From: a virus
Strand: one strand, 5' to 3'
IMG/VR virus record: IMGVR_UViG_3300042196_000409
Length of the DNA: 64,000 bases
Shown here: in pieces, positions 1 through 64,000 of the stretch
Numbering within the stretch: the stretch's first letter is position 1
How the letters are laid out: each line of letters starts with the position of its first letter
Translations under genes and position numbers: made by a program
The notes under the pieces: model-generated
Seen by the model: the letters and a program-made list of their open reading frames with translations, nothing else
What the model was told of the DNA's origin: nothing
Databases searched by the model: none

Positions 1-376
1 ACGGCGGCTCTGAGCATCGTTCGACCACTATTCGGTGGTCCCGCCGTGGAGGAATCGTTGTGGATGAACGCGTGGCCAGCTGTGTCGTGTAGCTCGCGGC
101 GACGTTTTTCGTCGGGGTGCAGCGCTTCGTTGATCTCGTGGGCCCATGGTCCATGCGAACAGAATAGGTTGTGCCTACTTGAATCTCGATCCGGCTTGAC
201 CAGGATCGTTGGAGCGCGTGCAGGCGTTGTCGTGATGCGTCGCACGTGGGCAACGCTTGTTGCCGCAGTCGCAGCAGACAACGAACGTTCGATGAAATGG
301 CCACAGCTCGCCGTATTGCGCGCGCAGTCGAGCTTCCTCGCACTCGAAACACCAGCAGGTCGTACTTGCCGACACG

Positions 377-880
377 CTAGCTCACGTACGCGACGACTTC
401 GTAGCGTCCAGTCTTGTCCATCTTGTGCCATTGGAGGGCGAGCATGTGGTTCACCTCGCGTCCGGCCTCGTCGTGCAGTTGCCAGCTCGCCTTGCCGTCG
501 CGGCCTACCAGGAGGAACTCTTCCTCCTCGGGGTCGAAGCGAAAGCCTGCGCGCTTCACGATCGCGAACAGATCGTCGTTCGGGATGGACTGGAAATACT
601 TGTTGTTGACGAGATCGTAGATCTGCTCGTTGGCCTTCTTGGCAGCCTTCGAGAGCTCTCTGCCGGAAGGCTTGCGTAGGGCTGCGCCTACGGCTGCATG
701 TGACCTGCGTGCGGGCTTGCCCGTCAACAGTGATCCCGGTACGGCATACAGCTTCTTTCGAGGGACACCGTAGTACGCAGCCGTGTTGTCCAGCGCGCTT
801 CGCTCGGACGACGCCTCGATCTCCGTGAGCGGATCTGCCGCGCCGATTTCGTAGATCGTCCAGATTTTCTTGATCGCCAT
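377..880 (-). CDS. hypothetical protein
   Basis: 167-aa ORF with balanced composition (not Arg-rich). No recognisable motif. Confidence 0.45.
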   Translation of the reverse strand: MAIKKIWTIYEIGAADPLTEIEASSERSALDNTAAYYGVPRKKLYAVPGSLLTGKPARRSHAAVGAALRKPSGRELSKAAKKANEQIYDLVNNKYFQSIPNDDLFAIVKRAGFRFDPEEEEFLLVGRDGKASWQLHDEAGREVNHMLALQWHKMDKTGRYEVVAYVS

Positions 881-967
881 GGCGAAGCTCCTACGTGCCG
901 CTCCGCAAGCTTATCGTCGGCCGGGACAAAAGGGGAATTTCCTGCGCTGTTCTGTCCCCACGTCAGC

Positions 968-1516
968 TTACGATCTGATCTTGGCAAGCGCTCGTTCGAG
1001 CTTCTCGATCTTGGCGCGGTGCTTCGCTTGCTCGCGCTCCAGCACTTCGTCGCGTAGCTCTGGTTTGACGAGTGAGCTTACCCGCGGCGTGCGGCTCGCC
1101 TCTCGCGCGAGGTCCTTCTCGATTTCTCTCGCGACTAGCTCGCGGCCCATCTCGGTGAGGTGGAGCATGCCACCGTTCCTTGGCTCGATCAGACCCAGCG
1201 CGAGCGTTCGTTTGATGTGTGGGGCGTCGACGGCGGCCATGCGGCTCGGAAACGATGGGCCGTGTTCGAGGACCATCTGCGTGAGTGCGAACAGGTTCAC
1301 GCCTGTAAGCGTCATCTTCTTCGGCGGAGCCTTCTTCGGGTACCCGAAGCCGAGAGCTTGCGCGACTTCGTAACGCTCTGCGGGCAGACCACCGGCTAAG
1401 ATGGCGTCAATTTCGGTGTCGAGCTGCTCACGGGTCTTGAGCCCGGGCTTCTTCGGGATTCGACCGAGGGCCTCGCGGATCTCCTGATCGAGCTGGGCCG
1501 TTCGCTTCTTGGCCAT
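968..1516 (-). CDS. hypothetical protein with N-terminal KKRTAQLDQEIREAL motif
   Basis: 182-aa ORF, coiled-coil-like. N-terminus carries the [KR]K[KR]TxxQLDxEI motif shared with 5 other ORFs in the window. Confidence 0.5.
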   Translation of the reverse strand: MAKKRTAQLDQEIREALGRIPKKPGLKTREQLDTEIDAILAGGLPAERYEVAQALGFGYPKKAPPKKMTLTGVNLFALTQMVLEHGPSFPSRMAAVDAPHIKRTLALGLIEPRNGGMLHLTEMGRELVAREIEKDLAREASRTPRVSSLVKPELRDEVLEREQAKHRAKIEKLERALAKIRS

Positions 1517-1904
1517 ACGGTACGAGATCGTATCATCGTTCCGATAGAATCGCGTCCATGGCGCTCACCCTGCCTGCTGATGCCGGCGAGCCGATGTCGG
1601 CGGTGCTCATCGCGAACTCCAAGGTCAAGCACCACGAGTTTCCAGCTCTCACGCGCCAGATTTCGCTGCGCAACACGGGTACGAATACGCTGTGGCTCTC
1701 GCTGGACGAGGGGAAGAGCTATTTCGATGTGGCATGCGGAACGTCGTGGGATGACAGAGTGAGCATGCGGGAGCTGTGGTACTGCACGCAGCTTGGGAAG
1801 ACGCGGTTCGTCGTGATTGGGTTGTCCCTCATGGACATTGGCGGGGACGGCGCTGGCGACAATGATTCGGCGCGGCGTCCGGCGAAGCCGCAGCTTTCCC
1901 GGCG

Positions 1905-2420
1905 GTGGCTACCGTCGCGCATCGGCCGGGATCGGAGGTAGTTACGCCGCTCACGCATTATCCCAAAACGGCGGAGAACCTGGTCTTTGCGTGGGTACAG
2001 CCGACTCCGCCGGACGTACCCCCGCAGGAAGGATTGCCAGACTTCTTGGGTCGCTCGTTCTCAGAGGTGAATCGCTTCGAGAAGGAAATTGTTCCCGGCG
2101 AAGTGGTGGTCGGTTATCACGACGCGCAGCCGTTCACGCGCTTTTACGGGTCGATCGCAAGTGATCAGCCTCTTGAGGTCACAATCTCGTTTTCGAATGA
2201 CGAGGTCGCCGGTGACGGGCGCACGATCAGCGACGATAATATCGGATCGCTCAGCTACGACGCCGAGGCGTTGAAGCAGTTTTACGATCCGAACAAGCAG
2301 GGTCCGACGGGAAAATACTTCTGCACGATCTTCGGGCACTGGATTCGCGTCGAGGTCAAGAACGTCGGCGAGAAGCCTACGGCGAAGCTACGCGTATACG
2401 TCAGAGGCTCGGTATTCTAG
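1905..2420 (+). CDS. hypothetical protein
   Basis: 171-aa ORF with protein-like composition. Start is ambiguous; the overlapping 1558-1941 ORF is in another frame. Confidence 0.4.
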   Translation: MATVAHRPGSEVVTPLTHYPKTAENLVFAWVQPTPPDVPPQEGLPDFLGRSFSEVNRFEKEIVPGEVVVGYHDAQPFTRFYGSIASDQPLEVTISFSNDEVAGDGRTISDDNIGSLSYDAEALKQFYDPNKQGPTGKYFCTIFGHWIRVEVKNVGEKPTAKLRVYVRGSVF

Positions 2421-2429
2421 TCTCGACGG

Positions 2430-2648
2430 ATGGCGAAGCATTCGGTCAAGACGCCGGTCGGCGGCAGCGTATGGACGCACTCGGTGGGAGTGGGTCAGCG
2501 TGTCGTTGTCGGCACGACCCTTTTGATCTGTGAGGTCATGAAAACGGAGTTTCCCGTCGAGGCGCCAGTCGATGGCGTCGTGAGCTGGCTCCGGCCGTGT
2601 GGAGATACGGTAGAAGCCGACGACGTCGTGGCTACGCTGGATGCGTAG
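2430..2648 (+). CDS. biotin/lipoyl-attachment domain protein (standalone, 72 aa)
   Basis: Hallmark biotinyl/lipoyl hairpin EVMKTE with the flanking V..AP.DG.V consensus. No partner carboxylase or E2 enzyme visible. Confidence 0.55.
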   Translation: MAKHSVKTPVGGSVWTHSVGVGQRVVVGTTLLICEVMKTEFPVEAPVDGVVSWLRPCGDTVEADDVVATLDA

Positions 2649-2649
2649 C

Positions 2650-3360
2650 TCAGTCTTCAGGGTTCCAGCGAGACGCTGGAACGGACGCTTGTCGCGGCTT
2701 GATGCGATACGTGACGCCCGGCTTTTTCTTTGCCTTGTACTCGTCCTGCGCTTCCTTCGCGTCTGCCCGCGTCGAGAAGTGTTCGTGGAGCACGCGTTCG
2801 TTCTTGGTGCGCGTGTTCACTTCGAGCAGATCGTAGACGGTGTGCTTGTCCGCGCGCCGGGTTGCGTGGCCTCTGAGCCGGCTCAGGTACTGGAAGTACA
2901 TTCGGGCCGTGGAGCCCGGCGCGTTCTTGCTCTTGCGGTAGCCGGCTTGTCGCGCGACCTCGGCAATGCGCGCGGCTTTGCTCATCGAGACGTCCGCGTG
3001 ATAGTCGCGCGTGAAGTCGACGCCCTCGGATTCGAGGAGACGTTTGGCCTCGTGGGGATCGAGCTTCTTCTTCCTTGCGTGGGACTGGCTCGGAGCCTTC
3101 GCCTTGCCTGTGAAGCGAAGGGCCTCAGCGGAGAACCACGTGGCGCCAGTGTGTCCGTCCTTGGACTTGGAAACGAGGTATGACAAAGCATCGCCCTTTG
3201 ATGGGCCGCTCTCGGTGTACATGCCGGGATGCGTGCTGTAACTGACGGCATGGCCGAATTGGCCTGGCTTCCAATACGGATGAGGACCCATGTCGTCGGT
3301 CTTCACGATCTGGACACGTCGCGGGGGTGTGATCGATGCTTGGATGTACTTGCCGGCCAT
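2650..3360 (-). CDS. hypothetical basic protein
   Basis: 236-aa ORF, Lys/Arg-rich with plausible composition. Confidence 0.45.
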   Translation of the reverse strand: MAGKYIQASITPPRRVQIVKTDDMGPHPYWKPGQFGHAVSYSTHPGMYTESGPSKGDALSYLVSKSKDGHTGATWFSAEALRFTGKAKAPSQSHARKKKLDPHEAKRLLESEGVDFTRDYHADVSMSKAARIAEVARQAGYRKSKNAPGSTARMYFQYLSRLRGHATRRADKHTVYDLLEVNTRTKNERVLHEHFSTRADAKEAQDEYKAKKKPGVTYRIKPRQASVPASRWNPED

Positions 3361-3431
3361 GCGGTGCCTCTGGTTCGAGCTTACGTCACACGTGCCTGTT
3401 CAAGCCAGAATCAAGGGATACGTTTCAAATT

Positions 3432-3848
3432 TCAAATACCGAGCTTCATGCCGAGGAGTTCCATCTTGGCGAGCTGGGACTCGGCTTCCTTGAGGGCGGT
3501 GTAGACGTCCTTGATCGTGTCATTCAGGATCCCGCCAAGGTCTTCGAACGCACTCCCTGCTAGGGAGATTTCTTCGACGTTCGAAGCAAGATCGTTGATT
3601 CGGTCTTGGATCGCGCGCGCCTGGTTGGCATCTGTGCTGGAGGCTTCCTCGGGCAGTTTGTCGACGATGTCGTCGGCAAGCTGTCCAAGGCGATCGTAGA
3701 CGCGTTCACGGTCTGTGGCGTGCTGCTTGTCGATCTTGGCGACCTGTCGAATTGTTTCTTTGCTCGCTTCGTGGAGCTTGGCGATCGCTTCGCGTGTATC
3801 AGCGATACGTGCACGCGTCCGCCGAGCGAAGTCTTCGGTCATCGTCAT
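3432..3848 (-). CDS. hypothetical coiled-coil protein
   Basis: 138-aa ORF with heptad-like acidic/leucine pattern. Confidence 0.45.
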   Translation of the reverse strand: MTMTEDFARRTRARIADTREAIAKLHEASKETIRQVAKIDKQHATDRERVYDRLGQLADDIVDKLPEEASSTDANQARAIQDRINDLASNVEEISLAGSAFEDLGGILNDTIKDVYTALKEAESQLAKMELLGMKLGI

Positions 3849-4177
3849 GAGCGCACAGTCTCCAAACTAAGGGCCTCGAGCGCGGACTCTCGAACGGCAC
3901 CTGATCGATCATGGGCTGCGATGGCCGTCAACCGCGCATGGATCACCGGATCATCGGCGAGCTGCTTTGAAAGCCCGTAGATCGCGCCCTCGCGAACGGT
4001 TGGTGATTCATGGTCGAGCAACGCAAGCAATGCCGTACGTGCCGCGGGCAAACATCCAGCTACCTCCGCCGCGAAGGACAGCTCCCATGGTGGCAGCGTC
4101 CTACGCAACAGCTCGGTGATCAGAAGATCGGGATCGCTGTTCGCCAGCGCTTGCCAGTGCAACAGCGGGTTGGGCAT
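3845..4177 (-). CDS. HEAT/PBS-lyase-type repeat protein
   Basis: Two repeats of the pattern SPxVRExAxxAL (TVREGAIYGL / SGAVRESALEAL). Start overlaps the upstream stop. Confidence 0.5.
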   Translation of the reverse strand: MPNPLLHWQALANSDPDLLITELLRRTLPPWELSFAAEVAGCLPAARTALLALLDHESPTVREGAIYGLSKQLADDPVIHARLTAIAAHDRSGAVRESALEALSLETVRS

Positions 4178-4271
4178 CGGTACCTACGAGGGTACTTCGT
4201 GGGAACGTGTTCTCGCCAGCATGCGGTGCTCGCAGCGGGATCTTTGCAGCCCCGGATCCCTGGATCACGAG

Positions 4272-4862
4272 CTATTCGACGGCGTGCATGGCGCGCGTCG
4301 ACCAATAGACGATCGCTTCGGCGAACTGCGCGGCGGTGTATTCCGCCTTGGTGCCTCCTGGAAGCGCCAAGAAGTTCCTGGCCATGGCCATCGGAGAAAT
4401 CGGCTCTGGCTCGGCGCTCGTGCGCGCGTTGAGGCTGACGATCTCGTAGTCGGTGTCTGCCTCCGGGTGCTCTCCTTCTTCGACGAGGAGCGCGCGGCTG
4501 TAGAGGATGATGTCGACGGCGATCGCCTCGGTTTTACGGCCTTGCGCTTCGACCGTGATGGCCGCGGCTTCACCGGGTCTCCGCGCGGCAAACCGTGCAC
4601 GCAACGGCGTCGTCTCGGTCAGCACGGTGACTCCGCTGTAGAATTGGAAGCCGGCGAAGCACGGCGGGACGCTCAACACCACGACGCCCGGCCTGTAGCC
4701 GTCCTTGGTGGTCGCATCGAGCTTGGTGGGCTCTTCCATGCATTCCTCGACGTGAACTTCGAGGGTGCGCCAGTCGGCGGTGCGACCGATCGGATCGGAG
4801 AGGAAACTGAAGGGTGATTCGGCGGTCTGCCGCTTCACGAAGTCGCTGCACTTGATCTTCAT
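4272..4862 (-). CDS. hypothetical protein
   Basis: Start placed at internal ATG (MKIKCSDF...) of the 253-aa track ORF. The upstream part of that ORF is Arg/Ala-rich junk. Confidence 0.45.
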   Translation of the reverse strand: MKIKCSDFVKRQTAESPFSFLSDPIGRTADWRTLEVHVEECMEEPTKLDATTKDGYRPGVVVLSVPPCFAGFQFYSGVTVLTETTPLRARFAARRPGEAAAITVEAQGRKTEAIAVDIILYSRALLVEEGEHPEADTDYEIVSLNARTSAEPEPISPMAMARNFLALPGGTKAEYTAAQFAEAIVYWSTRAMHAVE

Positions 4863-4908
4863 GGTGTCCTTTTGGTGATGTCTGGCGCTCTGTTCATGGG
4901 CTCTGCTC

Positions 4909-5181
4909 TCATGACGCTGCACGCGTTGTGATCTGACAGCGCGCCGCGATCTTTTCGCAGCGCCTGCACGTCGCGTTGCCGCACGGCACTTGGCGCTGGC
5001 CGATTTCGATGCCGCAGATCGTGCGGTGGCCATCGCGCGTGAGGTGCTCGCGGATGTTGCCGCTGTCGTCGATCCGGTCGACCTTGGTCATCTGGTGAAC
5101 TGGACGCACAGGGGTAGTCGGATCGGACAGGCCCGCGGCGCCGTCGGTCGGCGGGTTTGTGGGCGGGGCGGTTTTCGTCAT
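4909..5181 (-). CDS. small Cys-rich (zinc-ribbon-like) protein
   Basis: Cys-rich stretch ICGIEIGQRQVPCGNATCRRCEKIAARC. Alternative to the overlapping plus-strand reading. Confidence 0.3.
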   Translation of the reverse strand: MTKTAPPTNPPTDGAAGLSDPTTPVRPVHQMTKVDRIDDSGNIREHLTRDGHRTICGIEIGQRQVPCGNATCRRCEKIAARCQITTRAAS

Positions 5182-5722
5182 CTACGGATACGACGGTAAA
5201 ATCCCCGCGGATCTGACAGCCGATCTGCTGATCTTCGGAAAACCGCGTCGAGGCAAGGGTTTTCATGGTAGAGATCGGTCGATGCCGGCCCACGCTCGCG
5301 TCAACGGCAGCGTCAGCGATTCCCATGCGGCAGGGCGCGCTCGGCAGCGTCTCAAGCTCGCGGCGATCGGCTACGTGAACGCTCGGCACGGCATCGACAC
5401 TGACGTCGATCTGGCGCGCGGGGGGCTCATGGTCCTGTGCCAGATGGCGATCGAGTTTGTCGCCGCGCTTCCAGGGACACACCTGAAGAATCGTCGGATC
5501 GATCTCTATGCCCAGGGCAACAACGAGAGGCTCAAGCTCGCCGCAATCGCCTACGTGAGCGCTCGGCACGGCATCGACGCTGATGTTGGGATGACTCGCG
5601 AGGGACTCGCGCTCTTGTGCCAGGCATCGATCGACTTTGTCGAATCGTTGCCACGGGACGATCAGGCCGCGAAACGGTCAACCGATCCTCACCACCAGAT
5701 CGGAAATGGGGTGCAGCCTTGA
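5159..5722 (+). CDS. hypothetical protein with tandem internal duplication
   Basis: Two ~45-aa repeats: RLKLAAIGYVNARHGIDTDV..LCQMAIEFVAALP and RLKLAAIAYVSARHGIDADV..LCQASIDFVESLP. Confidence 0.4.
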   Translation: MGGAVFVIYGYDGKIPADLTADLLIFGKPRRGKGFHGRDRSMPAHARVNGSVSDSHAAGRARQRLKLAAIGYVNARHGIDTDVDLARGGLMVLCQMAIEFVAALPGTHLKNRRIDLYAQGNNERLKLAAIAYVSARHGIDADVGMTREGLALLCQASIDFVESLPRDDQAAKRSTDPHHQIGNGVQP

Positions 5723-5805
5723 CTGATTCGTCCAAATTGCTGAAGTCCTGGCCGCCGATCGCGTGTGACATCCTCGTCGACGCCGCTCGCTACTACTACA
5801 GCGAG

Positions 5806-6096
5806 ATGAAGGAGCCGTGGCCGGTTCCCGCTGCGATCATGGAGCGCTCGATCGAGTTGGCGAACAAGGAGATTGCTGCGAAGCAGAGTGAGATCTACGA
5901 GGACGCATCCTCGCGCTGGATCAACCGTTGGGAGAGCGGCAAGCTCGACGCCGAGATGAGGCGCATGATCGAGGAAACGTATCGGAGGTTGTCTCGTGCT
6001 GAGGGCATGATTCGCCCGCGCGCGAGTGCCAGGAAGAAGAGTCCGAGGCAGCTCGACACCGAGATCGCCGCCACGCTCTCCGAGAAACGGAGATAG
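5806..6096 (+). CDS. hypothetical protein with C-terminal RKKSPRQLDTEIAATL motif
   Basis: Start at internal Met of the track ORF; a TTG at ~5721 is an alternative start. C-terminal shared motif. Confidence 0.45.
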   Translation: MKEPWPVPAAIMERSIELANKEIAAKQSEIYEDASSRWINRWESGKLDAEMRRMIEETYRRLSRAEGMIRPRASARKKSPRQLDTEIAATLSEKRR

Positions 6097-6278
6097 GATA
6101 GCCGGATGGGTCCGATGATCCTTCAACGGCAAGTCTTGCCCCCGCGCCAGGCGCCGCGTGAGCCGCACGACTTAGTGTCGGAGGCGCAGGTCCGCGCTGC
6201 GATTGCGCGAGCGATCTGGACGTTGGCGGCCCTTGTCGTACTCATGAATGTGGTCGCGCGCATGTTGGGGACGGGGCT

Positions 6279-6902
6279 GTGATCGACGGTCTTTCGGCGA
6301 GCACGATCTTTGGCTTGTCCTTTCTGGGCGCCTTGTTCGCGATCCTGGCCTCGCTGCTATTCGTCTACACGTACGTGATGCTGTGGCTCCTTCCGAGGAT
6401 CAAGCGTGGCTTCCGCGCGCTCGTCGCGGAGATCGGCCCCAAGGCGGTGTTCGAGCGCATGGACCTGGATCCGGTGGAGATGATGCAGCAGTTCGGCGTC
6501 GCTCCGGCAGCCGCGGAGGCACGCGCTGTTGGGATCGTCTTCACATGTGAGGATCACGGGCGGTGCTTCGGTTGCCCCAAGGTGCTCGCGCAGTTCGAGG
6601 CCATTATTCGGCACCAGGGTGAGGACAGTTTCGACGAGGTCGAGCGGAAGACCTACGCGCAACTGCGCGAGCAACTCTCGCGCGACGCACTCCTCGACGG
6701 CGAGTCGGAGACCGAGCGGCAGAAGCGGATCGCGGCGCGTGTTATCGAGACGCTTGTTCGTGAAGGGTTCGCTGTTACTCACGTTCGCGGTGTGGTGTGG
6801 GCGATCGGCAAGGATGATCGCGCGACGTTTGTCGGCTGGCTCACGGCAGCGCGCACTTGCTGCGAGAAGCTTACCGAGCAAGACGAGCAGGAGGTCGCAT
6901 GA
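6279..6902 (+). CDS. membrane protein
   Basis: N-terminal TM helix FGLSFLGALFAILASLLFVYTYVMLWLL followed by a soluble domain. Confidence 0.5.
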   Translation: MIDGLSASTIFGLSFLGALFAILASLLFVYTYVMLWLLPRIKRGFRALVAEIGPKAVFERMDLDPVEMMQQFGVAPAAAEARAVGIVFTCEDHGRCFGCPKVLAQFEAIIRHQGEDSFDEVERKTYAQLREQLSRDALLDGESETERQKRIAARVIETLVREGFAVTHVRGVVWAIGKDDRATFVGWLTAARTCCEKLTEQDEQEVA

Positions 6903-7348
6903 GCGCTGGATACGGTCGCGGATATTACGGCGACGGGCAACTTGCCCGCAGTGCGCCACGAAAGAGGAGCTGGTTCACCATCGTGGCCGTGCTCGGCGTC
7001 GGCTCGGCGGCGGTTTGGCTCTTGTGGCCGCGTAAAGCGGCGCCAGATTTCGGGGCCGTCTACAAGGAACCCGAGCTTCTGACGCCGGCACCAACGCTGC
7101 CGACATCTCCCCTGGTCGTGATCAACACGACCAGCGCGCCGCTTGCGACACCCGCGCCGTTTGCGACACCCGCGCCGTTCGGCGGCATGCTCAAGCAGCT
7201 CGAGGATGACGCGCGAGCTCGCGGGTTTATTTCGGTGAAGAACTACGAAGACTCGGTGATCGCGACGGCCAAGCAGCTTCAGGCCACAGGCGCGAAAGTG
7301 GTTCTTGCTCCACACCTACAGCACCTGGCTCCGCAGCTAGAGTCCTGA
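6899..7348 (+). CDS. membrane-anchored Pro/Ala/Thr-rich protein
   Basis: ATGA overlap with the upstream gene. TM segment WFTIVAVLGVGSAAVWLLW followed by a PAPF repeat linker. Confidence 0.45.
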   Translation: MSAGYGRGYYGDGQLARSAPRKRSWFTIVAVLGVGSAAVWLLWPRKAAPDFGAVYKEPELLTPAPTLPTSPLVVINTTSAPLATPAPFATPAPFGGMLKQLEDDARARGFISVKNYEDSVIATAKQLQATGAKVVLAPHLQHLAPQLES

Positions 7349-7388
7349 AGAGGAAGCGTATGTCCGTGGTCGAGACCCCCACGATCTA

Positions 7389-8390
7389 TTGGCCGGTGCC
7401 GTAACCGTGTCTGCGCGGCGCTTCGTTTGCGGCGCTTGTGGTCACGTACACGCTGCCTGGGCGGCGCGCTGCGCGAGCTGCTACTCGCACGGTCTTGCCC
7501 TTGCTTCTGAAGTGCCGGCACCCGCGCTCGTTCAATCACGCCCGGTTGCGGCGCAGAGCGCTCCGCAGCAGCAGGAAGAGCGTACTGTGCCGGAGCTTTC
7601 TCGTTTGCGTCTGGTGCGTGCACCCTCGCCCGAGCCCGAAATCTCGCCCGAGGAGCTGGTCGACGATGATGTGACTCCGTTGGATTCATCGTCTCCAGCG
7701 CCTGTCCCGATTACCGAGATCGCCACCGAGACGTCGTTCGTGCGTGACTCGACGGGCCTGACGCCGCTCGATCATGTGCTGGGCGGAGGTTTGGTAGCAG
7801 CGTCCGTCATCCTACTCGCGTCGCCGCCGGGCATTGGAAAAACATCGCTGACGCTTCAGATGCTCGCCGGCCTGGGGCACAGGTGCCTCTACGTTACGGG
7901 CGAGGAGACGCGAGAGCAGATCGCCGGGACCGCACAGCGCATCGGCGCACTGACGCCACGCTTGTATGTGCTCTGCGAGAACGATCTTGCGACGATTTTC
8001 GCGCATGCTCGAGCGATGCGTGCTCAGACGATCGCGATCGATTCGATCCAGAAAATGGTGTGCGATGACGTCAACGGTCGCGCCGGATCGACGGGACAGC
8101 TCAAGGAGTGCACGGCCCGCCTGGTTCACTATGCGAAGAATAACGAAACGGCTCTCTGGCTCATTGGGCACGTCACGAGTGACGGTGACGTCGCCGGTCC
8201 CAAGACGATCGAGCACGACGTCGACGTCGTGCTCGAGCTGTCACCAGGCCCGAAGTTCGAGGGCAATGAGCGAATTCTGCGATGCCCTGGTAAGAACCGC
8301 TTCGGACCTACCAACGTGGTGGGACACTTCGAACTGACCGCCAAGGGGTTTGTTGCCGTCGACGCCGACGGGTGGAACGAGGAACTGTAA
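7389..8390 (+). CDS. RadA/Sms-like RecA-fold ATPase with N-terminal C4 zinc ribbon; no Lon-like C-domain
   Basis: CGACGHV..CASC zinc ribbon. Walker A LASPPGIGKTSL and RadA-type KNRFGP motif. 333 aa, shorter than bacterial RadA. Confidence 0.75.
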   Translation: MAGAVTVSARRFVCGACGHVHAAWAARCASCYSHGLALASEVPAPALVQSRPVAAQSAPQQQEERTVPELSRLRLVRAPSPEPEISPEELVDDDVTPLDSSSPAPVPITEIATETSFVRDSTGLTPLDHVLGGGLVAASVILLASPPGIGKTSLTLQMLAGLGHRCLYVTGEETREQIAGTAQRIGALTPRLYVLCENDLATIFAHARAMRAQTIAIDSIQKMVCDDVNGRAGSTGQLKECTARLVHYAKNNETALWLIGHVTSDGDVAGPKTIEHDVDVVLELSPGPKFEGNERILRCPGKNRFGPTNVVGHFELTAKGFVAVDADGWNEEL

Positions 8391-8394
8391 TGCT

Positions 8395-8739
8395 TCAGTA
8401 CCCTGCGGCGCGGTACGCCTGTGCCTCGGCAGCAAGCTGAGCGATCGGTGTGTTCAGGAGCCTTGCGATCCCGTACGCGAGTGCGTCGATGAAAGCGAAG
8501 TCCTCCGGTGAGATGAGTGCTCGCGCAAGACGTAGCACTTGATCGTCGGATAGTGCTCCTGCTTGATACAGTCGCTCAGCTTCTTGGCTGAGCTGGTTGA
8601 GCTGCTCACGCGATAGCAGCTCGGCTCGGCGCAGGCGGCCGACCTCGTAGCAGAACCAGTCCCAAGCGTCGCAGCTCGATTGCATTGGATGGATCGATGA
8701 TACTACGGTCGAGACCTTGAGGGTGATCATCAAACGCAC
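8395..8739 (-). CDS. hypothetical protein
   Basis: 114-aa ORF with balanced composition. Confidence 0.4.
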   Translation of the reverse strand: MRLMITLKVSTVVSSIHPMQSSCDAWDWFCYEVGRLRRAELLSREQLNQLSQEAERLYQAGALSDDQVLRLARALISPEDFAFIDALAYGIARLLNTPIAQLAAEAQAYRAAGY

Positions 8740-8786
8740 GTCGGGTCAGCGGAGTGCGGTCGAGTTCATCAAGTTGGAGCTGTCGC

Positions 8787-9548
8787 TCAAACACGCCATT
8801 CGACCACATCGCCACGATCCCGGGCCCATTCATCGTGGCGCTCTGCCTCGCGCTCCGAGCGGAAGCCTGCTCCGCAGGAACAGCGATACTCCTTGTCGCT
8901 CTTGGAAGAGATGGTGTGCTTCCGTGGAGCTTTGGTGATCTTGGTTGTCGTCGCGTGCGATCTGCGTCCCGGTGTGCGACTCAGCGGTCGTCCCGTAGCA
9001 GCCTTGAAGGACAGATCAGCTGGCCATCCCCACGTTCGACCACTGCGGTAGCGATCGATTTGCTCGGGTGTCATGCCTGACTGGGAATCGCCAAGTGCTT
9101 CAGCGATCTCTCGATCCAATTGGGCCGGTGACTTCTTCGTCGCGTGATGGCGTGACTTCGCAGGTGACGCTGACGCGCCTGACGCGCCTGACAAAAGCTC
9201 GACCTTGTAGAGCTTGCCCTTTGGCGGCCCAAGACTGACGTAACCCTCCTGTCCAGTGCCGAGGTTTCTCGACCACCAGCGATCCAACCCTTGGCCGAAT
9301 CGATCCTGATCGCTCTCGCGCTCTCGCAAGATCTCGACGTCGGCGCCCTGATACCGGAAGCGCAATCCTGGTTTCAGATCCTTCGCAGCAAGATCCTTTG
9401 TGCGCTTCTTGGGCATCGGCTCTTGGCAGCCTACCGTTTCAAGGGACAAAGTTGAAGTTTCACGCGCGCTGTCACCAGCGACGGCAAGACGCCGGATCGC
9501 GGCGTGGTCAAGGCGCTTTCCAACGTGCTCGACAAGCTGCGTAAACAT
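8787..9548 (-). CDS. hypothetical protein with internal TKKSPAQLDREIAEAL motif
   Basis: 253-aa ORF; shared motif encoded around 9085-9140. C-terminal CSCG..H cluster. Confidence 0.5.
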   Translation of the reverse strand: MFTQLVEHVGKRLDHAAIRRLAVAGDSARETSTLSLETVGCQEPMPKKRTKDLAAKDLKPGLRFRYQGADVEILRERESDQDRFGQGLDRWWSRNLGTGQEGYVSLGPPKGKLYKVELLSGASGASASPAKSRHHATKKSPAQLDREIAEALGDSQSGMTPEQIDRYRSGRTWGWPADLSFKAATGRPLSRTPGRRSHATTTKITKAPRKHTISSKSDKEYRCSCGAGFRSEREAERHDEWARDRGDVVEWRV

Positions 9549-9589
9549 CCCGCGGGTTAGCCTGTCAGACGCTCTACGTAGGCTACCGC

Positions 9590-9889
9590 ATGGCCAAGAA
9601 GCAGACTCGTCGGAGTGTGTCGCTCAATCGAAACGATTACGAGGCCGCCAAGCTAGAGGCCGCCCGCCGCGGCATGACGCTCTCGGGACTCGTCGAGTCG
9701 GGGCTTGCGGCGATCGGTGTCGCGGTGGTTGCGCACACGCAGCAAACGGTGGAGCTGGCACAAGTGAGTGCAGCGCGCCGGGCCGAGAGCCTGGCGGCCC
9801 GGCAGGCTGGTAGGAACATGGAACCTCGCCCGTTACGCGAGCCACAGATGCATGGGGATCAGGTCGCGGATGTTTGCGGGTTTGCGTGA
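9590..9889 (+). CDS. ribbon-helix-helix (CopG/Arc-like) DNA-binding protein
   Basis: N-terminal RSVSLNRNDYEAAKLEAARRGMTLSGLVE matches the RHH beta-strand plus helix pattern. Confidence 0.5.
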   Translation: MAKKQTRRSVSLNRNDYEAAKLEAARRGMTLSGLVESGLAAIGVAVVAHTQQTVELAQVSAARRAESLAARQAGRNMEPRPLREPQMHGDQVADVCGFA

Positions 9890-10345
9890 TCGATGAGGTT
9901 GTCGCAGCAGGATCGAAACAAGCGACGCAGCCATGATCGTGCGTCGTTGGGCCGCGTACCGCGTCGAGGAGGCGCAGCGCGCCGCTTGGCGTAAGCGTCG
10001 TGCGGAACGGCCCGACGATATCGACGAGGCCGCGGGTGAAGGTGACTTGTTGGCGGATCTGCCCGACGGTCTGTTAGGCTAACTTCATGAAGGACCAGCC
10101 TCGTTCTCCGATGTCTGAGCAGGTATTTTCGCCGTGAATGACAGCACGTGCTCTTGTTGCTCTCGCCGTGACGGGCTGACCTCTGGCGGATGCGTTTACT
10201 GTTCCGCGCGGACGTACTGCGCGTGCGGACAGCTCGTGGGCTGTGGGTGCGGGCGCGCGTTCTTGTCGCACGCGTGCCCCAGCGTTGTGTTCGTTGGCCT
10301 GTTCGAGCCAATTCCGACCATGCCACTCGGGGAGGACCTGTCCTC

Positions 10346-10852
10346 GTGAGTTACTACCGCGACACAGCGACGGCGCTCGTACAGCGCGCCCCGGGAAACT
10401 TCATCGGCGTTGCGCTCTACGTGCCCACAAGTAAGTCGACATCGCCGTGGTGGAGCTTGGTGTCGTTCCCGAGCTCCAATGCAATGCAGGAGTGGTACGA
10501 GGAGATCGCTCCCTCGCACGCGCTCTATTACTATCTCGCCGCGTTCGACAAGACGCGCAGCGCCGAGCCTGTGGGAGAGTCGATCGCGCCACCCAAGCCC
10601 GGGGTACCTGGCTTCAACCTGCACATCACTGATCGCTGGCGACCGCCGTCGTTCAACAGGCCGGCAGTCTCTGGTGTGATGACAGCAGGTGAGCGCAGCG
10701 TCGCGACCACTGCGAAGACCCTCGGGCTCTTTGCGTTGTTCGCGATCCCCGCAGGACTTCTCCTTTCGAAGATGCAGGAGCGCAAACACGTCCGAGCGGA
10801 GAAAGCAGCGTTTCGGCGTTCTGGTTTGGACTGGGAGCAAAGGTTCCGGTAG
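10346..10852 (+). CDS. hypothetical membrane protein
   Basis: GTG start; C-terminal TM LGLFALFAIPAGLLL. The opposite-strand 282-aa ORF is Arg-rich artefact. Confidence 0.4.
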   Translation: MSYYRDTATALVQRAPGNFIGVALYVPTSKSTSPWWSLVSFPSSNAMQEWYEEIAPSHALYYYLAAFDKTRSAEPVGESIAPPKPGVPGFNLHITDRWRPPSFNRPAVSGVMTAGERSVATTAKTLGLFALFAIPAGLLLSKMQERKHVRAEKAAFRRSGLDWEQRFR

Positions 10853-10855
10853 CCG

Positions 10856-11359
10856 GTGAACATGTCTCGCGGTGAGGTCAGCGAGGTCATCCCTGGCCTC
10901 TACATCGGAAGCAAGCCTCCGCCGGGCAAGCACGAAGGCATTGACGCGATCGTTCTTGCAGCGATGGAGTACCAGCCGCCTGCGCATCTGTTTCCGGCGA
11001 CCGAGGTGATTCACGCACCGCTCGACGACGCGCCGGGGCGACACATGCGCGAAGACGAGATCGTGACCGCGATCAAGGCCGCCAAGCGCGTTGCTTGGCT
11101 ACTGCGCGCCGGTCGTCGCGTGCTCAGTACCTGCCAGATGGGCCTTAACCGATCGTCCCTAGTCGCTGCGCTCGCAATGCACGATGTCTATGGCGGCATG
11201 AGTGCGGATGAGATCGTGACGCGTGTGCGGCGAGCTCGTGGCAGGTGGGCGCTGTCGAATCCGAATTTCGAGAAGCTTTTGCGCGTCGTGGTTGGCTACG
11301 GCCAGAATTCTTCGTTGCATGGGATGTCCGATCCTGCGCCGACGGTGCGTCCCGCCTGA
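10856..11359 (+). CDS. dual-specificity / Tyr protein phosphatase
   Basis: CX5R(S) P-loop motif VLSTCQMGLNRSS within a ~165-aa DSP-size protein. Confidence 0.7.
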   Translation: MNMSRGEVSEVIPGLYIGSKPPPGKHEGIDAIVLAAMEYQPPAHLFPATEVIHAPLDDAPGRHMREDEIVTAIKAAKRVAWLLRAGRRVLSTCQMGLNRSSLVAALAMHDVYGGMSADEIVTRVRRARGRWALSNPNFEKLLRVVVGYGQNSSLHGMSDPAPTVRPA

Positions 11360-11362
11360 CCC

Positions 11363-11824
11363 ATGCGCATTCAGATTGCCCAGGGCGCGCCAGCTCTGAT
11401 TTCACAGCGTCGCGAGGCGTTGTTGCACGATGCGTCGCTGCCGCTGACGGTGCGTGGATCTGCAAACGTGCACTTCGAGAAGCCGTGGATACCGAACTTC
11501 TGGACGGTCGCGATCCGTGCGCCCAAGCCTGGCAGCGAGAGCTTCTTCGACTTCCCGGTCGGTTACGCCGACGATGGCACGCCATGGTTCTTTCCGTCAC
11601 GAGAGTGGTGGGTAGCGCACGCCAAGGCGAGTCATCCGCCCGACGGCATGGGTTGCGATGTCGACGTTCATACGAAGTTCCTCTCGAGCGAAGGATCTGT
11701 GCACGAGTTCGATTACGCGACGGTTCTCACCGATGGAACGATGCAGATCCTTGGGCGTGCGGACTTTGTCGATGAGTGCGCGTGGTGGTCGCACGCGTTT
11801 GGCGCGCGCGGAGGACAGCCGTGA
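11363..11824 (+). CDS. hypothetical protein
   Basis: 153-aa ORF, Trp/Phe-rich, protein-like. Confidence 0.45.
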   Translation: MRIQIAQGAPALISQRREALLHDASLPLTVRGSANVHFEKPWIPNFWTVAIRAPKPGSESFFDFPVGYADDGTPWFFPSREWWVAHAKASHPPDGMGCDVDVHTKFLSSEGSVHEFDYATVLTDGTMQILGRADFVDECAWWSHAFGARGGQP

Positions 11825-11856
11825 AGATCAGCGCTCTATTGTTGAGGTGTCGTCGA

Positions 11857-12171
11857 TCACGCGTCCTCATTCTGGGAGGCGCGCGACGCTGCTGGTGCGG
11901 CGTCGGGCAATACTTCGAGGATTTCGGCGTCGCAGTAGCAACTGCCGCCTGCTGAGCAGGGCATGCCCAGCAGCGTGTAGCGCTTCGTGGTGTCGAGATC
12001 TGTGATGACGCCGTAGATGCCGGGACCTCGTCCATCGGCTAGTTCATGGTCCGCCGCGCTTACTCGAAGTGCGACACGCTCGCCATGAAACATGGGTGTG
12101 AGGGTGGGACCTTCAAGCGGGATCTCGTAGTGCGTCTTGTCGGCGGACAGCGGCCACGGTTCCTTGATCAT
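11857..12171 (-). CDS. hypothetical protein
   Basis: 104-aa ORF with C-terminal CSAGGSCYC cluster. Confidence 0.4.
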   Translation of the reverse strand: MIKEPWPLSADKTHYEIPLEGPTLTPMFHGERVALRVSAADHELADGRGPGIYGVITDLDTTKRYTLLGMPCSAGGSCYCDAEILEVLPDAAPAASRASQNEDA

Positions 12172-12278
12172 CGTGGAGACCTCAGGGCTCTCGCGCTACT
12201 GGTGCGTTCACCTACCGATCGCTTCATGATGGCGGTGTTTTGAAGGCTCGCCTGCATCTTAAAGACGATACCGTGAAC

Positions 12279-12704
12279 TCACTCTTCCGCGGGCGGTTTC
12301 GGGATCCGATGCTCGACGGGTGTGATGTCGTCATCAGACAAGACAGTCGTGTCCTCAGAAGGTTTGACGACGTCGCGTGTGCTTGTCCGCGGGATCTCCG
12401 CGAGTGGTACACGAACCAGCGGTGTCATCTCGCCGGTCGGGATCCGTGGAGGCGTAACGTCGTCTTCATCGAGAAACGGAGCCATCACCAGATGAAGCAC
12501 CCGCTGTGGATGATCGGGGACGTCGATGAGAACGAACAGGTCTCGTCCGGCTCCCTGACGGAGTCCTGGCAAGCGTCCGAGGCGGCGCATATCGTCTACC
12601 TCTTCCCAGATCTCGACGAGCTCCTCGTGGGCGAGCACCGTCTCGGCGGTTGCCAGGAACTTCCCGGTCTGACGGAAGTAGAGGAGCTGGACCCTGTACG
12701 GCAC
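12279..12704 (-). CDS. hypothetical acidic protein
   Basis: 141-aa ORF with good composition; Asp/Glu-rich C-terminus. Confidence 0.5.
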   Translation of the reverse strand: MPYRVQLLYFRQTGKFLATAETVLAHEELVEIWEEVDDMRRLGRLPGLRQGAGRDLFVLIDVPDHPQRVLHLVMAPFLDEDDVTPPRIPTGEMTPLVRVPLAEIPRTSTRDVVKPSEDTTVLSDDDITPVEHRIPKPPAEE

Positions 12705-13083
12705 TGCCGAGGACGGTAGCTCGGCGTGATCTTGAGCGCGAATCTTCGGCAGTCATGACCGCACCTTCGCCCTGCGCTCATCGCGTTGGTTGACAGCCGC
12801 GTGTACATCGCGCTAGCCTTCTTCTTGTAGAGAAGCTCATGTCGATCGCAACCGCATCCACGAGAGTCACAAGGCGCCAAGGCGTCATGGGACACGTGTG
12901 CGCGCGTCGCGATTGGGCCCACTCGGCGAATTTTGCCGGCAAAGGGACCGTCGAGGGTATCAAGCGCCAGCCGCAGCCCACGACCTATGAAGGGAAGGCT
13001 CCAGACTCGTAGACCAGGCTAGAACAGCCGAAACGATCTGGAGCCGCCCTGGGAACAAAACCCTCGGCGGTTTTCTCGTTTTC

Positions 13084-13168
13084 GGGCGCGCAGACCGGCG
13101 TGGCTCCGGGCGTGGTTGTAACCCACGCATGCTTCTGCATCGTCTCGGTTCGATTCCGAGCGCGCCCA
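13084..13168 (+). tRNA. tRNA-Tyr(GTA), type II
   Basis: Acceptor GGGCGCG/CGCGCCC. Anticodon loop ttGTAac. Long variable arm. T-arm GGTTCGATTCC. Confidence 0.7.
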
Positions 13169-13224
13169 CGAAGGAATGTGATGACGAAGAAGAAGCTCAA
13201 ACGCACGGCCTCAAGTCCGCTCAC

Positions 13225-13304
13225 GGGCTCGTGGCAGAAAGGTTATGCACCCGACTTTTAATCGGAGCCGCGAGGCAATGGGGGTTCGACTCCCTCCGGG
13301 CCCA
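13225..13304 (+). tRNA. tRNA-Lys(TTT)-like, extended variable loop
   Basis: Acceptor GGGCTCG/CGGGCCC. T-arm GGGGGTTCGACTCCCTC. Anticodon loop cTTTtaa with one stem mismatch. Confidence 0.4.
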
Positions 13305-13319
13305 CGCACACAAGATCGA

Positions 13320-13390
13320 TCAGGGTTCGTCCAACGGTAGGACCTGCGCCTCTGGAGCGCATGACGAGGGTTCGAATCCTTCACCCTGAA
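13320..13390 (+). tRNA. tRNA-Gln(CTG)
   Basis: Acceptor TCAGGGT/ACCCTGA (U1-A72). Anticodon stem TGCGC/GCGCA. Loop ctCTGga. Confidence 0.7.
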
Positions 13391-13542
13391 CTGCACGCTG
13401 ACTGCATCGCGCGTGAATCGACGGTCCCCCGAGCAACAGCGCTCACAGCGGGACGACAGCGACACGGCGAAGGCGGGGCGAATGACAAGCGAATAGTTCG
13501 ATGATGATGACGCGATCGCGGCATGTAGCGCGATCGCAGCTT

Positions 13543-13615
13543 GTCACTCTTGCGTAGTTGGTCTGCGCGCTCGGTTGAAACCCGGGAGGTTCTGGTTCGA
13601 TTCCAGAGGGTGACG
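13543..13615 (+). tRNA. tRNA-Phe(GAA)
   Basis: Acceptor GTCACTC/GGGTGAC. Loop ttGAAac. T-arm TCTGGTTCGATTCCAGA. Confidence 0.7.
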
Positions 13616-13630
13616 CAACGGCATAACTGC

Positions 13631-13701
13631 GGGTCGCAAGCATTATGGTGATGCACTGGTCTCTTAAACCGGTGATCAGGGTTCGATCCCCTGGCGACCC
13701 A
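13631..13701 (+). tRNA. tRNA-Lys(CTT)
   Basis: Acceptor GGGTCGC/GCGACCC. Loop ctCTTaa. T-arm CAGGGTTCGATCCCCTG. Confidence 0.7.
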
Positions 13702-13722
13702 CGTTACGTGAAGCGATGTTCT

Positions 13723-13794
13723 CGAGGTGTGGCCCAACGGTAGGGTACGTCGTTTGGGACGACGGGACTGGAGGTTCGATTCCTCTCACCTCGA
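13723..13794 (+). tRNA. tRNA-Pro(TGG)
   Basis: Acceptor CGAGGTG/CACCTCG. Anticodon stem CGTCG/CGACG. Loop ttTGGga. Confidence 0.7.
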
Positions 13795-13902
13795 CGAGTG
13801 ACACGGGCATCCGAGAGCCCGGCCGGCGATCGTGTGCACGATCGCCGCGGCAACGATGAGACACCTGCTCCGGTGTTTGAAAGGCGACTCGGGTTTCTTC
13901 TC

Positions 13903-13974
13903 GCGGACGAGGCCGCTTGGTGCGGCGTCAGCGTGCCAAGCTGATTCAGGCGGGTTCGATCCCCGTCGTCCGCT
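13903..13974 (+). tRNA. tRNA-Gly(GCC)
   Basis: Acceptor GCGGACG/CGTCCGC. Loop gtGCCaa. Confidence 0.7.
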
Positions 13975-13986
13975 CGACTGCCCTCT

Positions 13987-14057
13987 GCCCTCGCAGCACG
14001 AAGGTCGTGCATCGGTTTCGTAAACCGGAGGTTCGAGTTCAATTCTCGACGAGGGCT
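13987..14057 (+). tRNA. tRNA-Thr(CGT)
   Basis: Acceptor GCCCTCG/CGAGGGC. Loop ttCGTaa. T-arm TCGAGTTCAATTCTCGA. Confidence 0.7.
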
Positions 14058-14173
14058 CGAAAGCGAACGCGTGGGATTCAACTTCTCCACGACGGGGCAA
14101 AAGCTGATGGAAGCGAATCGGCCGATAATGCGTCCTGAAAGATCTCTGAAGGCTGGGCCTGCGTTCGTGATTT

Positions 14174-14246
14174 GCTCGCGTAGCTCAGCTAGCAGAGCGC
14201 TCGTTTTGTAAACGAGATGACGCAGGTGCAATGCCTGCCGCGAGCT
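14174..14246 (+). tRNA. tRNA-Thr(TGT)
   Basis: Acceptor GCTCGCG/CGCGAGC. Loop ttTGTaa. Non-canonical T-loop TGCAATG. Confidence 0.65.
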
Positions 14247-14257
14247 CGACGCTTCAT

Positions 14258-14329
14258 TCCCCGGTAGCACAATGGTGGTGCGGTCGGCTGTTAACCGAAG
14301 GGTTGCCCGTTCGAATCGGGCTCGGGGAG
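14258..14329 (+). tRNA. tRNA-Asn(GTT)
   Basis: U1-A72 acceptor TCCCCGG/TCGGGGA, typical of Asn. Loop ctGTTaa. Confidence 0.65.
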
Positions 14330-14334
14330 CTTCT

Positions 14335-14407
14335 GCGAACGTGGTGTATTGGTCGCATGCAGGTCTTCCAAACCTTGCGGTGATGGGTTCGAGTCCCTCC
14401 GTTCGCT
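14335..14407 (+). tRNA. tRNA-Gly(TCC)
   Basis: Acceptor GCGAACG/CGTTCGC. Loop ctTCCaa. Weak T-stem. Confidence 0.5.
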
Positions 14408-14411
14408 CGAT

Positions 14412-14484
14412 GCGCGCGTAGCTTAGTGGCGAAAGCATTTGCCTGACGTGCAGAGGATCGCGAGTTCGAGTCTCGCCGCGCGTA
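14412..14484 (+). tRNA. tRNA-Val(GAC)
   Basis: Acceptor GCGCGCG/CGCGCGT. Loop ctGACgt. T-arm GCGAGTTCGAGTCTCGC. Confidence 0.6.
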
Positions 14485-14489
14485 CTGTT

Positions 14490-14562
14490 GTCGTGTTCGT
14501 CTAGCGGCCTAGGACACTGGTCCCTCAAACCGGTTACGCGAGTTCGATTCTCGCACACGACG
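14490..14562 (+). tRNA. tRNA-Glu(CTC)
   Basis: Acceptor GTCGTGT/ACACGAC. Loop ccCTCaa. Confidence 0.6.
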
Positions 14563-14578
14563 CTGAAGAAGTTTTTCT

Positions 14579-14654
14579 GCCCCTGTAGCTCAGCAGATCA
14601 GAGCACTCGGCTACGAACCGAGGTTAGTCGGAGGTGCAATTCCTTCCAGGGGTA
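14579..14654 (+). tRNA. tRNA-Arg(ACG)
   Basis: Perfect anticodon stem CTCGG/CCGAG with loop ctACGaa. D-arm GCTCAGCAGATCAGAGC. T-loop TGCAATT. Confidence 0.65.
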
Positions 14655-14822
14655 CTAGGCGCACGTGCACGTGGGCAGCTCGCGTTGGTGTCCCACCACC
14701 TTCGCGAGGACTGGTGCACGCCGCGCTTCATTTTGCTTCGACGGCTCGCTGCTTGTTGCAAGGCGAGTGATGGTGATGCCGCTCGCTGGCAAACCTCGGG
14801 GTGCACTCTCCGAAGTTAGGTC

Positions 14823-14912
14823 AGGCCGTCGAGGGAGTTTCTAGGTCGCGCGAGCTGGGCTCGGCTTGGAGTCCAAATCCAATGCGGCAGGGTTCAATTC
14901 CCTGGCGGCCTG
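14823..14912 (+). ncRNA. atypical 90-nt tRNA-like RNA (Trp-CCA-like anticodon arm, ~17-nt insertion in the D region)
   Basis: Acceptor AGGCCGT/GCGGCCT. Canonical T-arm CAGGGTTCAATTCCCTG. Perfect hairpin TTGGA-gtCCAaa-TCCAA. D region too long for a standard cloverleaf. Confidence 0.35.
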
Positions 14913-14993
14913 CGGCTTGTGGGGTCTTGGCCTCGCGGCAACGTGAGGAGGGAGCCAAAGAGAACTAGGTGAGAGTCCTGGGGACCCGATCTT

Positions 14994-15066
14994 GGCGCGC
15001 AGATCACCTGGCGGTGATGTCGGTCTCATATGCCGAATGCGGAGGGTTCAATTCCCTCGCGCGCTA
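14994..15066 (+). tRNA. tRNA-Met(CAT), elongator-type
   Basis: Acceptor GGCGCGC/GCGCGCT. Loop ctCATat. Anticodon stem lacks the three G-C pairs of an initiator. Confidence 0.6.
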
Positions 15067-15069
15067 CCT

Positions 15070-15110
15070 ACTAATTTAGGAGTAACTAGTAGTTCGTTAG
15101 TAGTTCGTTC
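15070..15110 (+). repeat. AT-rich island with tandem TAGTAGTTCGT direct repeat between tRNA genes
   Basis: Sequence ctaatttaggagtaactagtagttcgttagtagttcgttcac is a sharp GC drop in a ~66% GC context. Confidence 0.5.
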
Positions 15111-15111
15111 A

Positions 15112-15183
15112 CGGGGTGTAGCGAAGTGGTATCGCGCTGCGTTCGGGACGCAGAGACCGCTGGTTCGATCCCAGTCACCCCGA
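15112..15183 (+). tRNA. tRNA-Pro(CGG)
   Basis: Acceptor CGGGGTG/CACCCCG. Perfect anticodon stem CTGCG/CGCAG. Loop ttCGGga. Confidence 0.7.
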
Positions 15184-15201
15184 CGATTGGATGCTGGATA
15201 T

Positions 15202-15310
15202 GGGCGTGGTGGCGGCACGGATGCGGGTTCGATCCCCGTCGGGTCCACGACGGGCCCGTGGCTGGTGCCTACGGAGATATCCACCAGGGGTTCGACTCCC
15301 CTCGCGTCCA
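15202..15310 (+). ncRNA. ~110-nt tRNA-like RNA with G3-U70 acceptor and tmRNA-type T-arm
   Basis: 5' GGGCGTG pairs with 3' CGCGTCC. T-arm AGGGGTTCGACTCCCCT is identical to the tmRNA T-arm at 47.56 kb. Internal GGGTTCGATCCCC second T-like loop. Confidence 0.3.
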
Positions 15311-15316
15311 CGACAC

Positions 15317-15389
15317 GGAGGACAGTTCACCTAGGGGTGATGGCGGTCCTACAAACCGCTCGCGGTCGGTGCAATCCCGACGTTCTCTA
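15317..15389 (+). tRNA. tRNA-Val(TAC)
   Basis: Acceptor GGAGGAC/GTTCTCT with wobbles. Perfect anticodon stem GCGGT/ACCGC. Loop ccTACaa. T-loop TGCAATC. Confidence 0.55.
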
Positions 15390-15396
15390 CGATGAC

Positions 15397-15467
15397 GTCT
15401 CGTTAGCACAGCGGTAGTGCAGTCGCTTGATAAGCGGCCGACGAAGGTTCGACCCCTTCACGAGACA
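15397..15467 (+). tRNA. tRNA-Ile(GAT)
   Basis: Acceptor GTCTCGT/ACGAGAC. Loop ttGATaa. T-arm GAAGGTTCGACCCCTTC. Confidence 0.7.
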
Positions 15468-15476
15468 CGACGGCCT

Positions 15477-15547
15477 GGGCCTCTAGTTCAATGGAGAACG
15501 TCTGCCTTATCAGCGGAATGTTGAGGGTGCAAATCCTTCGGGGCCTA
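15477..15547 (+). tRNA. tRNA-Ile(TAT)-like (anticodon assignment uncertain)
   Basis: Acceptor GGGCCTC/GGGGCCT. Loop ctTATca. T-loop TGCAAAT. Confidence 0.4.
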
Positions 15548-15555
15548 CGATTCGT

Positions 15556-15629
15556 GGTGTGCGTAGTCATCTGGTGAAGACGCTGGGTTGTGGTCCCAGT
15601 TCAGGCGAGTTCGATCCTCGTCGCACACC
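15556..15629 (+). tRNA. tRNA-His(GTG) with G-1
   Basis: Extra 5' G pairs with C73. Perfect anticodon stem CTGGG/CCCAG. Loop ttGTGgt. Confidence 0.7.
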
Positions 15630-15635
15630 CTGTCT

Positions 15636-15710
15636 CGAGCAGTAGCTTAGCCTGGCTAAAGCGTTGGTCTGGGGGACCAAAGATCGCAGGTTCAAATCCT
15701 GTCTGCTCGA
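15636..15710 (+). tRNA. tRNA-Pro(GGG)
   Basis: Acceptor CGAGCAG/CTGCTCG. Perfect anticodon stem TTGGT/ACCAA. Loop ctGGGgg. Confidence 0.6.
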
Positions 15711-15787
15711 CGAAAGGAGAATGCGGCTGATCTACTGTCAGATCTGTCGCCAAGGAGCGTCTAGTCTACCGAAGGAGAACGAACGTC

Positions 15788-16324
15788 ATGGAGCCGACAC
15801 ATCAAACGCTTGTCCTTAGTCAGGGCTATGAGCCCGTTAAGATCGTTTCGTGGCAGCGCGCGATCACGATGCTCTTCCTCCACAAGGTCGAAGTGATCGA
15901 GGAGTACGATCGCAACATCAAGACGACGTCGTTCGTCGCCAAGATCCCCGCGGTCGTGCGGCTGCTCAAAGCGTTCCGTCGGTACAAGAAGCCGGTGAAG
16001 TTCTCCCGGATCAACATCTACGGCCGCGACAAGTACACCTGCCAGTATTGTGGCGTGAAGAAGTCGATCCACGATCTGACGTATGACCACATCGTGCCTC
16101 GATCGCGAGGCGGCAAGACGACGTGGACGAACATCGCAACGTGCTGCCAAGGCTGCAACGGCAGGAAGGCGAACCGTACGCCCGAGCAGGCCGGCATGCG
16201 TTTGCTCCAGGTGCCCGAGCAGCCAATCTCGTCGCCGGTGCTCGTCGTGACCGTGAGCCGCCAGTCTGCACCCGACGCGTGGCGCGACTACCTGTACTGG
16301 ACCGGCGAGCTGGACCAGGACTGA
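15788..16324 (+). CDS. HNH endonuclease (homing-type, embedded in the tRNA array)
   Basis: CQYCG..DLTYDHIVPRSRGGKTTWTNIATCCQGCNGRK contains the Cys4 zinc knuckle plus the HNH catalytic His/Asn. Confidence 0.8.
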   Translation: MEPTHQTLVLSQGYEPVKIVSWQRAITMLFLHKVEVIEEYDRNIKTTSFVAKIPAVVRLLKAFRRYKKPVKFSRINIYGRDKYTCQYCGVKKSIHDLTYDHIVPRSRGGKTTWTNIATCCQGCNGRKANRTPEQAGMRLLQVPEQPISSPVLVVTVSRQSAPDAWRDYLYWTGELDQD

Positions 16325-16349
16325 TCAAGCGAGCGACGTGCTCGCATCT

Positions 16350-16423
16350 GGGAACGTGGGAGAGATGGAGTCTCCGCCGGCCTGTCACGCCGGAGGTCGC
16401 GGGTTCAAGTCCCGTCGTTCCCG
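16350..16423 (+). tRNA. tRNA-Asp(GTC)
   Basis: Acceptor GGGAACG/CGTTCCC. Perfect anticodon stem CCGGC/GCCGG. Loop ctGTCac. Confidence 0.7.
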
Positions 16424-16528
16424 CCGATAGCGTGGTCGATCACCGCGCGTCGATGACTCATCCTCGCAAGGGGCTCCTTTTTGGGATGCCGCGCACGTCG
16501 AGCGCTCGGCGACGCGGCTGGGTCTTCT

Positions 16529-16599
16529 GGGTCCATCGTTCAAAGGGAGAACGCGGCGTTCGCAATGCCGAAATGCGAGTTCGAGTCTCGCTGGATCCA
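16529..16599 (+). tRNA. tRNA-Ala(CGC)
   Basis: Acceptor GGGTCCA/TGGATCC with G3-U70 Ala identity pair. Loop ttCGCaa. Confidence 0.6.
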
Positions 16600-16618
16600 C
16601 GTTACGTAGTCCTACGAA

Positions 16619-16690
16619 GGGGCTGTCTGTCCAACGGGAAGACGCGCGTCTGGCTGACGCGAGATGACGGTTCGATTCCGTTCAGCTCCA
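16619..16690 (+). tRNA. tRNA-Ala(GGC)
   Basis: Acceptor GGGGCTG/CAGCTCC with G3-U70. Anticodon stem CGCGT/ACGCG. Loop ctGGCtg. Confidence 0.55.
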
Positions 16691-16727
16691 CGATCGCTGC
16701 TCCGCCGTGCGGTGCCTACACGCAACC

Positions 16728-16806
16728 ATGATGCCTCAAGGTGAGGCGTCGGCCTATGGAGCCGAAGCAGTCAGGTTCAATTCCTGATCATCCCGCAAGG
16801 GATCGT
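16728..16806 (+). ncRNA. possible degenerate tRNA-like element
   Basis: T-arm TCAGGTTCAATTCCTGA and hairpin TCGGC-ctATGga-GCCGA are present. No pairing acceptor stem found by eye. Confidence 0.2.
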
Positions 16807-16834
16807 GCACCGTGCACTCGAGCAGCGAACACTT

Positions 16835-17086
16835 TCAGTGGCCATGGCAAGGGCCACGGCAGACCATGCATTCTTCCTCGAAGCTGTCGTCGAGGGTGTC
16901 TGCGCCAGGATGCGGATGGATCACTTCCTCTTCGAGGACGTCTCCAACCAAGGCATCGTTGGTGGTGGTAGCGCAGCGTGGACACAAGAGCATCGATTCA
17001 GCGTGCCGCCACGCCTGGGGGAACTGATCGATGGCGGTGATCTCCTGCGTCTTGCCACAGCGAGCGCACACAACGAATGTCGCCAT
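16835..17086 (-). CDS. small zinc-ribbon protein
   Basis: CARCGK...CPRC and CMVCRGPCHGH Cys clusters. Lies between tRNA genes on the opposite strand. Confidence 0.35.
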   Translation of the reverse strand: MATFVVCARCGKTQEITAIDQFPQAWRHAESMLLCPRCATTTNDALVGDVLEEEVIHPHPGADTLDDSFEEECMVCRGPCHGH

Positions 17087-17134
17087 GCTTCTACGCTACG
17101 TTACCGTCGGTATCACCGACAGTTTTTGGCTCTC

Positions 17135-17207
17135 GGGCAGGCATGTTCCAAGGGGGCGAGCGGGATTTGCAATCCTGCTGCGGCCGGTTCAATCCCGGTC
17201 CTGTCCA
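17135..17207 (+). tRNA. tRNA-Ala(TGC)
   Basis: Acceptor GGGCAGG/CCTGTCC with G3-U70. Loop ttTGCaa. Confidence 0.6.
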
Positions 17208-17415
17208 CGCGTCATGCTTACGCCGGCACCTCGCGATGTCTCCCGGCTCTACTCGGGATCGATTGCGGCGCGCCGACGAGCACAGCCTCGATGTCGGCTC
17301 TATGAGTTACGTCCGGGGCAACTCAAGCGGGCCGTCCGCGGGACTGTCTCCCCCGCTTTGCTAGCCGTTCGCTTGTGCCCGAGGATATCAGACCCAGCTC
17401 CGCGCTGTGTTTCTC

Positions 17416-17486
17416 GCCGCTATCGTCAAACAGTAAGACGCTGCTTTGGTAGGGCAGAAATCCGGGTGCGATTCCCGGTGGCGGCT
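17416..17486 (+). tRNA. tRNA-Thr(GGT)
   Basis: Acceptor GCCGCTA/TGGCGGC. Loop ttGGTag. T-arm CCGGGTGCGATTCCCGG. Confidence 0.6.
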
Positions 17487-17494
17487 CGAATCGA

Positions 17495-17565
17495 TCAGGG
17501 ATCGTCTAACGGTAGGACACGAGATTTTGGATCTCGGCATGAAGGTTCGATTCCTTCTCCCTGAA
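17495..17565 (+). tRNA. tRNA-Gln(TTG)
   Basis: U1-A72 acceptor TCAGGGA/TCCCTGA. Perfect anticodon stem CGAGA/TCTCG. Loop ttTTGga. Confidence 0.7.
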
Positions 17566-17569
17566 CCAT

Positions 17570-17641
17570 GCATGGGTCGCCAAGAGGCTAGGCACTTCTC
17601 TGCAAAAGAAGCACACGCGGGTTCGACTCCCGTCCCATGCT
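17570..17641 (+). tRNA. tRNA-Cys(GCA)
   Basis: Acceptor GCATGGG/CCCATGC. Perfect anticodon stem CTTCT/AGAAG. Loop ctGCAaa. Confidence 0.7.
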
Positions 17642-17645
17642 CCGC

Positions 17646-17720
17646 GCTCCTGACGCCCCATTGGAAGGGGTCTCTGTTTTCTAAACAGATCCGTTGCAGG
17701 TTCGAGCCCTGTCAGGAGCA
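17646..17720 (+). tRNA. tRNA-Arg(TCT)
   Basis: Acceptor GCTCCTG/CAGGAGC. Anticodon stem TCTGT/ACAGA. Loop ttTCTaa. Confidence 0.6.
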
Positions 17721-17729
17721 CGAGATCTT

Positions 17730-17802
17730 GGTCCCGTAGCCTAGTGGACGAGGCACGCGTTTCCTAAACGCGCTCACGCAGGTTCGAGTCCTGCCGGGAT
17801 CA
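17730..17802 (+). tRNA. tRNA-Arg(CCT)
   Basis: Acceptor GGTCCCG/CGGGATC. Perfect anticodon stem CGCGT/ACGCG. Loop ttCCTaa. Confidence 0.65.
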
Positions 17803-17827
17803 CGCACGTCATCATCGTCGACTTCAC

Positions 17828-17898
17828 GCCTCCGTACGTGGACGTGACCCGAGTTTCCGAAGCTTGGTGGGCTGGTTCAAATCCAGCCGGAGGCACCA
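17828..17898 (+). tRNA. atypical tRNA-like gene with encoded CCA (possible 9-nt anticodon loop)
   Basis: Perfect acceptor GCCTCCG/CGGAGGC followed by A-CCA. T-arm GCTGGTTCAAATCCAGC. Core folds only with stem CCGAG/CTTGG around the loop tttCCGaag. Confidence 0.35.
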
Positions 17899-17901
17899 TA
17901 C

Positions 17902-17973
17902 GTCGGTGTCGTTCAATGGTCAGGACCACGGCCTTTCACGCCGTAGATACGAGTTCGATTCTCGTCGCCGATA
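17902..17973 (+). tRNA. tRNA-Glu(TTC)
   Basis: Perfect anticodon stem ACGGC/GCCGT. Loop ctTTCac. T-arm ACGAGTTCGATTCTCGT. Confidence 0.55.
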
Positions 17974-17994
17974 CGATCTTCACGCACGTGCCAG

Positions 17995-18174
17995 CTACAC
18001 GCGTTTCATTTTCTGCGCTGTGTGCAGCGCGACGCTCAACATCCACGAGCTAAGGCCGAGACCCGCATTCTTCGCGGTCTCAGCCAATGCTTTTTTCTGC
18101 GCTTCTGTGACGCGGATGAGGATTCCTTTGTTCTTGCGTCCGGCCTTGCTGCGTTTCGGTTTCTTCGCCGGCAT
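17995..18174 (-). CDS. ribbon-helix-helix (CopG/MobC-like) DNA-binding protein, 59 aa
   Basis: Manual translation MPAKKPKRSKAGRKNKGILIRVTEAQKKALAETAKNAGLGLSSWML.. gives a basic N-tail then a beta-strand/helix RHH pattern. Not in the ORF track (<60 aa). Confidence 0.45.
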   Translation of the reverse strand: MPAKKPKRSKAGRKNKGILIRVTEAQKKALAETAKNAGLGLSSWMLSVALHTAQKMKRV

Positions 18175-18184
18175 GTCGTGATAG

Positions 18185-18325
18185 CGCTTGTATAGCGTTA
18201 AGCGCGCGCTGTCAATCTGACGCCCCGCGCGCGCAGGATTGACTCCGCTTGCGAATGGATATACAAACGCTAGCGTTGAATGACAGGGCGCGAACGCGCC
18301 GTTGTTTGTTTTGCTAGACGAGGTG
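18185..18325. promoter_or_regulatory. divergent promoter region between the RHH gene (-) and the Ro60-like gene (+)
   Basis: Plus strand: TTGACT, 15-nt spacer, TATACA ahead of the 18330 start. Minus strand: TTGACA, 15-nt spacer, TATACA ahead of the 18174 start. GC-rich inverted repeat GCGCGCGC..GCGCGCGC. Confidence 0.35.
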
Positions 18326-18329
18326 CGCG

Positions 18330-20249
18330 ATGACGACAGCAGAGAAGTTGGGACCTGCGGAGAAGATTCTCCAGACGCTCCTGAATCACACGGACCACAT
18401 GGTCCACAACCGTCCCGGCATGGTGTCGCCGGATGCTCGTCACACGATCGGTGTGCGCTGGGTGTTCGTCACGCACAAGGAAGAGAACGGCCAGAAGGTC
18501 GTCTACGAGCTGACGAAGGTCGGCAAGAAGACGAACGAGATCCGCAGGGGCGTGATGCGCGCCGACGGCAAGGTCGAGGAGAACGGCAAGATCGTCGGCG
18601 AGTACCGCTCGCCTGGGCTGTTTCCCGAGGTCGCCGCCTGGATGTATCGCCAGGTCGCTGAGGTGTGGAAGATGGACAACGAGTTCGCGGCGCGCTGGGC
18701 GTCGTACGCGTTTGGCCAGGAGCACCGTGACCTCAAGGTCGTGCTCGCGGCCTTCATGCTCGTGCAGACGCGCAAGGGCGATCCCGTGCTCGACGGGGGC
18801 AAAGTCGCGTTCTACGACGACGACTTCCGCGACATCGGCGAAGCCATGATGCTTATCCACCGTCGGGACGGAAAGGATCTGAGCCCGAAGCTCCTGGTCC
18901 GCGTCCACGACCTTCTGAAGGTGCCGGGCGTCGCGGCCATCAACCGCGAGCTGGGCTTTGGTAACTCGGCGCGTCGCCCGTTCCTTGGCCGTTGGTCGAA
19001 GGCGGTCGAGAAGTGGCTCCAGTTTCGCGAGGAGAACCCCAGGATGCTCGACGGCCTCATCAAGGCCGGCTTCAAGAGTACCGTGAAGGATCTCGCGCGT
19101 ACGGTCGGCTACAAGCCTCAGACCCCGAAGTTCTTCGAGGCCCTCGGCTGGGCACAGGATCAGGCCAAGGACGGCCGGCGCTCGATCCTCATCGGCGTCG
19201 ATCTGGCCAAGGCCGAGACCTGGAACGATCTGACCGAGGCGCAGATCTGCGAGAAGATCGTCACCGAGAAGCCGGGCTGGAAGCGCATCGTCGGTCTCTT
19301 GCCGAAGAAGCTCGGGGTCACGCGCGCCATCATGAGCGCAGCCGTCGAGTCGAACGCGCTGTCCAACAAGGACCTCATCATTCTCACGCCCACGCTGGAG
19401 GAGCTGGGGCTCCTGGAGGTCAAGGAGGTCAAGGCGAAGTGGGAGCGCGCCCTCAAGAAGGCCGAGGACGACATGCGCGCGGGCAACATCGCGCGCAACG
19501 TGAAGTCCAAGGACGTGCAGGAGCAGCTCCAGGGAGCGGCCGACACGGCGCTCCAGAAGACGATGGAGGTGGCGACGCGCAACATGCGTATCTACGTCCT
19601 CATCGACATCTCCAGCTCGATGCAAGGTGCCATCGAGAGGGCGAAGACGCTGCTCGAGAAGTTCCTCCAGGGCTTCCCGCTCGATCGCACACACATCGCG
19701 ACGTTCAACACGGTGGGGCGCGTGATCGAGATCAAGCACGCTTCGGCGGCTGGCGTGGCCCAGGCATTCAAGGGTTTCACTGCCAGCGGGGGCACGACGC
19801 ACGGTGCAGGTGTGATGGCTCTTGCCCCGTTCCCGCCGAAGGAGGACGAAGACACGCTCTTCATCATCGTTGGCGACGGCGGCGAGAACTTGTCGTTCCA
19901 CACCTACGTCGAGCAGTCCAAGCTGCGTCCGATGGCCTTCGGCTTCCTGATGCTGCCTGGTCAGAACTACGGCGCACCGGAGAAGACGGCGGCACAGCTC
20001 GGCATTCCGTGCTTCAAGATCGAGCAGAACACGTTCGACGACGTCTACGCGATCCCGCGGACCATCCGCGCGCTCGTGGCGGCGACGCCGGTCGGTGCCG
20101 TGGCGCGTGCGGCGGCGACGCCGCGTGTGACGCTCGTCGAGACGATCCTCAAGACGGATCTGCTCAAGAAGCCTGCATGGGCGGCGACGGTCCGTGCGAT
20201 CGCCGCAGCGGACGCAGCACCCGCGGCGACGGCCGCGGCGACGGCCTAG
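18330..20249 (+). CDS. Ro60-like protein (alpha-helical TROVE-like N-region + C-terminal vWA/MIDAS domain)
   Basis: vWA MIDAS DISSSMQG..TASGGTTHG..IIVGDGGEN at residues ~415-560. ~410-aa helical N-region. Architecture and size match Ro60/Rsr; the TROVE assignment is inferred. Confidence 0.55.
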   Translation: MTTAEKLGPAEKILQTLLNHTDHMVHNRPGMVSPDARHTIGVRWVFVTHKEENGQKVVYELTKVGKKTNEIRRGVMRADGKVEENGKIVGEYRSPGLFPEVAAWMYRQVAEVWKMDNEFAARWASYAFGQEHRDLKVVLAAFMLVQTRKGDPVLDGGKVAFYDDDFRDIGEAMMLIHRRDGKDLSPKLLVRVHDLLKVPGVAAINRELGFGNSARRPFLGRWSKAVEKWLQFREENPRMLDGLIKAGFKSTVKDLARTVGYKPQTPKFFEALGWAQDQAKDGRRSILIGVDLAKAETWNDLTEAQICEKIVTEKPGWKRIVGLLPKKLGVTRAIMSAAVESNALSNKDLIILTPTLEELGLLEVKEVKAKWERALKKAEDDMRAGNIARNVKSKDVQEQLQGAADTALQKTMEVATRNMRIYVLIDISSSMQGAIERAKTLLEKFLQGFPLDRTHIATFNTVGRVIEIKHASAAGVAQAFKGFTASGGTTHGAGVMALAPFPPKEDEDTLFIIVGDGGENLSFHTYVEQSKLRPMAFGFLMLPGQNYGAPEKTAAQLGIPCFKIEQNTFDDVYAIPRTIRALVAATPVGAVARAAATPRVTLVETILKTDLLKKPAWAATVRAIAAADAAPAATAAATA

Positions 20250-20256
20250 CTTCGTT

Positions 20257-21195
20257 ATGGGGTGGCGCGATTTACTCCAGACGGGCGACGAGAAGGTGAC
20301 CCTTCCGTGGCTTGGCGGCAGGACGCTCTACTCCACTGCGCAGCGCTGGTCGATCGAAGGGCGCCTCCCGAAGGACTACGGGTGGCACACGTTCAAGATC
20401 GCCAACCGGGAAGCTCACGCACAAGGGCCAGCTGATCCGCAACCGGATCTGCTTCAGCATTCCGTGCGCGGTTACCTGGTTGGCGATCGCATCGTCGCGG
20501 ATGACGTCCGTGTCGATCCAGATCCCAAGGGCATCGTGAATTTCTCCGAGACGGTGTTCCTGCTCGACGAGGGCATCGATCGGTTCGCGCGTGTGCGCGC
20601 GGGGCGCATCAACAAGGAGGGCCCGCTGGTCTACCAGGGCCTCGAGATGCCGCTCGGCCAGGAGGACGCCGTGCTCGAAGCTTTCCTCGAACAGAAGACG
20701 TCGGTCGCGGACATCAAGAACGTACCGCCGGGGCTCGATGCGGCATTCCGCATGGAGAGCTGGCAGCGCGCCGAGGCCGAGCGTCGCCGCATCGAGCTGG
20801 AGCGCATCCGTTGTGAAGAGGAGGAGAAGCGTCAGAAGGAGGAGCGTCGCCAGGCGCTCGTGAAGAAGCTCGGGGACGGTGAAGGCCGTCGCGAGATGGC
20901 GCTCCACGACTTCGACGCTGCGGCACGCGCAGCACTCGCGGTGGGCGGCGCGGTCTTCCTCGACGCGAAGTCTGTGCGCAAGAACGAATGGGCGGTCCGC
21001 TACCGTATCGGTAACGACCGCCAGCGGTTCGAGTGCGTGTGCAACGAGCGCCTTCGCATCGTCGACGCGGGCATCTGTCTCGTCAATCACGCCACCGACG
21101 AGAGGGGCGACACTTTCTTCACGCTCGAATCACTCCCAGCCGTCGTGCAGCAGGCGCAGCGCGAGCGACGGCTGGTCATCTTTCGTCACGTGTAA
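20257..21195 (+). CDS. hypothetical protein
   Basis: Internal ATG (MGWRDLL) after an Arg-rich leader. Charged helical middle, ends ..QRERRLVIFRHV. Confidence 0.45.
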   Translation: MGWRDLLQTGDEKVTLPWLGGRTLYSTAQRWSIEGRLPKDYGWHTFKIANREAHAQGPADPQPDLLQHSVRGYLVGDRIVADDVRVDPDPKGIVNFSETVFLLDEGIDRFARVRAGRINKEGPLVYQGLEMPLGQEDAVLEAFLEQKTSVADIKNVPPGLDAAFRMESWQRAEAERRRIELERIRCEEEEKRQKEERRQALVKKLGDGEGRREMALHDFDAAARAALAVGGAVFLDAKSVRKNEWAVRYRIGNDRQRFECVCNERLRIVDAGICLVNHATDERGDTFFTLESLPAVVQQAQRERRLVIFRHV

Positions 21196-21212
21196 GAACC
21201 ACCGGAGGAGTC

Positions 21213-21443
21213 ATGAGCAAACCAAAGTACAAGGTCGGCGACAGCGTTACCATCGACATCGGCTGGGAGCGTGTCGTGCCTCGCAAGGTGCTCATCTCTG
21301 AGGTGCGCGCTGATCACGGCAGACAGGGGGCGCACCGCTATTTTGGAAGTGGTGACGGTGGCGAGCACGGCTTCTACGAAGATCAGATTCTGGTCGAAGG
21401 GCGTGATCGAGTTTCACGCGCGGACTGGGAGGCGCCTCTGTGA
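21213..21443 (+). CDS. small hypothetical protein (76 aa)
   Basis: MSKPKYKVGDSVTIDIGWERVV.. Flanked by a ~45-bp direct repeat that duplicates the 3' end of the upstream gene. Confidence 0.4.
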   Translation: MSKPKYKVGDSVTIDIGWERVVPRKVLISEVRADHGRQGAHRYFGSGDGGEHGFYEDQILVEGRDRVSRADWEAPL

Positions 21444-21506
21444 AGAGGCCGAGCATCGTGCAGCGCGAGCGAAGGCTGGTCATCTTCCGTCACGTGTGAG
21501 CTCACC

Positions 21507-22208
21507 ATGAAGCCCTACTATTTTCGCTCAGGTTTTGGCGACATCGTGCTCGACGATGTTCTCAACAGCACGCCGTGGATCAAGGTCACGGACGCGCGGT
21601 TGGAATGCTTCATGTCGGCACGCACGGAGACGTACACCTACGGCGAAGGCCGCGGCGTTCGGACGTACACGCCCGTTCCGTACTCGCCTCTCGTGGCGGA
21701 CATCCAGCGCCAGCTCAACCGTGACGGCCTGGAGCGCGAGACGCTCGATGACGTCTACATGTACAACGTATGTTTCCTGAATCGCTACGACAACGCGGCG
21801 ATGCAGCTTGGGTGGCACTCGGACGACTCACCGGGGATGGACCACGAGCATCCCATCGCAGTCGTGTCGTTCGGGCAGCCGCGCGAGATCTGGTGGCGTG
21901 AGAAGGGCCAGACCGGAGTCATCCCAGCTGATCAGCGTCAGCTTCTCGAGCACGGCTCCATCTTTGTGATGCCGGCGGGCATGCAGCGCACCCACCAGCA
22001 CCGCATCCCGAAGGGTGACAAGCCGATGGGCTTGCGCGTCTCGCTCACCTACCGGCACTACGACCCCGAAGAGGCATGGCGCGCGACGCACCGTACGCTG
22101 CTTGAGACCGCGAAGTTCGAGACCCAGTCGATGGCTGTCGATCTTCACGTTGAGGTTCACCGCGGCCTTGACGTCGTTCTTGCAAACGCAGCCCAGCCAA
22201 AGGAATAG
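21507..22208 (+). CDS. alkB: AlkB-family 2OG-Fe(II) dioxygenase
   Basis: Fe-binding HxD (LGWHSDD) and distal His (HQHRIP). AlkB-type RVSLTYR 2OG-binding Arg. ~230 aa. Confidence 0.75.
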   Translation: MKPYYFRSGFGDIVLDDVLNSTPWIKVTDARLECFMSARTETYTYGEGRGVRTYTPVPYSPLVADIQRQLNRDGLERETLDDVYMYNVCFLNRYDNAAMQLGWHSDDSPGMDHEHPIAVVSFGQPREIWWREKGQTGVIPADQRQLLEHGSIFVMPAGMQRTHQHRIPKGDKPMGLRVSLTYRHYDPEEAWRATHRTLLETAKFETQSMAVDLHVEVHRGLDVVLANAAQPKE

Positions 22209-22212
22209 GCCC

Positions 22213-22797
22213 GTGAAGTTCTCAGACATCAAGCTCACGGACATCGGCACCACGATCCAGATGGTCGGTGCCGTCTACGCCGACGGAAGTGGCAAGGGCT
22301 ACTACTTCGCCTTTCCGTCGACGAGCGGCGAGGGTGCGAATCCCGAGCACGTCGAGATGACGAACGAGGACTGGAAGGTCATGCTTCGGCAGGCCGACGT
22401 GGTCGAGGTCGAGGCGACGGTGCAGGCCGAGAACGGAGAGCTTCAGAAGGCGATCGTTCGCAAGAGCCAGCGCCAGATCGATTCGCAGGTCTCGTGGAAC
22501 GTCTTTCGGCGGGACAACTTCATGTGCCGTTACTGCGGCACCGAGAAGCTGTCGCTGACGGTCGATCACCTCGTGCGTTGGGAGGACGGCGGTCCTTCGA
22601 TCGAGGAGAACCTTGTCGCGTGCTGCCGAAAGTGCAACAAGGTCCGCGGTGACACGGCGTACGCGGCGTGGCTGCGGCACCCGTACTATCTGGAGAAATC
22701 GCGAAGTGTCTCCGGCGCGTACCAGCAGCTCAACCAGCGTGTTGCCGACACTCTCGCGAACATCCCCCGTGTTCACATCAAGAAGGGCCGCTCATGA
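22213..22797 (+). CDS. fusion protein: unknown N-domain + C-terminal HNH nuclease domain (first gene of the Ubl/JAB/E1 cassette)
   Basis: GTG start. C-terminal CRYCG..LTVDHLVRWEDGG..NLVACCRKCNKVRGD matches HNH. Stop overlaps the next start (ATGA). Confidence 0.55.
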   Translation: MKFSDIKLTDIGTTIQMVGAVYADGSGKGYYFAFPSTSGEGANPEHVEMTNEDWKVMLRQADVVEVEATVQAENGELQKAIVRKSQRQIDSQVSWNVFRRDNFMCRYCGTEKLSLTVDHLVRWEDGGPSIEENLVACCRKCNKVRGDTAYAAWLRHPYYLEKSRSVSGAYQQLNQRVADTLANIPRVHIKKGRS

Positions 22798-23183
22798 TCG
22801 AAGCTGGTGTAGTCATCGACAAGAACGGAAGCCCGCTGTTCTGGCACCTGCCCGAGGGTCGTACCGGAGGGAGCCTTCCCGACAGCCGGACCCTGTGGCA
22901 GGTTCTCTGGGACGCGTTCCAGGAAGACACGCTGCGCGGTTTCGCGCACAGTCACCCGGGCTCCGGCGTTCCCGGCCCCTCGTACTCGGACGTCACGACG
23001 TTCGCGGCCGTCGAGGCCGCGCTCGGCAAGCGCCTCGACTGGTGGATCACCAGCTCGGACCACGTGGTCGAGGTCTGTTGGGCCGGACCGGACAAACTTT
23101 CATACCGCTCCACGATCGTTACGGAGGCACCGTCGTGGGTAGCGGAACTGCGACGCCTCTCTCAGCAAGGACAAGGACAATGA
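22794..23183 (+). CDS. JAB/MPN (JAMM) metallopeptidase
   Basis: JAMM motif HSHPGSGVPGPSYSD (HxHx7Sx2D) with an upstream Glu. ~130 aa. Translationally coupled on both sides. Confidence 0.7.
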   Translation: MIEAGVVIDKNGSPLFWHLPEGRTGGSLPDSRTLWQVLWDAFQEDTLRGFAHSHPGSGVPGPSYSDVTTFAAVEAALGKRLDWWITSSDHVVEVCWAGPDKLSYRSTIVTEAPSWVAELRRLSQQGQGQ

Positions 23184-23521
23184 ACGAGATCAAGGACAAC
23201 GAGGCGCGCGTCAACATCACGTACGGCGGCAAGAACGGCGACCTGCCGGATCCCGTCTTCTTCCAGTCGACGGACGGTGACGTCAAGAATTGGGTCACCG
23301 AGGCAGTCCGTGCCGGCACGGTGCCAGGGCTCGATGCGGCACCGACCGCGGACTTCGGTGACTTTGTCATCGATCGTTTCGCGGCGGACGCGACGCGTCC
23401 CTACAACTTGATCCAGGTCCGGCCGAAGACGCCGTTCGGGTTCGCCTCGTGCGATCACTGCAAGGTGTGCTTCTACCGGGCTCTGGGGCTCGGGTGCTGC
23501 GCCTGCCCGACGAAGAAGTAA
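23180..23521 (+). CDS. small protein, candidate ubiquitin-like/sulfur-carrier precursor (C-terminal ..ALGLG-CCACPTKK)
   Basis: 113 aa. Lies between JAB and E1 genes with ATGA/TAATG overlaps. The C-terminus has Gly-Leu-Gly then a short Cys-rich extension, as in JAB-processed ThiS/Ubl precursors. Fold is unverified. Confidence 0.4.
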   Translation: MNEIKDNEARVNITYGGKNGDLPDPVFFQSTDGDVKNWVTEAVRAGTVPGLDAAPTADFGDFVIDRFAADATRPYNLIQVRPKTPFGFASCDHCKVCFYRALGLGCCACPTKK

Positions 23522-23528
23522 TGCAGCC

Positions 23529-24107
23529 ATGGCCGCCATGATCGTCATCGTCGGCGTCGGAGCTCTGGGCAGTCACCTGGTCCAGTTCATTCGTAACGAG
23601 AAGGTGGACATCCGCATCATCGACTTCGATCGCGTCGAGCAGAAGAATGTGATGTCGCAGTTCCACGGCAAGCCTGGCGTGGGCAAGAACAAGGTCGCTG
23701 CCCTCCAGCAGACGATGGACTTCTTGTTCAAGCGCCAGCTCGCGGTGGTGAGCAACAAGCTCGTCGCCGACAACATCGACGTGCTCATGAAGGGCGCGAC
23801 GCTGGTCGTCGACTGCCTCGACAACGGCGCCTCGCGGAAGCTCGTGCAGGACTACGTGCGCAAGCACAACCTGCCGTGTCTTCACGGCGCGCTCGCTCCG
23901 GGCGGCGAGTTTGGTCGCGCGATCTGGGACGAGAAGTTCGTGATCGACAGCGAGGTCGGTGCGGGTGCGGTGACGTGCGAGGACGGGGAGTTCCTTCCTT
24001 TCATCGCGCTCACGGCCGGGTTCATGGCGCGCTCGATCCAGCTCTTCTTGAAGGAGGAGAAGAAGATCGGATTCTCGATCTCGCCCGTCGGTGTGATCGC
24101 CATCTGA
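23529..24107 (+). CDS. ThiF/MoeB/E1-like adenylyltransferase (short form)
   Basis: Rossmann motif IVGVGALGS. E1-type IIDFDRVEQKNVMSQ (Arg finger and Asp). Ends LPCLHGAL. 192 aa. Confidence 0.65.
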   Translation: MAAMIVIVGVGALGSHLVQFIRNEKVDIRIIDFDRVEQKNVMSQFHGKPGVGKNKVAALQQTMDFLFKRQLAVVSNKLVADNIDVLMKGATLVVDCLDNGASRKLVQDYVRKHNLPCLHGALAPGGEFGRAIWDEKFVIDSEVGAGAVTCEDGEFLPFIALTAGFMARSIQLFLKEEKKIGFSISPVGVIAI

Positions 24108-24301
24108 ACGCTCTTGACAGTGGTTCGTGTAGCCGCTAAGGTCACAACCAGCTCGGCCACCACCCGAGAGTCCTCACAAGCCTTGGGTTCAACTCCCATC
24201 AAATTCCCGCAAGGGGATATGACAGCCAGGCGGTCTTGGCACCTGTCTTGTAAACAGGCTGAAAAGCAACCAGGACTCTCAACTCGGTGGCCAAGTGTTT
24301 T

Positions 24302-24423
24302 GGCGGATAAGGGACGCGGGTCCCACTTCTCTCATAAGGAAGCATCCCGACAGCGGCACTCGTCTTCGCGAGGAGACACCCGTCGAATGTCTACAAGCCG
24401 CTTGGTTCGACTCCAAGATCCGC
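24302..24423 (+). ncRNA. ~120-nt tRNA-like RNA with ~57-nt insertion between anticodon arm and T-arm
   Basis: Acceptor GGCGGAT/ATCCGCC. T-arm CTTGGTTCGACTCCAAG. D hairpin GGGAC-GCGG-GTCCC. Loop ctCATaa. Too long for a canonical tRNA. Confidence 0.3.
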
Positions 24424-24454
24424 CTCTGAGAAGCAGCCATTCCCTAGTGTGCTT

Positions 24455-24526
24455 ACACGCATAGCTCAACGGTAGAGCATCGGCCTACGAAGCCGAAGGT
24501 TGGGACTTCAAAACTCCCTGCATTCA
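24455..24526 (+). pseudogene. degenerate tRNA-Arg(ACG)-like element
   Basis: Canonical D-arm GCTCAACGGTAGAGC and anticodon arm TCGGC-ctACGaa-GCCGA. T-loop is 9 nt and the acceptor strands do not pair. Confidence 0.3.
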
Positions 24527-24567
24527 ACAAAGCACTCTTCACTCGGCTGCCCTCTAATTTCCTGACG

Positions 24568-24598
24568 CAAGAGCCGCGAAAGCGGCTCTTGTCGTTTC
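24568..24598 (+). terminator. rho-independent terminator
   Basis: Hairpin CAAGAGCCGC-GAAA-GCGGCTCTTG followed by TCGTTTC. Confidence 0.55.
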
Positions 24599-25328
24599 AC
24601 GAGTGCGCAGTGTCCCGCGCTATGCTCGATCGCATGGACGGCCACGCCCTTCTCGGACACCTGGCGCTTTGTGCTGGCATCATCGGCGACGGCGGCCCGC
24701 GCGCGTATCGCCGTCGCGGCTCTCCGCTGCTGGAGAAGTATCTGCCTGGCCGTTTCCTTGCTGGACTACGTCCCGAGATTCGCGCTGACGTCGTGCAGGC
24801 CGCGAATACTACGCAGACGTCGCCCGCGCCGTGGTTCTTGCGCCTGGTCGTCGACGAGCAAGAGCACCGCGTCGCGTTGCCTTCGCCGCCGATCGATCGG
24901 CGATGGAGCTGCCGTGGTAGGTGGTCCGCAACACCAGGGATACGGTGAGCTGATCGATGTCACGCATGCCGCTTGTCTCGGTAGTGTTCTACATCGCGAC
25001 GCGCCTCCATCTGGACGGCGATGTCGTGGACGCGAGCATGGTGGAGCTGTTCGGCCGAGCTGGAGTGTATCTCGCGTCACGGCAGCTCGTGGATGACGGC
25101 GTGCACGGAGAGGACACGCGTCCCGAGCTACAGGGCTGAGCGAATGCGGACAAGCGCTCAATGGGCGTTTGGCGCGCTCTTGGACTACTGGGATCGCTGG
25201 AGCTCCGCTCGTCGATCGGTGTGGCTCAAACTTCCGCGGCGTCCTAAATCCGCAGCTCTCACGTTTGCTCTCGCCGCCGTGGCCTCTGTCGCTCCATGCA
25301 CGCCGTTGGTGCGGTACAACCGCTTTCG

Positions 25329-25673
25329 ATGAAGCTCGAGACACATGAAGGACCGATCGCGGGATCGGTGACCGCGGATGTTATCGCTCGAACCGTCGCG
25401 CAGCTCACTGATGTCGGCAAGGCGTACATTATCTTGGATGACGACCGCGATGCCGAGACGTACGTCCAGGCTGCCGGTACCGTCGGTGAGGAGTTCATCG
25501 TCGAGCGTCGTGATGGCTGCGCGGGCGAGCACTACCGGGGTGATCGGCGCGTGACGGCCGACGAGCTGATCACGATGCTCGTCGGCTGCTTGAGCGGTGC
25601 GACGGACTGGAGCCACGGCATCTCGTGGCACCATGTGCGCGTCGACTTCGGCGCTGCGAACGCGAACGCGTAG
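25329..25673 (+). CDS. hypothetical acidic protein
   Basis: Internal ATG (MKLETHEG..). Asp/Glu-rich and protein-like. Confidence 0.4.
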   Translation: MKLETHEGPIAGSVTADVIARTVAQLTDVGKAYIILDDDRDAETYVQAAGTVGEEFIVERRDGCAGEHYRGDRRVTADELITMLVGCLSGATDWSHGISWHHVRVDFGAANANA

Positions 25674-25731
25674 TTGTCGATCCCGGCATGTTCCGCTTTG
25701 GAAGCTAGCTCTTAGACAGGATTGACAGCGG

Positions 25732-26052
25732 TTGCCGCCGTCACTACGTTTTGCAGCGACTTGGGAGAACGCTAAATTGCTCGTCGTCGACGTCGCCGTT
25801 GGCATCGCAATTCTTGGCCTCCTAACGCTGGGAGCTGGCTTCTTGGCCGCCCTGCGCAAGAAGCAGAAGGACAAGGATCCACGGACTCAGGGCGAAGCGG
25901 CTCGCGCGAAGGGCGAGCTGAACGCGCAGCGCATGGAAGTCAACGATGCGATGCGCTGCACGATGTGCGGCAAGGACACGAATCCAGACGTGGACCTGTA
26001 CACCAACAACGTGTGGTGGCATCGCGCCTGTTACCGAAGCGTCATCAGCTGA
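25732..26052 (+). CDS. small membrane protein with C-terminal Cys/His cluster
   Basis: TM segment LLVVDVAVGIAILGLLTLGAGFLAAL, then RKKQKDKD, then CTMCGK..WWHRACY. Confidence 0.4.
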   Translation: MPPSLRFAATWENAKLLVVDVAVGIAILGLLTLGAGFLAALRKKQKDKDPRTQGEAARAKGELNAQRMEVNDAMRCTMCGKDTNPDVDLYTNNVWWHRACYRSVIS

Positions 26053-26056
26053 AAGG

Positions 26057-27004
26057 ATGAGAATGCGAAACAATCAGCGGGGCAGCGTTACGTTGTATGC
26101 AATCGGGGCCGTCGGCGTGATCGGCGGTTTGATCATAGGCATGATCACGTGCGCGAAGCTCGAACAGATTGATCCTGGTCACGTGGGTGTATCGGTCAAG
26201 AAATGCGGCGGCGGCGGCGTCAGCGCTGAGCCCATCCCGACCGGCTACTACTGGCGAGAGCTGTTCTGCGAGAAGGTTGTCGAGTACCCGATCTCCATGC
26301 AGAGCCTCATTCTCACCAAGAGCCCGCACGAAGGTGGCAAGTGCAATCCGAGCGACGGCAGCTGTGATGAGAGCATCATGGTTACGTCGTCGGAGGGCCT
26401 GAACATCAACCTTGATGTGGCGCTGAACTTCACTTTGGACGCCAAGCAGGTGCCAAAGATCTACGAGCGCTGGCGGTCCGATATTGAGGACATCTCGCAC
26501 AAGTACATCCGGCAGACGATCCGGGAGTCCCTTCAGCTGACGTTCGCCAAGTCGACTGCGGAGGAGCTGTACTCGACGAAGAAGGAGATCGCTCGCATCG
26601 AAGCCGAGAAGATCATCCGCGAGAAGCTCGAACCGATGGGCTTCATGATCTCGCAGTTCACCATCAATCGCATCGAGCCGCCAAAGCAGGTCATTGACGC
26701 GATCAACGCCAAGGTTGCCATGGTTCAGGACGCGCAGAAGTCGGAGCAAGAGGTGCGCAAGAAGACGGCCGAGGCTGCGCAAAAGGTCGCCACTGCCAAG
26801 GGCGATGCCGATGCGGTGGAAGCGGCTGCGAGGGGCGAGGCTGCATCCATTACGATGCGTGCCGAGGCGCAAGCCAAGGCGAACAAGCTGCTGAGTGAAT
26901 CGATCACCCCGAACCTCATCCAGTACGAGCAGGCCAGGAAGTGGGACGGTAAGCTGCCCAGCACGACCGGCGGTGTCGTTCCGTTCCTCAACGTCAACAA
27001 GTAG
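26057..27004 (+). CDS. SPFH/Band-7 (prohibitin/HflC-like) domain protein
   Basis: N-terminal TM segment. Band-7 core ..IYERW..DIEDISHKYIRQTIRESLQ. C-terminal Ala/Lys-rich coiled coil. Confidence 0.65.
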   Translation: MRMRNNQRGSVTLYAIGAVGVIGGLIIGMITCAKLEQIDPGHVGVSVKKCGGGGVSAEPIPTGYYWRELFCEKVVEYPISMQSLILTKSPHEGGKCNPSDGSCDESIMVTSSEGLNINLDVALNFTLDAKQVPKIYERWRSDIEDISHKYIRQTIRESLQLTFAKSTAEELYSTKKEIARIEAEKIIREKLEPMGFMISQFTINRIEPPKQVIDAINAKVAMVQDAQKSEQEVRKKTAEAAQKVATAKGDADAVEAAARGEAASITMRAEAQAKANKLLSESITPNLIQYEQARKWDGKLPSTTGGVVPFLNVNK

Positions 27005-27011
27005 GCGGCTG

Positions 27012-27251
27012 CTACGCGAGAGCTGGATCGCACACGTGTGGTGGCGCGCGATCCACGACGACTGCTTCCGGCGCTCCGAGCTTGCAGGCTTCGCAGATCG
27101 CCTTGTCGGCCTGGAGCTGAGCGATGCATGCCGGACACGTGACCTTGCTACGTAAGCAGGTCAACTCTTCCGATAGAAGCTCGTCGATCGTGAGGCCGCA
27201 GCCGATGATCGCGCTCGGGTAGTACCAGTGCTTGTCGCGCGTTTCCGTCAT
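27012..27251 (-). CDS. small Cys-rich protein
   Basis: CGLT..CLRSKVTCPACI..CEAC pattern in 79 aa. Confidence 0.35.
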   Translation of the reverse strand: MTETRDKHWYYPSAIIGCGLTIDELLSEELTCLRSKVTCPACIAQLQADKAICEACKLGAPEAVVVDRAPPHVCDPALA

Positions 27252-27442
27252 CGCGCAAGAACGTAAGCAACAGCTGCGGCGCGCGCAACAAGGGCGCTTG
27301 ACGTGCGCAGCGCCTTGCGCTACACGTGAATCTCCTCGATGCGCTCGTTTCGCTTACCAGCTCGACTTCGCTCGCTACGCTTGCCGGCTTGAGGCAGGCG
27401 TAGCTCGCAGCATGTCTTGAGCCGGCGTAGCGCAACGCAGCC

Positions 27443-27523
27443 GCGTCAATGGTGGAACAAGCAGACACGGTGCTCCTAAAAAGCACTGCTCATGGCATGA
27501 GGGTGCAAATCCCTCTTGACGCA
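27443..27523 (+). tRNA. tRNA-Leu(TAA), type II
   Basis: Acceptor GCGTCAA/TTGACGC. Perfect anticodon stem GTGCT/AGCAC. Loop ccTAAaa. 12-nt variable-arm hairpin. T-loop TGCAAAT. Confidence 0.6.
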
Positions 27524-27530
27524 CGTTTCC

Positions 27531-27607
27531 GTCGCGATAGCCCAACTGGAAGCGGCAGTGGTCTGAGGGGCCATTCAGTGCGGGTTCGAATCCCGCTCGC
27601 GACACCA
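27531..27607 (+). tRNA. tRNA-like gene with encoded CCA (anticodon not resolved by eye)
   Basis: Perfect acceptor GTCGCGA/TCGCGAC plus A-CCA. T-arm GCGGGTTCGAATCCCGC. Confidence 0.4.
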
Positions 27608-27626
27608 TCAAGGAAGGAGGAGCCCC

Positions 27627-28187
27627 ATGACGCAGCAAGTTTGGTTCACGAGCGACACTCATTTCGGCCACACGAACATCGTGAAGTACAGCGGGCGTCC
27701 GTGCGCTGACGTGCACGAGATGAACGAAGCGCTCGTCCTCAACTGGAACGCGGTCGTGAAGCCCGGCGACCTCGTGTATCACGTCGGCGACTTCGCGCTC
27801 TGCGACGTCGAGGCCGCGACGAAGATCGTGAAGCGCCTTGCAGGCCAGAAGTACCTCGTGTTTGGAAACCACGACAAGGCGCTGCGCAAGGACAAGATCT
27901 TCCTCGGGCACTGGATCTGGGCGAAGGACATGGCGGACATCACGGTCGGATCGCAGCGCATCGTGCTCCTGCACTACGCGATGCGCGTGTGGAACCAGAG
28001 CCACCGTGGCGCTTGGCAGTTGCACGGACACTCGCACGGTTCGCTCAAGGAGGAACCGCACTTGCTCCAGGCGGACGTCGGCGTGGACTGCTGGAACCAA
28101 CGTCCGGTTTCGTTCGAGGAGCTCGTCACGAAGATGGCGACGAAGAATTATCAGCCCGTCGATCATCACGGGCGTCAAGACGAGTGA
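27627..28187 (+). CDS. calcineurin-like metallophosphoesterase
   Basis: Motifs DTHFGH, GDF, GNHD, GHSHG in canonical order. 186 aa. Confidence 0.75.
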   Translation: MTQQVWFTSDTHFGHTNIVKYSGRPCADVHEMNEALVLNWNAVVKPGDLVYHVGDFALCDVEAATKIVKRLAGQKYLVFGNHDKALRKDKIFLGHWIWAKDMADITVGSQRIVLLHYAMRVWNQSHRGAWQLHGHSHGSLKEEPHLLQADVGVDCWNQRPVSFEELVTKMATKNYQPVDHHGRQDE

Positions 28188-28214
28188 CTGATCGAACTCC
28201 GCCTAGTACGTTTC

Positions 28215-28290
28215 GCCGACGTAGCCCAACTTGGTAGCAGGCAATGCGCTTAGATCGCATCCAGTGCTGGTTCAAATCCAGTCGTCGGCA
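28215..28290 (+). tRNA. class-I-shaped tRNA with Leu anticodon TAG
   Basis: Acceptor GCCGACG/CGTCGGC. Perfect anticodon stem ATGCG/CGCAT. Loop ctTAGat. 5-nt variable loop. T-arm GCTGGTTCAAATCCAGT. Confidence 0.5.
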
Positions 28291-28424
28291 CGATGAAAAA
28301 AGAAAGCCTACTCGCGTCGACGTCGCACATGCACTACTGGCGGCCCGAGGGGGCGGGTGTTCGTGCAGAGGCGCGACGATAGCTTTCGGCTTGCAGTGAC
28401 CTTCGCAGACAGCTCTGACACCAC

Positions 28425-28501
28425 GTCGTCGTGGTCCAACGGGTAGAGGCGTCCCGCTCAAGACGGGAAAGTTGCGGGTTCAAATCCCGCCGACGACACC
28501 A
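28425..28501 (+). tRNA. class-I-shaped tRNA with Leu anticodon CAA, encoded CCA
   Basis: Acceptor GTCGTCG/CGACGAC. Perfect anticodon stem TCCCG/CGGGA. Loop ctCAAga. 5-nt variable loop. T-arm GCGGGTTCAAATCCCGC. Confidence 0.5.
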
Positions 28502-28516
28502 GCGAGTGCTTGGCGA

Positions 28517-29755
28517 TCAAAGCTCTTGGACGAGACGTCCCTGAACGCCGCAGAAGAATCCTGAGCCTTCTTCCTTGCCGCCTTCGGCGTACGTTGTGAC
28601 GATCACGAAGTCCACCGCTTTGGGTACGCGATCAAGCGTTACGGCACAGCCGACGGCCAGGGTAGAAAAGGCTTGGCCGGGAATGTCTCCGCTCTGCGCG
28701 GTCTGACAGCGATGGCCGACTTTGATGTCGTTGATGATCCAAGCGTCGGCATCGGTGATCACCATGCGCTCCGGGATGAAGTCTCGCGCGGGTGCGCCCG
28801 TGATCTGCGCGCGTTGTGTCGGCACGATCGGAATGTCCGTCGACATGGGCAAGAAGTAGCTGATAGCCCGAGCACCCGTCGGATTCGACACACCTGCCAG
28901 TTCGACCTTCAGGCATGCCGTGGCGTCCATGCCGACATAGGTCGCCGCGATCTCGACACGATCCTTTGCAGCAAGCGGTTTCAAGATCACAGGCGCATCG
29001 CCCGTGAACATCTCACCCGGCAGATCTCCACCCTGCACGAAGATGGATTTCCCGTGCGTTCGGATGTCGTGCACGATCCAGTCCTTCGCGTCCGCGATCG
29101 TAAAATGATCGACGCATAGTGCAGGCGCCGCGATCGTGATTGGGAGTACGGCCATTTCGTTCGCGCGAACGCTCTTGGACTCCGCGCGCTCAAAAATGCG
29201 TGTCGAAGGATCTGGTGCACCGTGCACAGAAGTCTTTGCAGGAGGCTCACCGGTCCAACCGAACAAGACCGCCTCAAAGCATTCACCTTGTTCGTTAGGA
29301 CCGGTGTACGTCACCTCCATGACGAGGGGCTCGGCTGCCTGAGCCTCGCGCTGAAGGAGCGGTTGCCAGGTATCCAGGGAGAACACGGAGGCGCAGCGGC
29401 GTCGATCTTCATCCTCGATCAACGAGGACCACGGGCTCTTGCCGAGACCGATAGAAAGTCGGTGGATGTCCCAGCGATCGGCGTTCTTGACCAAGAGACG
29501 ATCAGGCCAGAACGACAACAGTTGAGGACGTGCCGTGATCTGCGCAGACTGGTCAGGCAGGACTTTATTGCCGGTACTGAATGGAAGCGGGACCCGGCTG
29601 ACGTGCCGGGAAGCCTCACGGGCATCCTGTTGCAGTGCGGGCTCTGCTGGCTGCTCGGCTAGCTGCTGCCACGCTGCTTGGTAGCTTTCGCCGGTCTTCT
29701 CTTGACGCTCGCGCACAAGGCGCTGCATCGCACGATCACGTTTCTTGTCGCTCAT
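28517..29755 (-). CDS. hypothetical protein with repeated beta-rich domains
   Basis: Repeats FTIADAKDWIVHDIRTHG..VQGGDLPGEMFTG and MVITDADAWIINDIKVGH..AQSGDIPGQAFST. 412 aa. Confidence 0.45.
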   Translation of the reverse strand: MSDKKRDRAMQRLVRERQEKTGESYQAAWQQLAEQPAEPALQQDAREASRHVSRVPLPFSTGNKVLPDQSAQITARPQLLSFWPDRLLVKNADRWDIHRLSIGLGKSPWSSLIEDEDRRRCASVFSLDTWQPLLQREAQAAEPLVMEVTYTGPNEQGECFEAVLFGWTGEPPAKTSVHGAPDPSTRIFERAESKSVRANEMAVLPITIAAPALCVDHFTIADAKDWIVHDIRTHGKSIFVQGGDLPGEMFTGDAPVILKPLAAKDRVEIAATYVGMDATACLKVELAGVSNPTGARAISYFLPMSTDIPIVPTQRAQITGAPARDFIPERMVITDADAWIINDIKVGHRCQTAQSGDIPGQAFSTLAVGCAVTLDRVPKAVDFVIVTTYAEGGKEEGSGFFCGVQGRLVQEL

Positions 29756-30008
29756 GACAAACCTCTCATTGTCTCGTCCGAGCTGTCCCGCACCGATGAC
29801 TCGTCCGAGCTGAGAAGTTCAAGAGCGCTGTCTCGGCGGGTCATCCCCTTCGTCTCCCAGAACGACCAAGGTGCGGTTGGTCGATGGAAATCAGGCATCC
29901 CGAGTAGGTACCTAGAAGGAAGATACCGTGGCAGCGACGTCCGCTGCAAGCGGGGCGAGATCCCTCCGACGGCACCCTCCAATCAAAGGCACGCAGTAGG
30001 CTCGGACC

Positions 30009-30257
30009 ATGAGCCCGGACCTTGCACGTTACCTCGTTCGCCCGCTGCTTGCGAAGCATCCGCTGCCGTGGAGCATCGAATACGACTGGACCGCCGAGGT
30101 GTACGACGCGAAGAAGCACCTCGTGATCAAGCTGCCGAGTGGCGTGCTGGCGGAGGAGCTGATCGCGTTCGCGACCGAGCTGGCTGCGTACGATGCACAG
30201 GGTGCGGCCGAGGCGAAGAAGGTGCTCGCGGACGCGGGGATCGAGATCGAGGACTAG
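30009..30257 (+). CDS. hypothetical small protein
   Basis: 82-aa ORF with balanced composition. Confidence 0.4.
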   Translation: MSPDLARYLVRPLLAKHPLPWSIEYDWTAEVYDAKKHLVIKLPSGVLAEELIAFATELAAYDAQGAAEAKKVLADAGIEIED

Positions 30258-30817
30258 TCCTCGACGTCCTCAGGATCGGTCGCAGCGAGCCACACGTGCT
30301 CGATTCGTTTGCCGCGGATTCGTTCGATCACCGCTGGTCGGACGCTGTAGCCGTAACAGGGGCCGCGGGACAGCTTCGGTCGCCCCGACGGGTGACCACT
30401 ACAACCGCAGTCGCTCTTCTTCTTGCGCTTGTCCTGCATCGTGACCTCCGTGAGCGCCCGCCAGGCGCTCGGTAGTGGTCACGCAGGTCGTTGTCGACAC
30501 GAGAGCGAGCGTATCGCGGATCATGTCGTGGGTGTCGGGGGACACGCCGTGTGAATGAAACGCTCGTCTGGAGTCCACGGCCCGGTTCGGGTCTCTCCGT
30601 ACACGACGCGCCACGGCGCTGATCGCCGCGGCGTGGGGATTACGGATTGCGCATTTCGAGCTGCGTGAGGACGTCCGTAGCCGATCGATGCGTGCTTGAC
30701 GGTACGATCGTCATTGGGTATTTTTCTTCGTCGGGTTGTAGCGAATCCGGCGTTATTTTGGCGGGTTGTTGACGCAGGTGTCCGCCATTTACCCGCCAAA
30801 GCAGCATGCTGCTGGCT

Positions 30818-30848
30818 CAGGAGCCGCGAAAGCGGCTCCTGCTTTTTT
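30818..30848 (+). terminator. rho-independent terminator
   Basis: Hairpin CAGGAGCCGC-GAAA-GCGGCTCCTG followed by CTTTTTT. Same core as the terminator at 24568. Confidence 0.65.
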
Positions 30849-30898
30849 GGATGCGTGCGGCCGGCGATGCGGGCAGTGCCGTCGTGTAAGTTTGACGC

Positions 30899-31189
30899 AT
30901 GCCAAACATCGAGATAGCGGAGGGCGAGGCCGTCACCATCAGTTTCGCCGGAACAGACGGCCAGATTACCGTCGCCTTCATCAGCGAGGCGGGCGAGTGT
31001 CGAGGGTGCGCCTCGACCGACGTCGCCGCAGAGCTGTCCGCCAAGGGTAGCGGGATCTTCGTGCACGCCGACATGCCCGACGCCATGAGCCGGGACGGCG
31101 TTATCTACCACGAGCCGTTCAACCAGCGCGATCCGCGACTCGCGAGTAAGGCGAATGTCGACTCGCCGAGGTCACTCGGTTCTCGGTGA
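30899..31189 (+). CDS. hypothetical protein
   Basis: 96-aa ORF downstream of the terminator; plausible composition. Confidence 0.35.
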   Translation: MPNIEIAEGEAVTISFAGTDGQITVAFISEAGECRGCASTDVAAELSAKGSGIFVHADMPDAMSRDGVIYHEPFNQRDPRLASKANVDSPRSLGSR

Positions 31190-31193
31190 ACTC

Positions 31194-31874
31194 TTAGGTC
31201 GACTCGGAGACGATCTCCGCGTCGATCGCGTCGTCGAATGACGGGCGACGCCACGTGAGGATCGCGTGGCCAGGAGCGCGGGCAGGCCGTGCGGAGCGCG
31301 GAGCTGCGGGAGCCGTGGTGACCGGCGCCGGAGCTTGAACGTGGCGCGGGGAAGGGGTGGACGGTGCGTGCTCGGTGCGGTTGCGTGCGCGAGTCGCTGC
31401 GCGGCGCGCATCCGTTTCGCGCTGGCGGCGCGTGGCGTCACGCGAGAGCGCGATCACCGAACCGTTCGCGATCGCGTTGATCAGGACCAGGACCGCGAGT
31501 GCAACGGTGCTCGTGACTCCGTGGCTGACCAGCATGACGCCCTCCAGGGCGAGCACGAAGCCGAGGGCCTTTCTCGTGTCGCCGAACGCGGCCTTGCCAA
31601 ACTTGTAGACCGAGATCGCGGAGAAGCACGCGCAGCCAAGCACGACTGTGAGCATCACCATTGCGAGGGAGGTGTTACCCGCAGACCAGGCCGCCGGGGC
31701 CTCCTCGTGCGCGAGCGTGCGGCCGAACCAGGGGACGAGGCCACCGACCACGGCGCCGATCGCCGCGGCGTGGGGATTGCGGATCGCGCATTCGAGCTGC
31801 GTGAAGACGTCCGTGGTGGCGGATCGGTCGACGACTCCGCGGGACTGCTTGCTGCGCTTGCTGGACTTGCTCAT
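31194..31874 (-). CDS. multi-pass membrane protein
   Basis: At least four hydrophobic helices; basic N-terminus MSKSSKRSKQSRG. Confidence 0.5.
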   Translation of the reverse strand: MSKSSKRSKQSRGVVDRSATTDVFTQLECAIRNPHAAAIGAVVGGLVPWFGRTLAHEEAPAAWSAGNTSLAMVMLTVVLGCACFSAISVYKFGKAAFGDTRKALGFVLALEGVMLVSHGVTSTVALAVLVLINAIANGSVIALSRDATRRQRETDARRAATRARNRTEHAPSTPSPRHVQAPAPVTTAPAAPRSARPARAPGHAILTWRRPSFDDAIDAEIVSEST

Positions 31875-32749
31875 TGCGGGAAGATAGAGCAGCTCGCGTG
31901 CCGATCATGGAGACGCGTAAGTGTCCGTCCGAGAAGCCTGGGTAGACGACCACCCAGTCTCCACGCGTGCCCAGGTGCCCAGGTACGTAGCGCTCGAGAC
32001 ACGGGTAGCGAGCTACTCACTGCATCTCAGGCATCCCAGGCCAGGCGGCCAGGCGGCCAGGCCAGTTGGTGTGCGGCGTGTAGTTCCGAGGCTGGCCGTC
32101 CGGCGCGAAACAGCGTCCGCGAGACGGCGTGGGTGTCGATCTAGGCTGCTTGTTTTTGTGGACAACGACGCCGAGTGCAGCTCGGTGAGCGTGAATGTTT
32201 TCGATCGCTCACGGCTTTGCAGCGATGCGTTTCAGTGCTCGTGTTGATTCCAAGATCGAAGACAAAAACATCCCACCTGCCATGCCGATAGTAGCGCCTG
32301 CGCTTCGATCCTCGGGAGAGGACACAGCACGCCCAGTTAATGCACCTGCGAGCGCCCACAGCACGAACGAACCAAGATCGAGGGCAGAGCTAACTTGGTC
32401 GGAAGCGACGCCCGAGACTGGAACGGACGCCCTGCTCGCGTGCATGGCGTAGTATCCGTTGGAGCCGTTGGAGCCGTACCGTCCACGTTCGTTCATGGCT
32501 ACATGATACATTGCTCAAGGCGGTCCCGTTCACAACCTTCACGAGCGAGGCGCCCTTGAGGCCAAGCGCGTCCGCGAGCGGTTGCTAGCCCGTCAGGTAT
32601 TGAGGAACCTACCCCTTCTGAGGCACGGCCCCATCGCAAGGCGTGCTGTCGGGACTCGGAGATCTTGCTGCCGGCCCCCTCCATGAAACCGTGCCTTTCT
32701 CCTCGCTGCGGGGCGCCTGGTTCGGCTAGGTTCCTCGAAGGAGGCATGT

Positions 32750-33208
32750 ATGAGTGACAAGATCGCGAGGCTCGGGATCCAGCGCGACAACGACCTGATG
32801 TACTACATCAAGGATGGCGACGTCTGGGCCACGCCGCGCAAGCAGAAGGGTCAGCCCAAGGGCAAGGCCCGGAAGATTGCTCCGGCCGGCCTCGAGATGG
32901 ACTACAGCCGTTATATTTACTTTCTCGACGGTGATGGGGACGTTGCGCGCAAGGCACGCGCCCTCGGCGGTGGCGGTCGGAAGGCGAAGGCTAAGCCGGC
33001 CAAGGTCGCGAAGCCAAGCAAGGCGGCGAAGTCGGTAGCGCCGTCGACACCGTCAACATCGGCGCCACCGAAGAAAGTCGGCAAGAAGAGCGAAGCTCAG
33101 CTCGACCGCGAGATCGAGGAGTGTCTCGCGCAGGCCGAGAAGGGCGGGAACGGGAACGAAGGCAGCGACGAGTCAGCCAAGCCCGCTGGCAAGAAGAAGC
33201 ACCGCTAG
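32750..33208 (+). CDS. hypothetical Lys/Ala-rich protein with KKSEAQLDREIEECL motif
   Basis: 152-aa ORF carrying the shared motif near its C-terminus. Confidence 0.5.
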   Translation: MSDKIARLGIQRDNDLMYYIKDGDVWATPRKQKGQPKGKARKIAPAGLEMDYSRYIYFLDGDGDVARKARALGGGGRKAKAKPAKVAKPSKAAKSVAPSTPSTSAPPKKVGKKSEAQLDREIEECLAQAEKGGNGNEGSDESAKPAGKKKHR

Positions 33209-33221
33209 CTGCTAGCAGTGG

Positions 33222-33506
33222 CTATGCCTCGGGTGTGGTGTGGTTGGGTAGAGTCGATCGGTGCTCGCGCAGATCAGTGAGTGCGGCCTCGTCGAGGCTC
33301 TCGAACAGTTCCCAGCACACCTCGCGTCGGGCCTCGACAAAACCCATTTTCCTTAGCCGATTGTCCTGCCACACAATCCACCAGAAGCGGTTCGTCTTGT
33401 CGTACGTGAGCCAGACGGTCGTCTTGCCGATCGTTCGTTTCTTGGCGATGACACCGCAGCGATCGCTCTGGCCGGTCTGTGGATCGACGGCAACCAGGTC
33501 CTTCAC
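33222..33506 (-). CDS. hypothetical protein
   Basis: 94-aa ORF, Trp-rich, protein-like. Confidence 0.4.
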   Translation of the reverse strand: MKDLVAVDPQTGQSDRCGVIAKKRTIGKTTVWLTYDKTNRFWWIVWQDNRLRKMGFVEARREVCWELFESLDEAALTDLREHRSTLPNHTTPEA

Positions 33507-33781
33507 ACTGACGATCCTACCAGACCACTACGACGAAGTTGCGTCCACACCGCGGGCTGGGCGACACTTACGAGGATGCAGCGTGATGACCGTGCGGCGA
33601 CGACGGCGGTCCCTTCCGTCGTAGACCAGCAGCGCGGTCAGTACCTAGCCGCGGCCGATGGAAAGAAGAGTGGCGGTGCTGGAGGCGTTTTGCTTCTTCT
33701 GGGGATCGCGGCGGGCGTGTACGCGCTTTCCCCGGGCGCACGGCACTTCTACAAGCACGGCTATTTGCCGCCCTACCGTCG

Positions 33782-34240
33782 ATGAACCACTCGCGTTCTC
33801 CCCGCTTGCGCTTGCTAGGCCGCGTCGCCGGCCTGGTGATCTACCTCGTTGATGGTGAGAAGGTCCGTGATGTGATCGACATTGACTTCACGATGGGCGG
33901 CAACGAGGCGCGCTACAGCTACGTTCCACCTGGCGAGATTTGGATCGACAACGCAGAGCATGTGCTCGATCGCACCGCGACGGCTCTTCATGAGCTGGTA
34001 GAGCGCGATCTCATGCTTCATCACGGAATGAGCTACGACTCTGCTCACGACGCCGCGAACGCCCGCGAGCGCGCGTTTCGCCAAGACCTTGAGCGCCGCC
34101 GCCCGTCGCGGTTCGATGCCCGTCGCGTCGGAGAGGCATACCGCATCTATTTCCGAGAGAAGCCGATCCGCAAGAGATCGCGCCAGCTCGACAGTGAGAT
34201 TGCCGCGGCCCTGGCGCGGCCCGATAGGAGTACCTCGTGA
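33782..34240 (+). CDS. hypothetical protein (HELVE..HH metal-site-like) with C-terminal RKRSRQLDSEIAAAL motif
   Basis: ALHELVERDLMLHHGMSYDSAHD. Shared motif at the C-terminus. Overlaps the next gene (GTGA). Confidence 0.45.
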   Translation: MNHSRSPRLRLLGRVAGLVIYLVDGEKVRDVIDIDFTMGGNEARYSYVPPGEIWIDNAEHVLDRTATALHELVERDLMLHHGMSYDSAHDAANARERAFRQDLERRRPSRFDARRVGEAYRIYFREKPIRKRSRQLDSEIAAALARPDRSTS

Positions 34241-34623
34241 GATGGAAAACGCTTGTTGCAGATCTCGACGAAGCCAAGGAGCGCAAGCAGCTCCGCGGGC
34301 GCATTCAGCGGTTGCTTGACAAGTGGCAGCCGATCTTGGGCGTTACGATCGACGACTGGGATCTGAGGACGATGAAGAAGTACTGGGGTTCGTCCCGACG
34401 AGCCGGTTGCGACATGTTCGAGTGTCGGCCTGGGCACATCACTTTCAACACCGAGCTCGCGAAGCTGCCACCGCGCTATCTCCAGTACATCGTGATCCAC
34501 GAGCTGGTTCATCATCTGACCGACGGGCACGATAAGCGTTTCTACAAGCTGATGGATCAGCATCAGCCGGGCTGGCGGCGGATGCAGGCGCGGATCGAAG
34601 AGCCGCTGACCCAGTACAGTTGA
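34237..34623 (+). CDS. DUF45/YgjP-like zinc metallopeptidase (HExxH)
   Basis: YIVIHELVHHLTDGHDKRFYKLMDQ matches the YgjP/M48-like signature. Confidence 0.6.
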   Translation: MRWKTLVADLDEAKERKQLRGRIQRLLDKWQPILGVTIDDWDLRTMKKYWGSSRRAGCDMFECRPGHITFNTELAKLPPRYLQYIVIHELVHHLTDGHDKRFYKLMDQHQPGWRRMQARIEEPLTQYS

Positions 34624-34626
34624 TCT

Positions 34627-35286
34627 ATGGCGACGCTTGACGAGCTGGCTGCAAGCATCGATGGCTACGTGACCAAGTATATGGGGATCCTTGCGATCGA
34701 CGGAGAGCGCCCCAGCATCAAGCTACGAAGCAATCTCGGATCAAAGTGGCTCGGGCGTTCGACGTGGTCCCCAAGTCGTCCTCACACGACATTGCTCGAG
34801 CTTCAGCAGTCCATTCTCGGGGACGACAGAACACTCGAACGCGTTGTCGCTCACGAGATGGTCCATCATCGTGATGCGCTGGCGATCTCCGAGAACGATG
34901 TCGTGCTTTTACGCGTCGGAATCAAACCCGAGGCGCACGGCGCTTCGTTTCGCGAAGGTGCTGCGCGCATCAACGAGGTCATGGGACCAGGCTTTGTCAC
35001 AGCGGTCTCAGACAAGGAGTACGTACACGCTCCTTCTCGTAAGAAATTTGTTGTCTTGATCACGCCACTGCCGGACGGTCGGCTTGGCTGGACGTGGGCT
35101 GCTCGCCTTGGAGGCAAGGCGCAGGGGTGGGTGGACGAACTCGTTGGGCGTGGATCGCGCCTCGTGTACACGACAGATGAGCGGTGGACGAGAGGGCGCA
35201 AGATCAAACGCTACGGGGGCTATTCTGTGCCCAGGGACAGTGAAGACGCTGCGCGGCTTCAGGATCTCTTCAGGAGCGTTACTTGA
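34627..35286 (+). CDS. SprT-like HExxH metalloprotease-domain protein
   Basis: VVAHEMVHHRD motif. 219 aa. Tandem with the previous HExxH gene. Confidence 0.5.
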   Translation: MATLDELAASIDGYVTKYMGILAIDGERPSIKLRSNLGSKWLGRSTWSPSRPHTTLLELQQSILGDDRTLERVVAHEMVHHRDALAISENDVVLLRVGIKPEAHGASFREGAARINEVMGPGFVTAVSDKEYVHAPSRKKFVVLITPLPDGRLGWTWAARLGGKAQGWVDELVGRGSRLVYTTDERWTRGRKIKRYGGYSVPRDSEDAARLQDLFRSVT

Positions 35287-46106: not shown

Positions 46107-46191
46107 TTCGCACCCACCCTGTCGAGCCACGTGTTGATGCGCTCGGAGAGCGCGAGCGGGATCGAGACGGAGCGGCGGTGCTGGACGCGGG

Positions 46192-46602
46192 TCACTTGGG
46201 GCCTGCCTCCATCCTCGCCGCGACGTCAGTTGGTAGTGTCCAGAAGCCGAGCGCACCGCTGACCGCGATCGGTTCGATGTGGCGTCGATCGCTGAACGAG
46301 AGGCCGAACGTATTCCCGTCCTGCATCAGATCCTTGCCGATGTAGAAGCGCGCCTCGTCGGCGGTCAGTTCCTCGCCGGGTCCGAAGACACGATCTAGCG
46401 TCGCTACTCCGACGACAGCGCCGAGCGGGAACGCCCCCATTGTCGCATACGGGCATTCGGTCTTCGCATCGAAGCCGAATCCGAAGCAGCCTTCAAGGAT
46501 ATCGCGGAACGCCTCAACGTCTCGCCTCTTGCTCGCGCAGATCGCGATGCTCTGGCCGACGAGCCGTCGCGCAAACCCCGCCATTGAGCGCCCGCGGTTC
46601 AT
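46192..46602 (-). CDS. hypothetical protein
   Basis: Internal ATG (MNRGRSMAGF..), Gly/Phe-rich with a plausible fold. Confidence 0.4.
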   Translation of the reverse strand: MNRGRSMAGFARRLVGQSIAICASKRRDVEAFRDILEGCFGFGFDAKTECPYATMGAFPLGAVVGVATLDRVFGPGEELTADEARFYIGKDLMQDGNTFGLSFSDRRHIEPIAVSGALGFWTLPTDVAARMEAGPK

Positions 46603-46624
46603 GGCTGCATGATGGAGAGGGCCT

Positions 46625-46969
46625 TCACCGCTCGCTCCCATCCGCATCGAACCACTCGCGCGAGTCGTCGAGTTCATTGCCGCGACACATGCCAAAGACG
46701 GGCGGAGACGGCTGATTGAGCGCCCATGCGCCTCGCCACCATGTCCTGACGAGGGCCGACAGCTCGTAGCGTGTCCCGCGATGCCCGTTCGTCGACGGGT
46801 GCTCGATATACGCGAGCAGGCGGCGGATCGCGCGGTTCGCAGCGCCAGCTTCGGCGCGTGCGAGCATGGCGGCGTCGCGGATGTTGGAGGCGAGCGTGGC
46901 GAGCGCAGTGATCGACTGCGCGAGACGGAATCGCCGCTCAGCTCCTTCGATGATGTCTGCTGGGCTCAT
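46625..46969 (-). CDS. hypothetical protein
   Basis: Alpha-helical Ala-rich ORF. Confidence 0.35.
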   Translation of the reverse strand: MSPADIIEGAERRFRLAQSITALATLASNIRDAAMLARAEAGAANRAIRRLLAYIEHPSTNGHRGTRYELSALVRTWWRGAWALNQPSPPVFGMCRGNELDDSREWFDADGSER

Positions 46970-47220
46970 CGCCTTCCCCGCCTTCCCCACCGCCGCCGCG
47001 TACGCTGCCGTCCGGTGAGCGGCCGATTACAGATCGCGCATGGGACATCGGTGCAGCAGTGGCCGCATGGGCGCCGCGGCAAGTAGCCATGCACGTAGCA
47101 CTCGCGATCCCACCGGCCATATCGGCACGGCTGGGCGTTGTACTCGGCGAGCTGCTGCGCTTGTCGCACGCGCTCCTCGGGCGTGTCCCACTCGGCGAGC
47201 ATCGCGTCGAAAGAGTTCAT
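46966..47220 (-). CDS. small Cys-rich protein
   Basis: MNSFDAMLAEWD.. then CRYGRWDRECYVHG..CGHCCTDVPCAICNRP. Confidence 0.4.
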   Translation of the reverse strand: MNSFDAMLAEWDTPEERVRQAQQLAEYNAQPCRYGRWDRECYVHGYLPRRPCGHCCTDVPCAICNRPLTGRQRTRRRWGRRGRR

Positions 47221-47223
47221 CGA

Positions 47224-47471
47224 ATCTCCAAGGCGGAAACCCCGCCGTTCAGGGCGGGAAGGAAGCCTCCGCCGCAGGACTGTCGTACCGATCTGGTATG
47301 CACATTGAAGTGGCGTTGCGAGGCTTTCGATTCCGCTTCTATCCGAGTCCGGATCAGGAACTTCTGCTTCGCCGAACGATCGGCTGCGCTCGCCTCGTCT
47401 ACAACAAAGCGCTCGCTGAACGCAGCGTGGCATGGACGACCCGCAAGGATACCCCGTCATCGACGTACTGA
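47224..47471 (+). mobile_element. truncated IS200/IS605-family element remnant (left-end hairpin + 5' fragment of tnpB)
   Basis: TCTCCAAGGCGGAAACCCCGCCGTTCAGGGCGGGAAGGAAGCC is near-identical to the left end of the complete copy at 55392. Followed by a 57-codon TnpB N-terminal fragment. Confidence 0.6.
47298..47471 (+). pseudogene. tnpB: tnpB N-terminal fragment
   Basis: MHIEVALRGFRFRFYPSPDQELLLRRTIGCARLVYNKALAERS aligns with MLICKSFRYRVYPTA..ALRFLWNLANEQR of the full TnpB at 55486. Confidence 0.55.
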
Positions 47472-47547
47472 ACTGTCCCGGCCTGGAATCCATGAGTTAG
47501 GAATCTGTACGGATGTTATCGGGAGTGACGATAAACTCTCTATAAAT

Positions 47548-47910
47548 GGGTGGAGGCGAGGGGAGTCGAACCCCTGTCCGAAGATGCATCCGAACGAACT
47601 TCTACGCGTGTAGGGCGCTGTTTGTGGTCTCGAACTCGACGGTAGCGACCGACCTGCGAGTTCAACGAGCTGACGAATCTCGATCTCCGTGTGTCAGCGC
47701 TTCAGGAGATCCAGCCTGATTGTGGCGGTGCTTCGTGGCTACAGACGGAAGCTACGAGCACCGTCGTCGAGCCTGGTGTTCAGGCTGCGGCGAGAGCAAC
47801 AGCGCCGTTGTTGTCGTTCGCAGTTGCAGGTTTGCCCATTTTTACGTGGCCTTGGGCGCCACGACGCGCGATCCGAACTTTCTCATCCTCGTCGAAACCG
47901 GTACGCCCCC
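47548..47910 (-). ncRNA. ssrA: tmRNA (SsrA), tag ANDNNGAVALAAA
   Basis: Minus strand starts GGGGGCGUACCGGUUUCGACGAGG (tmRNA 5' consensus). Tag ORF GCG AAC GAC AAC AAC GGC GCU GUU GCU CUC GCC GCA GCC UGA at nt ~93-134. 3' T-arm AGGGGUUCGACUCCCCU plus acceptor CGCCUCC pairing the 5' end with G3-U70. Confidence 0.8.
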
Positions 47911-48022
47911 CATGTCTAAAGAAGGATCCACTATGAAGGCGGTGCGGCGATCTCGTCAAGACGTGGCCACGCGATCGAAGTGGTTGACGACCGTGCGGCT
48001 GTCGAGTAGCTTTGTTTTTCTT

Positions 48023-48099
<77 letters not shown>

Positions 48100-48181
48100 A
48101 GTGTTTTTTCGATGACGTCGTTCCTCTCATCACGCTCGTCTAGTCGCAGTCGCTCGTAGCGACTCCTAGACGTTGTGTGTT

Positions 48182-48270
48182 GGCAGGGAAGGTCAGTCAG
48201 GTGACGACGGCGCTCTCGAAAAGCGTTTGCCCCTAAAAAACGGGGTCGGGTTCGAGTCCTAGTCCTGCCA
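48182..48270 (+). tRNA. tRNA-Ser(CGA), type II
   Basis: Acceptor GGCAGGG/TCCTGCC. Anticodon stem GCGCT/AGCGT. Loop ctCGAaa. Long variable hairpin CCCC-taaaaaa-CGGGG. Confidence 0.55.
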
Positions 48271-48275
48271 CGAAT

Positions 48276-48360
48276 GGAAGGCGAGTCCGTGCGGGTGCTG
48301 GAAGTCGTTTGCTAAACGACGTGCCGTGAAAGCGGCCGGGTTCGAGTCCCCCGTCTTCCG
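48276..48360 (+). tRNA. tRNA-Ser(GCT), type II
   Basis: Acceptor GGAAGGC/GTCTTCC. Perfect anticodon stem GTCGT/ACGAC. Loop ttGCTaa. Variable hairpin GCCG-tgaaa-CGGC. Confidence 0.55.
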
Positions 48361-48373
48361 CGGAGGCAACATC

Positions 48374-49058
48374 GTGAATGCATCATCATCTGATTCTGTC
48401 GTCGTCGAGGTCCGCGCGGCCGAGGGTGGCGCAGACGCCAAGCTCCTCGTGCTTGAGCAAGTGAAGATCTACCTGCGTCTCTGCACGCGGAGGTCTCTTT
48501 AGCGTCGAGATAGTAGAAGATCGGCCCGGCATCGCTGTGCTCTGCGTCGCGGGTCGCGGCGCCGCGGCACTGTTCGCGGGGGAGTGCGGTGGTCACCGAT
48601 GGCAGCGCGTGCCTGAGACCGAGAAGCGTGGACGTGTGCACACGAGCACGATCACCGTTGCGGTGCTTGAGGAGCCACGGCACGTCGAGCTGACGATCCG
48701 CCCCGAGGACGTCGACATCGAGACGATGCGTGGCTCCGGTGCCGGCGGCCAGCACCGGAACAAAACGGACTCGGCCGTGCGCGCACGTCACCGGCCGACC
48801 GGGATCGAGGTCCGCTGCGAGTCCGAGCGATCTCAGCATTTGAACCGCGAGCTCGCGCTGCGGGTCCTCGCCGCGCGCGTCGCGGAGCGGGCGCGATCGG
48901 CGGCGCAGGGAGAGCGCGATGCCGATCGTCGTCGGCAGCTCGGGTCTGGCATGCGCGGCGATAAGCGGCGAACAATTCGAACGCAGGACGACCAGGTGAA
49001 CGATCACGTCGACGGCCGGACGTGGCGATACAAGTCGTACGCGCGTGGTGACTGGTAG
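48374..49058 (+). CDS. prfH: PrfH-like class-I release factor homolog (GGQ), ORF split by a +1 frameshift at CTT-TAG-C
   Basis: Frame A 48374-48499 gives ..[31 protein letters not shown] then TAG. Frame +1 from 48501 gives [67 protein letters not shown] (PrfH-like). GGAGG lies 3 nt upstream of CTT TAG C, the geometry of the prfB frameshift site. Confidence 0.65.
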
Positions 49059-49060
49059 CG

Positions 49061-49447
49061 CTACGTCTCGATGCCGAGGGCTTTGAGGTCCGCGGCCGTT
49101 AGCCCCCCGGCGGCTGGTTCGGGCTGTTCCTCCGATAGGCCGAGCGTCTTCAGGTCTTCGGGGGTCAGCGCTCCGGCGGGTGGCTCTTTCGACGGATCTG
49201 GCGGAGGTCCGGGAACCTGCGGCAGCTCGCAGACATCGGTCGGCAAGCCCAGGTGCGCGAGGACCTTGGCCGTGCATCCGATGCAGAGATCCAGCGCTTC
49301 GTGCTCTCGAGGACTTGGGACCGGCAGCCCAGCGGCGATGAACGCCTGAAGCATTTTGTAGTCGACGCGCGGAGGGCTCACGCTCAGGGTCGAGTGACCT
49401 CCATCGCGTGCGAACTTCGTACTGCAAGCATCGCAGACCATTGCCAT
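49061..49447 (-). CDS. hypothetical Cys-containing protein
   Basis: Internal ATG (MAMVCDACSTKF..); Pro-rich C-terminus. Confidence 0.35.
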   Translation of the reverse strand: MAMVCDACSTKFARDGGHSTLSVSPPRVDYKMLQAFIAAGLPVPSPREHEALDLCIGCTAKVLAHLGLPTDVCELPQVPGPPPDPSKEPPAGALTPEDLKTLGLSEEQPEPAAGGLTAADLKALGIET

Positions 49448-49551
49448 GCGGTCGAGCGTATCAAATATCGTTGGCGAATTTCGGACGCGGACGCGCCGTT
49501 CAGGACATTCACGTCGCCCGCACGGACCGCCGAAACCATGAAGTGCTCGGT

Positions 49552-50361
49552 TCACTTCTTCAGGTCGGAGGCGGCCTGAAGAGCCTCCGCCGCGAGGCGC
49601 TGACGCCGACGCTGGTGGTTCTCATTCTCGGCGCGGAGGTCAAACGCATATTCGCGTGGAAGAGAACGGATCACGACACCAGGCTGGTTCGCCATCAGTC
49701 CGAGGGCGGAGAGGAGATCCTCGGACCAATCGAGCAGCGCGTGCTTCACGCTGCTCATTTTCCACGAACGGTGCCGGCGAGCGGCCTGGACCATGTCCAA
49801 GGTGACTTGAGACCGAAGGCCCGCGAGAAGGCGTTTCGCGACCTCGGTCGGCACTTCAGGATCATGAAGGAATGCCGTCACGTCTCCAGATTGCAAGTGT
49901 GGCGAGGCCGTGAGTGGTTTTGTCGGATCTGTACGCGCATGGAACTGGCGCATGCTGGTCATCGTTTCCTTGAGCACGTCGACTGTGCGTGACACGCGTG
50001 CGCGAAGACTGCGATCTAGGTACGCACGAAACGGCATGATCAGCCACACGGGAACGGTCAGGCGTGCCAGGGCTGTGTGCTCGCGATCCAATCGCAACGC
50101 TGCCTCTGTCACGGCGACCAGTGCACGTCCGAGTTGCTCATCTTGGAGTGCCGCCTTGACCTGGCTCTGCGAATACTCGGAACCTAGGTACGGTACGAGT
50201 GCGCTGTCATAGGACCGCATTCGATCGTTCGCGGTCGACCACGCTTCCGGGATCATTCCGCGGAACAACTGCACGAGCCTGGTGCCACGCCGGTTGAGCA
50301 CTTCCAGCGCGGTCGGCTCGAACAACGCTAGATCGTTGGACACGCTTCGGTTTACCAACAA
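49552..50361 (-). CDS. hypothetical protein
   Basis: 269-aa ORF with balanced, helical composition. Confidence 0.5.
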   Translation of the reverse strand: MLVNRSVSNDLALFEPTALEVLNRRGTRLVQLFRGMIPEAWSTANDRMRSYDSALVPYLGSEYSQSQVKAALQDEQLGRALVAVTEAALRLDREHTALARLTVPVWLIMPFRAYLDRSLRARVSRTVDVLKETMTSMRQFHARTDPTKPLTASPHLQSGDVTAFLHDPEVPTEVAKRLLAGLRSQVTLDMVQAARRHRSWKMSSVKHALLDWSEDLLSALGLMANQPGVVIRSLPREYAFDLRAENENHQRRRQRLAAEALQAASDLKK

Positions 50362-50433
50362 TCCGAGATACGGAAAAGGACTCTTTCCGTCGACGACCGG
50401 GGAGCACCGCTGAGAGGCGGTGTGCCTATCCGA

Positions 50434-50694
50434 TTAGCGACCATCATTGAGAAGCTCGGCTAAGCGAACACGGGCCGCGGTCACCGTGGCGTGATCTTCG
50501 GCGCTGAGCATTGGCATCAGCATGTGAGGGATGAAGGCCCTCTTGTAGATGCGGACAAATTCACGGTCATTTTGTGTGGCCACGCCACGCTCGAATCGCG
50601 AGAGAGCTGCCTTGACGCGCGCGCTGATTTGCTCGTCGGTAAGGGTGTCAGCGGTGATCATCGACTCTCCTTGGGTGGCAAGCCGGATAAGCAT
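50434..50694 (-). CDS. hypothetical small protein
   Basis: 86-aa ORF, protein-like. Confidence 0.4.
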   Translation of the reverse strand: MLIRLATQGESMITADTLTDEQISARVKAALSRFERGVATQNDREFVRIYKRAFIPHMLMPMLSAEDHATVTAARVRLAELLNDGR

Positions 50695-50794
50695 GCTTAT
50701 CCCTCACTGGCTGACCGAACGGCGGATGAAAGCGGCCACCGTGCTCGGCGTGATCTCCAAACCCCAGTGCCAAGGCATGGTTTGAACCGTCCGT

Positions 50795-52774
50795 TCATCG
50801 AACCGCGAGCTTGCCCATTGCCTCGTATTCGAGTTGTGCGGCCTTCGCGAGATGCGCTCCTGTAATCGGCGTGTTCTCGTCGGCGGCAAGGAACGCAGCA
50901 CGCAGCACGGCGTTCTTTATGTAGCCGCCGCTCATCACGTACTTCTCCGCGAGCTTGTCGAGGTTCAATGCACCACGAACGGGGGCTTTCGTTGGGATCA
51001 GGGCGTGCCAAAGCTTCTGCCGCTCCGTCGCCTCGGGCATCGGGAATCGGACGTGAACAGCAAGTCTCCGCCGAAACGCTTCGTCGATCGCCGTCTCGTG
51101 GTTGGTCGTGAGAATACAGATGCCCCCAAAGGTCTCGATTCTCTGCAACAGGAAGTTCACCTCTTGGTTTGCAAACCGATCGTTGCTGGACTTCACCTCG
51201 GTTCGCTTGCCGAACAGCGCGTCGGCCTCGTCGAACAGAAGAATTGCGTGACCAGCTTCTGCGGCATCGAACAGCTCGGCGAGCTGTTTCTCCGTCTCCC
51301 CGATCCATTTCGAGACGATCTTGCTCAGATCGACTTGGAAGATCTCGACGCGCAGCGAACGCGCGAGCAGTCCGGCAGCCATTGACTTACCCGTCCCTGG
51401 CGGGCCTGAGAACAGCGCGGCGATACCGCGCCCCCTGCCGACCTTCTCCGCAAAGCCCCATTGCTCGTAGACACGATTCCGCTGGCGAATCCTGGCGAGC
51501 AACTCGACGATTGCGGTCCCTTGATCTTCGGGAAGGACGAGATCATCCCAGGACTGGCTCACGGTCATGCGCGTCGCAAGCCCTGCGAGGCGATGCTCCA
51601 AGACGAGCCCAATCGCGGTCTCGATTTGCTCGGCGGTGGGGCGCGCACCGCGAGACATCCGCATGGCAGTTGTGCCGACCGCGAGCACGATCGCTGGCGC
51701 GAGCGGGTAAACGCTGGCCAGAAGCGTGTGGTCATCCGCATGAGGTAGGGCACGCCGCCAAAGCTTCTCGAGCTGCTCACCTGTTGGGGGTGGCACGGTG
51801 ATCAGCGTTGGCGGACGGCTCCAGGGACGTGCGATCGGCCTCGTGGACGTTGCGAAGATCAGCTCTTCAAACGCCGTTTCGACAAGATGGATGCGATCCG
51901 AACCCTCGGCGAGGGCGTCGAGGTCGCGCACCAACGGAACCGCGCCCAAGAGCTGACACTCTCGCGCGACCTTGCGCAGCTGCGTGCGCGTCTCGTCAAG
52001 TTGGCGCGACAGGTTGCGAGCTTCGATGATGATAGCACCCGACGCTTTCGTGGACGCCGCGGCGCCAAGCAACGTTCGTCGCCCAGAACCAGACCGTCCC
52101 TGGACGAGTACCAGCTGTGGCTCGTCAATGGCCAACGCCGACTTCAACTGGGTCACGACATGGGGAGAGATCACGAGCTCGGCCAGCATTCCTGGCGGCG
52201 TGTCATCAAAGCGCGCGATGTCTTTCAGAGAGCTGTCGAGCCGAAGTAGACCCGTGGCCAGCTCAAGAACGCGATCGGCGATGCGCACCCGCTGCATGCT
52301 CATCGCGAGATGGCGATGCTCCAGATCTACCTCGATCAATGCCTTCCTTCGTAGCGCCCCGGTTTCCAGCAAGTCATCGAGACCGATCGACGGTCGATCT
52401 GAGTACACGACGGCGAGGAGCGTGCCGATCGTGATGCCTCGCGAGTCATTCGAGAGATGTGCGAGCAGATGTCGAACAGCTGGATCCAGATCGAAGGCAA
52501 CGAGCGTCCAAAGGACGAGCATCTCCTGCTCTGTGAGGCCGAGACGCTGCTGACAAAGCGTCATCGGGTGGTCAGGCGCGAGGTCGGCAGGCTCGATCGG
52601 AATGGCTTTGGCGAGCGCTAGGTCTCCTGCGAGCCAGCCCTCTTCGCGGCCACGCGCGATCGCAGCGACAACATGGGGCCGCGCGATCCGGTACGCGTCG
52701 AACGCGGGATCATTCATCGTCTCGTCCGCACGAATCGCCGGTCTTAAACGAGCGTTCGATACGAGCGAGATCAT
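50795..52774 (-). CDS. AAA+ ATPase (classical AAA C-terminal module plus degenerate N-terminal P-loop module)
   Basis: Walker A GPPGTGKS, Walker B ILLFDEAD, second region of homology ..TTNHETAIDEAFRRR. An upstream LVLVQGRSGSGRRTLL is a second P-loop. Confidence 0.75.
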   Translation of the reverse strand: MISLVSNARLRPAIRADETMNDPAFDAYRIARPHVVAAIARGREEGWLAGDLALAKAIPIEPADLAPDHPMTLCQQRLGLTEQEMLVLWTLVAFDLDPAVRHLLAHLSNDSRGITIGTLLAVVYSDRPSIGLDDLLETGALRRKALIEVDLEHRHLAMSMQRVRIADRVLELATGLLRLDSSLKDIARFDDTPPGMLAELVISPHVVTQLKSALAIDEPQLVLVQGRSGSGRRTLLGAAASTKASGAIIIEARNLSRQLDETRTQLRKVARECQLLGAVPLVRDLDALAEGSDRIHLVETAFEELIFATSTRPIARPWSRPPTLITVPPPTGEQLEKLWRRALPHADDHTLLASVYPLAPAIVLAVGTTAMRMSRGARPTAEQIETAIGLVLEHRLAGLATRMTVSQSWDDLVLPEDQGTAIVELLARIRQRNRVYEQWGFAEKVGRGRGIAALFSGPPGTGKSMAAGLLARSLRVEIFQVDLSKIVSKWIGETEKQLAELFDAAEAGHAILLFDEADALFGKRTEVKSSNDRFANQEVNFLLQRIETFGGICILTTNHETAIDEAFRRRLAVHVRFPMPEATERQKLWHALIPTKAPVRGALNLDKLAEKYVMSGGYIKNAVLRAAFLAADENTPITGAHLAKAAQLEYEAMGKLAVR

Positions 52775-53165
52775 CTTCAGAAGGGAGTAGGCCGGTGTAC
52801 GGCTCGCACTTGGGCGGAGACTCCACGCACGCCTTCCACAGCACTCGGTTCGCCTGGCTTAGCCCGTACCAGCGATCCATGAGCGTGTCTTTGGACAGGC
52901 GCGGCTGTTGTGTCTGCAAACGCGTTTTCAACTCAGCGATGTTCCAGCCCTGAGCGGTACAGATGTCGCTCAGCTGCGCTGCGTGCGTCGATCGAAGCTC
53001 ACCGAGAGCACTGCGATGTGCCGAGAGCGCTAAGACGCAGCCGACAGCCACGACGACGAGAAGCCCGGCACGCGAGGCTGCCCTCGTAAACGCGCGAGAG
53101 GGAGGCACTGCAAGCAGAACCGATCCTACGAAGCCCCCGAGCAGCCCGATGAAAAGTTGTCCCAT
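52710..53165 (-). CDS. membrane protein
   Basis: Two N-terminal TM helices. C-terminal soluble domain with CEPY..C residues. Confidence 0.45.
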   Translation of the reverse strand: MGQLFIGLLGGFVGSVLLAVPPSRAFTRAASRAGLLVVVAVGCVLALSAHRSALGELRSTHAAQLSDICTAQGWNIAELKTRLQTQQPRLSKDTLMDRWYGLSQANRVLWKACVESPPKCEPYTGLLPSEDDLARIERSFKTGDSCGRDDE

Positions 53166-54586
53166 TACGCCTCCAAGGCCCGCAGCGAGAGGTTCTGCGC
53201 ACGTTCTGCCATCAGCTTGATGTGCGTCGTCTCGGCATCCGTGGCGCGGTGCACGTCGACCGAGGATTTGCCGTTGATCATGTCGTTCATCGCGTCGTGG
53301 TCTTCCTTGATGCGAGCGGGACCGACCGGCGTGCGGTGATGGATGATCATCTGCTGTAGGTTGGTCCAGTTGATATCGCGCACGTAGCCATCGGCCGTGA
53401 TCATGACGCTCGCGTACTGCGTTGCGGGGTTCGTATGCTCCGAACAGATGCGGATGATCTTGTTGATCGGGAGGTCTCCGACGCGACCGAGCTGTGCCAG
53501 GCGCTTCCGCACTTCGGGCCCGACGTTCCCTAGCCGCATGCGGTGATCGGGATCGGCGAGGAGTTGTCCGCCCATATCGATGAAGATCTCCAGCATGCCG
53601 GATTCCGCATCGATCGCGTGCACTTGGTTATTCTCCAAGGCGCCTTGCGTTTTCGTCGGATCGACATTCGAGCGCGTGGGATCCTGGCCTGGACGCTCCG
53701 GCGCCTGGGCGGAGTCCTTGAGTCCGACCGCACCCTTGCTTCCATTCTTCTCGAAGAAGTCCCAGCCGCCCATCGCACCGTGCGACGCCTGCGCGAGAAA
53801 ATTCGTCCAGCCGATGACGATGCGATCCTTGATGGCATCGAGAATCTCTGCTGTCGATGCGAGCAAGCTTTGCGAGGCAATCAACGCGGCATCCAGCTCC
53901 GCCGACGTCAGGCCGGCGAGCTGGTCGTGAAGCTTGGGCCATTCGGCACTGAAGCGAGCGACCGCCGCGAGCTCTTCGGCGCGGAGTTGATTGAAGTACG
54001 CAAGCTTGAGGTCGCGGACGTCAGGCGGAGCAACCGGCGAGCTTGGCGATAACGCCTTTCTGACGAGATCCTTCATCGCGTACGCGATGAAGGTCGCTGC
54101 TGGGCTGCGTCCCTTGGGCGCGGCTGCGGGCGCCGATTCATCCGGGCCCTTCTCAGAGGTGGAAGGTTTGCTGCTCGTCAATGCCCCAGCGACCCATGCT
54201 CCCAGCGCGGCGCTGGAGCCATAGAGCGTGCTCATGGCCGCGATGCCTAGAATCTGGGCCAGCCAACCGCCGTCCACATTCTTCGGCATCTCGGCAGGCA
54301 TGATGAGGTCCTTGGCGGCATCCATGCCCAGATTCAGCGCCGTGAACACGGCGTCTTGAATTCTGCCGATGCCTTGGATCTGGCCTTCGCGATGGCTGTT
54401 CTCATCCACCGCGTGGCCCGGCTTCGCAGAACCGCCTGTCGCGTTCATGGAACCAAGGATTCCGTCGACCGTACCCGCAGACGGCGGTTGATGGGCTTGA
54501 TCCTCTTTCCTGCGCGCAGCGAGTTGTTTGTCGCGCGCTTGCTTCGCGGCGTCGCGGTCCGCGAGTCCCTGCTCAGGTCCACTCAT
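53165..54586 (-). CDS. hypothetical large protein
   Basis: 473-aa ORF with Ala/Gly/Ser-rich low-complexity middle and conserved-looking helical ends. Confidence 0.5.
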   Translation of the reverse strand: MSGPEQGLADRDAAKQARDKQLAARRKEDQAHQPPSAGTVDGILGSMNATGGSAKPGHAVDENSHREGQIQGIGRIQDAVFTALNLGMDAAKDLIMPAEMPKNVDGGWLAQILGIAAMSTLYGSSAALGAWVAGALTSSKPSTSEKGPDESAPAAAPKGRSPAATFIAYAMKDLVRKALSPSSPVAPPDVRDLKLAYFNQLRAEELAAVARFSAEWPKLHDQLAGLTSAELDAALIASQSLLASTAEILDAIKDRIVIGWTNFLAQASHGAMGGWDFFEKNGSKGAVGLKDSAQAPERPGQDPTRSNVDPTKTQGALENNQVHAIDAESGMLEIFIDMGGQLLADPDHRMRLGNVGPEVRKRLAQLGRVGDLPINKIIRICSEHTNPATQYASVMITADGYVRDINWTNLQQMIIHHRTPVGPARIKEDHDAMNDMINGKSSVDVHRATDAETTHIKLMAERAQNLSLRALEA

Positions 54587-54626
54587 GACGCATCTCCTTG
54601 TTCGTGCACTGCGGTGGTGTCGGCCT

Positions 54627-55019
54627 TCATGGGATGGAATCCATTGCTTGCTTGAGGATCATCCTCAAGCAAGCGTCGTCGGTGCACGCACGCCACGCGT
54701 CCATCGGAAACGGCTGGGGCATGCAGCGGTCGAGCATGACCTTCGAATCGTCCCCACCTCTGGCGTTGCCGACTCGATCGTAGAGATGGCGGCGTTCATC
54801 CTCGATCTGCTGGGGTGTGAGCCACGCCGGGTTGTCGGTGTCGTGAATCATGGATCGATCGGTGAGGAGGGCTGCCTTGACCGCACCGCAGATCTCCGCG
54901 TATTTCTTGGCCTTGGGCGTGAGCCGGTCGACCTGTCGGTTGAGGGTGGTGTTGATGTACACCATCGCGACGATCGCGACGATGAACGCGATGGTTCCGA
55001 TGATCTTCACGTAGACGAG
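54627..55019 (-). CDS. small TM protein, paralog of 55022-55393
   Basis: TM segment KIIGTIAFIVAIVAMVYI. Shared pattern KAKKYAEICGAVKAA ... C..D.ACLRMILKQA..IP. Start approximate. Confidence 0.4.
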   Translation of the reverse strand, partial: LVYVKIIGTIAFIVAIVAMVYINTTLNRQVDRLTPKAKKYAEICGAVKAALLTDRSMIHDTDNPAWLTPQQIEDERRHLYDRVGNARGGDDSKVMLDRCMPQPFPMDAWRACTDDACLRMILKQAMDSIP

Positions 55020-55021
55020 CT

Positions 55022-55393
55022 TCAAGGGATCTTGGCCTCCACAGCCTTGAGGATGTTCACGATGCAAGGGTAGTCGCGGCGATTGCGGCATGCGGCAAGC
55101 GCGTGGAGGTCTACCGTGTCGTGAGAGCACCAGTCGAACATCCGTGTCCGGTTGCCGATCTGGCGATTGTCGTATCCGTCGAGGACGAACTGGCGCATCG
55201 GTTCATCCTCGCTACGGCCTAGGAAGAAGATGTCGCTCCCGACCGCGGACTTGATGGCGAGGCAGATCTCGTCGTACACCTTCGCCTTCTCCTTGAGGCG
55301 GTTGTTCTCCCGCGTGAGGGAGATCGTGATCCATCCGGCGGCGATGAACAGGAGGGCGGTCGTCGCGATGGTGATGCGGGCGATGCGATTCAC
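55022..55393 (-). CDS. small TM protein, paralog of 54627-55019
   Basis: TM segment ITIATTALLFIAAGWITI. Pattern KEKAKVYDEICLAIKSA ... C..D.HALAACRNRRDYPCIVNILKAVEAKIP. Confidence 0.45.
   Translation of the reverse strand: MNRIARITIATTALLFIAAGWITISLTRENNRLKEKAKVYDEICLAIKSAVGSDIFFLGRSEDEPMRQFVLDGYDNRQIGNRTRMFDWCSHDTVDLHALAACRNRRDYPCIVNILKAVEAKIP

Positions 55394-64000: not shown

What the first reader, a model, noticed from the sequence alone, without database searches (positions are those of the whole stretch)
13084..17973. Very large tRNA array (>=33 genes in 5 kb) with near-complete codon coverage and an embedded HNH endonuclease
Hand-folded tRNAs cover Tyr, Lys x2, Gln x2, Phe, Pro x3, Gly x2, Thr x3, Asn, Val x2, Glu x2, Arg x3, Met, Ile x2, His, Asp, Ala x3 and Cys, spaced 3-20 nt apart. 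An HNH gene (15788-16324) and a small RHH gene sit inside the array. All three Ala tRNAs keep G3-U70 and tRNA-His has G-1, which argues the genes are functional. Several use non-canonical T-loops (TGCAATG/TGCAAAT). Arrays of this size are typical of large virulent phages that reprogram translation.
Basis: seen in the sequence. Interest (0 to 1): 0.55.

Follow-up and report, generated by a model that had tools for sequence, protein, structure and literature searches.

The report
Conserved 33-gene tRNA array, huge phage
A 4.9-kb stretch of a roughly 329-kb uncultivated phage genome carries 33 working-looking tRNA genes plus a fixed HNH nuclease gene; this is a real but already familiar feature of huge phages.

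Summary
Window 13084-17974 holds 33 tRNA genes, all on the + strand. All 33 are kept in the same order in at least three related phage genomes. Two further tRNA-like calls are doubtful.

- Detection: 28 genes reach the Rfam tRNA threshold. Forty shuffles of the region give no calls.
- Selection on structure: across orthologues, 99% of acceptor and T-stem positions pair, and 117 of 396 pair columns carry compensatory double changes.
- Identity marks: G3:U70 in all three tRNA-Ala, and an encoded G-1:C73 in tRNA-His.
- Codon coverage: the array reads 49 of 61 sense codons. All tRNAs in the window read 56, leaving five Ser codons unread.

The window is part of a 328,796-bp metagenome contig. It belongs to a widespread lineage of 200-620 kb phages that bin with Myxococcota. 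Nearby are a tmRNA, an RtcB ligase and a Ro60-like protein.

The HNH gene sits in the same slot in all close relatives and next to tRNAs in distant ones, so it is a fixed resident and not a sporadic invader. The odd TGC T-loops covary with an A18 D-loop, and this variant is widespread in viral tRNAs.

Verdict: a new member of a known kind, of moderate interest.

The parts
13084..13169 (+). tRNA-Tyr(GUA), class II with a long variable arm
   Evidence: ARAGORN default. Below threshold on Rfam tRNA-Sec (33.5 bits); the tRNA-model score is hidden by clan competition. Orthologues in L004-L006 average 88% identity.
13225..13305 (+). tRNA-Lys(UUU), 81 nt, with an unusual 14-nt variable region
   Evidence: 53.1 bits. 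Orthologues in this slot are 72-73 nt and only about 61% identical.
13320..13391 (+). tRNA-Gln(CUG)
   Evidence: (57.9 bits).
13392..13542 (+). Conserved structured non-tRNA spacer 1: an 85-nt irregular hairpin, a conserved single-stranded tract and a 3' hairpin
   Evidence: 147-159 nt in 6 genomes. Of 38 predicted pairs, 5 show compensatory changes. No Rfam match. The covariance model finds it only in the close clade.
13543..13616 (+). tRNA-Phe(GAA)
   Evidence: 52.5 bits. 16 compensatory pairs among orthologues.
13631..13702 (+). tRNA-Lys(CUU)
   Evidence: (55.8 bits).
13723..13795 (+). tRNA-Pro(UGG)
   Evidence: (62.3 bits).
13796..13902 (+). Conserved structured non-tRNA spacer 2, with conserved CCGAG, AACGAUGAG and UUGAAA.GCGACUCGGG tracts
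   Evidence: 100-119 nt in 7 genomes. No Rfam match at E<=10.
13903..13975 (+). tRNA-Gly(GCC)
   Evidence: (40.5 bits).
13987..14058 (+). tRNA-Thr(CGU)
   Evidence: (52.1 bits).
14059..14173 (+). Spacer 3, shared only with L004
   Evidence: 99 of 116 columns identical to L004. The gap is 4-34 nt in five other relatives.
14174..14247 (+). tRNA-Thr(UGU) with D-loop A18 and T-loop UGCAAUG (G55)
   Evidence: (59.7 bits).
14258..14330 (+). tRNA-Asn(GUU)
   Evidence: (55.7 bits).
14335..14408 (+). tRNA-Gly(UCC)
   Evidence: (42.5 bits).
14412..14485 (+). tRNA-Val(GAC)
   Evidence: (65 bits).
14490..14563 (+). tRNA-Glu(CUC), anticodon loop CCCUCAA (C33)
   Evidence: 51.9 bits. C33 is also present in L005 and L006.
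14579..14655 (+). tRNA-Arg(ACG) with A18 and G55
   Evidence: 54.5 bits. A18/G55 is present in all four genomes.
14843..14913 (+). tRNA-Trp(CCA) with a very short D-loop
   Evidence: ARAGORN relaxed only. Rfam hit is to tRNA-Sec, 28.2 bits. The slot is conserved, and the orthologues are called by default ARAGORN.
14994..15068 (+). tRNA-Met(CAU), elongator-like
   Evidence: 38 bits. A counterpart is called in L004 and L013.
15112..15184 (+). tRNA-Pro(CGG)
   Evidence: (66.2 bits).
15202..15311 (+). Window-specific composite of tRNA/tmRNA 3'-end-like pieces. ARAGORN calls 15225-15311 an 87-nt 'tRNA-Thr(GGU)', but it is probably not a tRNA.
   Evidence: 27 nt are 96% identical to the 3' end of the window's tmRNA, and 19 nt are identical to the T arm of Gly(GCC). 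The fold is no better than shuffles, z = -0.5. The 132-nt gap that holds it is specific to the window; in L004-L006 the same gap is 601, 54 and 5 nt, and BLAST finds no copy of the composite in any related locus.
15317..15390 (+). tRNA-Val(UAC), non-canonical (C33, A18, G55)
   Evidence: Found only at an ARAGORN threshold of 80%. Acceptor 7/7 and T stem 5/5 paired. The slot is conserved in L004-L006.
15397..15468 (+). tRNA-Ile(GAU)
   Evidence: (63.8 bits).
15477..15548 (+). tRNA-Ile(UAU), reads AUA; C37; T-loop UGCAAAU
   Evidence: (52.5 bits).
15556..15630 (+). tRNA-His(GUG) with encoded G-1 (15556) opposite C73
   Evidence: (45.4 bits).
15636..15711 (+). tRNA-Pro(GGG)
   Evidence: (64.2 bits).
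15788..16324 (+). HNH endonuclease, 178 aa, fixed in the array
   Evidence: Pfam HNH_5 1e-16 and HNH 1e-13. phrog_16726 at 5e-44. Same slot, Pro(GGG)|HNH|Asp, at 78-83% identity in L004, L005, L006/L011, L010 and L013; in L016 no Asp gene is called and Ala(CGC) follows the HNH gene. Next to tRNAs at 42-65% identity in distant clades and in Rctr197k.
16350..16425 (+). tRNA-Asp(GUC)
   Evidence: (59.1 bits).
16529..16600 (+). tRNA-Ala(CGC), G3:U70
   Evidence: (59.1 bits).
16619..16691 (+). tRNA-Ala(GGC), G3:U70, U37
   Evidence: (41.9 bits).
16726..16794 (+). Doubtful tRNA-like element with anticodon AUG ('His')
   Evidence: Rfam 28.4 bits, below 29. The top two acceptor pairs are C/C mismatches. 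Absent from this slot in close relatives. Similar AUG-anticodon elements occur in L007 and L049.
16835..17086 (-). Small ORF of 83 aa inside the array, zinc-ribbon-like (two CxxC pairs by eye)
   Evidence: Called as a gene by JGI. No Pfam or PHROG match. 44-48% identical counterparts at a similar place in L004 and L013.
17135..17208 (+). tRNA-Ala(UGC), G3:U70
   Evidence: ARAGORN relaxed. Acceptor GGGCAGG/CCUGUCC. The slot is conserved.
17416..17487 (+). tRNA-Thr(GGU) with A18 and G55
   Evidence: (53.2 bits).
17495..17568 (+). tRNA-Gln(UUG), CCA encoded
   Evidence: (61.1 bits).
17570..17643 (+). tRNA-Cys(GCA)
   Evidence: (52.9 bits).
17646..17721 (+). tRNA-Arg(UCU)
   Evidence: (40.3 bits).
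17730..17803 (+). tRNA-Arg(CCU)
   Evidence: (58 bits).
17828..17898 (+). Atypical tRNA-Arg(CCG): truncated D arm, 6-bp anticodon stem, CCA encoded
   Evidence: ARAGORN default. No Rfam tRNA hit at E<=1. The most conserved slot, 92% identity across four genomes.
17902..17974 (+). tRNA-Glu(UUC), last gene of the array
   Evidence: (61.2 bits).
17995..18174 (-). Ribbon-helix-helix protein of 59 aa at the 3' edge of the array
   Evidence: Pfam NikA-like 2.4e-7 (31.2 bits, cut-off 27) and TacA1. Conserved at 70-81% identity after Glu(UUC) in the close clade.
18330..20249 (+). Ro60-like protein (helical domain plus vWA) immediately downstream; the marker gene of the lineage
   Evidence: vWA Pfam matches lie just below their cut-offs. 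The AlphaFold model has pLDDT 74. Best Foldseek hits are TROVE/Ro60, including a Thermus phage Ro60, at E 5e-8 to 4e-6 but TM only about 0.2. More than 1900 homologues.

Best explanation
This is a functional, vertically inherited tRNA gene array of an uncultivated huge phage. The contig is 329 kb, and the host is probably in the Myxococcota.

Thirty-three tRNA genes for 18 amino acids lie head to tail on one strand. They are most likely transcribed as long precursors and cut out by host RNase P and 3'-end nucleases. Because 31 of the 33 lack an encoded CCA, a CCA-adding enzyme must finish them. Host aminoacyl-tRNA synthetases would then charge them, since the standard identity elements are intact.

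With about ten further tRNA genes in the window, the set reads 56 of 61 sense codons. The window also carries a tmRNA, an RtcB RNA ligase and a Ro60-like protein. Together these would give the phage a translation supply of its own.

That supply would keep phage protein synthesis going when host tRNAs are depleted, degraded or cut by anticodon nucleases. It would also match the phage's lower-GC codon usage.

The HNH gene is a fixed, probably co-transcribed resident of the array. It most likely descends from a homing endonuclease that became stable.

Shown here: the genes, their conservation, their structural constraint, their identity elements, their codon coverage and their context. Inferred: expression, processing, charging and the selective advantage.
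For: **The genes are real.**
- 32 default and 3 relaxed ARAGORN calls.
- 28 reach the Rfam threshold.
- 0 calls in 40 shuffles.

**Order is conserved.** All 33 slots are colinear in L004, L005 and L006. They are also colinear in L010, L011, L013 and L016 as far as those loci reach.

**Structure is under selection.**
- Of 706 predicted pairs, 377 are invariant, 54 changed on one side, 226 are compensatory and 49 broken.
- With stems defined by geometry only, 99.0% of 1536 cells pair, against 53.8% when the partner is slid by one base. 117 of 396 pair columns changed on both sides.

**Identity elements are intact.** G3:U70 in all three tRNA-Ala, and G-1:C73 in tRNA-His.

**Codon coverage.** The array covers 85.7% of the codon usage of 48 window ORFs. 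The whole window set covers 96.4%.

**Context.**
- tmRNA at 173.6 bits.
- RtcB at 1e-41.
- Ro60-like fold.

**Phage origin.**
- 328,796-bp contig.
- 59 IMG/VR viral contigs of up to 619 kb carry the marker gene.
- Virus Rctr197k has a syntenic array and carries terminase-like and head-morphogenesis genes.

**Precedent.**
- Huge phages encode up to 67 tRNAs, tmRNAs and ligases for cleaved tRNAs (PMC7162821).
- Phage tRNAs counter tRNA-cleaving defences (PMC10264068, PMC11555353, PMC11464382).

**HNH.** Its identity to the window copy falls roughly in step with that of the Ro60-like gene (83% down to 45%), with exceptions such as L017, and it is always next to tRNA genes.
Against: - There are no expression, processing or charging data.
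- No capsid or terminase gene was seen in the 64-kb window or in the 10 kb upstream of it. The viral assignment therefore rests on relatives.
- Rctr197k shares only about 8 genes with the window, judged on about 117 kb of its 197-kb record, and its terminase lineage sits on contigs of 200 kb or less.
- Five conserved slots fail the Rfam tRNA threshold in this window: Tyr, Trp, Val-UAC, Ala-UGC and Arg-CCG. Some genes carry C33, a pyrimidine at position 37, G55 or a truncated D arm, and these may impair standard function.
- The host link is only co-binning with Myxococcota MAGs.
- Two carrier contigs exceed 1 Mb. Integration into a chromosome, or chimeric assembly, cannot be excluded for some relatives.
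Confidence: 0.8

Rival explanations
1. The array serves only for codon compensation. It supplies tRNAs for codons that the phage (62% GC) uses more than a higher-GC host does. It has no role in surviving tRNA depletion or cleavage.
For: - The array includes tRNAs for A/U-ending codons: Lys-UUU, Glu-UUC, Gln-UUG, Thr-UGU, Ile-UAU and Arg-UCU.
- The window is 62% GC.
- The marker gene co-bins with Myxococcota MAGs, a phylum that I recall as having about 68-72% GC (my own knowledge).
Against: - The set is nearly complete. It also covers the phage's commonest G/C-ending codons, which a high-GC host should already read well.
- An RtcB ligase, a Ro60-like protein and a tmRNA accompany the tRNAs. These point to RNA damage and repair.
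- The host is not identified, so host codon usage was not compared.
Confidence: 0.25
2. The region is not viral. It would be a tRNA array of a bacterial chromosome, megaplasmid or other large extrachromosomal element. Such arrays are known in bacteria.
For: - No capsid, portal or terminase gene was found in the window or in the 10 kb upstream.
- The marker gene occurs in 28 MAGs, on contigs of up to 1.03 Mb, and on one 1.17-Mb metagenome contig.
- Large plasmid-like elements with translation genes are reported (PMC7162821).
Against: - 59 carrier contigs are classified as viral in IMG/VR, mostly 200-620 kb.
- Virus Rctr197k shares the module and has terminase-like and head-morphogenesis genes.
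- The window has no rRNA or other housekeeping RNA beyond the tRNAs and the tmRNA. None of the 30 ORFs scanned matched a ribosomal-protein or other housekeeping family, and 15 of the 30 had no Pfam match at all.
- Two HNH genes and several PHROG matches are present.
Confidence: 0.07
3. The array is largely a graveyard of decaying tRNA copies or recombination scars left by mobile elements and homing endonucleases, and it is no longer used.
For: - The composite at 15202-15311 is built from tRNA and tmRNA 3'-end pieces.
- The AUG-anticodon element has a broken acceptor top.
- Several genes have non-canonical loops.
- The spacers vary between relatives and hold different small ORFs.
Against: - 33 slots keep order and anticodon across genomes that are only 60-92% identical in those genes. 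99% of stem positions pair, and there are 117-226 compensatory pair columns.
- Identity elements are kept.
- The G55 T-loops are matched by A18 in the D-loop. This is the opposite of decay.
Confidence: 0.03
4. The HNH gene is an active, selfish homing endonuclease that invaded the array recently and spreads between co-infecting phages.
For: - An intact HNH domain.
- Homing endonucleases are known inside the tRNA regions of T4 (segB) and T5 (my own knowledge).
- A LAGLIDADG gene nearby is present in L004-L007 but absent from the window. Mobile nucleases therefore do circulate in this region.
Against: - The gene occupies the same slot, 71-79 nt after Pro(GGG), in all seven close genomes at 78-83% identity. 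This tracks the 80-87% identity of the Ro60-like gene.
- In distant clades and in Rctr197k it lies right after Leu(CAA) or another tRNA, at 42-65% identity.
- No close relative that covers this slot lacks it.
Confidence: 0.15

Closest known systems
tRNA complements of huge phages (Al-Shayeb et al. 2020, PMC7162821)
   Same: - Genomes above 200 kb recovered from metagenomes.
- Tens of tRNA genes, up to 67 per genome.
- tmRNA, and ligases for cleaved tRNAs.
- The proposed role is redirection or maintenance of translation.
   Different: I did not test whether this lineage (Ro60-like marker gene, Myxococcota-associated) is one of the clades named there. No phage-encoded aminoacyl-tRNA synthetase, ribosomal protein or translation factor was seen among the window ORFs I scanned.
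Virus Rctr197k (KX853510), tRNA array next to the same Ro60-like gene
   Same: - 30-31 tRNA genes on one strand directly upstream of a 57%-identical Ro60-like gene.
- A ThiF-like gene, a second tRNA cluster with five Leu tRNAs, and an HNH gene homologous to the window's.
   Different: - The gene order inside the array is reshuffled.
- Its array holds Ser tRNAs and Gly(CCC) and lacks Tyr and Ile(UAU).
- Its Arg(CCG) is of normal length.
- Its HNH gene follows Leu(CAA) instead of Pro(GGG).
- Only about 8 genes are shared with the window, judged on about 117 kb of its 197-kb record, and its terminase lineage sits on contigs of 200 kb or less.
Cluster C mycobacteriophages (Bxz1-like): tRNAs plus tmRNA plus a Ro60 orthologue with YrlA Y RNAs
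   Same: A large tRNA set and a tmRNA occur together with a Ro60-type protein in a large phage (my own knowledge). Ro60 and YrlA in mycobacteriophages are documented in PMC4201824.
   Different: - No nucleotide similarity.
- The window protein does not match Pfam TROVE and is Ro60-like only by fold.
- No YrlA or Y RNA match.
T4 and T5 tRNA gene regions
   Same: Clustered, co-transcribed phage tRNAs are interspersed with homing-type endonuclease genes (segB in T4, HNH genes in T5). T4 also has small stable non-tRNA RNAs (species 1 and 2). This is my own knowledge. T5 tRNAs carry anticodon-loop changes that evade nucleases (PMC10264068).
   Different: - Many more genes: 33 here, against 8 in T4 and about 24 in T5.
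- The HNH gene here is positionally fixed across a deep lineage.
- The spacer RNAs have no similarity to any Rfam family.
Bacterial chromosomal tRNA arrays
   Same: Dense runs of 20-40 tRNA genes on one strand covering most amino acids (my own knowledge).
   Different: The context here is phage-like, and the genes are embedded with HNH genes and ORFs of unknown function.

Membership tests
tRNA (Rfam RF00005 / cloverleaf) | Covariance-model score at or above the gathering threshold (29 bits) | tested here: met
   28 of the 33 conserved genes score 38-66 bits. Tyr, Trp, Val-UAC, Ala-UGC and Arg-CCG do not, and rest on ARAGORN plus conservation.
tRNA (Rfam RF00005 / cloverleaf) | Stems maintained by compensatory substitutions among orthologues | tested here: met
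   226 of 706 predicted pairs are compensatory. 99.0% of acceptor and T-stem cells pair, against 53.8% in the slid control, and 117 of 396 columns changed on both sides.
tRNA-Ala | G3:U70 wobble pair in the acceptor stem | tested here: met
   Present in Ala-CGC, Ala-GGC and Ala-UGC.
Bacterial-type tRNA-His | Genome-encoded G-1 opposite C73 | tested here: met
   G at 15556, with discriminator C. The same holds in L004, L005 and L006.
Huge-phage tRNA array | Tens of tRNA genes clustered in a phage genome above 200 kb | tested here: met
   33 genes in 4.9 kb on a 328,796-bp contig. Relatives are IMG/VR viral contigs of 200-620 kb.
Huge-phage tRNA array | Capsid, portal or terminase genes on the same molecule | not tested
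   Only the window and 10 kb upstream could be read, and no hallmark gene was seen there. The rest of the contig is out of reach.
HNH endonuclease (PF01844 / PF14279) | HNH/beta-beta-alpha-metal domain above the Pfam cut-off | tested here: met
   HNH_5 at 61 bits (cut-off 27.5) and HNH at 51.7 bits (cut-off 21.4). phrog_16726 at 5e-44.
Free-standing homing endonuclease (mobile) | Sporadic presence or absence among close relatives | tested here: not met
   Present in the same slot in all seven close genomes, and next to tRNAs in distant clades, with identity that tracks the marker gene.
Ro60 / TROVE protein | TROVE helical ring followed by a vWA domain | tested here: inconclusive
   No Pfam TROVE match, and the vWA matches lie just below their cut-offs. 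phmmer against PDB sequences is negative. The top Foldseek hits are TROVE/Ro60 over about 530 columns at E 5e-8, but with TM 0.19-0.25, from a model with pTM 0.44.
Y RNA / YrlA | Match to the Rfam Y-RNA-type models, with a Ro-binding stem plus a tRNA-like module within 4 kb of Ro60 on the same strand | tested here: not met
   No such Rfam match at E<=1 across 12800-18300, nor at E<=10 across the spacers. The GNCGAA motif is not conserved in spacer 1.
Ribbon-helix-helix (NikA-like) | Pfam PF21983 above its cut-off | tested here: met
   31.2 bits against a cut-off of 27, for 17995-18174 on the - strand. This gene lies outside the array.

The most novel reading that the evidence does not exclude
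The array may be more than a tRNA supply. In this reading it is the core of an integrated module for replacing and repairing the tRNA pool.

- **Non-canonical tRNAs as adaptations.** The odd members would be changes that let phage tRNAs escape host tRNA-directed nucleases or modification enzymes. These members are the A18:G55 elbow (which cannot carry pseudouridine 55), the C33 and pyrimidine-37 anticodon loops, the Arg(CCG) with a truncated D arm, and the Lys with a long variable arm.
- **Spacers as new small RNAs.** The two conserved structured spacers would be new phage small RNAs. They might be partners of the adjacent Ro60-like protein, playing the part that Y RNAs play for Ro60.
- **A domesticated HNH nuclease.** The fixed HNH nuclease would have a function of its own in the module.
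Probability: 0.15. Interest if true: 0.65.

Novelty: new member of a known kind. Interest (0 to 1): 0.4.

Why it matters
Its value lies in the comparative frame it opens.

- **A testable lineage.** The array is colinear over at least seven genomes. It belongs to a globally distributed lineage, with hundreds of contigs from soils, sediments, peat and ocean, that is probably tied to Myxococcota. That makes it a good natural experiment on how phage tRNA sets evolve.
- **A general tRNA variant.** The A18:G55 covariation is seen here and in unrelated viral contigs. It is a concrete, testable variant of the universal tRNA elbow.
- **A functional hypothesis.** tRNAs, a tmRNA, RtcB and a Ro60-like protein occur together. 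This supports the view that such phages defend and repair their own translation supply.

Tried and rejected
1. **Nucleotide search of the array against deposited phages.** It returned only short tRNA-Asp matches in Aeromonas phages. No close sequenced relative exists.
2. **IMG/VR scan with the single Ro60-like protein.** It found nothing. The alignment-based scan was needed.
3. **Hammerhead idea for spacer 2** (GAUGAG ... GAAAC). Rejected: the essential U4 is missing in all copies, and no Rfam ribozyme matches at E<=10.
4. **C/D-box or k-turn idea for spacer 1.** Only a chance-level sR20 hit at E = 0.68.
5. **Y RNA/YrlA idea for the spacers or the composite.** There is no Rfam match. The YrlA motif is present only in the window copy. 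The covariance model of the spacer-1 hairpin finds nothing outside the six close genomes in 2.25 Mb of related loci. The idea is not supported, and this sample cannot test it further.
6. **The composite at 15202-15311 as a mini-tmRNA or Ala-type tRNA-like RNA.** It has a G3:U70 acceptor stem. However, its fold is no better than shuffles, and no relative has a copy. I treat it as a recombination scar.
7. **Sigma-70 promoter and terminator scan.** 0 promoter-like sites, and terminator-like sites at chance level.
8. **Proving phage identity through the Rctr197k terminase.** Its homologues lie on contigs of 200 kb or less, none on the window's contig.
9. **Walking the contig.** 10 kb upstream gave only small ORFs of unknown function. 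The look-up at the other end failed.
10. **Literature on A18:G55.** Two full-text searches found no description.

Full report

ARAGORN with default settings tRNA genes, all on the + strand, between 13084 and 17974. It tRNAs plus one tmRNA in the whole window.

- Lowering the ARAGORN threshold adds Trp(CCA) 14843-14913, Ala(UGC) 17135-17208 and Val(UAC) 15317-15390.
- Rfam's tRNA model reaches its gathering score for 28 genes in the region.
- Forty shuffles of the 4891-nt region give no ARAGORN call.
- The HNH gene at 15788-16324 is confirmed by Pfam (HNH_5, 1e-16) and by PHROGs (phrog_16726, 5e-44).

Its list missed Trp and the fourth Arg.

The RHH gene it mentions (17995-18174, - strand, NikA-like) lies just beyond the last tRNA. 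The ORF that really sits inside the array (16835-17086, - strand) has two CxxC pairs by eye and no family match.

**2. Where does the window come from?**

The 639-aa protein encoded immediately downstream (18330-20249) places the window on JGI metagenome contig Ga0395805_0000018, which is 328,796 bp long.

- The protein has more than 1900 homologues, many on contigs of 260-460 kb.
- 59 IMG/VR viral contigs of up to 619 kb carry it.
- Among deposited phages only Virus Rctr197k matches, at 57% identity. That virus has 30-31 tRNA genes directly upstream of the same gene, then a ThiF-like gene, a Leu-tRNA cluster and a homologous HNH gene. It also has terminase-like and head-morphogenesis genes.
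- Rctr197k shares only about 8 genes with the window, judged on about 117 kb of its 197-kb record. Its terminase lineage sits on smaller contigs. It therefore shares a module, not a whole genome.
- In GTDB genomes the marker gene occurs in 28 MAGs, nearly all Myxococcota. This suggests the host phylum, but only through binning.

**3. Are the genes functional?**

Three related genomes with the complete array were compared with the window: L004 (359-kb contig), L005 (410 kb) and L006 (303 kb). All three carry the same 33 slots in the same order. L010, L011, L013 and L016 agree as far as they reach.

- Orthologous tRNAs are 57-92% identical.
- Of 706 RNAalifold pairs, 377 are invariant, 54 changed on one side, 226 changed on both sides with pairing kept, and 49 are broken.
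- To avoid the bias of a structure predicted from the data, I also defined the acceptor and T stems by geometry alone. Then 99.0% of 1536 cells pair, against 53.8% when the 3' partner is slid by one base. 117 of 396 pair columns changed on both sides.
- All three tRNA-Ala keep G3:U70. tRNA-His has an encoded G-1 opposite C73 in all four genomes.

This is the signature of working tRNAs. Only Gln(UUG) and Arg(CCG) encode CCA, so CCA addition is required.

**4. Which calls are doubtful?**

- **'Thr(GGU)', 87 nt, at 15225-15311.** It lies in a gap that is 132 nt in the window but 601, 54 and 5 nt in L004-L006, and BLAST finds no copy of the element in any related locus. 27 nt are 96% identical to the 3' end of the phage's own tmRNA, and 19 nt are identical to the T arm of Gly(GCC). 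Its fold is no better than shuffles. I read it as a recombination scar.
- **'His(AUG)' at 16726-16794.** It scores 28.4 bits and has C/C mismatches at the top of its acceptor stem. It is absent from this slot in close relatives. Elements with the same anticodon arm do occur in two distant relatives.
- **Arg(CCG) at 17828-17898.** This is the opposite case. It has no Rfam hit, a truncated D arm and a 6-bp anticodon stem. Yet it is the most conserved slot, at 92% identity.

**5. What do the codons say?**

The 33 anticodons read 49 of 61 sense codons. That is 85.7% of the codon usage of 48 window ORFs.

Adding the other window tRNAs (Leu x4, Ser-CGA, Arg, Met, Ile) gives 56 of 61 codons and 96.4% of usage. 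Only Ser AGY and UCH codons are left unread.

Both the commonest and the rarest codons are covered. This fits a replacement supply better than a narrow supplement.

**6. What surrounds the array?**

- The window encodes a tmRNA (173.6 bits).
- It encodes an RtcB ligase at 42908-44404 on the - strand (1e-41).
- The 639-aa protein's AlphaFold model (pLDDT 74) finds TROVE/Ro60 structures first, including a Thermus phage Ro60. The E-values are 5e-8 to 4e-6, but TM is only about 0.2. I call it Ro60-like and treat family membership as inconclusive.
- RtcB also lies near the array in relatives.

Huge phages are reported to carry up to 67 tRNAs, tmRNAs and ligases for tRNAs cut by host defences (PMC7162821). 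Phage tRNAs have been shown to counter tRNA-cleaving defences (PMC10264068, PMC11555353, PMC11464382).

The best-supported mechanism is therefore a phage-owned tRNA pool, with repair and rescue factors, that keeps translation running during infection. Expression, processing and charging are inferred, not shown.

**7. What is the HNH gene doing there?**

It lies 71-79 nt after Pro(GGG) in all seven close genomes, at 78-83% identity. In more distant clades and in Rctr197k it lies next to tRNA genes, mostly after Leu(CAA), at 42-65% identity. Its divergence mostly tracks that of the Ro60-like gene, with exceptions such as L017.

A LAGLIDADG gene nearby behaves differently: it is present in L004-L007 and absent from the window. 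So the HNH gene fails the 'sporadic' criterion of a mobile homing endonuclease. It looks like a fixed resident, and its function is unknown.

**8. What are the non-canonical T-loops?**

They go together with a D-loop that reads AG instead of GG, that is, A18.

- Among 1289 distinct tRNAs from 149 related loci, 27 of 31 TGC tRNAs have AG and no GG. Only 11 of 1204 TTC tRNAs do (Fisher p = 1.8e-42). These sequences are related, so the p-value overstates independence. The variant does occur in 17 anticodon classes and switches between orthologues.
- I scanned IMG/VR for one D-arm sequence carrying A18, which gave 62 hits in unrelated viral contigs. Of the 49 tRNAs that could be parsed, 44 have G at position 55.
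- A18:G55 is therefore a general alternative elbow pair of viral tRNAs and is not special to this phage.
- I found no description of it in two full-text searches.

Other oddities in the window are C33 in Glu(CUC) and Val(UAC), a pyrimidine at position 37 in Ile(UAU) and Ala(GGC), and a 14-nt variable region in Lys(UUU).

**9. What are the non-tRNA spacers?**

- The Gln(CUG)-Phe gap (13392-13542) is 147-159 nt in six genomes and about as conserved as the tRNAs. It has a long hairpin and a 3' hairpin that show compensatory changes.
- The Pro(UGG)-Gly(GCC) gap (13796-13902) is conserved in seven genomes.
- Neither matches any Rfam family.
- A covariance model of the first finds it only in the close clade.

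They may be stable small RNAs or processing or promoter elements. The sample is too shallow to decide.

**10. Verdict**

It is a new member of a known kind: the tRNA complements of huge phages.

Interest is moderate. The array itself is ordinary for such phages. The fixed HNH gene, the A18:G55 covariation, the atypical but conserved Arg(CCG) and the structured spacers are worth following up.

Noticed in passing
window 14174-14247, 14579-14655, 15317-15390, 17416-17487, 27443-27524; also L178-L239: T-loop G55 (TGC) covaries with D-loop A18 (AG in place of GG). In this lineage 27 of 31 TGC tRNAs have AG and no GG, against 11 of 1204 TTC tRNAs (p = 1.8e-42). In an IMG/VR-wide scan for one A18 D-arm, 44 of 49 parsable tRNAs have G55. 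This is a general alternative tRNA elbow pair in viral tRNAs. I found no paper describing it.
   Followed up: yes
window 13392-13542 and 13796-13902: Two conserved, structured non-tRNA spacers lie inside the array, in 6 and 7 related genomes. They show some compensatory changes and match no Rfam family. They may be new phage small RNAs or processing elements.
   Followed up: partly
window 41391-41464 (-): A tRNA scoring 54.3 Rfam bits has an 8-nt anticodon loop, UUUAUAAA (ARAGORN anticodon 'tata'), and a Thr-like acceptor (GCC..., discriminator U). It may decode quadruplets or cause frameshifts, or it may be an odd Ile/Tyr tRNA. Beside it are a Met(CAU) with mismatches in the anticodon stem (41312-41388) and a doubtful Ile(AAU) at 41166-41239.
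   Followed up: partly
window 42908-44404 (-): An RtcB RNA ligase gene (Pfam 1e-41, phrog_1075) lies about 1.4 kb from the second tRNA cluster. RtcB also lies near the array in relatives L004, L005 and L007.
   Followed up: partly
window 47549-47910 (-): A phage-encoded tmRNA (Rfam 173.6 bits) has the tag peptide ANDNNGAVALAAA and a G3:U70 acceptor stem. Its 3' end is duplicated, 27 nt at 96% identity, inside the tRNA array at 15285-15311.
   Followed up: partly
window 18330-20249 (+): The Ro60-like protein (helical domain plus vWA) marks a very large uncultivated lineage. It has more than 1900 homologues and occurs on contigs of 200-620 kb from soil, peat, sediment and ocean. In GTDB it occurs almost only in Myxococcota MAGs, and two carrier contigs exceed 1 Mb (L077 at 1.17 Mb, L165 at 1.03 Mb).
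   Followed up: partly
window 22213-22797 (+): A second HNH endonuclease gene (194 aa) lies downstream of the Ro60-like gene. It is also conserved in position across relatives, at 73-88% identity in the close clade. A LAGLIDADG gene that follows it in L004-L007 is absent from the window.
   Followed up: partly
window 15069-15111: An AT-rich spacer between Met and Pro(CGG) contains a tandem 11-nt direct repeat (TAGTAGTTCGT x2). It may be a promoter or a protein-binding site.
   Followed up: no
window 16726-16794; L007 21407-21480; L049 199-271: tRNA-like elements with an AUG anticodon ('His') and similar anticodon, D and T arms recur in three distant members of the lineage. Two of them have mismatched top acceptor pairs, and the L007 copy has G3:U70.
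   Followed up: partly
window 21507-22208, 23529-24107, 25946-27004, 27627-28187, 37648-38829: Auxiliary genes sit between the tRNA clusters. They match a 2OG-Fe(II) oxygenase (AlkB-like family), a ThiF-family protein, an SPFH/Band 7 protein, a metallophosphoesterase and a putative cyclase. Their roles are unknown.
   Followed up: no

What the first reader, a model, noticed from the sequence alone, without database searches (positions are those of the whole stretch)
22213..24107. Translationally coupled HNH-fusion / JAB / small Ubl-like / E1-like cassette: candidate phage-borne ubiquitin-like conjugation or sulfur-carrier system
Four same-strand genes overlap by ATGA/TAATG. They encode an unknown N-domain fused to an HNH nuclease, a JAMM/MPN peptidase (HSHPGSGVPGPSYSD), a 113-aa protein ending ..YRALGLG-CCACPTKK, and a 192-aa ThiF/E1-like enzyme (GVGALGS, DFDRVEQKN). 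The small protein's C-terminus looks like a masked diglycine awaiting JAB processing, as in QbsE/CysO-type carriers. No E2-like UBC, PP-loop ATPase or cysteine synthase partner was seen, and the E1 is unusually short. The context (AlkB upstream, tRNA-like RNAs downstream, phage-like genome) does not match known Bil/CBASS/Cys/Qbs operons, so this may be an undescribed phage-encoded Ubl or thiocarboxylate pathway.
Basis: partly seen in the sequence, partly recalled or inferred. Interest (0 to 1): 0.78.

Follow-up and report, generated by a model that had tools for sequence, protein, structure and literature searches.

The report
Jumbo-phage ubiquitin-like activation module
A giant bacteriophage carries a small ubiquitin-like protein, the enzyme that activates it and a protease that trims it. 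Hundreds of related uncultured phages keep these genes next to two other conserved genes, so this looks like a virus-encoded ubiquitin-type tagging system that nobody has described.

Summary
The core observation is real. Window 22794-24107 encodes a JAMM/JAB peptidase, a small beta-grasp (ubiquitin-like) protein and a minimal ThiF/MoeB-type E1. All three have intact catalytic motifs and conserved synteny in more than 100 related loci.

- **Processing site.** Tails after G87 are 0-80 aa and unrelated to each other.
- **JAB and tails.** All nine distinct JAB-less loci have a Ubl ORF that stops exactly at that glycine, and they fall in at least three separate lineages. This marks JAB as the C-terminal maturase.
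- **HNH fusion.** It is not a component. Its N-domain has no cysteine, it is absent from most loci, and it sits at different positions or far from the module. It looks like a mobile endonuclease.
- **Conserved unit.** The unit has five genes: a MIDAS-vWA protein (18330-20249), a 313-aa OB/coiled-coil/Cys-His protein (20254-21195), then (JAB)-Ubl-E1. It is usually embedded in phage tRNA arrays.

No E2 fold, rhodanese, PP-loop enzyme or other sulfur acceptor was found nearby. The best reading is an E2-independent Ubl activation and conjugation system of jumbo phages, probably of Myxococcota. Its target and chemistry are untested.

The parts
18330..20249 (+). vWA protein (639 aa): unknown helical N-domain (aa 1-410) plus a vWA domain with a complete MIDAS motif (D426-x-S428-x-S430, T489, D516). 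First gene of the conserved module.
   Evidence: Pfam VWA_CoxE/VWA_2. MIDAS residues are invariant in 23 homologues. The PDB profile hits only BatA/BatB-type vWA domains. No TROVE hit in any of 23 members. It lies upstream of p313 in nearly all loci. A terminator-like hairpin at 18287-18300 precedes it.
20254..21195 (+). p313 (313 aa): N-terminal OB-like beta domain(s), a long coiled-coil helix (aa 159-207) and a small C-terminal beta domain with conserved C261, C263, C275, H279 and H312. Second gene of the module; candidate adaptor or target.
21507..22208 (+). AlkB-like 2OG-Fe(II) dioxygenase. An accessory insertion, not a core part.
   Evidence: Pfam 2OG-FeII_Oxy_2 1.8e-18. PHROG 'alkylated DNA repair' 7.9e-53. 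By tblastn it is found at this position only in the window's own contig and its closest relatives L012/L013. In L120 it sits at a different place, near the E1.
22213..22797 (+). HNH endonuclease (194 aa) with a 100-aa cysteine-free N-domain. A mobile, homing-type gene inserted in the operon, not a core part.
   Evidence: HNH Pfam 2.5e-10. Present full-length in roughly a quarter of the loci, and at different positions: between p313 and JAB, between vWA and p313, between Ubl and E1, or 4-6 kb downstream. It also occurs with no module within 7 kb (L121). 622+ homologues. In P0385 it is fused in frame behind the Ubl glycine.
22794..23183 (+). Minimal JAMM/JAB metallopeptidase (129 aa). Predicted maturase that removes the tail after Ubl G87, and possibly a deconjugase.
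   Evidence: E3, H52, H54, S63 and D66 are invariant in 44 sequences. Pfam Prok-JAB is hit by 24 of 24 members. The best PDB profile hits are Rpn11, over the HxH..S..D motif (E 0.077). JAB absence correlates with a tail-less Ubl.
23180..23440 (+). Ubl domain (aa 1-87): beta-grasp ending in the invariant RPKTPFG. G87 (codon 23438-23440) is the predicted mature C-terminus.
23441..23521 (+). 26-aa Cys-rich tail (FASCDHCKVCFYRALGLGCCACPTKK) plus stop codon. A propeptide specific to the window's subclade, predicted to be cleaved off.
   Evidence: The tail pattern CxHCxxC...CCxC is kept in close relatives only (P0002-P0024). Elsewhere tails are 0-80 aa and unrelated. Model pLDDT is below 65 here.
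23529..24107 (+). Minimal E1-like adenylyltransferase (192 aa, ThiF/MoeB type). It has no N-terminal helices, no Zn CxxC motifs, no rhodanese domain and no E2 domain.
   Evidence: Pfam ThiF 2.6e-19. NCBIfam ThiF/MoeB/UbaA matches all fall below family cut-offs. Alignment to MoeB 1jw9. Conserved in 41 sequences: G9, G11, G14, D32, N40, Q44, K55, D95, D98, N99, R103, H119 and C150. The MoeB R73 position is S43.

Best explanation
The finding is part of a five-gene jumbo-phage module: vWA(MIDAS) protein, p313 (OB/coiled-coil/Cys-His protein), JAB, Ubl and a minimal E1.

**Proposed mechanism**
1. The Ubl is made as a precursor with a variable C-terminal tail, 26 aa and Cys-rich in this phage.
2. 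The JAMM peptidase cuts after G87 of the invariant RPKTPFG motif. This step is inferred from comparative genomics.
3. The E1 homologue binds ATP and adenylates G87. This is inferred from retained ThiF/MoeB nucleotide-site residues.
4. The Ubl probably passes to the conserved crossover-loop cysteine C150 as a thioester. This is inferred from position and conservation.
5. With no E2 encoded in the module, the Ubl is then transferred directly to amino groups of target proteins, as in archaeal SAMP/UbaA and Thermus TtuB/TtuC conjugation.
6. The two invariably linked upstream proteins act as target, receptor or specificity factors. This step is speculative. A MIDAS site binding an acidic residue of a UBL domain has a precedent in Rea1/MDN1-Ytm1/Rsa4.

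The HNH gene and AlkB are passengers.
For: **Ubl**
- Invariant terminal RPKTPFG followed by unrelated tails of 0-80 aa.

**JAB**
- All JAMM catalytic residues are invariant, and it belongs to the Prok-JAB family.
- Among distinct loci, 45 of 58 JAB+ loci have a tailed Ubl. All 9 JAB-less loci have a Ubl ORF ending exactly at the Gly (Fisher p 1.2e-5).
- The JAB-less loci fall in at least 3 separate places on a p313 tree, each beside JAB+ sisters.

**E1**
- GxGxxG, D32, N40, Q44, K55, D98 and R103 correspond to MoeB G38-G43, D62, N70, Q74, K86, D130 and R135.
- C150 (39 of 39) aligns with MoeB C187 in the crossover loop. That is where E1 catalytic cysteines lie (PMC11601596, section read).

**Synteny**
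- The order vWA, p313, (JAB), Ubl, E1 on one strand holds in almost all of about 100 loci, whether anchored on Ubl or on p313.

**No E2**
- The p313 model matches OB folds, not UBC.
- The HNH N-domain has no Cys.

**No sulfur enzymes**
- None appears in the Pfam sweep of the 64-kb window or among the flanking genes of four diverse loci.
Against: - No biochemical data exist for any member.
- The E1 lacks two arginines that contact ATP in MoeB. The R73 position is Ser or Ala, and the N-terminal segment carrying R14 is absent (the role of these residues is from my memory of the MoeB-MoaD structure work).
- A crossover-loop Cys is also present in the sulfur-carrier enzymes ThiF and MoeB, so it does not separate conjugation from thiocarboxylate formation.
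- The module is embedded in tRNA arrays in 34 of 42 loci. That fits a tRNA-thiolation sulfur relay equally well.
- Only 64 kb of the 329-kb genome was examined for partner enzymes.
- The JAB-versus-tail statistic is not corrected for phylogeny.
Confidence: 0.5

Rival explanations
1. Sulfur-carrier system. The E1 adenylates the Ubl, and host or phage sulfurtransferases convert G87 to a thiocarboxylate. This donates sulfur to a biosynthetic enzyme, most plausibly a thiolase for the phage's many tRNAs (TtuB/TtuC/TtuA or Urm1/Uba4/Ncs6 logic). JAB unmasks the glycine, as in CysO/Mec+ and QbsE/QbsD.
For: - The E1's closest profile matches are ThiF, MoeB and UbaA and MoeB/Uba4 structures.
- JAB unmasking of a sulfur carrier is an established pattern (Iyer et al. 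2006, PMC1779556).
- The module sits within 2.5 kb of tRNA genes in 34 of 42 loci.
- The window encodes tRNA-Lys(UUU), Glu(UUC) and Gln(UUG), plus RtcB, a release factor and tmRNA.
Against: - No rhodanese, cysteine desulfurase, PP-loop ATPase, ThiG, MoaE or CysM was found in the window sweep or in the Pfam-annotated flanks of four diverse loci.
- The C-terminus is Phe-Gly, not the Gly-Gly typical of known sulfur carriers (established knowledge).
- The constant partners are a MIDAS-vWA protein and an OB/coiled-coil protein, which are interaction modules rather than metabolic enzymes.
- tRNA proximity may only reflect conserved genome layout within one phage clade.
Confidence: 0.2
2. Non-covalent or otherwise non-canonical role. 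The Ubl could be a beta-grasp adaptor that assembles with the vWA and p313 proteins. Alternatively the E1-like enzyme could adenylate the Ubl C-terminus for a different end chemistry, such as amidation, peptidyl-nucleotide formation as with MccB, or linkage to a lipid or nucleic acid as with Atg8-PE. JAB would act only as the maturase.
For: - JAB has been lost repeatedly wherever the Ubl has no tail, so deconjugation is not essential.
- The E1 is minimal and lacks two MoeB-type arginines.
- The terminal ..TPFG followed by one residue resembles the Atg8 ..TFG-R precursor end (resemblance from memory, not tested).
- Strict linkage with a MIDAS-vWA protein.
Against: - A strictly conserved C-terminal Gly, a conserved E1 and a conserved crossover Cys are the hallmarks of C-terminal activation, not of a passive adaptor.
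- No enzyme for an alternative end chemistry was identified.
Confidence: 0.2
3. The four genes, including the HNH fusion, form one functional nuclease-linked Ubl cassette, with the HNH N-domain acting as an E2-like or Ubl-binding element.
For: - The HNH gene overlaps the JAB start by ATGA in the window.
- It occupies the same slot between p313 and JAB in several divergent loci: L007, L016, L025, L028 and L120.
- It is conserved full-length at 46-52% identity.
- One genome has an in-frame Ubl-HNH fusion (P0385).
Against: - There is no cysteine in aa 1-103, so a thioester E2 is impossible.
- It is absent from the flanks of most loci and sits at four or more different positions relative to the module.
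- It is found with no module gene within 7 kb (L121).
- LAGLIDADG endonucleases invade the same operon at other sites, which is typical of homing elements.
Confidence: 0.05

Closest known systems
Archaeal SAMP / UbaA / HvJAMM1 (sampylation) and Thermus TtuB / TtuC / JAMM
   Same: A small beta-grasp Ubl with a C-terminal Gly, a single MoeB/ThiF-type E1 and a JAMM peptidase. No E2 or E3. The E1's NCBIfam matches include SAMP-activating UbaA (1.8e-13, below cut-off).
   Different: - Those Ubls end in Gly-Gly, belong to the ThiS/MoaD family, and double as sulfur carriers with known acceptor enzymes.
- Here the Ubl is a new sequence family ending in Phe-Gly.
- The E1 is about 60 aa shorter, with no N-terminal helices and no Zn motif.
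- The system is virus-encoded and is tied to a vWA protein and an OB/coiled-coil protein.
CysO / MoeZ / Mec+ (Mycobacterium) and QbsE / QbsC / QbsD (Pseudomonas) sulfur-carrier operons (Iyer et al. 2006 classes 4a-e)
   Same: A JAB peptidase removes residues that mask the carrier's C-terminal glycine before E1 adenylation. The gene triad is Ubl + E1 + JAB (PMC1779556).
   Different: - Those E1s usually carry a rhodanese domain, or the operon carries sulfur-assimilation or cysteine synthase genes. None is present here.
- The carriers end in GG.
- They are cellular metabolic operons, not phage genes.
Bacterial antiphage ubiquitination-like systems: Bil (BilABCD), Bub (6E) and CBASS Cap2/Cap3
   Same: Ubl, E1 and JAB logic with C-terminal activation. 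The E1 hits PADLOC 'E1-E2' (Cap2) models at 1e-10 over the adenylation domain only. Bub shows that a JAB can be the Ubl maturase and that E1 chemistry can be unorthodox (PMC11601596).
   Different: - All of those encode an E2 domain. Bil E1 has tandem adenylation domains plus a Cys domain.
- No E2 is found here.
- Those are host defence systems, whereas this one is encoded by the phage.
- There is no sequence match for the Ubl or JAB in PADLOC.
Phage lambda/T1 tail-assembly TAPI (Ubl) and TAPK (JAB + NlpC/P60)
   Same: A phage-encoded beta-grasp with a conserved Gly, next to a JAB peptidase predicted to process it (PMC1779556). The window JAB has a weak PHROG hit to the K-like 'tail protein' family (7e-4).
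   Different: The lambda system has no E1 and lies in the tail gene cluster. This module has an E1 and lies among tRNA and RNA-repair type auxiliary genes, not structural genes.

Membership tests
JAMM/MPN+ (JAB) metallopeptidases | Catalytic motif E ... HxH x(7-8) S xx D (zinc ligands plus the general base) | tested here: met
   E3, H52, H54, S63 and D66 are invariant in 44 homologues. The spacing is HxHx8SxxD. Pfam Prok-JAB is hit by 24 of 24 members, best 6.5e-9, although the window protein itself scores only E 0.15. The profile aligns this motif to Rpn11.
E1-like adenylyltransferases (ThiF/MoeB/UBA superfamily) | Rossmann-type ATP site: GxGxxG, an acidic residue after beta2, a conserved Lys, and the Mg-binding Asp of the DxxDN motif | tested here: met
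   Pfam ThiF 2.6e-19. G9/G11/G14, D32, K55, D98/N99 and R103 are conserved in 40-41 of 41 sequences and align to MoeB G38-43, D62, K86, D130 and R135.
E1-like adenylyltransferases (ThiF/MoeB/UBA superfamily) | Arginines contacting the ATP phosphates (MoeB R73 in the NLxRQ motif, and N-terminal R14 supplied in trans) | tested here: not met
   The R73 position is S43 (35 Ser, 5 Ala, 1 Thr). The protein starts 8 residues before the GxGxxG, so it has no R14 segment. Conserved R35 and K39 in DFDRVEQKN might substitute; this is untested.
E1-like adenylyltransferases (ThiF/MoeB/UBA superfamily) | Cysteine in or near the crossover loop (thioester or acyl-persulfide site) | tested here: met
   C150 is present in 39 of 39 ungapped sequences and aligns with MoeB C187. 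The requirement is as stated in PMC11601596. Catalytic use is not testable here.
Ubiquitin-like beta-grasp modifiers/carriers | Beta-grasp fold (b-b-a-b-b) | tested here: met
Ubiquitin-like beta-grasp modifiers/carriers | Conserved C-terminal glycine exposed, or exposable by a protease, on a flexible tail | tested here: met
   G87 is invariant or nearly so. Many ORFs end at G or at G+1. The tail-less state tracks JAB loss.
ThiS/MoaD-type sulfur carriers | C-terminal Gly-Gly and linkage to a sulfur donor or acceptor enzyme (rhodanese/IscS; ThiG, MoaE, CysM, TtuA/Ncs6) | tested here: not met
   The terminus is Phe-Gly. There is no ThiS/MoaD Pfam hit. No such enzymes appear in the 64-kb window sweep or in four annotated related loci. 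The rest of the 329-kb genome was not examined.
Bil / Bub / CBASS-Cap2 ubiquitination-like defence systems | An E2 (UBC-fold) domain with a catalytic Cys (Ser in Bub), free-standing or fused to the E1 | tested here: not met
   The E1 is a bare adenylation domain. The p313 model matches OB folds only. The HNH N-domain has no Cys. No Prok-E2 Pfam hit appears for any module gene.
Ro60/Rsr (TROVE + vWA) RNA-quality-control proteins | TROVE domain N-terminal to the vWA/MIDAS domain, with an adjacent Y RNA | tested here: not met
   No TROVE hit in 23 vWA-protein homologues at E up to 1, nor in the PDB profile search. No Y RNA in the Rfam scans.
Homing-type HNH endonucleases (for the 22213-22797 gene) | HNH catalytic core plus variable genomic position or sporadic presence among related genomes | tested here: met
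   HNH Pfam and PHROG hits. Sporadic presence at four or more different positions. Actual homing activity is not testable here.

The most novel reading that the evidence does not exclude
These jumbo phages, probably of Myxococcota, encode a complete and self-sufficient ubiquitin-like protein conjugation pathway that works without an E2. It comprises a precursor Ubl, a JAMM maturase and a minimal E1. A dedicated MIDAS-vWA receptor and an OB/coiled-coil Cys-His factor would direct the Ubl onto host or phage proteins during infection. This would be the first virus-encoded Ubl-tagging system of prokaryotic viruses. Its component set (vWA, JAMM, OB-coiled coil) echoes proteasome-lid parts (Rpn10, Rpn11, Rpt N-domains).
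Probability: 0.35. Interest if true: 0.85.

Novelty: new variant of a known kind. Interest (0 to 1): 0.66.

Why it matters
Ubl/E1/JAB systems in bacteria have recently been shown to be antiphage weapons (Bil, Bub, CBASS). Here the same logic is carried by the virus, in a stripped-down E2-less form and with a Ubl family that no domain database recognises. It is conserved across hundreds of uncultured 150-540-kb phage genomes and locked to two uncharacterised partner proteins.

If it conjugates proteins, it would show that phages also use ubiquitin-type tagging, for host takeover, counter-defence or virion maturation. It would also provide a minimal E1-only system for studying how conjugation worked before E2s existed. 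If instead it is a sulfur relay, it would be a phage-encoded route for modifying the phage's own large tRNA set. Either outcome can be tested with four small recombinant proteins.

Tried and rejected
- **'GLG' as the cleavage site.** Rejected; it is not conserved.
- **HNH N-domain as an E2.** Rejected: no Cys and mobile.
- **p313 as an E2/UBC.** Rejected at fold level; it shows OB folds only.
- **vWA protein as Ro60/TROVE with a Y RNA.** No support.
- **Direct sequence matches of the Ubl or JAB to PDB, Pfam, PHROGs, PADLOC or NCBIfam.** None for the Ubl. Only weak or family-level matches for JAB.
- **Foldseek of the Ubl model against PDB.** Non-significant.
- **DNA similarity to GenBank phages.** None at megablast level. 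By protein, only the uncultured Virus Rctr197k carries the module. A 595-kb uncultured phage (LR756511) and Moraxella phages have distant short E1s but no recognisable Ubl.
- **Literature searches for a described phage Ubl/E1/JAB/vWA module.** Nothing found.
- **Promoter scan.** Uninformative.
- **Sulfur-enzyme search.** Limited to the 64-kb window and the annotated flanks of four loci.
Full report
**1. What is in the sequence**

The window is 62% G+C and carries 43 tRNA genes and a tmRNA. It comes from a 328,796-bp JGI metagenome contig (3300037483, Ga0395805_0000018), so it is a jumbo-phage-type genome. On the + strand, ORFs run as follows:
- 18330-20249: 639 aa, vWA protein
- 20254-21195: 313 aa, here called 'p313'
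- 21507-22208: AlkB-like
- 22213(GTG)-22797: 194 aa, HNH protein
- 22794-23183: 129 aa, JAB
- 23180-23521: 113 aa, Ubl
- 23529-24107: 192 aa, ThiF-like E1

The two ATGA overlaps (22794-22797 and 23180-23183) are real. The ATG at 23521 is out of frame, and the E1 ORF begins at 23529 after a 7-nt spacer. A terminator-like hairpin (18287-18300) lies just before the vWA gene, and none lies on the + strand between there and the E1 stop. This fits one transcription unit from 18330 to 24107, but the scan is weak evidence.

**2. The three enzymatic and carrier parts**

*JAB.* The window protein has no significant Pfam hit by itself. In 44 homologues, however, E3, H52, H54, S63 and D66 are invariant, giving the JAMM motif E...HxHx8SxxD. 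All 24 family members scanned hit Pfam Prok-JAB, best E 6.5e-9. A family profile aligns the motif to Rpn11 (E 0.077).

*E1.* Pfam ThiF scores 2.6e-19 over aa 4-123. The best solved relatives are MoeB, a Bub-type ThiF protein and Uba4. Forty-one homologues conserve G9/G11/G14, D32, N40, Q44, K55, D95, D98/N99, R103, H119 and C150. In the HMMER alignment these map to MoeB G38-43, D62, N70, Q74, K86, D130 and R135, and C150 maps to C187 in the crossover-loop region. That region is where E1 catalytic cysteines sit (PMC11601596).

Two deviations stand out. The MoeB R73 position is Ser or Ala. The protein also begins only 8 residues before the GxGxxG, so the N-terminal arginine-bearing helices and the C-terminal Zn CxxC motifs of MoeB are missing. 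It is a bare adenylation domain with no rhodanese, E2 or Cys-domain insert. Its size is comparable to the short 'thiF_fam2' family (TIGR02354 model length 200).

**3. Where the Ubl really ends**

Alignments show an invariant RPKTPFG ending at G87. After it come 0-80 residues that are unrelated between lineages.

Among 67 distinct loci:
- 45 of 58 with a JAB gene have a tailed Ubl.
- All nine loci without JAB, where p313 and Ubl are only 54-284 nt apart, have a Ubl ORF that stops right after the glycine (Fisher p = 1.2e-5, not phylogenetically corrected).
- On a neighbour-joining tree of p313, the JAB-less loci fall in at least three separate places beside JAB+ sisters: L062/L064 with L058, L059/L061 with L016, and L070 with L069.

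Repeated JAB loss only where no tail needs removing is the strongest evidence here. It indicates that JAB is the C-terminal maturase and that G87 is the functional end. It also suggests that deconjugation is not essential to the system.

**4. The real module**

tblastn of the seven window proteins was run against three sets of loci: 44 Ubl-anchored IMG/VR loci, 48 p313-anchored loci, 15 MAG contigs and several assemblies. The order vWA, p313, (JAB), Ubl, E1 on one strand holds almost universally. The exceptions are contigs that end early, a few loci where a gene lies beyond the flank, and one locus (L069) with JAB after the Ubl. Co-occurrence is reciprocal: every p313-anchored locus has a Ubl and a JAB.

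The vWA protein has a complete, invariant MIDAS motif (D426xS428xS430, T489, D516). Its 410-aa N-domain matches nothing. TROVE/Ro60 was specifically looked for and not found.

**5. The passengers**

The HNH protein is a conserved 190-204-aa family with 622+ homologues. It is present in only a minority of module loci, and at different places:
- between p313 and JAB (window, L007, L016, L025, L028, L120)
- between vWA and p313 (L033)
- between Ubl and E1 (L045)
- 4-6 kb downstream (L037, L038, L056)
- with no module gene within 7 kb (L121)

Its N-domain (aa 1-103) has no cysteine, which excludes a thioester-forming E2. LAGLIDADG endonuclease genes also interrupt the operon between Ubl and E1 in other phages. 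In one genome the HNH protein is fused in frame directly after ...RPKTPFG (P0385), so there it has become the 'tail'. I read it as a homing-type endonuclease. At this position AlkB is found only in the closest relatives, and in L120 it sits elsewhere.

**6. Context**

A Pfam sweep of 73 further window ORFs found the following:
- RtcB, a class-I release factor and two AAA+/RecA-like ATPases
- TnpB, SprT and YgjP
- an HD domain, a cyclase, SPFH and a metallophosphatase

It found no rhodanese, cysteine desulfurase, PP-loop ATPase, ThiG, MoaE or cysteine synthase. The Pfam-annotated flanks of four diverse loci give the same negative result.

tRNA genes lie within 2.5 kb of the module's ends in 34 of 42 distinct loci.

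Host clue: 12 of 15 MAG contigs carrying the Ubl are binned as Myxococcota or as 'Deltaproteobacteria bacterium' (Kofleriaceae, Polyangia, Sandaracinaceae, Myxococcales and others). In GenBank phages, only the uncultured Virus Rctr197k has the module, in the same order but stretched by insertions.

**7. Mechanism and rivals**

The best-supported reading (confidence about 0.5) has four steps:
1. A precursor Ubl is trimmed by JAB at G87.
2. The minimal E1 adenylates G87.
3. The Ubl is probably passed to C150.
4. It is transferred to targets without an E2, as in SAMP/UbaA or TtuB/TtuC, with the vWA and p313 proteins as receptor, adaptor or target.

Shown here: the motifs, the predicted fold, the synteny and the JAB-tail covariation. 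Inferred: every chemical step.

The rivals are:
- A sulfur-carrier relay, possibly for tRNA thiolation (about 0.2). It is favoured by the ThiF/MoeB affinity and the tRNA-array setting. It is disfavoured by the Phe-Gly end and the lack of any sulfur enzyme.
- A non-canonical end chemistry or a non-covalent adaptor role (about 0.2).

**8. Novelty**

Ubl+E1+JAB triads have been predicted in prokaryotes since Iyer et al. 2006 (PMC1779556), and several have since been characterised (PMC11601596). This one differs from all of them in five ways:
- It is virus-encoded.
- It has no E2.
- Its Ubl is an unrecognised sequence family ending in Phe-Gly.
- Its E1 is a minimal adenylation domain.
- It is strictly linked to a MIDAS-vWA protein and an OB/coiled-coil protein.

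Four literature searches found no description of it. That is not proof of absence, because the library is limited to open-access papers. I class it as a new variant of a known kind.

Noticed in passing
window 23441-23518; relatives P0002-P0024: The 26-aa tail after Ubl G87 (FASCDHCKVCFYRALGLGCCACPTKK) keeps a CxHCxxC...CCxC pattern across the window's subclade. Other lineages have different short Cys-rich, zinc-knuckle-like tails (CPNCGQVH, CICSRCGNAH, CCHTCGRPY). The released peptide or the masked state may have its own function, such as metal binding or regulation.
   Followed up: partly
L059, L061, L062, L063, L064, L066, L067, L068, L070 (MAG contigs): Nine distinct loci lack the JAB gene entirely, with p313 and Ubl only 54-284 nt apart. 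Their Ubl ORFs end exactly at the conserved glycine. They are scattered on a p313 tree, so JAB appears to have been lost several times.
   Followed up: yes
L058-L072 (genome-contig scan): 12 of 15 MAG contigs carrying the module are binned as Myxococcota or as 'Deltaproteobacteria bacterium' (Kofleriaceae, Polyangia, Polyangiaceae, Sandaracinaceae, Myxococcales). Contig sizes reach 544 kb, and tRNA arrays flank the module. These look like jumbo-phage genomes binned with a Myxococcota host.
   Followed up: partly
window 13084-17974 and 24454-28501; 42 related loci: The five-gene module is sandwiched between tRNA gene arrays. tRNA genes lie within 2.5 kb of its ends in 34 of 42 distinct loci. 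Whether this reflects function or only conserved genome layout is unknown.
   Followed up: partly
P0385 (282 aa, metagenomic): This is an in-frame fusion of the Ubl directly to the HNH-fusion protein after ...RPKTPFG. The endonuclease would be released by the same cleavage that matures the Ubl.
   Followed up: no
L007 6290-7234; L012 8344-9432; L013 5916-7073: LAGLIDADG homing endonuclease genes are inserted between the Ubl and E1 genes in several related phages. The operon seems to be a hot spot for selfish endonucleases.
   Followed up: no
window 42908-44404 (-), 47548-47910 (-), and other ORFs: The phage encodes an RtcB RNA ligase homologue (Pfam 1.3e-41), a tmRNA (tag ANDNNGAVALAAA), a class-I release factor (RF-1/PCRF domains), a TnpB/OrfB_IS605 protein, and an AAA+ ATPase with an N-terminal winged helix (50795-52774, -). 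Together these form a large translation and RNA-repair gene set.
   Followed up: partly
window 41391-41464 (-), 16726-16794 (+), 41166-41239 (-), 15477-15548 (+): ARAGORN reports unusual tRNAs: one with a 4-base 'tata' anticodon call, tRNA-His(ATG), tRNA-Ile(AAT) and tRNA-Ile(TAT). They may be suppressor or decoding-expansion tRNAs, or prediction artefacts.
   Followed up: no
window 15788-16324 (+): A second, unrelated HNH endonuclease gene (Pfam HNH_5 1e-16) sits inside the upstream tRNA array. It shares only the HNH core (41% over 49 aa) with the 22213 gene.
   Followed up: partly
L002 (LR756511, 595-kb uncultured phage) 3657-5582; Moraxella phages Mcat17 and Mcat22: Distant short E1-like genes (29-34% identity) occur in other phages. 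In LR756511 the E1 lies 0.8 kb from a JAB gene, but no recognisable Ubl of this family is present. Minimal E1/JAB pairs may be more widespread in phages than this clade.
   Followed up: no
window 21213-21443 (+): A 76-aa gene was called between p313 and AlkB in the source contig (L009 8034-8264). It has no family hit, and its conservation was not examined.
   Followed up: no

What the first reader, a model, noticed from the sequence alone, without database searches (positions are those of the whole stretch)
24114..24560. tRNA-like/structured RNA cluster downstream of the Ubl cassette, including a 120-nt tRNA-like RNA with a 57-nt insertion: candidate Y-RNA-like or novel ncRNAs
The 450-nt region has no convincing ORF but contains several anticodon-arm-like hairpins (CTCGG-ccaccac-CCGAG; CCTGT-cttgtaa-ACAGG; TCGGC-ctACGaa-GCCGA) and T-loop-like GGTTCAACTCC/GGTTCGACTCC motifs. 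One element (24302-24423) pairs a perfect acceptor with a perfect T-arm around a long insertion. None folds as a standard tRNA. Bacterial and phage Y RNAs have tRNA-like modules, and a Ro60-like protein is encoded 4 kb upstream. A canonical terminator at 24568 closes the unit.
Basis: partly seen in the sequence, partly recalled or inferred. Interest (0 to 1): 0.6.

Follow-up and report, generated by a model that had tools for sequence, protein, structure and literature searches.

The report
Phage tRNA-mimic RNA operon, Y-RNA-like
The 450-base gap holds a promoter followed by three conserved tRNA-shaped non-coding RNAs that share one unusual stalk; arrays of such RNAs sit beside a Ro60-like gene module in hundreds of huge phages, so they are probably a divergent relative of bacterial Y RNAs, not broken tRNAs.

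Summary
Window 24114-24597 is one apparent transcription unit, inferred from sequence only. It has a conserved TTGACA-N17-TAAGGT promoter-like site, three back-to-back structured RNAs and a GC hairpin with a T-rich tail. E1 (24152-24301) is a circularly permuted tRNA mimic: T arm, closed acceptor hairpin, D arm, anticodon-like arm. Its 5' and 3' ends pair into a two-helix stalk. E3 (24302-24424) is the unpermuted form, with an open 7-bp acceptor and the same stalk, GNRA-capped, in the variable-arm position. E4 (24433-24562) carries the stalk on the acceptor end of a tRNA body, which ARAGORN and Rfam call tRNA-Arg(ACG).

All three share an invariant signature: ACUC|G before helix P1, and YACAMGC after helix S. 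Covariation over 26-54 relatives supports every helix. Arrays of 1-8 such RNAs flank a conserved module (Ro60-like VWA protein, orf333, Ubl-like protein, ThiF-like E1) in 47 of 49 and 43 of 51 sampled phage loci, almost always on the same strand.

They fail Rfam YrlA and lack its GNCGAA motif. I therefore file them as a new variant of Y-RNA-like tRNA mimics. Binding to the Ro60-like protein is inferred, not shown. Their "anticodons" differ between close relatives, so they are unlikely to decode.

The parts
24114..24142 (+). Promoter-like site: TTGACA (24114-24119), 17-nt spacer, TAAGGT (24137-24142)
   Evidence: TTGACA-N16-19-TAnnnT lies upstream of the first RNA in 20 of 56 relatives. Background for TTGACW is 6%. 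It is strictly conserved in the close relatives L071, L072, L073 and L075. The consensus scan does not call it. Function is inferred.
24152..24301 (+). E1, a circularly permuted tRNA mimic with a terminal stalk. P1 24155-24161/24286-24292. Internal loop ACCC 24162-24165 / AACTC 24281-24285. S 24166-24174/24272-24280. Junction CACAAGCC 24175-24182. T arm 24184-24198. Closed acceptor hairpin 24200-24221 (loop GCAA). D arm 24225-24240. Anticodon-like arm 24242-24258 (loop CTTGTAA). T-run 24298-24301.
   Evidence: Model R1 scores 113.2 bits. Among 54 relatives, P1 is paired in 95.5% of cells, the T arm 99.2%, the AC arm 97.8% and the D arm 87%. The covariation score is 0.613, against 0.185 for shuffles. 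The MFE fold reproduces the structure, z -4.06.
24302..24424 (+). E3, an unpermuted tRNA mimic. Acceptor 24302-24308/24418-24424. D-like hairpin GGGAC-GCGG-GTCCC 24311-24324. Anticodon-like arm 24326-24342 (loop CTCATAA). Closed stalk in the variable-arm position: S 24349-24357/24382-24391, ACTC 24358-24361, P1 GTCTTC-GCGA-GGAGAC 24362-24377, ACCC 24378-24381. Junction ACAAGC 24393-24398. T arm 24401-24417.
   Evidence: On a MAFFT alignment of 26 relatives that was not fitted to the structure, 90.5% of cells pair, 32 of 36 pairs change on both sides, and covariation is 0.611 against 0.206. Model R2 scores 127.8 bits here and finds 109 copies in 76 loci. The MFE fold is identical to the comparative structure.
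24433..24562 (+). E4, a tRNA body with the stalk on its acceptor end. P1 24433-24438/24545-24550. S 24446-24453/24531-24538. Junction TACACGC 24454-24460. D arm 24464-24478. Anticodon arm 24480-24496 (ACG). T arm 24502-24518. TCACTC 24539-24544. T-rich tail to 24562.
   Evidence: ARAGORN calls tRNA-Arg at 24454-24528. Rfam tRNA scores 47.4 bits with 3 mismatched acceptor pairs. In 30 relatives P1, D, AC and T are 97% paired, with covariation 0.689 against 0.223. Helix S is 5-8 bp in most of 60 copies. In a partner-swap control the native median is 5 bp against 4.
24570..24597 (+). Terminator-like hairpin AGAGCCGC-GAAA-GCGGCTCT followed by TGTCGTTT
   Evidence: Read directly from the sequence. 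The consensus scan does not call it. L072 has an analogous GC hairpin plus a T-run after its E4.
18330..20249 (+). Ro60-like protein (helical repeats plus a VWA domain), 639 aa. It is the first gene of the conserved module.
20257..24107 (+). Rest of the conserved module: orf333 (20257-21195), the variable AlkB-like (21507-22208) and HNH (22015-22797) genes, a Ubl-like small protein (about 23180-23521) and a ThiF/E1-like protein (23529-24107)
   Evidence: Pfam hits are. The order Ro-like, orf333, orf302 C-terminus, ThiF is conserved in ThiF-anchored loci and in Ro-anchored loci. Relatives' gene calls show a 115-aa ORF abutting ThiF.
16694..16828 (+). E5, a fourth stalk-bearing tRNA mimic with a different topology, 1.5 kb upstream of the Ro60-like gene. 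P1 TCGCTGCTC/GAGCAGCGA. S GTGCGGTGC/GCACCGTGCAC. Then CTACACGC, a D-like hairpin, an AC arm (ATG), a T arm and a closed hairpin ATCCC-GCAA-GGGAT.
   Evidence: It carries both signature motifs and a 9-bp P1. MFE z is -5.08. ARAGORN calls its core 'tRNA-His(atg) 16726-16794'. No homologue was found in the loci held, so the evidence comes from this one sequence.

Best explanation
SHOWN.
- The interval encodes three conserved, structured, tRNA-shaped non-coding RNAs in a row, apparently one transcription unit. A fourth member lies at 16694-16828.
- Each RNA joins a tRNA-like cloverleaf to the same stalk. The stalk has an outer helix P1 of free sequence, closed by a C-G pair. Next comes a roughly 4x4-5 internal loop, A-N-C-C opposite (A)ACUC. 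Then comes an inner helix S, followed by the invariant string Y-A-C-A-(A/C)-G-C.
- The stalk is attached at different points of the tRNA scaffold. In E1 it is at the variable-arm position with open ends and a closed acceptor, which makes E1 a circular permutation. In E3 it is at the variable-arm position but capped by a tetraloop. In E4 it is at the acceptor end. In E5 it lies between the acceptor and the D arm.
- Arrays of these RNAs flank a conserved four-gene module (Ro60-like VWA protein, orf333, Ubl-like protein, ThiF/E1-like protein) on the same strand throughout a large clade of huge phages.

INFERRED.
- The RNAs work like Y RNAs of the YrlA kind. The conserved stalk would be the docking site for a module protein, most plausibly the Ro60-like one.
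- The tRNA-shaped domain is constrained in shape but free in sequence and in 'anticodon'. It would mimic tRNA to recruit or block a tRNA-binding factor: a host exonuclease such as PNPase, RNase P, a CCA-adding or modification enzyme, or a tRNA-targeting defence nuclease.
- tRNA-processing enzymes acting at the E3 acceptor probably separate the three RNAs.
For: Structure:
- Covariation supports all helices: E1, 54 sequences; E3, 26 sequences, alignment not fitted to the structure; E4, 30 sequences.
- MFE folds agree with the comparative structures.
- In a partner-swap control, P1 has a native median of 8-9 bp against 5.
- Signature columns are 98-100% invariant in both E1 and E3 alignments.

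Linkage:
- 47 of 49 ThiF-anchored loci carry 1-8 elements.
- In Ro-anchored IMG/VR loci, model R2 hits 43 of 51 loci, and 95 of its 97 hits are on the gene strand. All 33 R1 hits are on the gene strand.
- In divergent clades the RNAs lie directly upstream of the Ro60-like gene instead of after ThiF, for example L189 9026-9766 against a gene start at 10001.
- The triad E1-E3-E4 is kept in close relatives.

Ro60-like fold.

YrlA resemblance:
- Partial YrlA hits on relatives' E1 copies.
- Published YrlA traits: permuted tRNA mimic, within 4 kb of Ro60 on the same strand, several copies per genome, some with a 7-bp acceptor and CCA (PMC4201824; bioRxiv 10.1101/312249). Phage Ro60 binds adjacent Y-like RNAs (PMC12135203).

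Not decoders:
- U33 occurs in only 49-83% of 7-nt loops. 'Anticodons' are diverse, with many A34.
- Close relatives differ at the same position: E1 TGT/ACG/CGA, E3 CAT/AAC/CAA, E4 ACG/CGT/GAT.
Against: - There are no expression or binding data.
- Rfam YrlA is not reached: no hit in the window at E<=10 and none in 9 further loci.
- The YrlA and phage Yrl 'CGAA / GNCGAAN0-1G' Ro motif is not enriched in the family.
- The RNAs usually abut the ThiF-like gene, not the Ro60-like one, so the partner could be another module protein.
- Many relatives encode NCCA exactly where a tRNA 3' end would be. That fits a processed, perhaps chargeable, tRNA-like molecule as well.
Confidence: 0.5

Rival explanations
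1. They are unconventional tRNA genes: permuted (E1), carrying a stalk 'intron' in the variable region (E3), or flanked by a leader-trailer duplex (E4). The conserved stalk would be a processing signal. After cleavage, with or without ligation, and RNase P / 3'-end processing, they would become chargeable tRNA-like or tRNA molecules.
For: - NCCA lies exactly 7 nt after the T stem in 20 of 54 E1-type copies.
- NCCA follows the acceptor in 29 of 109 E3-type copies, and NCC in 54 of 109, against a chance rate of 1.6%.
- Anticodon-like loops are 7 nt in 81-97% of copies, with R37 in about 90-97%.
- E4-type cores pass Rfam tRNA.
- The layout matches permuted pre-tRNAs, as discussed in bioRxiv 10.1101/312249.
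Against: - U33 occurs in only 49% (E3) and 70% (E1) of loops. There are many A34 'anticodons', and the anticodon differs between relatives with 85-94% identical proteins.
- The window copies lack CCA. E1's acceptor is sealed by a GCAA tetraloop.
- Removing the stalk from E3 would leave a variable loop of about 15 nt.
- The internal loop is not a bulge-helix-bulge motif.
- The 'anticodons' duplicate ordinary tRNAs already in the window.
- The stalk is the most conserved part of each RNA, which is odd for discarded sequence.
Confidence: 0.2
2. They are tRNA decoys or sponges. They would soak up host tRNA-targeting defence nucleases or tRNA-binding enzymes. The stalk would only stabilise them or mark them for processing, independently of the Ro60-like protein.
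For: - The cloverleaf shape is conserved while anticodon-loop sequences turn over fast.
- They occur in multi-copy arrays of up to 8.
- They sit in a phage region dense with tRNA, tmRNA and RNA-repair-type genes such as AlkB-like.
Against: - This does not explain the invariant ACUC|G and YACAMGC signature.
- It does not explain the strict same-strand linkage to the four-gene module at either of its ends.
- No known anticodon-nuclease target loop is conserved.
Confidence: 0.12
3. They are substrates or cofactors of the adjacent Ubl-like / ThiF(E1)-like pair. Examples would be a sulfur-relay or adenylation reaction on the tRNA-like RNA (compare TtuB/TtuC, Urm1/Uba4 and TcdA), with the stalk as the recognition handle.
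For: - In most loci the array starts 45-360 nt after the ThiF-like stop codon.
- The ThiF-like protein's best solved relatives include MoeB (1e-12), the tRNA-modifying TcdA (1e-9) and Uba4.
- The T loop and R37/A38 are conserved.
Against: - No tRNA thiolase or PP-loop enzyme was identified in the module. orf333 has no recognisable fold.
- The ThiF-like protein is a generic minimal E1, and every NCBIfam hit is far below its cutoff.
- In divergent clades the RNAs sit next to the Ro60-like gene, 4-11 kb from ThiF.
Confidence: 0.1
4. They are decaying tRNA pseudogenes, or chance hairpins, in an intergenic gap.
For: - E4's acceptor and T stems carry mismatches.
- ARAGORN misses E1 and E3.
Against: - Compensatory changes occur in all helices across dozens of relatives.
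- Non-tRNA motifs are invariant.
- The family has more than 100 copies, with conserved position and strand.
Confidence: 0.03

Closest known systems
YrlA (Y RNA-like A, Rfam RF02553), the tRNA-mimicking Y RNAs of bacteria and phages that partner Ro60/Rsr
   Same: - E1 has the hallmark order: T arm, closed acceptor-like hairpin, D arm, with the RNA ends paired into a long stem that holds an internal loop.
- It is encoded on the same strand near a Ro60-like gene (3.9 kb away).
- There are several paralogues per genome.
- Some relatives have a 7-bp acceptor plus CCA, like M. smegmatis YrlA.
- The design is modular: a protein-binding stem plus a tRNA-like effector domain.
   Different: - It fails the Rfam threshold (no hit here; 24-26 of 69 bits in two relatives).
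- It keeps a full anticodon-like stem-loop.
- The terminal stem leaves from the variable-loop position, not the anticodon-stem position.
- The GNCGAA motif is absent from the family. The invariant motifs ACUC|G and YACAMGC are different.
- It co-exists with unpermuted (E3) and acceptor-linked (E4) forms that bear the same stalk.
- The partner protein is too divergent for the Pfam TROVE model and comes with a Ubl/E1 pair.
Thermus phage phiLo Ro60 with Yrl1/Yrl2 (PMC12135203), and the Ro60/Y-RNA loci of mycobacteriophages, CcrColossus and Bacillus phage G (PMC4201824)
   Same: - A phage-encoded Ro60-type protein has adjacent small structured RNAs on the same strand.
- In divergent relatives of this window the RNAs sit directly upstream of the Ro60-like gene, as in phiLo.
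   Different: - The phiLo Yrls were picked by their stem-bulge-stem shape and a CGAA motif, and are not described as tRNA-like.
- Here the RNAs are full cloverleaf mimics in arrays, and CGAA is not conserved.
Circularly permuted tRNA genes (Cyanidioschyzon merolae type) and permuted two-piece tmRNA genes
   Same: In many relatives E1 has the gene order T arm, acceptor 3' strand, NCCA, linker, acceptor 5' strand, D arm, anticodon arm, with leader and trailer paired.
   Different: - There is no bulge-helix-bulge motif at the junction.
- The anticodon loops are degenerate and not conserved between orthologues.
- There is no tag reading frame.
- The window copy has a sealed GNRA-capped acceptor without CCA.
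Long-variable-arm tRNAs (tRNA-Sec, tRNA-Ser, allo-tRNAs; PMC5389517)
   Same: E3 is a 7/5 cloverleaf with a compact D arm (5-bp stem, 4-nt loop with GG), an extra arm between the anticodon and T arms, and polymorphic anticodons.
   Different: - The extra arm spans about 43 nt (about 58 nt lie between the anticodon and T arms), has two helices and an invariant internal loop, and recurs in non-tRNA topologies.
- U33 is present in only about half of the copies.

Membership tests
YrlA (Rfam RF02553) | Scores at or above the Rfam gathering threshold (69 bits) | tested here: not met
   There is no YrlA hit in window 23900-24800 or 24105-24310 at E<=10. Relatives give partial hits only: 24.5 bits (L001) and 26.5 bits (L003), covering model positions 30-81. 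Nine further loci holding at least 12 E1-type copies gave no hit.
YrlA (Rfam RF02553) | T stem-loop, then a closed acceptor-like stem-loop, then a D stem-loop, with the 5' and 3' ends paired in a long stem | tested here: met
   E1 has this order and shows covariation in 54 relatives. The MFE fold agrees.
YrlA (Rfam RF02553) | The stem leading to the Ro60-binding module takes the place of the anticodon stem, and there is no anticodon loop (bioRxiv 10.1101/312249) | tested here: not met
   E1 keeps a 5-bp stem with a 7-nt loop after the D arm (97.8% paired). The terminal stalk leaves between that arm and the T arm.
YrlA (Rfam RF02553) | GNCGAAN0-1G motif on the 5' strand (PMC4201824) | tested here: not met
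   The motif occurs in 1 of 53 E1-type, 7 of 108 E3-type and 0 of 30 E4-type copies, about as expected from shuffles for CGAA itself. The window's E3 does carry GTCGAATG (24382-24389), but only its close clade shares it.
YrlA (Rfam RF02553) | Encoded within about 4 kb of a Ro60 orthologue, on the same strand | tested here: inconclusive
   The distance (3.9 kb) and the strand fit, and linkage is conserved. However, the protein is Ro60-like only at fold level and has no TROVE Pfam hit.
YrlA (Rfam RF02553) | Bound by Ro60/Rsr in vivo | not testable with these tools
   This needs RIP or EMSA.
tRNA (Rfam RF00005) | Scores above the Rfam or ARAGORN threshold as a cloverleaf | tested here: inconclusive
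   The E4 core scores 47.4 bits and is called by ARAGORN. E1 and E3 are not called.
tRNA (Rfam RF00005) | Functional anticodon loop (U33, R37), with the anticodon conserved between orthologues | tested here: not met
   U33 is present in 70%, 49% and 83% of loops (E1, E3, E4). There are many A34 triplets. The triplet differs between close relatives.
tRNA (Rfam RF00005) | Seven-bp acceptor stem with free ends and a 3' CCA (encoded or added) | tested here: inconclusive
   E3 has a perfect 7-bp acceptor but is followed by TCTG. E1's acceptor is closed. In E4, 3 of 7 pairs are non-canonical. Relatives often encode NCCA. CCA addition cannot be tested here.
Circularly permuted tRNA genes | The 3' half (T arm, acceptor 3' strand, CCA) precedes the 5' half, with a bulge-helix-bulge motif at the leader-trailer junction | tested here: not met
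   The order is met, and NCCA is present in 20 of 54 relatives. However, the junction is a symmetric internal loop of about 4x4-5 nt between two helices, not a BHB motif. The window copy has no CCA.
Ro60 / TROVE proteins (for the 18330-20249 protein) | TROVE (HEAT-repeat ring) domain detectable by sequence | tested here: not met
   Pfam finds only VWA families, below cutoff. NCBIfam and PHROGs give nothing relevant. phmmer against PDB sequences finds no Ro60.
Ro60 / TROVE proteins (for the 18330-20249 protein) | Whole-length fold: helical-repeat ring followed by a VWA domain | tested here: inconclusive

The most novel reading that the evidence does not exclude
This is a previously undescribed phage ribonucleoprotein system. 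A single conserved protein-docking stalk (ACUC|G ... YACAMGC) is grafted onto at least four different positions of a tRNA scaffold, including a circular permutation. The resulting tRNA mimics are encoded in arrays at either end of a Ro60-like / orf333 / ubiquitin-like / E1-like gene module in huge phages. The system would couple tRNA mimicry to Ro-type RNA surveillance and ubiquitin-like chemistry, for example to hijack or disarm host tRNA-processing or tRNA-targeting defence.
Probability: 0.25. Interest if true: 0.8.

Novelty: new variant of a known kind. Interest (0 to 1): 0.6.

Why it matters
Y RNAs and Ro60 are conserved from bacteria to humans, yet it is still unsettled what the tRNA-like domain of bacterial Y RNAs binds. 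This family may help in three ways.

- It supplies hundreds of natural variants in which the same stalk is attached to a tRNA-shaped domain in different orientations and topologies. That amounts to a natural mutagenesis series for separating docking from effector function.
- It extends Ro60-type systems to a large clade of huge phages (about 1,900 homologues of the protein). Standard tools miss both partners there: Pfam misses the protein, and Rfam misses the RNAs or mislabels them as tRNA.
- It links these systems to a ubiquitin-like/E1 pair.

There is also a practical consequence. tRNA counts for such phages are inflated by mimics, such as the 'tRNA-Arg' at 24454 and the 'tRNA-His(atg)' at 16726.

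Tried and rejected
1. I first read GGTTCGTG (24122-24129) as a Ro-binding GGUCCGA-like motif paired with CAACU. Comparison showed it is promoter spacer between TTGACA and the -10 box. A viral-contig pattern built on it returned only chance coding hits, L004-L007.
2. Two more pattern scans of viral contigs returned 60 loci. Only L014, L016 and L049 were real; the rest were chance matches in genes.
3. megablast of the region against INPHARED phages found nothing. A protein search found one relative, Virus Rctr197k.
5. CGAA / GNCGAANG as a family motif was rejected.
6. orf333 gave a good AF2 model (pLDDT 83) but no PDB fold match at E<=0.001. PHROGs and NCBIfam were empty for orf333, the Ubl-like protein and the downstream ORFs.
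7. The consensus promoter/terminator scan found nothing in 23900-24800.
8. MAFFT mis-aligned helix S in E1 and E4 and the closed acceptor in E1. The pair percentages for those helices (66%) are therefore lower bounds. I used per-sequence and partner-swap tests instead.
9. A loose descriptor scan of the whole window for further stalks gave mostly chance hits. Only the stalks at 16717, 24175 and 24392 are credible.
10. No homologue of E5 was found in any held locus.
Full report
**Setting**

The window is about 62% G+C and carries 42 tRNA-type calls and a tmRNA. Its 639-aa protein at 18330-20249 is identical to one on a 328,796-bp metagenome contig. Relatives sit on contigs of 100-620 kb. This is a huge phage. 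The only relative in the annotated phage collection is Virus Rctr197k.

**What is in 24114-24597**

ARAGORN and Rfam call only one element, tRNA-Arg(ACG) at 24454-24528. It scores 47.4 bits, but 3 of its 7 acceptor pairs and one T-stem pair are non-canonical. No Y_RNA, YrlA, tmRNA or other Rfam family matches the rest, even at E<=10.

Relatives gave the first lead. In Rctr197k and in an IMG/VR contig, the syntenic region gives partial, sub-threshold YrlA hits of 24.5 and 26.5 bits, covering model positions 30-81. Those positions are the T arm, a closed acceptor hairpin and the D arm.

I then fetched 80 metagenome loci around homologues of the adjacent ThiF-like gene. I later added 55 IMG/VR loci around homologues of the Ro60-like gene and three close relatives.

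**Anatomy from comparison**

Downstream of the ThiF-like stop codon, the close relatives keep cTTGACA, a 17-nt spacer and a TAnnnT box. A TTGACW-N16-19-TAnnnT site precedes the first detected RNA in 20 of 56 loci. The background for TTGACW alone is 6%. So window 24114-24142 is promoter-like and is not RNA. This overturned my own early reading of GGTTCG as a Ro motif. Three RNAs follow.

E1 (24152-24301):
- Helix P1: GGCCACC/GGTGGCC.
- Internal loop: ACCC opposite AACTC.
- Helix S: GAGAGTCCT/AGGACTCTC.
- Junction: CACAAGCC.
- Then a T arm, a closed acceptor hairpin (GCAA loop), a D arm, an anticodon-like arm, and a T-run.

E3 (24302-24424):
- Open acceptor GGCGGAT/ATCCGCC.
- A compact D-like hairpin and an anticodon-like arm.
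- The same stalk folded back on itself and capped by GCGA: S, ACTC, P1, ACCC, S.
- Then ACAAGC and the T arm.

E4 (24433-24562):
- P1 GCAGCC/GGCTGC and S AGTGTGCT/AGCACTCT.
- Junction TACACGC.
- D, anticodon and T arms in normal order, then TCACTC and the P1 3' strand.

A GC hairpin with a T-rich tail (24570-24597) closes the unit. The consensus scan called neither this hairpin nor the promoter. MFE folding of each RNA on its own reproduces these structures, with z -4.06, -2.39 and -2.43.

**Is the structure real?**

- E3: on a MAFFT alignment of 26 relatives that was not fitted to any structure, 90.5% of cells pair. Both sides change in 32 of 36 pairs. The covariation score is 0.611, against 0.206 for shuffles and at most 0.19 for slid partners.
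- E4: on a MAFFT alignment of 30 relatives, P1, D, AC and T are 97% paired, with covariation 0.689 against 0.223.
- E1: a covariance model found 54 copies of at least 58 bits. P1 is 95.5% paired with all seven pairs changing on both sides. The T arm is 99.2%, the AC arm 97.8% and the D arm 87% paired. S and the closed acceptor are 66%, which I attribute to register errors.
- Per-sequence searches find P1 of 7-13 bp with unrelated sequences in different relatives. With partners swapped between sequences, median P1 drops from 8-9 to 5 bp and S from 5 to 4.

These are not decayed pseudogenes.

**The shared signature**

In both the E1 (54) and E3 (109) alignments, certain columns are nearly invariant:
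- C-U-C before P1 is 99-100% conserved.
- The following G is 92-98% conserved, and the P1 closing C-G pair 91-96%.
- After S comes Y-A-C-A-(A/C)-G-C, with A, C, A and G at 98-100%.

The stalk module and the T arm are the most conserved parts. The rest of the cloverleaf keeps its pairing but not its sequence.

**tRNA mimic or tRNA?**

Anticodon-like loops are 7 nt in 81-97% of copies, and R37 is present in about 90-97%. U33 is present in only 70% (E1), 49% (E3) and 83% (E4). The triplets are diverse and include many with A34. Relatives with 85-94% identical proteins carry different triplets at the same position. The window's triplets (TGT, CAT, ACG) duplicate ordinary tRNAs in the same window. 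Decoding is therefore unlikely.

On the other hand, NCCA occurs exactly 7 nt after the T stem in 20 of 54 E1-type copies. It follows the acceptor in 29 of 109 E3-type copies, and NCC does so in 54 of 109. Chance is 1.6%. Many members thus look like permuted or normal tRNA genes with an encoded 3' end. This is reminiscent of M. smegmatis YrlA, which is cut by RNase P and receives CCA (bioRxiv 10.1101/312249). The window copies lack CCA.

**Genomic linkage**

tblastn shows the order Ro60-like, orf333, (variable AlkB-like/HNH), Ubl-like, ThiF-like. It holds in every ThiF-anchored locus with enough upstream sequence (38 loci) and in nearly all Ro-anchored loci, down to 40% identity.

- Of 49 non-redundant loci with at least 700 nt after ThiF, 47 hold 1-8 elements. 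Orders include 134, 314 and 3134.
- In the Ro-anchored set, the E3 model hits 43 of 51 loci. Of its 97 hits, 95 are on the gene strand. All 33 E1 hits are on the gene strand.
- In the more divergent clades the RNAs lie directly upstream of the Ro60-like gene rather than after ThiF.
- In the window itself a fourth stalk-bearing mimic, E5 (16694-16828, z -5.08), lies 1.5 kb upstream of that gene. I found no homologue of it.

**The protein partner**

By sequence, the 639-aa protein shows only sub-threshold VWA hits and no match to solved Ro60. Its AF2 model (pLDDT 76) has an N-terminal beta domain, about 300 residues of helices and a VWA domain.

orf333 has no fold match. The ThiF-like protein is a generic minimal E1, with best PDB sequence hits to MoeB, TcdA and Uba4.

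**Interpretation**

Published work fits E1 well:
- YrlA RNAs are permuted tRNA mimics encoded within 4 kb of Ro60 on the same strand, often in several copies, including in 22 phages (PMC4201824).
- Phage phiLo Ro60 binds two adjacent Y-like RNAs and forms ternary complexes with them and host PNPase in gel-shift assays (PMC12135203).
- A subset of jumbo phages is known to carry TROVE proteins with a tRNA-like partner (PMC7824862).

Defining YrlA features nevertheless fail here:
- The Rfam threshold is not reached.
- The GNCGAA motif is not a family feature.
- The stalk does not sit at the anticodon-stem position.

I therefore say the RNAs work like YrlA-type Y RNAs, with confidence about 0.5, and I do not file them as members of that family. 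I rank three alternatives below this: processed unconventional tRNAs, decoys, and substrates of the Ubl/E1 pair. None is excluded.

**Novelty**

I found no description of this family in the papers searched. It is a new variant of a known kind. The new points are:
- one stalk grafted at several positions of the tRNA scaffold;
- the unpermuted form;
- the array organisation;
- the Ubl/E1 association.

Noticed in passing
window 16694-16828 (+): A fourth stalk-bearing tRNA mimic (E5) with yet another topology: stalk, then a D-like hairpin, an AC arm (ATG), a T arm and a closed GCAA-capped hairpin. ARAGORN reports its core as an odd 69-nt 'tRNA-His(atg)'. Its MFE z is -5.08. No homologue was found in the held loci.
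   Followed up: partly
window 17118-17205 (+): A cloverleaf-like fold: GACAG/CTGTC closing stem, a 9-bp hairpin, and a T arm GGCCGG-TTCAATC-CCGGTC. It is followed by ACCTCG and TACTCGG strings that resemble the stalk's 3' motif. The z-score is only -0.31 and no tool calls it. It may be a degenerate family member.
   Followed up: partly
window 41391-41464 (-): ARAGORN calls a tRNA with a four-base anticodon (tata), and Rfam tRNA scores it 54.3 bits. It lies next to tRNA-Met and tRNA-Ile(aat). It could be a tRNA with an 8-nt anticodon loop, of the frameshift-suppressor type, or a mis-call.
   Followed up: no
window 18330-24107 (+); L148-L202: The four-gene module (Ro60-like VWA protein, orf333, a small Ubl-like protein ending ...RPKTPFG plus a Cys-rich tail, and a minimal ThiF/E1-like protein) is conserved down to 40% identity across huge-phage contigs. 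orf333 has two beta domains joined by a long coiled coil (pLDDT 83) and no PDB fold match.
   Followed up: partly
window 21507-22797 (+); L205 12736-13674: The space between orf333 and the Ubl-like gene is a hotspot for insertions. This window has an AlkB-like 2OG-Fe(II) oxygenase and an HNH endonuclease there. Some relatives have HNH only, and L205 has a LAGLIDADG endonuclease between the Ubl-like and ThiF-like genes.
   Followed up: no
L016 6948-7027 (-): A mini tRNA-like element sits just upstream of an E1-type RNA. It has a 6-bp acceptor GGACTC/GAGTCC, one hairpin and a T arm, and is followed by GCTGCTCGC. ARAGORN calls it tRNA-??? with a 2-nt anticodon. This locus holds family members inside a tRNA/tmRNA array, with no Ro60-like or ThiF-like gene in the 12.5 kb held.
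   Followed up: no
window 24114-24464 (+): A 116-aa TTG-start ORF spans the promoter, E1 and E3, and ends inside E4. The alignments of E1 and E3 show paired compensatory changes and length-variable loops, which fits RNA rather than coding constraint. An automatic gene caller could annotate it as a hypothetical protein.
   Followed up: partly
window 47548-47910 (-) and 13084-17974, 27443-28501 (+): A phage-encoded tmRNA (173.6 bits, tag ANDNNGAVALAAA) and large tRNA arrays. Several tRNA calls have unusual A34 anticodons: Ile-aat at 41166-41239 and His-atg at 16726-16794.
   Followed up: no

Follow-up and report, generated by a model that had tools for sequence, protein, structure and literature searches.

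A portable, predicted helical peptide tag on unrelated small proteins of one clade of huge-phage-like genomes

What could a peptide of 15 residues be doing in proteins that have nothing else in common? The question is raised by a 64-kb stretch of DNA (the window) from a metagenomic contig of 329 kb (328,796 bp; JGI 3300037483, Ga0395805_0000018) that encodes 42 tRNAs and a tmRNA; the window and 9.6 kb upstream are the portion of the contig that was examined. The motif has the consensus KK-S/T-P-A-QLDxEI-A-x-A-L, and one written form of it is TKKSPAQLDREIAEALG. QLDxEI with the KK-S/T-P lead-in is found in seven copies in six ORFs of the window; the six instances listed in an earlier note were all recovered in the ORFs and at the positions given there. 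The six-frame translation of the window contains seven QLD.EI, compared with a mean of 0.005 in 200 dinucleotide-preserving shuffles and 0.007 in 2000 residue shuffles of 87 window proteins. An HMM built from the seven copies scores them at 32–38 bits, with the next best six-frame match reaching about 8 bits. The shuffle statistics and this gap in score rule out a coiled-coil heptad recurring by chance, the objection raised in the earlier note, and the recurrence is confirmed as non-random, more strongly so than was first noted. The carriers in the window are small and basic (pI 9.4–10) and, once the motif is masked, pairwise dissimilar (best BLASTP E = 0.13 among the six), which bears out the claim that they share nothing else.

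The first carrier (968–1516, minus strand; 182 aa, pI 9.9) has the motif KKRTAQLDQEIREAL right after its start Met (1466–1510, minus strand; 34.9 bits) and another copy, LKTREQLDTEIDAIL (KTREQLDTEIDAIL), 9 residues past the first (1397–1441, minus strand; 32.4 bits). The latter is the seventh copy, beyond the six of the earlier note, and its spacing makes a tandem pair, which is kept in the ortholog P0162; the C-terminal part that follows has no assigned function. The second carrier (5806–6096, plus strand; pI 9.9) has 96 aa from the ATG at 5806 (119 aa in the JGI call), and its motif KKSPRQLDTEIAATL (6034–6078, plus strand) lies 6 residues ahead of the stop. The third carrier (8787–9548, minus strand; P0079) consists of module A, HHAT-KKSPAQLDREIAEAL, module B, RRSHAT and a C-terminal tail, and each of its modules recombines with other modules in relatives. 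Its motif, KKSPAQLDREIAEAL (9093–9137, minus strand; 37.3 bits), is internal, at the boundary between module A, a β-barrel, and module B. A HAT linker tripeptide (in SRHHAT; 9138–9146, minus strand) directly precedes the motif in a segment with pLDDT <50, and a second HAT junction (GRRSHAT; 8949–8957, minus strand) lies at the end of module B. Judging from homologs, this protein probably starts at 9416 (MPKKRTKDLAAK...) rather than at 9548, the motif still being internal. The fourth carrier (32750–33208, plus strand; 152 aa, pI 9.9) has its motif KKSEAQLDREIEECL (33083–33127, plus strand; 37.6 bits) past a Lys/Ala/Pro-rich tail, 27 residues ahead of the stop; the counterpart in the ortholog from L129 is AELDADIAECL, and a distant homolog in L118 has neither tail nor motif. 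In the fifth carrier (33782–34240, plus strand; 152 aa) the motif RKRSRQLDSEIAAAL (34169–34213, plus strand) is C-terminal, as is SKSKKQLDREIADAL (62583–62627, minus strand) in the sixth (62559–63038, minus strand; 159 aa, pI 9.6), where the ortholog from L112 retains it as KQLDREIDKAL.

AlphaFold predicts the tag as a separate three-turn helix, of moderate confidence, beside disordered basic linkers. In the fifth carrier the predicted helix (residues 131–145, pLDDT 67–80) comes after a core domain of pLDDT >94, and in the third it spans residues 141–153 (253-aa numbering); low-confidence linkers adjoin both. In these models, the tag forms a helix of its own, apart from the carrier folds. The pattern of conservation fits a capping box and one hydrophobic face. 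Position 4 of QLDxEI varies (R, T, S, Q or A), and 97% of copies have E at position 5. Of 295 non-redundant copies, 63% contain I-A-E, as do three of the seven in the window; the others have A, D, Q, S or T. The hydrophobic moment of the helix is modest (0.28–0.57) and its charges are mixed.

The fifth carrier is the founder of a family (W33782) of 116 clusters with the conserved core TATALHE[LI]VER..YD.AHD, and the tag is found C-terminal to this core, N-terminal to it (P0037) or between it and a DUF5661 module (P0215). Close members have a C-terminal tag after a variable linker of 0 to about 25 residues, and this C-terminal copy is retained over approximately 50% sequence divergence; distant members on motif-free contigs lack the tag. 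Three contigs with such tag-less homologs have no motif and no HAT junction in 53 kb. A core tagged at either end, the unrelated carriers and the separate helix of the models support the earlier proposal of a portable peptide rather than a domain. A fold search of the core against the PDB gave no match at E ≤ 0.001, so this carrier provides no functional anchor. Two zincin-type metallopeptidase-like genes (34237–35286, plus strand) are located directly downstream, one YgjP-like (34237–34623) and one SprT-like (34627–35286), the start of the pair overlapping the stop of the carrier. In L068 and L109, YgjP/SprT-like proteins are themselves tagged at the N-terminus. The association of the family with a YgjP-like gene is seen in the window and was not found in L129. 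By inference only, the two enzymes are candidates for processing the carriers.

A profile of the motif matches 364 protein clusters among 1.84 billion. Motif-bearing contigs are rich in GC (62–66%) and reach 461 kb; on those of 199–461 kb, which include relatives of 461, 431, 410 and 333 kb, the density of the motif is as high as 7 copies per 10 kb. The tRNAs and tmRNA, together with tail-fibre genes beside a motif gene in L073, are signs of a phage, and the source contig is probably that of a huge phage. The tag is a real and portable peptide confined to one clade of huge-phage-like genomes, on hundreds of unrelated small basic proteins. GTDB genomes, IMG/VR, cultured phages and plasmids are practically free of it. 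A degenerate-DNA scan of GTDB gave 60 matches, nearly all by chance (no KK-S/T-P lead-in, wrong frames), so the motif is not a feature of a host lineage; in IMG/VR, one of four matches (L006) is convincing. For cultured phages and plasmids, tblastn with the tandem consensus returned chance matches only (E ≥ 3), and megablast of 8 kb found no match in cultured phages. The earlier note did not recognise the motif as a known one, and indeed we found it described in no database or paper: the six carriers have no match spanning it in Pfam, PHROGs or NCBIfam, and a full-text literature search for QLDREI found no paper. A literature search on targeting sequences in huge phages likewise found nothing relevant.

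The variable placement reported earlier holds, as N-terminal, internal and C-terminal copies all occur. Among 192 copies in 186 proteins, 99 are N-terminal (starting in the first 12 residues, with Q usually at residue 6–10), 85 internal (44%) and 8 C-terminal, an N-terminal share (and consensus) that is biased by the seeding of the searches with QLDREI-type words and patterns and a division between N-terminal and internal that depends on automatic start-codon calls. Only one of the seven copies in the window is N-terminal. Carriers have 60–400 aa and one to three tiny modules each, with a Pfam domain in only 8 of 124 (DUF6496, Sigma70_r4, DUF5661, SPOR, KOW-like EFP_N and PGC7_Stella); some hold KOW-like, zinc-ribbon or sigma-70 region 4 modules. 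Internal copies lie between small shuffled modules, usually after a second motif, (R/S)(S/H)HAT. The same module is found on its own with an N-terminal tag, or else following HAT-KK-tag in proteins of two or three modules. The lineage-wide scale, the N-terminal preference outside the window and the HAT linker motif had not been recorded in the earlier note.

The reading we prefer is that the tag is a new, lineage-specific, portable docking or address helix (a short linear motif), and we put this at slightly less than an even chance. The Lys pair would be followed by an N-capped (S/T-P-A-Q) three-turn amphipathic helix in which L, I and L would form a contact stripe with the invariant D and E at its flanks. 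Disordered basic linkers would tether the helix at the boundaries of the small shuffled modules. In the more general mechanism, the tag serves as an address label by which all carriers would be docked to one common partner, and this is likely. Tandem or double copies are present in some carriers and suggest avidity for an oligomeric partner. Clustering of 990 ORFs from 112 loci, with noisy ORF calls, gave no convincing conserved motif-less neighbour as receptor. A portal or scaffold protein, the Cdc48-like AAA+ protein and a HEAT-like ORF (3845–4177) of the window, and DnaJ are candidate receptors. The capsid, a phage compartment, a protease or a chaperone, which the earlier note offered as destinations, are candidates only.

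The likeliest destination, tentatively and by analogy, may be the procapsid interior; the carriers would be packaged there and would leave with the DNA on ejection, in the manner of the internal proteins of T4 and their capsid targeting sequence (CTS), reportedly described by Mullaney and Black in 1996. The T4 internal proteins IPI–III and Alt have a common N-terminal CTS of 10–19 residues (PMC9026906), and prohead-protease cleavage occurs after Glu, at (L/I)-x-E in T4 and A-x-E in giant phages (PMC9026906, PMC5694885). Like the tag, the CTS is a short, transferable peptide on unrelated, small, basic and fast-evolving accessory proteins of a large phage, and the end of the tag consensus, ...EIAE-AL, resembles ...EFIAE of the CTS with its (L/I)-x-E protease site. 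However, the CTS is strictly N-terminal and removed by gp21, whereas the tag is often internal and sometimes C-terminal, the Glu of I-A-E is found in less than two-thirds of the copies and sequence homology cannot be demonstrated. Like the T4 internal proteins, the carriers are small, basic and fast-shuffling, and zincin-like genes lie beside or within carriers, as in packaged polyvalent proteins (PMC5512222). Structural, scaffold and prohead-protease genes were not found in the window among the 25 of 29 Pfam families listed, and a PHROGs search of large neighbouring ORFs for head genes gave only the tail fibres of L073.

Other systems show similar features. Photorhabdus virulence cassettes, which are contractile injection systems, use N-terminal packaging signals of about 50–70 aa that are disordered and poorly conserved; like the N-terminal copies of the tag, these are labels at the start of a protein, and a phage-derived particle is loaded by them with diverse effectors. 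In bacterial microcompartments (BMC) and encapsulins, the encapsulation and cargo-loading peptides, respectively, are short helices or peptides on a flexible linker that dock unrelated cargo to a shell. They resemble the modelled tag in being an amphipathic helix on a flexible linker, terminal or between domains, but differ in sequence, and the carriers of the tag are far more numerous and diverse (for family 2 encapsulins, see PMC8049743). No BMC-H/P or encapsulin shell gene was found in the 81 window ORFs (25 of 29 Pfam families listed) or in neighbouring loci. The polyvalent proteins of phages and conjugative elements are mosaics of 2–15 domains, associated with zincins and predicted to be packaged, delivered and processed (Iyer et al. 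2017, PMC5512222). The carriers are likewise mosaics of shuffled modules associated with zincin-like metallopeptidases; polyvalent proteins, however, are large, with known enzymatic domains, and the zincin-like genes are here adjacent or tagged, not embedded. A conserved grammar of linkers or tags like HAT/KKSPAQLDREIAEAL is not known to have been described for polyvalent proteins. The β-clamp-binding motif of bacteria, QL[SD]LF or QLxLxL, is said to have been reported by Dalrymple et al. in 2001. It also begins Q-L-D and occurs N-terminally, C-terminally or internally in unrelated proteins, but requires hydrophobic residues at positions 4 and 5 (L, F) or, in QLxLxL, at positions 4 and 6; at positions 4 and 5 the tag has R/T/S/Q and an invariant E; the tag, unlike this motif, is helical with a KK-S/T-P cap, and a clamp-binding motif was rejected on these residues. 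A ribbon-helix-helix (RHH) or other DNA-binding helix family was rejected as well, as no Pfam or NCBIfam match covers the motif and the models give a single helix instead of a strand and two helices. RHH, clamp-binding, RiPP-leader, membrane-targeting-helix and recombination-linker readings are rejected by the residue pattern, the acidic face or the codon data.

The HAT motif bears on a different account, in which each carrier would be a small polyprotein ('beads on a string'), recognised and cut by a phage protease at a unit of HAT plus the QLDxEI helix. The protease would be a prohead protease or the adjacent YgjP/SprT-like zincins, and the motif would separate modules and not address them. 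HAT is 16-fold enriched (81 observed, 5 expected), and its sites are module junctions in disordered segments. Stand-alone homologs begin exactly where the 'HATM...' and 'HATMPKKTPAQLDREI' junctions lie, and the helix unit is flanked by HAT on both sides in approximately 25 proteins. A HAT junction is found without the helix in ORF 2650–3360 (SRLRGHAT-RRADKHTVYDLLE; 2860–2868, minus strand), where the module after HAT matches the post-HAT module of P0103, and there is a possible one (PSAHAT-KKTPRTK; 60092–60100, minus strand) in ORF 59921–60412, an ORF supported by GC3 only. Metallopeptidase-like genes adjoin the fifth carrier, and embedded peptidases are known in polyvalent proteins (PMC5512222). 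Yet half of the copies lie 5–10 residues past the start Met and some at the very C-terminus, positions with nothing to separate, the C-terminal copy of the W33782 family is kept despite its divergence and HAT matches no protease specificity known to us. Cleavage as an alternative to addressing is unlikely; it is compatible with the address tag and may be a part of it: the (R/S)(S/H)HAT linkers may be processing sites that free modules, the new N-termini resembling the Met-proximal form. A two-part grammar in this huge-phage clade, in which address helix and HAT would build, process and capsid-load dozens of shuffled mini-effectors for co-injection, is a doubtful though wider proposal.

The window also encodes a Cdc48-like AAA+ protein (50795–52774) with two ATPase regions and a winged-helix N-domain; JGI gene calls place a DSPc gene at about 10856–11359, which was not found there by BLAST or regex. 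A degron or adaptor tag would be read by an AAA+ unfoldase, a protease or a chaperone for timed turnover or folding of the accessory proteins, with the Cdc48-like ATPase, host ClpX/Lon or the phage DnaJ encoded in L073 as possible readers. In the AlphaFold models the tag is accessible, at a terminus or in a linker, and the phage encodes its own tmRNA with an ...ALAAA tag, which suggests that it relies on tag-directed proteolysis. Known bacterial degrons, however, are terminal and less sequence-specific, and we know of no similarity of the tag to ssrA, SspB-binding or ClpX N-motifs, making this quite unlikely. Self-association of the helices, gathering the carriers in one assembly or condensate, would agree with an amphipathic helix of mixed charges and with the tandem copies; a stable coiled coil needs more than three turns, the helix has only a modest hydrophobic moment and its invariant polar residues (Q, D and E) suggest a specific receptor, and we regard self-association as very unlikely. 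A nucleic-acid-binding arm, in which KK and the helix contact DNA or RNA, was among the options of the earlier note. The very basic carriers and linkers, the Lys/Ala/Pro-rich tail of the fourth carrier and the KOW-like, zinc-ribbon and sigma-70 region 4 modules speak for it, but the helix has invariant Q, D and E, which are neutral or acidic, with D and E beside L/I/L on the conserved face, the two lysines are the only basic residues and no DNA-binding family matches; such an arm is highly improbable.

Whether the peptide or the DNA is under selection can be seen from the codons. The window copies show synonymous variation (CAG/CAA, CTC/TTG, GAC/GAT, ATC/ATT, CTC/CTG/CTT/TTA). Their 45-nt sites have a mean pairwise nucleotide identity of 60%, with a longest identical run of 16 nt, and third codon positions are less conserved (47%) than positions 1 and 2 (67%). 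In 129 non-redundant copies, codon choices for Q, K, E and I equal the background usage. Synonymous codons thus vary freely, and selection acts on the peptide rather than on the DNA. A DNA-level element, whether a regulatory or RNA element or a nucleotide linker that helps modules to recombine and shuffle, with the peptide as by-product, is scarcely credible and already largely refuted, for although the motif lies exactly at shuffled-module boundaries and codons are skewed (CTC, CGC and GCC over-used in the core, HAT mostly CAC GCG ACG), every copy lies in the coding frame of its ORF, with copies on both strands, and Rfam families overlap none of them.

Were the tag an address label, a shared destination would link hundreds of unassigned small proteins of huge phages, and a peptide of 15 residues could serve as bait for the receptor. 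If that destination is the capsid, the tag would mark proteins co-injected with the DNA, likely anti-defence or take-over factors, and could be used for loading foreign cargo. Should the two-part grammar be true, it would be a programmable cargo-loading code far wider than the T4 CTS, and polyprotein-style processing would be new for phages; the HAT junctions hint at polyprotein processing in a DNA phage. The shuffling of HAT-delimited mini-modules is an unusually clean natural case of linker-guided protein modularity. The motif is also a practical metagenome marker for this phage clade. Some contigs of the clade are currently binned into bacterial MAGs.

The peptide QLD.EI occurs seven times in a six-frame scan of the window. 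The six copies reported in the earlier note were all recovered in place, in the ORFs 968-1516, 5806-6096, 8787-9548, 32750-33208, 33782-34240 and 62559-63038 (carriers 1 to 6); a seventh, LKTREQLDTEIDAIL, absent from that list, lies nine residues past the first copy in carrier 1. The finding is real and highly significant. A mean of 0.005 copies, never more than one, is expected from 200 dinucleotide-preserving shuffles of the window, and residue shuffling of 87 window proteins (2000 shuffles) gives 0.007, so the chance heptad offered as an alternative fails to account for seven copies. An HMM of the seven gives each of them 32-38 bits and everything else in any frame about 8 bits or less; the set in the window is thus sharply bounded. 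After masking of the motif the carriers are mutually dissimilar (best E = 0.13), as had been claimed. The copies are found on both strands, and the reading frame is always that of the ORF with the local GC3 signature. They use differing synonymous codons. The 45-nt sites share a mean identity of 60% (third positions 47% versus 67% for first and second positions), and no identical run exceeds 16 nt. Across related contigs (129 non-redundant copies) the codons for Q, K, E and I follow background usage (105 CAG and 24 CAA at Q, with 105 and 24 expected); those for L, R and A are moderately skewed. The motif sites overlap no Rfam family. Selection acts at the peptide level.

A logo of 295 non-redundant copies, numbered from Q at 0, has K (0.60) at -5, K (0.91) at -4, S/T (0.92) at -3, P (0.72) at -2 and A (0.91) at -1. 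The five named positions of QLDxEI (0 to +5) reach 0.96-1.00, partly by construction, and are followed by A (0.87) at +6, E (0.63) at +7, A (0.65) at +8 and L (0.89) at +9, then A/S/G and basic residues. S/T-P-A-Q would form a helix capping box. L, I, A and L line one side of the helix, with D and E at its edges; the opposite side, which bears R and E(+7), is less conserved. AlphaFold models carrier 5 with a core at pLDDT >94 (residues 8-126) and the motif as a separate helix (131-145, pLDDT 67-80). The model of carrier 3 shows, in order, a beta-barrel module (50-118, pLDDT >90), a linker below pLDDT 50, the motif helix (141-153, about 78), a weaker helical module and, last, a disordered tail. 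The tag is a portable, detached helix located in disordered linkers. The pI is 9.4-10.0 in all six window carriers. In carrier 4 (32750-33208 (+)) the motif is preceded by a Lys/Ala/Pro-rich stretch (RKAKAKPAKVAKPSKAAK...) that recalls histone H1 or actinobacterial HU tails. Only the N-terminal repeat domain is present in a distant homolog (locus L118).

Portability, suspected from the unrelated carriers, is borne out within families. Carrier 5 (33782-34240) founds a family of 116 clusters with the core TATALHE[LI]VER..YD.AHD..ER.FR. Close members all end in [KR]xxxxQ[LIM][DE]x[ED]Ixx[AT][LFM], after a linker of 0 to about 25 residues; distant members end directly past the core. The database protein P0037 has the tag N-terminal on a carrier 5-type core, P0215 consists of such a core, the tag and DUF5661, and P0029 of the tag and DUF5661. 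Three contigs encoding tag-less relatives (53 kb, 64-69% GC) have no motif copy and no junction of the HAT type described below, which argues that the tag on this family tracks a genome-wide property. The carrier 5 model is confident, and its core has no fold match in the PDB at E <= 0.001. Carrier 3 corresponds to P0079. Its relatives combine the N-terminal barrel (module A) and the tag with at least six different C-terminal modules, and its own module B (..MTPEQIDRYRSGRTWGWPADL..RTPGRRSHA) occurs behind the tag and any of several N-terminal modules, or by itself, with the tag immediately following Met (P0312, P0314, P0138 and P0148). The annotated 253-aa ORF at 8787-9548 (-) is probably over-extended; as homologs begin MPKK(R/K).KDLA.KDLKPG, we place the start at 9416. 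Residues 1-44 have pLDDT of about 50. Orthologs of carriers 1, 4 and 6 retain their copies in place, with Q replaced by E in that of carrier 4.

A second short peptide, (R/S)(S/H)HAT followed by K/R/M/T, marks the points in disordered basic linkers at which small shuffled modules meet, whether the QLDxEI helix is present or not. The examples are drawn from the window and P0056-P0186. With the core motif masked, the HAT tripeptide is enriched 16-fold in the carrier set (81 observed, 5 expected). Nearly every internal tag copy is preceded by (R)HHAT, HAT or HST, and in about 25 proteins the helix unit has HAT on both sides. Helix-free junctions include GRRSHAT-K, SSHAT-MSLD and ERAHAT-MPKKTPAQLDREI; in the last, the fused downstream gene retains its own Met, as in other 'HATM...' junctions. 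In the window, junctions are located in carrier 3 (9138-9146 and 8949-8957, both (-)), in the ORF 2650-3360 (2860-2868 (-)), where the module past HAT matches the post-HAT module of P0103, and possibly at 60092-60100 (-). HAT sits in low-pLDDT segments, and its codons are skewed to CAC GCG ACG, weakly (n = 33). HAT may, most obviously, be a processing site.

The motif is undescribed in the databases and literature searched, in line with the earlier note: no Pfam, NCBIfam or PHROG model lies over it, and no paper printing QLDREI was found. Word-indexed searching with the motif alignment yielded 55 small proteins, of which almost all start M-x(1-4)-[KR]K[ST]PAQLDREIAEAL and continue in unrelated sequence. 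An exhaustive HMM search (HMMER) found 364 proteins at E <= 0.001 among 1.84 billion cluster representatives. The 186 proteins retrieved hold 192 copies (99 N-terminal, 85 internal and 8 C-terminal), although the N-terminal share and the consensus R at position 4 are somewhat biased by seeding with QLDREI-type words; the window copies have T, R, S or Q at position 4 and are mostly C-terminal or internal. Masked all-against-all BLAST of these proteins and the six window carriers (192 sequences) gives 85 components. Any Pfam domain is present in only 8 of 124 carriers (DUF6496, Sigma70_r4, DUF5661, SPOR, KOW-like EFP_N and PGC7_Stella). The contigs encoding motif proteins are 258-431 kb, 65-66% GC and packed with small ORFs. 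A degenerate-DNA scan of JGI metagenomes gave 105 stretches on contigs as long as 461 kb, some of the stretches being chance matches to bacterial contigs; the motif HMM finds 214 copies in these loci, up to 7 per 10 kb. Scanning 185,579 GTDB genomes gave 60 matches, almost all chance, and scanning IMG/VR gave four, one of them convincing; tblastn with a tandem consensus gave nothing beyond chance (E of 3 or more) in cultured phages and PLSDB plasmids. The tag is confined to one phage clade, where it occurs on hundreds of unrelated small basic proteins. Among related loci, L068 (ENA ERZ26871208 contig_103639, 410 kb; 5-7 motif genes in 6 kb) and L069 (JGI 3300037137, 264 kb) encode IF3, a Mg-chelatase-like AAA protein, PAPS reductase, a UvrD-like helicase, an RNA ligase and a papain-like peptidase amid long runs of small uncharacterised ORFs. 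L073 (NCBI GCA_035480355.1, DATIHU010000363.1, 117,769 bp) carries motif genes, two collagen-like tail-fibre genes, which adjoin a motif gene, and a DnaJ gene. The contig is probably phage DNA binned with a bacterial MAG, so its Gaiellaceae label is not trustworthy as a host.

The tag probably docks its carriers to one common partner. As destination we tentatively favour the procapsid interior. The nearest precedent is the T4 capsid targeting sequence (CTS), a short terminal peptide found on numerous small, basic phage proteins that are unrelated and evolve fast (PMC9026906); in giant phages, tens of ejection proteins are packaged and trimmed after Glu (PMC5694885); and the zincin-like genes that adjoin carrier 5, and are themselves tagged in L068 and L109, bring to mind polyvalent proteins that are packaged and self-processing (PMC5512222). 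An oligomeric target, bound with avidity, is suggested by the tandem copies and would also suit the procapsid. Against it, a large share of the copies is internal or C-terminal, only 63% of copies (three of seven in the window) have the I-A-E site, and no head or tail genes were found in the 64-kb window among the 25 of 29 Pfam families listed. That the tag is purely a processing signal is doubtful, and a degron or adaptor for an AAA+ machine or chaperone is less probable again. Self-association through the helix is improbable, nucleic-acid binding by it more so. A DNA-level linker, whether for recombination or as an RNA element, is essentially excluded by the varying synonymous codons, the less conserved third positions, the background codon usage at Q, K, E and I and the lack of Rfam overlap.

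Of known systems the tag would work most like the T4 CTS or the cargo peptides of microcompartments and encapsulins, and is probably a member of neither. Unlike the CTS it is not strictly N-terminal, and its protease-type site is incompletely conserved; unlike cargo peptides it has no shell genes found nearby (81 window ORFs, among the 25 of 29 Pfam families listed, and neighbouring loci). Polyvalent proteins are likewise shuffled mosaics with zincin neighbours, but the carriers are an order of magnitude smaller and their linker grammar is not described for polyvalent proteins. The beta-clamp motif is defined by hydrophobic positions 4-5; the QLD start is alike, but the tag fails at these positions. 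The tag, whose function we infer, is lineage-wide, cleanly defined and accompanied by HAT, and gives experiments direct access to the dark matter of huge phages.

Carrier 5 is the first of three consecutive genes (33782-35286 (+)), followed by YgjP-like and SprT-like metallopeptidases (34237-35286); the start of the YgjP-like gene overlaps the carrier 5 stop. In L068 and L109, YgjP/SprT-like proteins have the motif at their own N-terminus. The first cluster of motif carriers encloses a 110-aa ORF weakly matching HEAT repeats (3845-4177 (-)), and near this ORF is a weak dual-specificity-phosphatase-like one (10856-11359 (+)); a DSPc-like gene is directly beside motif genes in L069 and L070. These ORFs near carriers, together with the helix cap's conserved [ST]-P, raise the idea that a phospho-switch or a HEAT-type receptor might serve the tag.

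The window (62% GC) spans about 86.5-150.5 kb of a 328,796-bp contig (JGI metagenome 3300037483, Ga0395805_0000018). Megablast with 8 kb matched no cultured phage, and the simplest reading of the source is an uncultured huge (jumbo) tailed phage. The window encodes RtcB, PTH2, HNH nucleases, and VWA, SPFH, ThiF, AlkB-like, YgjP-like and SprT-like proteins. A 659-aa Cdc48-like AAA+ protein (50795-52774 (-)) has two ATPase regions and a winged-helix N-domain; a 639-aa VWA/CoxE-like protein is followed by a 333-aa ORF (18330-21195 (+)). Both are possible phage chaperone or unfoldase systems. The 42 tRNA genes (13084-17974, 24454-24528, 27443-28501, 41166-41464 and 48023-48271) lie mostly in two dense arrays, and a full-length tmRNA (47548-47910 (-), 173.6 bits) encodes the tag peptide ANDNNGAVALAAA. 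Adjoining the tmRNA and two tRNAs is a release factor-like RF-1-domain protein with a GGQ motif (48537-49058 (+)), opposing a longer mechanical ORF (48312-49427 (-)); a PCRF domain was also detected somewhere in the window, and L084 has a gene similar to the RF-1/GGQ one. ARAGORN also predicts a tRNA with the 4-base anticodon 'tata' (41391-41464 (-)) and a tRNA-His(atg) (16726-16794).

Follow-up and report, generated by a model that had tools for sequence, protein, structure and literature searches.

Programmed +1 frameshift cassettes consisting of CUU and a stop codon have been recorded in bacteria only for prfB, the gene of release factor RF2 (PMC10885494, PMC3711429). A counterpart responding to UAG and RF1 was unknown to a 2016 review of recoding (PMC5009743), and a 2025 survey of 12,753 genomes reported no programmed frameshift in prfA and no TAG in the prfB motifs (PMC12421855). 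Papers on huge phages and on recoded phages describe genes for RF1 and RF2 and mention no frameshift in them (PMC7162821; bioRxiv 10.1101/2021.08.26.457843). Among viruses, the eRF1-type gene of Mimivirus and Megavirus comes nearest, with CUU UAG C or CUU UAA C in combination with readthrough (PMC3521657). Release factors that have lost domain 1 are also on record, and a truncated RF1 of this kind was reported to be functional (PMC1586002).

The 64-kb window (the whole stretch of DNA that was analysed) contains a gene that combines these features. Its predicted 227-aa product could be made only via a programmed +1 ribosomal frameshift, at a site that resembles the one in prfB and uses UAG. A prior description of an RF1-type frameshift family was not found in the literature outside subscription-only sources. 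Phage and plasmid record collections gave no annotated precedent either, their matches being mainly canonical prfA or prfB genes or entries lacking annotation.

The junction and the protein it encodes

The sequence GGAGG-TCT-CTT-TAG-C was confirmed at positions 48489-48503 of the window, and the geometry is exactly the one claimed in the earlier note, with GGAGG 3 nt upstream of CTT, a stop codon and C. The gene is split by this junction into two overlapping frames (Table 1). ORF0 encodes the strand and the helix of RF1 domain 2, including the AEGGADA tip. The N-termini of the homologues begin at the start position of ORF0, whose median length in the family is 39 codons. Omission of a single base, T48500, equivalent to a +1 shift on CTT, joins ORF0 to ORF1 and yields the full product. 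Both codons at the heart of the site belong to a minority in the other genes of the window, where CTT represents only 14.5% of the Leu codons and AGG only 8% of the Arg codons. A downstream stimulatory RNA structure was not found, the MFE z-score at the window site being 0.56, as in prfB. A Logan assembly (L249, run SRR12684493) shows 100% identity over 221 nt across the junction, although its sample is possibly the window's own.

Table 1. Position of the release factor gene, its recoding elements and neighbouring genes in the window
Feature	Position	Strand	Remarks
tRNA-Leu(GAG)	27531..27607	+	ARAGORN; isoacceptor reading CUU; proposed role in the slip by analogy with the prfB mechanism
RtcB-like ORF	42908-44404	opposite	~4.0-5.5 kb upstream of the release factor gene; degraded remnant
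tRNA-Ser	48182-48271		adjoins the long-arm tRNA-like gene; Rfam tRNA-Sec match (48182-48269) also below gathering score
Long-variable-arm tRNA-like gene (Ser type)	48276..48359	+	Rfam tRNA-Sec model 34.9 bits, below gathering score; missed by ARAGORN
Initiation Shine-Dalgarno GGAGG	48362..48366	+	7 nt 5' of the start codon; sequence
ORF0	48374..48502	+	GTG start at 48374, 42 sense codons, in-frame TAG at 48500-48502
Internal SD-like stimulator CGGAGG (codons Arg-Arg)	48488..48493	+	3 nt 5' of the slippery codon
Spacer TCT, 3 nt	48494..48496	+	length fixed in the family, sequence variable (junction table)
Slippery P-site codon CTT (Leu)	48497..48499	+	peptidyl-tRNA-Leu expected to re-pair to TTT 48498-48500, by analogy
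A-site stop TAG followed by C (tetranucleotide UAG-C)	48500..48503	+	sequence
ORF1, +1 frame	48501..49058	+	185 codons and TAG at 49056-49058; remainder of domain 2/4 and domain 3
PET tripeptide, RF1-type PxT "anticodon"	48612..48620	+	loop nearly invariant in the family
GGQ peptidyl-tRNA hydrolysis motif	48744..48752	+	invariant in the homologue alignment; Pfam RF-1 domain 101.5 bits

On the fused product, Pfam recognizes the C-terminal half of the PCRF domain followed by the RF-1 domain. Among the NCBIfam models, those of RF1 come out on top (208.7-210.4 bits, TIGR00019 / NF001859), outscoring RF2 (130) and PrfH (105 bits with TIGR03072, against a cut-off of 166.65). The RF1 score is about half of the model cut-off: the match spans model positions 102-314 of 347, and the cut-offs of the full-length models (423.25 and 400) are not reached. 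A sequence search of the PDB also gives RF1 as the best match (E = 1e-48, compared to 3e-17 for PrfH). The product can be aligned to residues ~83-308 of the solved RF1 structures with no break at the junction, and its decoding loop, QRVPxTExxGRxHTST, hardly differs from that of RF1. The AlphaFold2 model of the fused protein has a mean pLDDT of 87.7 and, according to Foldseek, resembles ribosome-bound RF1 (TM 0.85-0.88) more closely than RF2 (~0.8) or PrfH (0.62). In this model, the junction lies in a loop between the helix formed by residues 20-39 and the strand formed by residues 43-50.

Domain 1, the part in contact with the L11 stalk and RF3, is absent. The product begins at RF1 residue ~83-110, depending on the species compared, and the upstream tRNA-like gene ends 15 nt before the ORF, so that there is no room for this domain. 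A second release factor gene or a detached domain 1 was not found within the 64-kb window. The C-terminus is shortened as well and ends in RGDW. An identity as ArfB was ruled out, as the ArfB model matched the GGQ segment only (35.5 bits), while this class needs at least 100 bits, ~140 aa, a stand-alone GGQ domain and a basic C-terminal tail. Sequence and structure prediction together point to a class-I release factor of the RF1 type, made of domains 2-4 and devoid of domain 1.

Conservation, stop usage and genomic setting

A protein search identified ~100 close homologues at 70-97% identity. They have been called as proteins of 171-219 aa and match only query residues ~42-227, whereas more distant homologues, at 58-64% identity, cover 96-99% of the query. 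In public annotation, such N-terminally truncated ORFs are found under "peptide chain release factor-like protein" or "peptide chain release factor 1". Those +1-frame ORFs that extend in the 5' direction across the junction read GG(L/V)F(D/S), which implies NTT-TGA-C or NTT-TAG-C in frame 0. For a systematic comparison, 244 loci were taken from viral contigs, metagenomes and species-representative genomes, and frame changes were scored by tblastn with the fused protein; a scan of metagenomes alone yielded at least 516 confirmed relatives. Naive selection of ORFs gave unreliable results for the GC-rich chromosomal loci and was dropped.

A +1 frame change at residue 42/43 is present in 201 of the 244 loci. 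CTT directly precedes the frame-0 stop in all but one of them (200/201) and C directly follows it in 165 (~83%). The CTT-TAG-C junction for which homologues had been proposed as a check is thus recovered in its CTT and largely in its C, but the stop itself is TAG in only 55 of the 201. Within 184 non-redundant frameshift (PRF) genes, CTT-T is invariant (184/184), CGGAGG stands 3 nt upstream in 113, and either GGAGG or GGGGG with the 3-nt spacer in 123 (67%); a good SD at this spacing is missing from about a third of the members. The occurrence of the cassette at an identical codon position in 200 of the 201 homologues with a frame change puts the junction far beyond chance. The invariance of CTT and AGG in the family, despite their status as minority codons, indicates selection on the RNA sequence itself.

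The protein sequence is under constraint too. Across the 184 genes, the entropies of the three codon positions are 0.79/0.70/1.49 upstream of the junction, read in frame 0, and 1.27/1.02/1.72 downstream, read in frame +1. The third position is the most variable in frame 0 upstream and in frame +1 downstream, so both parts are under purifying selection, each in its own frame. Moreover, the +1 fusion aligns without a gap to single-ORF homologues, RLCTRRSL at the junction facing KLAARRGLDVELVEERSG. One relative, L014, is itself a single ORF reading CGGAGGTGTCTTGAC, which corresponds to the cassette without one T.

The stop codon at the junction is TGA in 139, TAG in 55 and TAA in 7 of the 201 shifted loci (69%, 27% and 3%). 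On a rough NJ tree of 221 non-redundant proteins, its identity switches at least 43 times within the PRF set. Even the close relatives of the window gene, at 81-86% identity, differ in this respect, with TAG in L005, L008 and L165 and TGA in L006 and L007. No correlation was found between stop identity and GC content (p = 0.28) or source, nor any association with the third residue of the tripeptide, T or N (Fisher p = 0.09), or with the H/Q position (Fisher p = 1.0). The tripeptides of the family are PPT, PPN or PET, in a nearly invariant decoding loop. Because it switches freely without a matching change in the decoding residues, stop identity is not a fixed design feature of the family. The suggestion of the earlier note that the site is tuned to RF1 or UAG fits the window gene, which has UAG and an RF1-type loop, but does not extend to a family in which TGA predominates.

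Some relatives retain the stop and do without the frameshift. Of the loci initially taken to be continuous, 30 contain in-frame stops. In 20 of these, the stop is located at residue 42/43 and the ORF continues in the same frame, mostly as TGA followed by CTN or ATG; one of the 20 (L107) is flagged as a probable misclassified frameshift locus, which leaves ~19 secure cases. They form a few clades nested among the PRF genes in the NJ tree, and their in-frame stop is apparently read through. An alternative genetic code does not readily account for them: compared to controls, there was no excess lengthening of ORFs and no sign of TGA recoding, with the terminal-stop control on recoding being weak, as the ORFs were defined with all three stops. 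Three loci (L150, L222 and L237) may be truly recoded. In another group, which includes a plasmid of the cultured Cupriavidus sp. TMH.W2 (L231), an in-frame TGA lies ~10 codons downstream of the family's usual stop position. Cleanly continuous genes number only ~10 and are scattered in the tree. At the level of the family, the conserved element is the stop codon at the junction position, as a termination sensor predicts. Its probable role is to sense the capacity for termination, possibly including that of the host RF1 or RF2. No suppressor tRNA was found among the 43 tRNAs of the window.

Besides these tRNAs, the window encodes a tmRNA. Its GC content is even (60-63%) and its largest ORFs are not structural genes. 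Close homologues of the release factor gene reside on contigs of 430-500 kb, composed mostly of hypothetical genes and carrying DHFR, RNR, a phage zinc-binding domain, tRNAs and tmRNA, and many relatives are found in IMG/VR. The element is most likely a huge phage, and otherwise a megaplasmid. Chromosomal copies occur in Myxococcota (Minicystis rosea, Archangium gephyra, Pyxidicoccus fallax and many MAGs), with no tRNAs nearby. All-against-all clustering of the flanking ORFs of the 244 loci revealed no conserved operon partner, no neighbour being present in more than 12 loci. An RtcB gene had been placed about 4.5 kb upstream of the release factor gene; an RtcB-like ORF does lie at that distance, but on the opposite strand and only as an internally deleted remnant, which matches Pfam positions 12-209 and, out of frame, a piece of positions 380-426. 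An HNH endonuclease gene adjoins this remnant. Across the family, just 3 of the 244 loci have an RtcB-like gene at a distance of up to 3 kb, and the pairing of PrfH with RtcB that had been invoked for this gene is not borne out.

Proposed mechanism and alternative explanations

Programmed +1 frameshifting as such is regarded as highly probable for this gene. For the complete proposal, a frameshift-made factor of the RF1 type under prfB-like negative feedback, we estimate a probability of about 0.6. Ribosomes would initiate at GTG 48374, translate 42 codons and pause when CUU occupies the P site and UAG-C, a poor termination signal, the A site. The GGAGG located 3 nt upstream is predicted to pair with the anti-SD of the translating ribosome, in a duplex that would favour forward movement. 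When UAG is decoded slowly, the peptidyl-tRNA-Leu, for which the element's own tRNA-Leu(GAG) is the candidate, would re-pair from CUU to UUU, AGC would be read next and the full factor would be made. Plentiful UAG-decoding (RF1-type) activity would lead to a stop after the 42-aa peptide, and the yield would be inverse to this activity. With its RF1-type loop, the product should read UAG and UAA, which would close a negative feedback loop. The slip is inferred by analogy with the prfB frameshift (PMC3711429, PMC12421855, PMC10885494), and we likewise infer the codon specificity of the product and the feedback.

As TAG or TAA is the terminal codon of ~46% of the window's putative genes, a factor of the RF1 type would be of use to the element. 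With such a loop in the product and UAG in the gene, self-limiting feedback is the simplest reading for the window. Against feedback in the whole family stands the 69% of members that use UGA, which an RF1-type factor is not expected to read. Given this majority and the switches of the stop without a change in the decoding residues, strict self-autoregulation fails family-wide, unless the factor reads all three stops. In the TGA majority, either it does so or the sensor reports host RF2, and this choice represents the main uncertainty. For the family, we propose, at slightly less than even odds, a large set of accessory RF1-type factors without domain 1 in huge phages and Myxococcota. Their synthesis would be controlled by a stop codon that acts as a "termination sensor" at a constant position, implemented interchangeably as a +1 frameshift (at UGA, UAG or UAA) or as readthrough, and the factors would serve as back-up terminators when host termination capacity drops.

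The most serious alternative retains the programmed frameshift and abandons the feedback of the product on its own synthesis. The stop would then report the capacity of host RF1 or RF2, or simply set a fixed low yield, and the factor would appear once termination in the host becomes inefficient, as might happen under stress or late in infection. The use of all three stops and the repeated switches next to an almost invariant RF1-type loop speak for it, as do the readthrough-type variants that retain a stop at the same position and the location of the genes on huge-phage contigs among tRNAs and tmRNA, a setting suggestive of a back-up module for translation. It is nevertheless considered rather unlikely. 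In the window, UAG and an RF1-type product make self-feedback unavoidable if the product is active. In the family, moreover, sensing UGA while making an RF1-type product has no obvious logic unless all stops are read. A different possibility is a split gene, in which a 42-aa N-terminal fragment and a separately initiated C-terminal fragment are produced and GGAGG is the ribosome-binding site for re-initiation. The strong SD just 5' of the junction, the two ORFs predicted by gene callers and the ATG directly after the stop in some readthrough-type relatives would suit such an arrangement. The first start codon of the +1 frame in the window, however, is GTG 48537, 12 codons downstream, although a strand of the fold is made up by residues 43-55, which are conserved. 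Most homologues have no start near the junction, and the invariance of CTT would be left unexplained, all of which makes a split gene very improbable.

The earlier note had taken the protein for PrfH-like, and a ribosome-rescue factor acting with RtcB in ribosome or RNA repair would indeed share the absence of domain 1 and could draw on the RtcB-like ORF ~4 kb away. We attach hardly any weight to this identity: the PrfH score is below its cut-off and well below that of RF1, the fold is closer to RF1 (TM 0.88, as opposed to 0.62), the tripeptide is PxT and not the SxY of PrfH (PMC1586002), and RtcB, apart from its state and orientation here, is not adjacent and not a conserved neighbour. Still less credible is an artefact or a decayed gene, in which an extra T in the TTT run broke an ordinary ORF. 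One additional T in CTTT would produce the observed change of frame and a single-ORF form does exist in L014, but the same cassette recurs at ~200 shifted loci from hundreds of independent samples and complete genomes, with purifying selection on both sides in the respective correct frames, invariant rare codons CTT and AGG and an identical junction in L249. The coincidental pseudogene that had been weighed against a prfB-style programmed site can be set aside. Transcriptional slippage on the T run, restoring the frame in the mRNA, has the TTT of the site in its favour and a negligible probability: productive slippage needs a much longer run than three T, and it is ribosomal frameshifting that is characterized by a conserved stop, a C next to it and an SD at constant distance. 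On the basis of conservation, selection in both frames, L014 and L249, sequencing error, pseudogene and transcriptional slippage are excluded for practical purposes.

Implications and relation to known systems

Until now, the control of release factors by recoding in bacteria rested on the single case of prfB. The same cassette arose, or was transplanted, at a non-homologous position in a gene of the RF1 type, and in sister lineages this codon seems to be the site of readthrough. With all three stops represented, the family forms a natural mutagenesis series for the effect of stop identity and context on +1 frameshifting. It suggests that huge phages control the termination of translation and that Myxococcota possess a third release factor, so far unstudied. 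The data also uncover a systematic annotation error, as hundreds of database entries have been called as N-terminally truncated proteins of 171-219 aa. As a compact genetic device, the UAG version could be used to sense the activity of RF1. If the proposal is true, prfB autoregulation would have its first analogue of the RF1 type, and the relatives with an in-frame stop would represent the first natural readthrough-controlled release factor gene, long hypothesised, in bacteria or phages.

Compared to PrfH (RFH), the RF2 paralogue without domain 1 that is paired with RtcB2, the protein has a similar size (~200-230 aa), lacks the same domain and also keeps GGQ. PrfH, however, contains the SxY motif, depends on an obligatory upstream, co-oriented and translationally coupled rtcB and has no known frameshift (PMC1586002), whereas the window protein fails the PrfH model, has the RF1 loop and shows no linkage to RtcB. 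With canonical RF1 (prfA) and the RF1 and RF2 of phages, it shares PxT, GGQ, the RF1 fold and the setting in huge-phage genomes beside tRNAs and tmRNA (PMC7162821; bioRxiv 10.1101/2021.08.26.457843). It differs from them in the absence of domain 1 and the shortened C-terminus, and recoding has not been reported for prfA (PMC12421855, PMC5009743). Mimivirus R726 and Megavirus mg280 are likewise virus-encoded release factor genes that need recoding (Jeudy et al. 2012, PMC3521657). Those genes encode an eRF1 of the eukaryotic/archaeal type in viruses of amoebae, combine frameshift and readthrough within a single gene and lack an SD element; here, the factor is of the bacterial RF1 type and each gene uses one event, frameshift or readthrough depending on the lineage.

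The closest likeness remains that with prfB, which also has an SD-like element, a 3-nt spacer, CUU, a stop and C within a class-I release factor gene, and in which the stop serves as a sensor (PMC3711429; PMC12421855). The window gene, by contrast, encodes an RF1-type paralogue without domain 1 and not RF2. Its site is at codon 43, in domain 2, as opposed to codon 26, in domain 1, and the two positions are not homologous. It uses UAG, which has not been seen in prfB (PMC12421855), in a family where all three stops are interchangeable. The mechanism is a known one; what is new is the gene family, the position of the site and the usage of stops.

In-frame stops among the release factor relatives

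Several of the compared release factor loci carry an in-frame stop exactly at the codon where the window's gene shifts to +1, with the same frame open beyond it (L002-L004, L016, L024, L032 and L037). The same arrangement, an unshifted ORF running on past the stop, is found in L040-L043, L046-L048, L055, L057, L061, L085 and L086. The stop is TGA in all of them except L085, which has TAG; the codon after TGA is usually CTN or ATG. Judged from the sequences, the release factor gene in these loci seems to undergo programmed readthrough.

In a second set, constituting a basal group in the family, an in-frame TGA lies ~10 codons 3' of the usual stop position (residue 42/43), in the context G-TGA-CTN (L144, L145, L155, L223, L231 and L239). 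L231 lies on plasmid pTMH.W2_2 of Cupriavidus sp. TMH.W2, a cultured bacterium with the standard code. L150, L160, L222 and L237 are placed alongside these loci. The low-GC members contain one internal TGA (L222) or two (L150 and L237), and their neighbouring genes have TAA as the sole terminal stop; L150, L222 and L237 may therefore be truly TGA-recoded.

The homologue in L014 (Ga0334722_10018711) is a single ORF. Its junction, CGGAGGTGTCTTGAC, corresponds to the frameshift cassette minus one T, with the SD-like motif and CTT retained; here the recoding site has apparently been lost secondarily.

In the gene calls of the homologous protein entries (P0001-P0120) and related contigs (L245-L248), the gene is systematically split in two, with one ORF of 39-42 aa and another of 171-219 aa, and some of the called +1 ORFs bear spurious N-terminal extensions. 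The NCBI and JGI names of these entries give no indication of recoding.

The RtcB gene

The window's RtcB gene (42792-44404, minus strand) is, by its sequence, a remnant. A 53-aa piece covering Pfam positions 380-426 is encoded in a different frame, overlapping the N-part at its end. About 170 residues are absent, since the N-part stops at position 209 and the next piece begins at 380.

tRNA genes, tmRNA and stop usage

Features in the window and related contigs
Feature	Location	Strand	Remark
tRNA, 4-nt anticodon (8-nt loop)	window 41391-41464	-	ARAGORN
tRNAs, 4-nt anticodon (8-nt loop)	L245 8176-8253, 8479-8554		ARAGORN
tRNAs, 4-nt anticodon (8-nt loop)	L247 6255-6328, 6553-6628		ARAGORN
HNH endonuclease gene	window 41879-42328	-	adjoins RtcB remnant
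RtcB N-part	within window 42792-44404	-	match to Pfam positions 12-209
tmRNA, element-encoded	window 47548-47910	-	Rfam, 173.6 bits
tRNA-Ser-like gene, long variable arm	window 48276-48359	+	missed by ARAGORN

The release factor gene starts 15 nt past the end of the tRNA-Ser-like gene, which scores 34.9 bits with the Rfam tRNA-Sec model, under the gathering score, and whose anticodon loop was read by eye as GCT. Most window tRNA genes (37 of 43) lie within 13084-28501, mostly as dense arrays, and jointly the window's tRNAs cover nearly all amino acids. The 4-nt anticodons called by ARAGORN in the window, L245 and L247 are tata, gatg, catc and taac; such tRNAs were repeatedly found next to tRNA-Ile genes, in the window's element and in related huge-phage contigs.

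TAG terminates 24 of 70 putative window genes, a share (~34%) that is high for DNA of 62% GC. The window's tmRNA encodes the tag peptide ANDNNGAVALAAA, and L245, a related 502-kb contig, has a tmRNA with the tag ANDNGAVARAA, ~9 kb from its own release factor gene.
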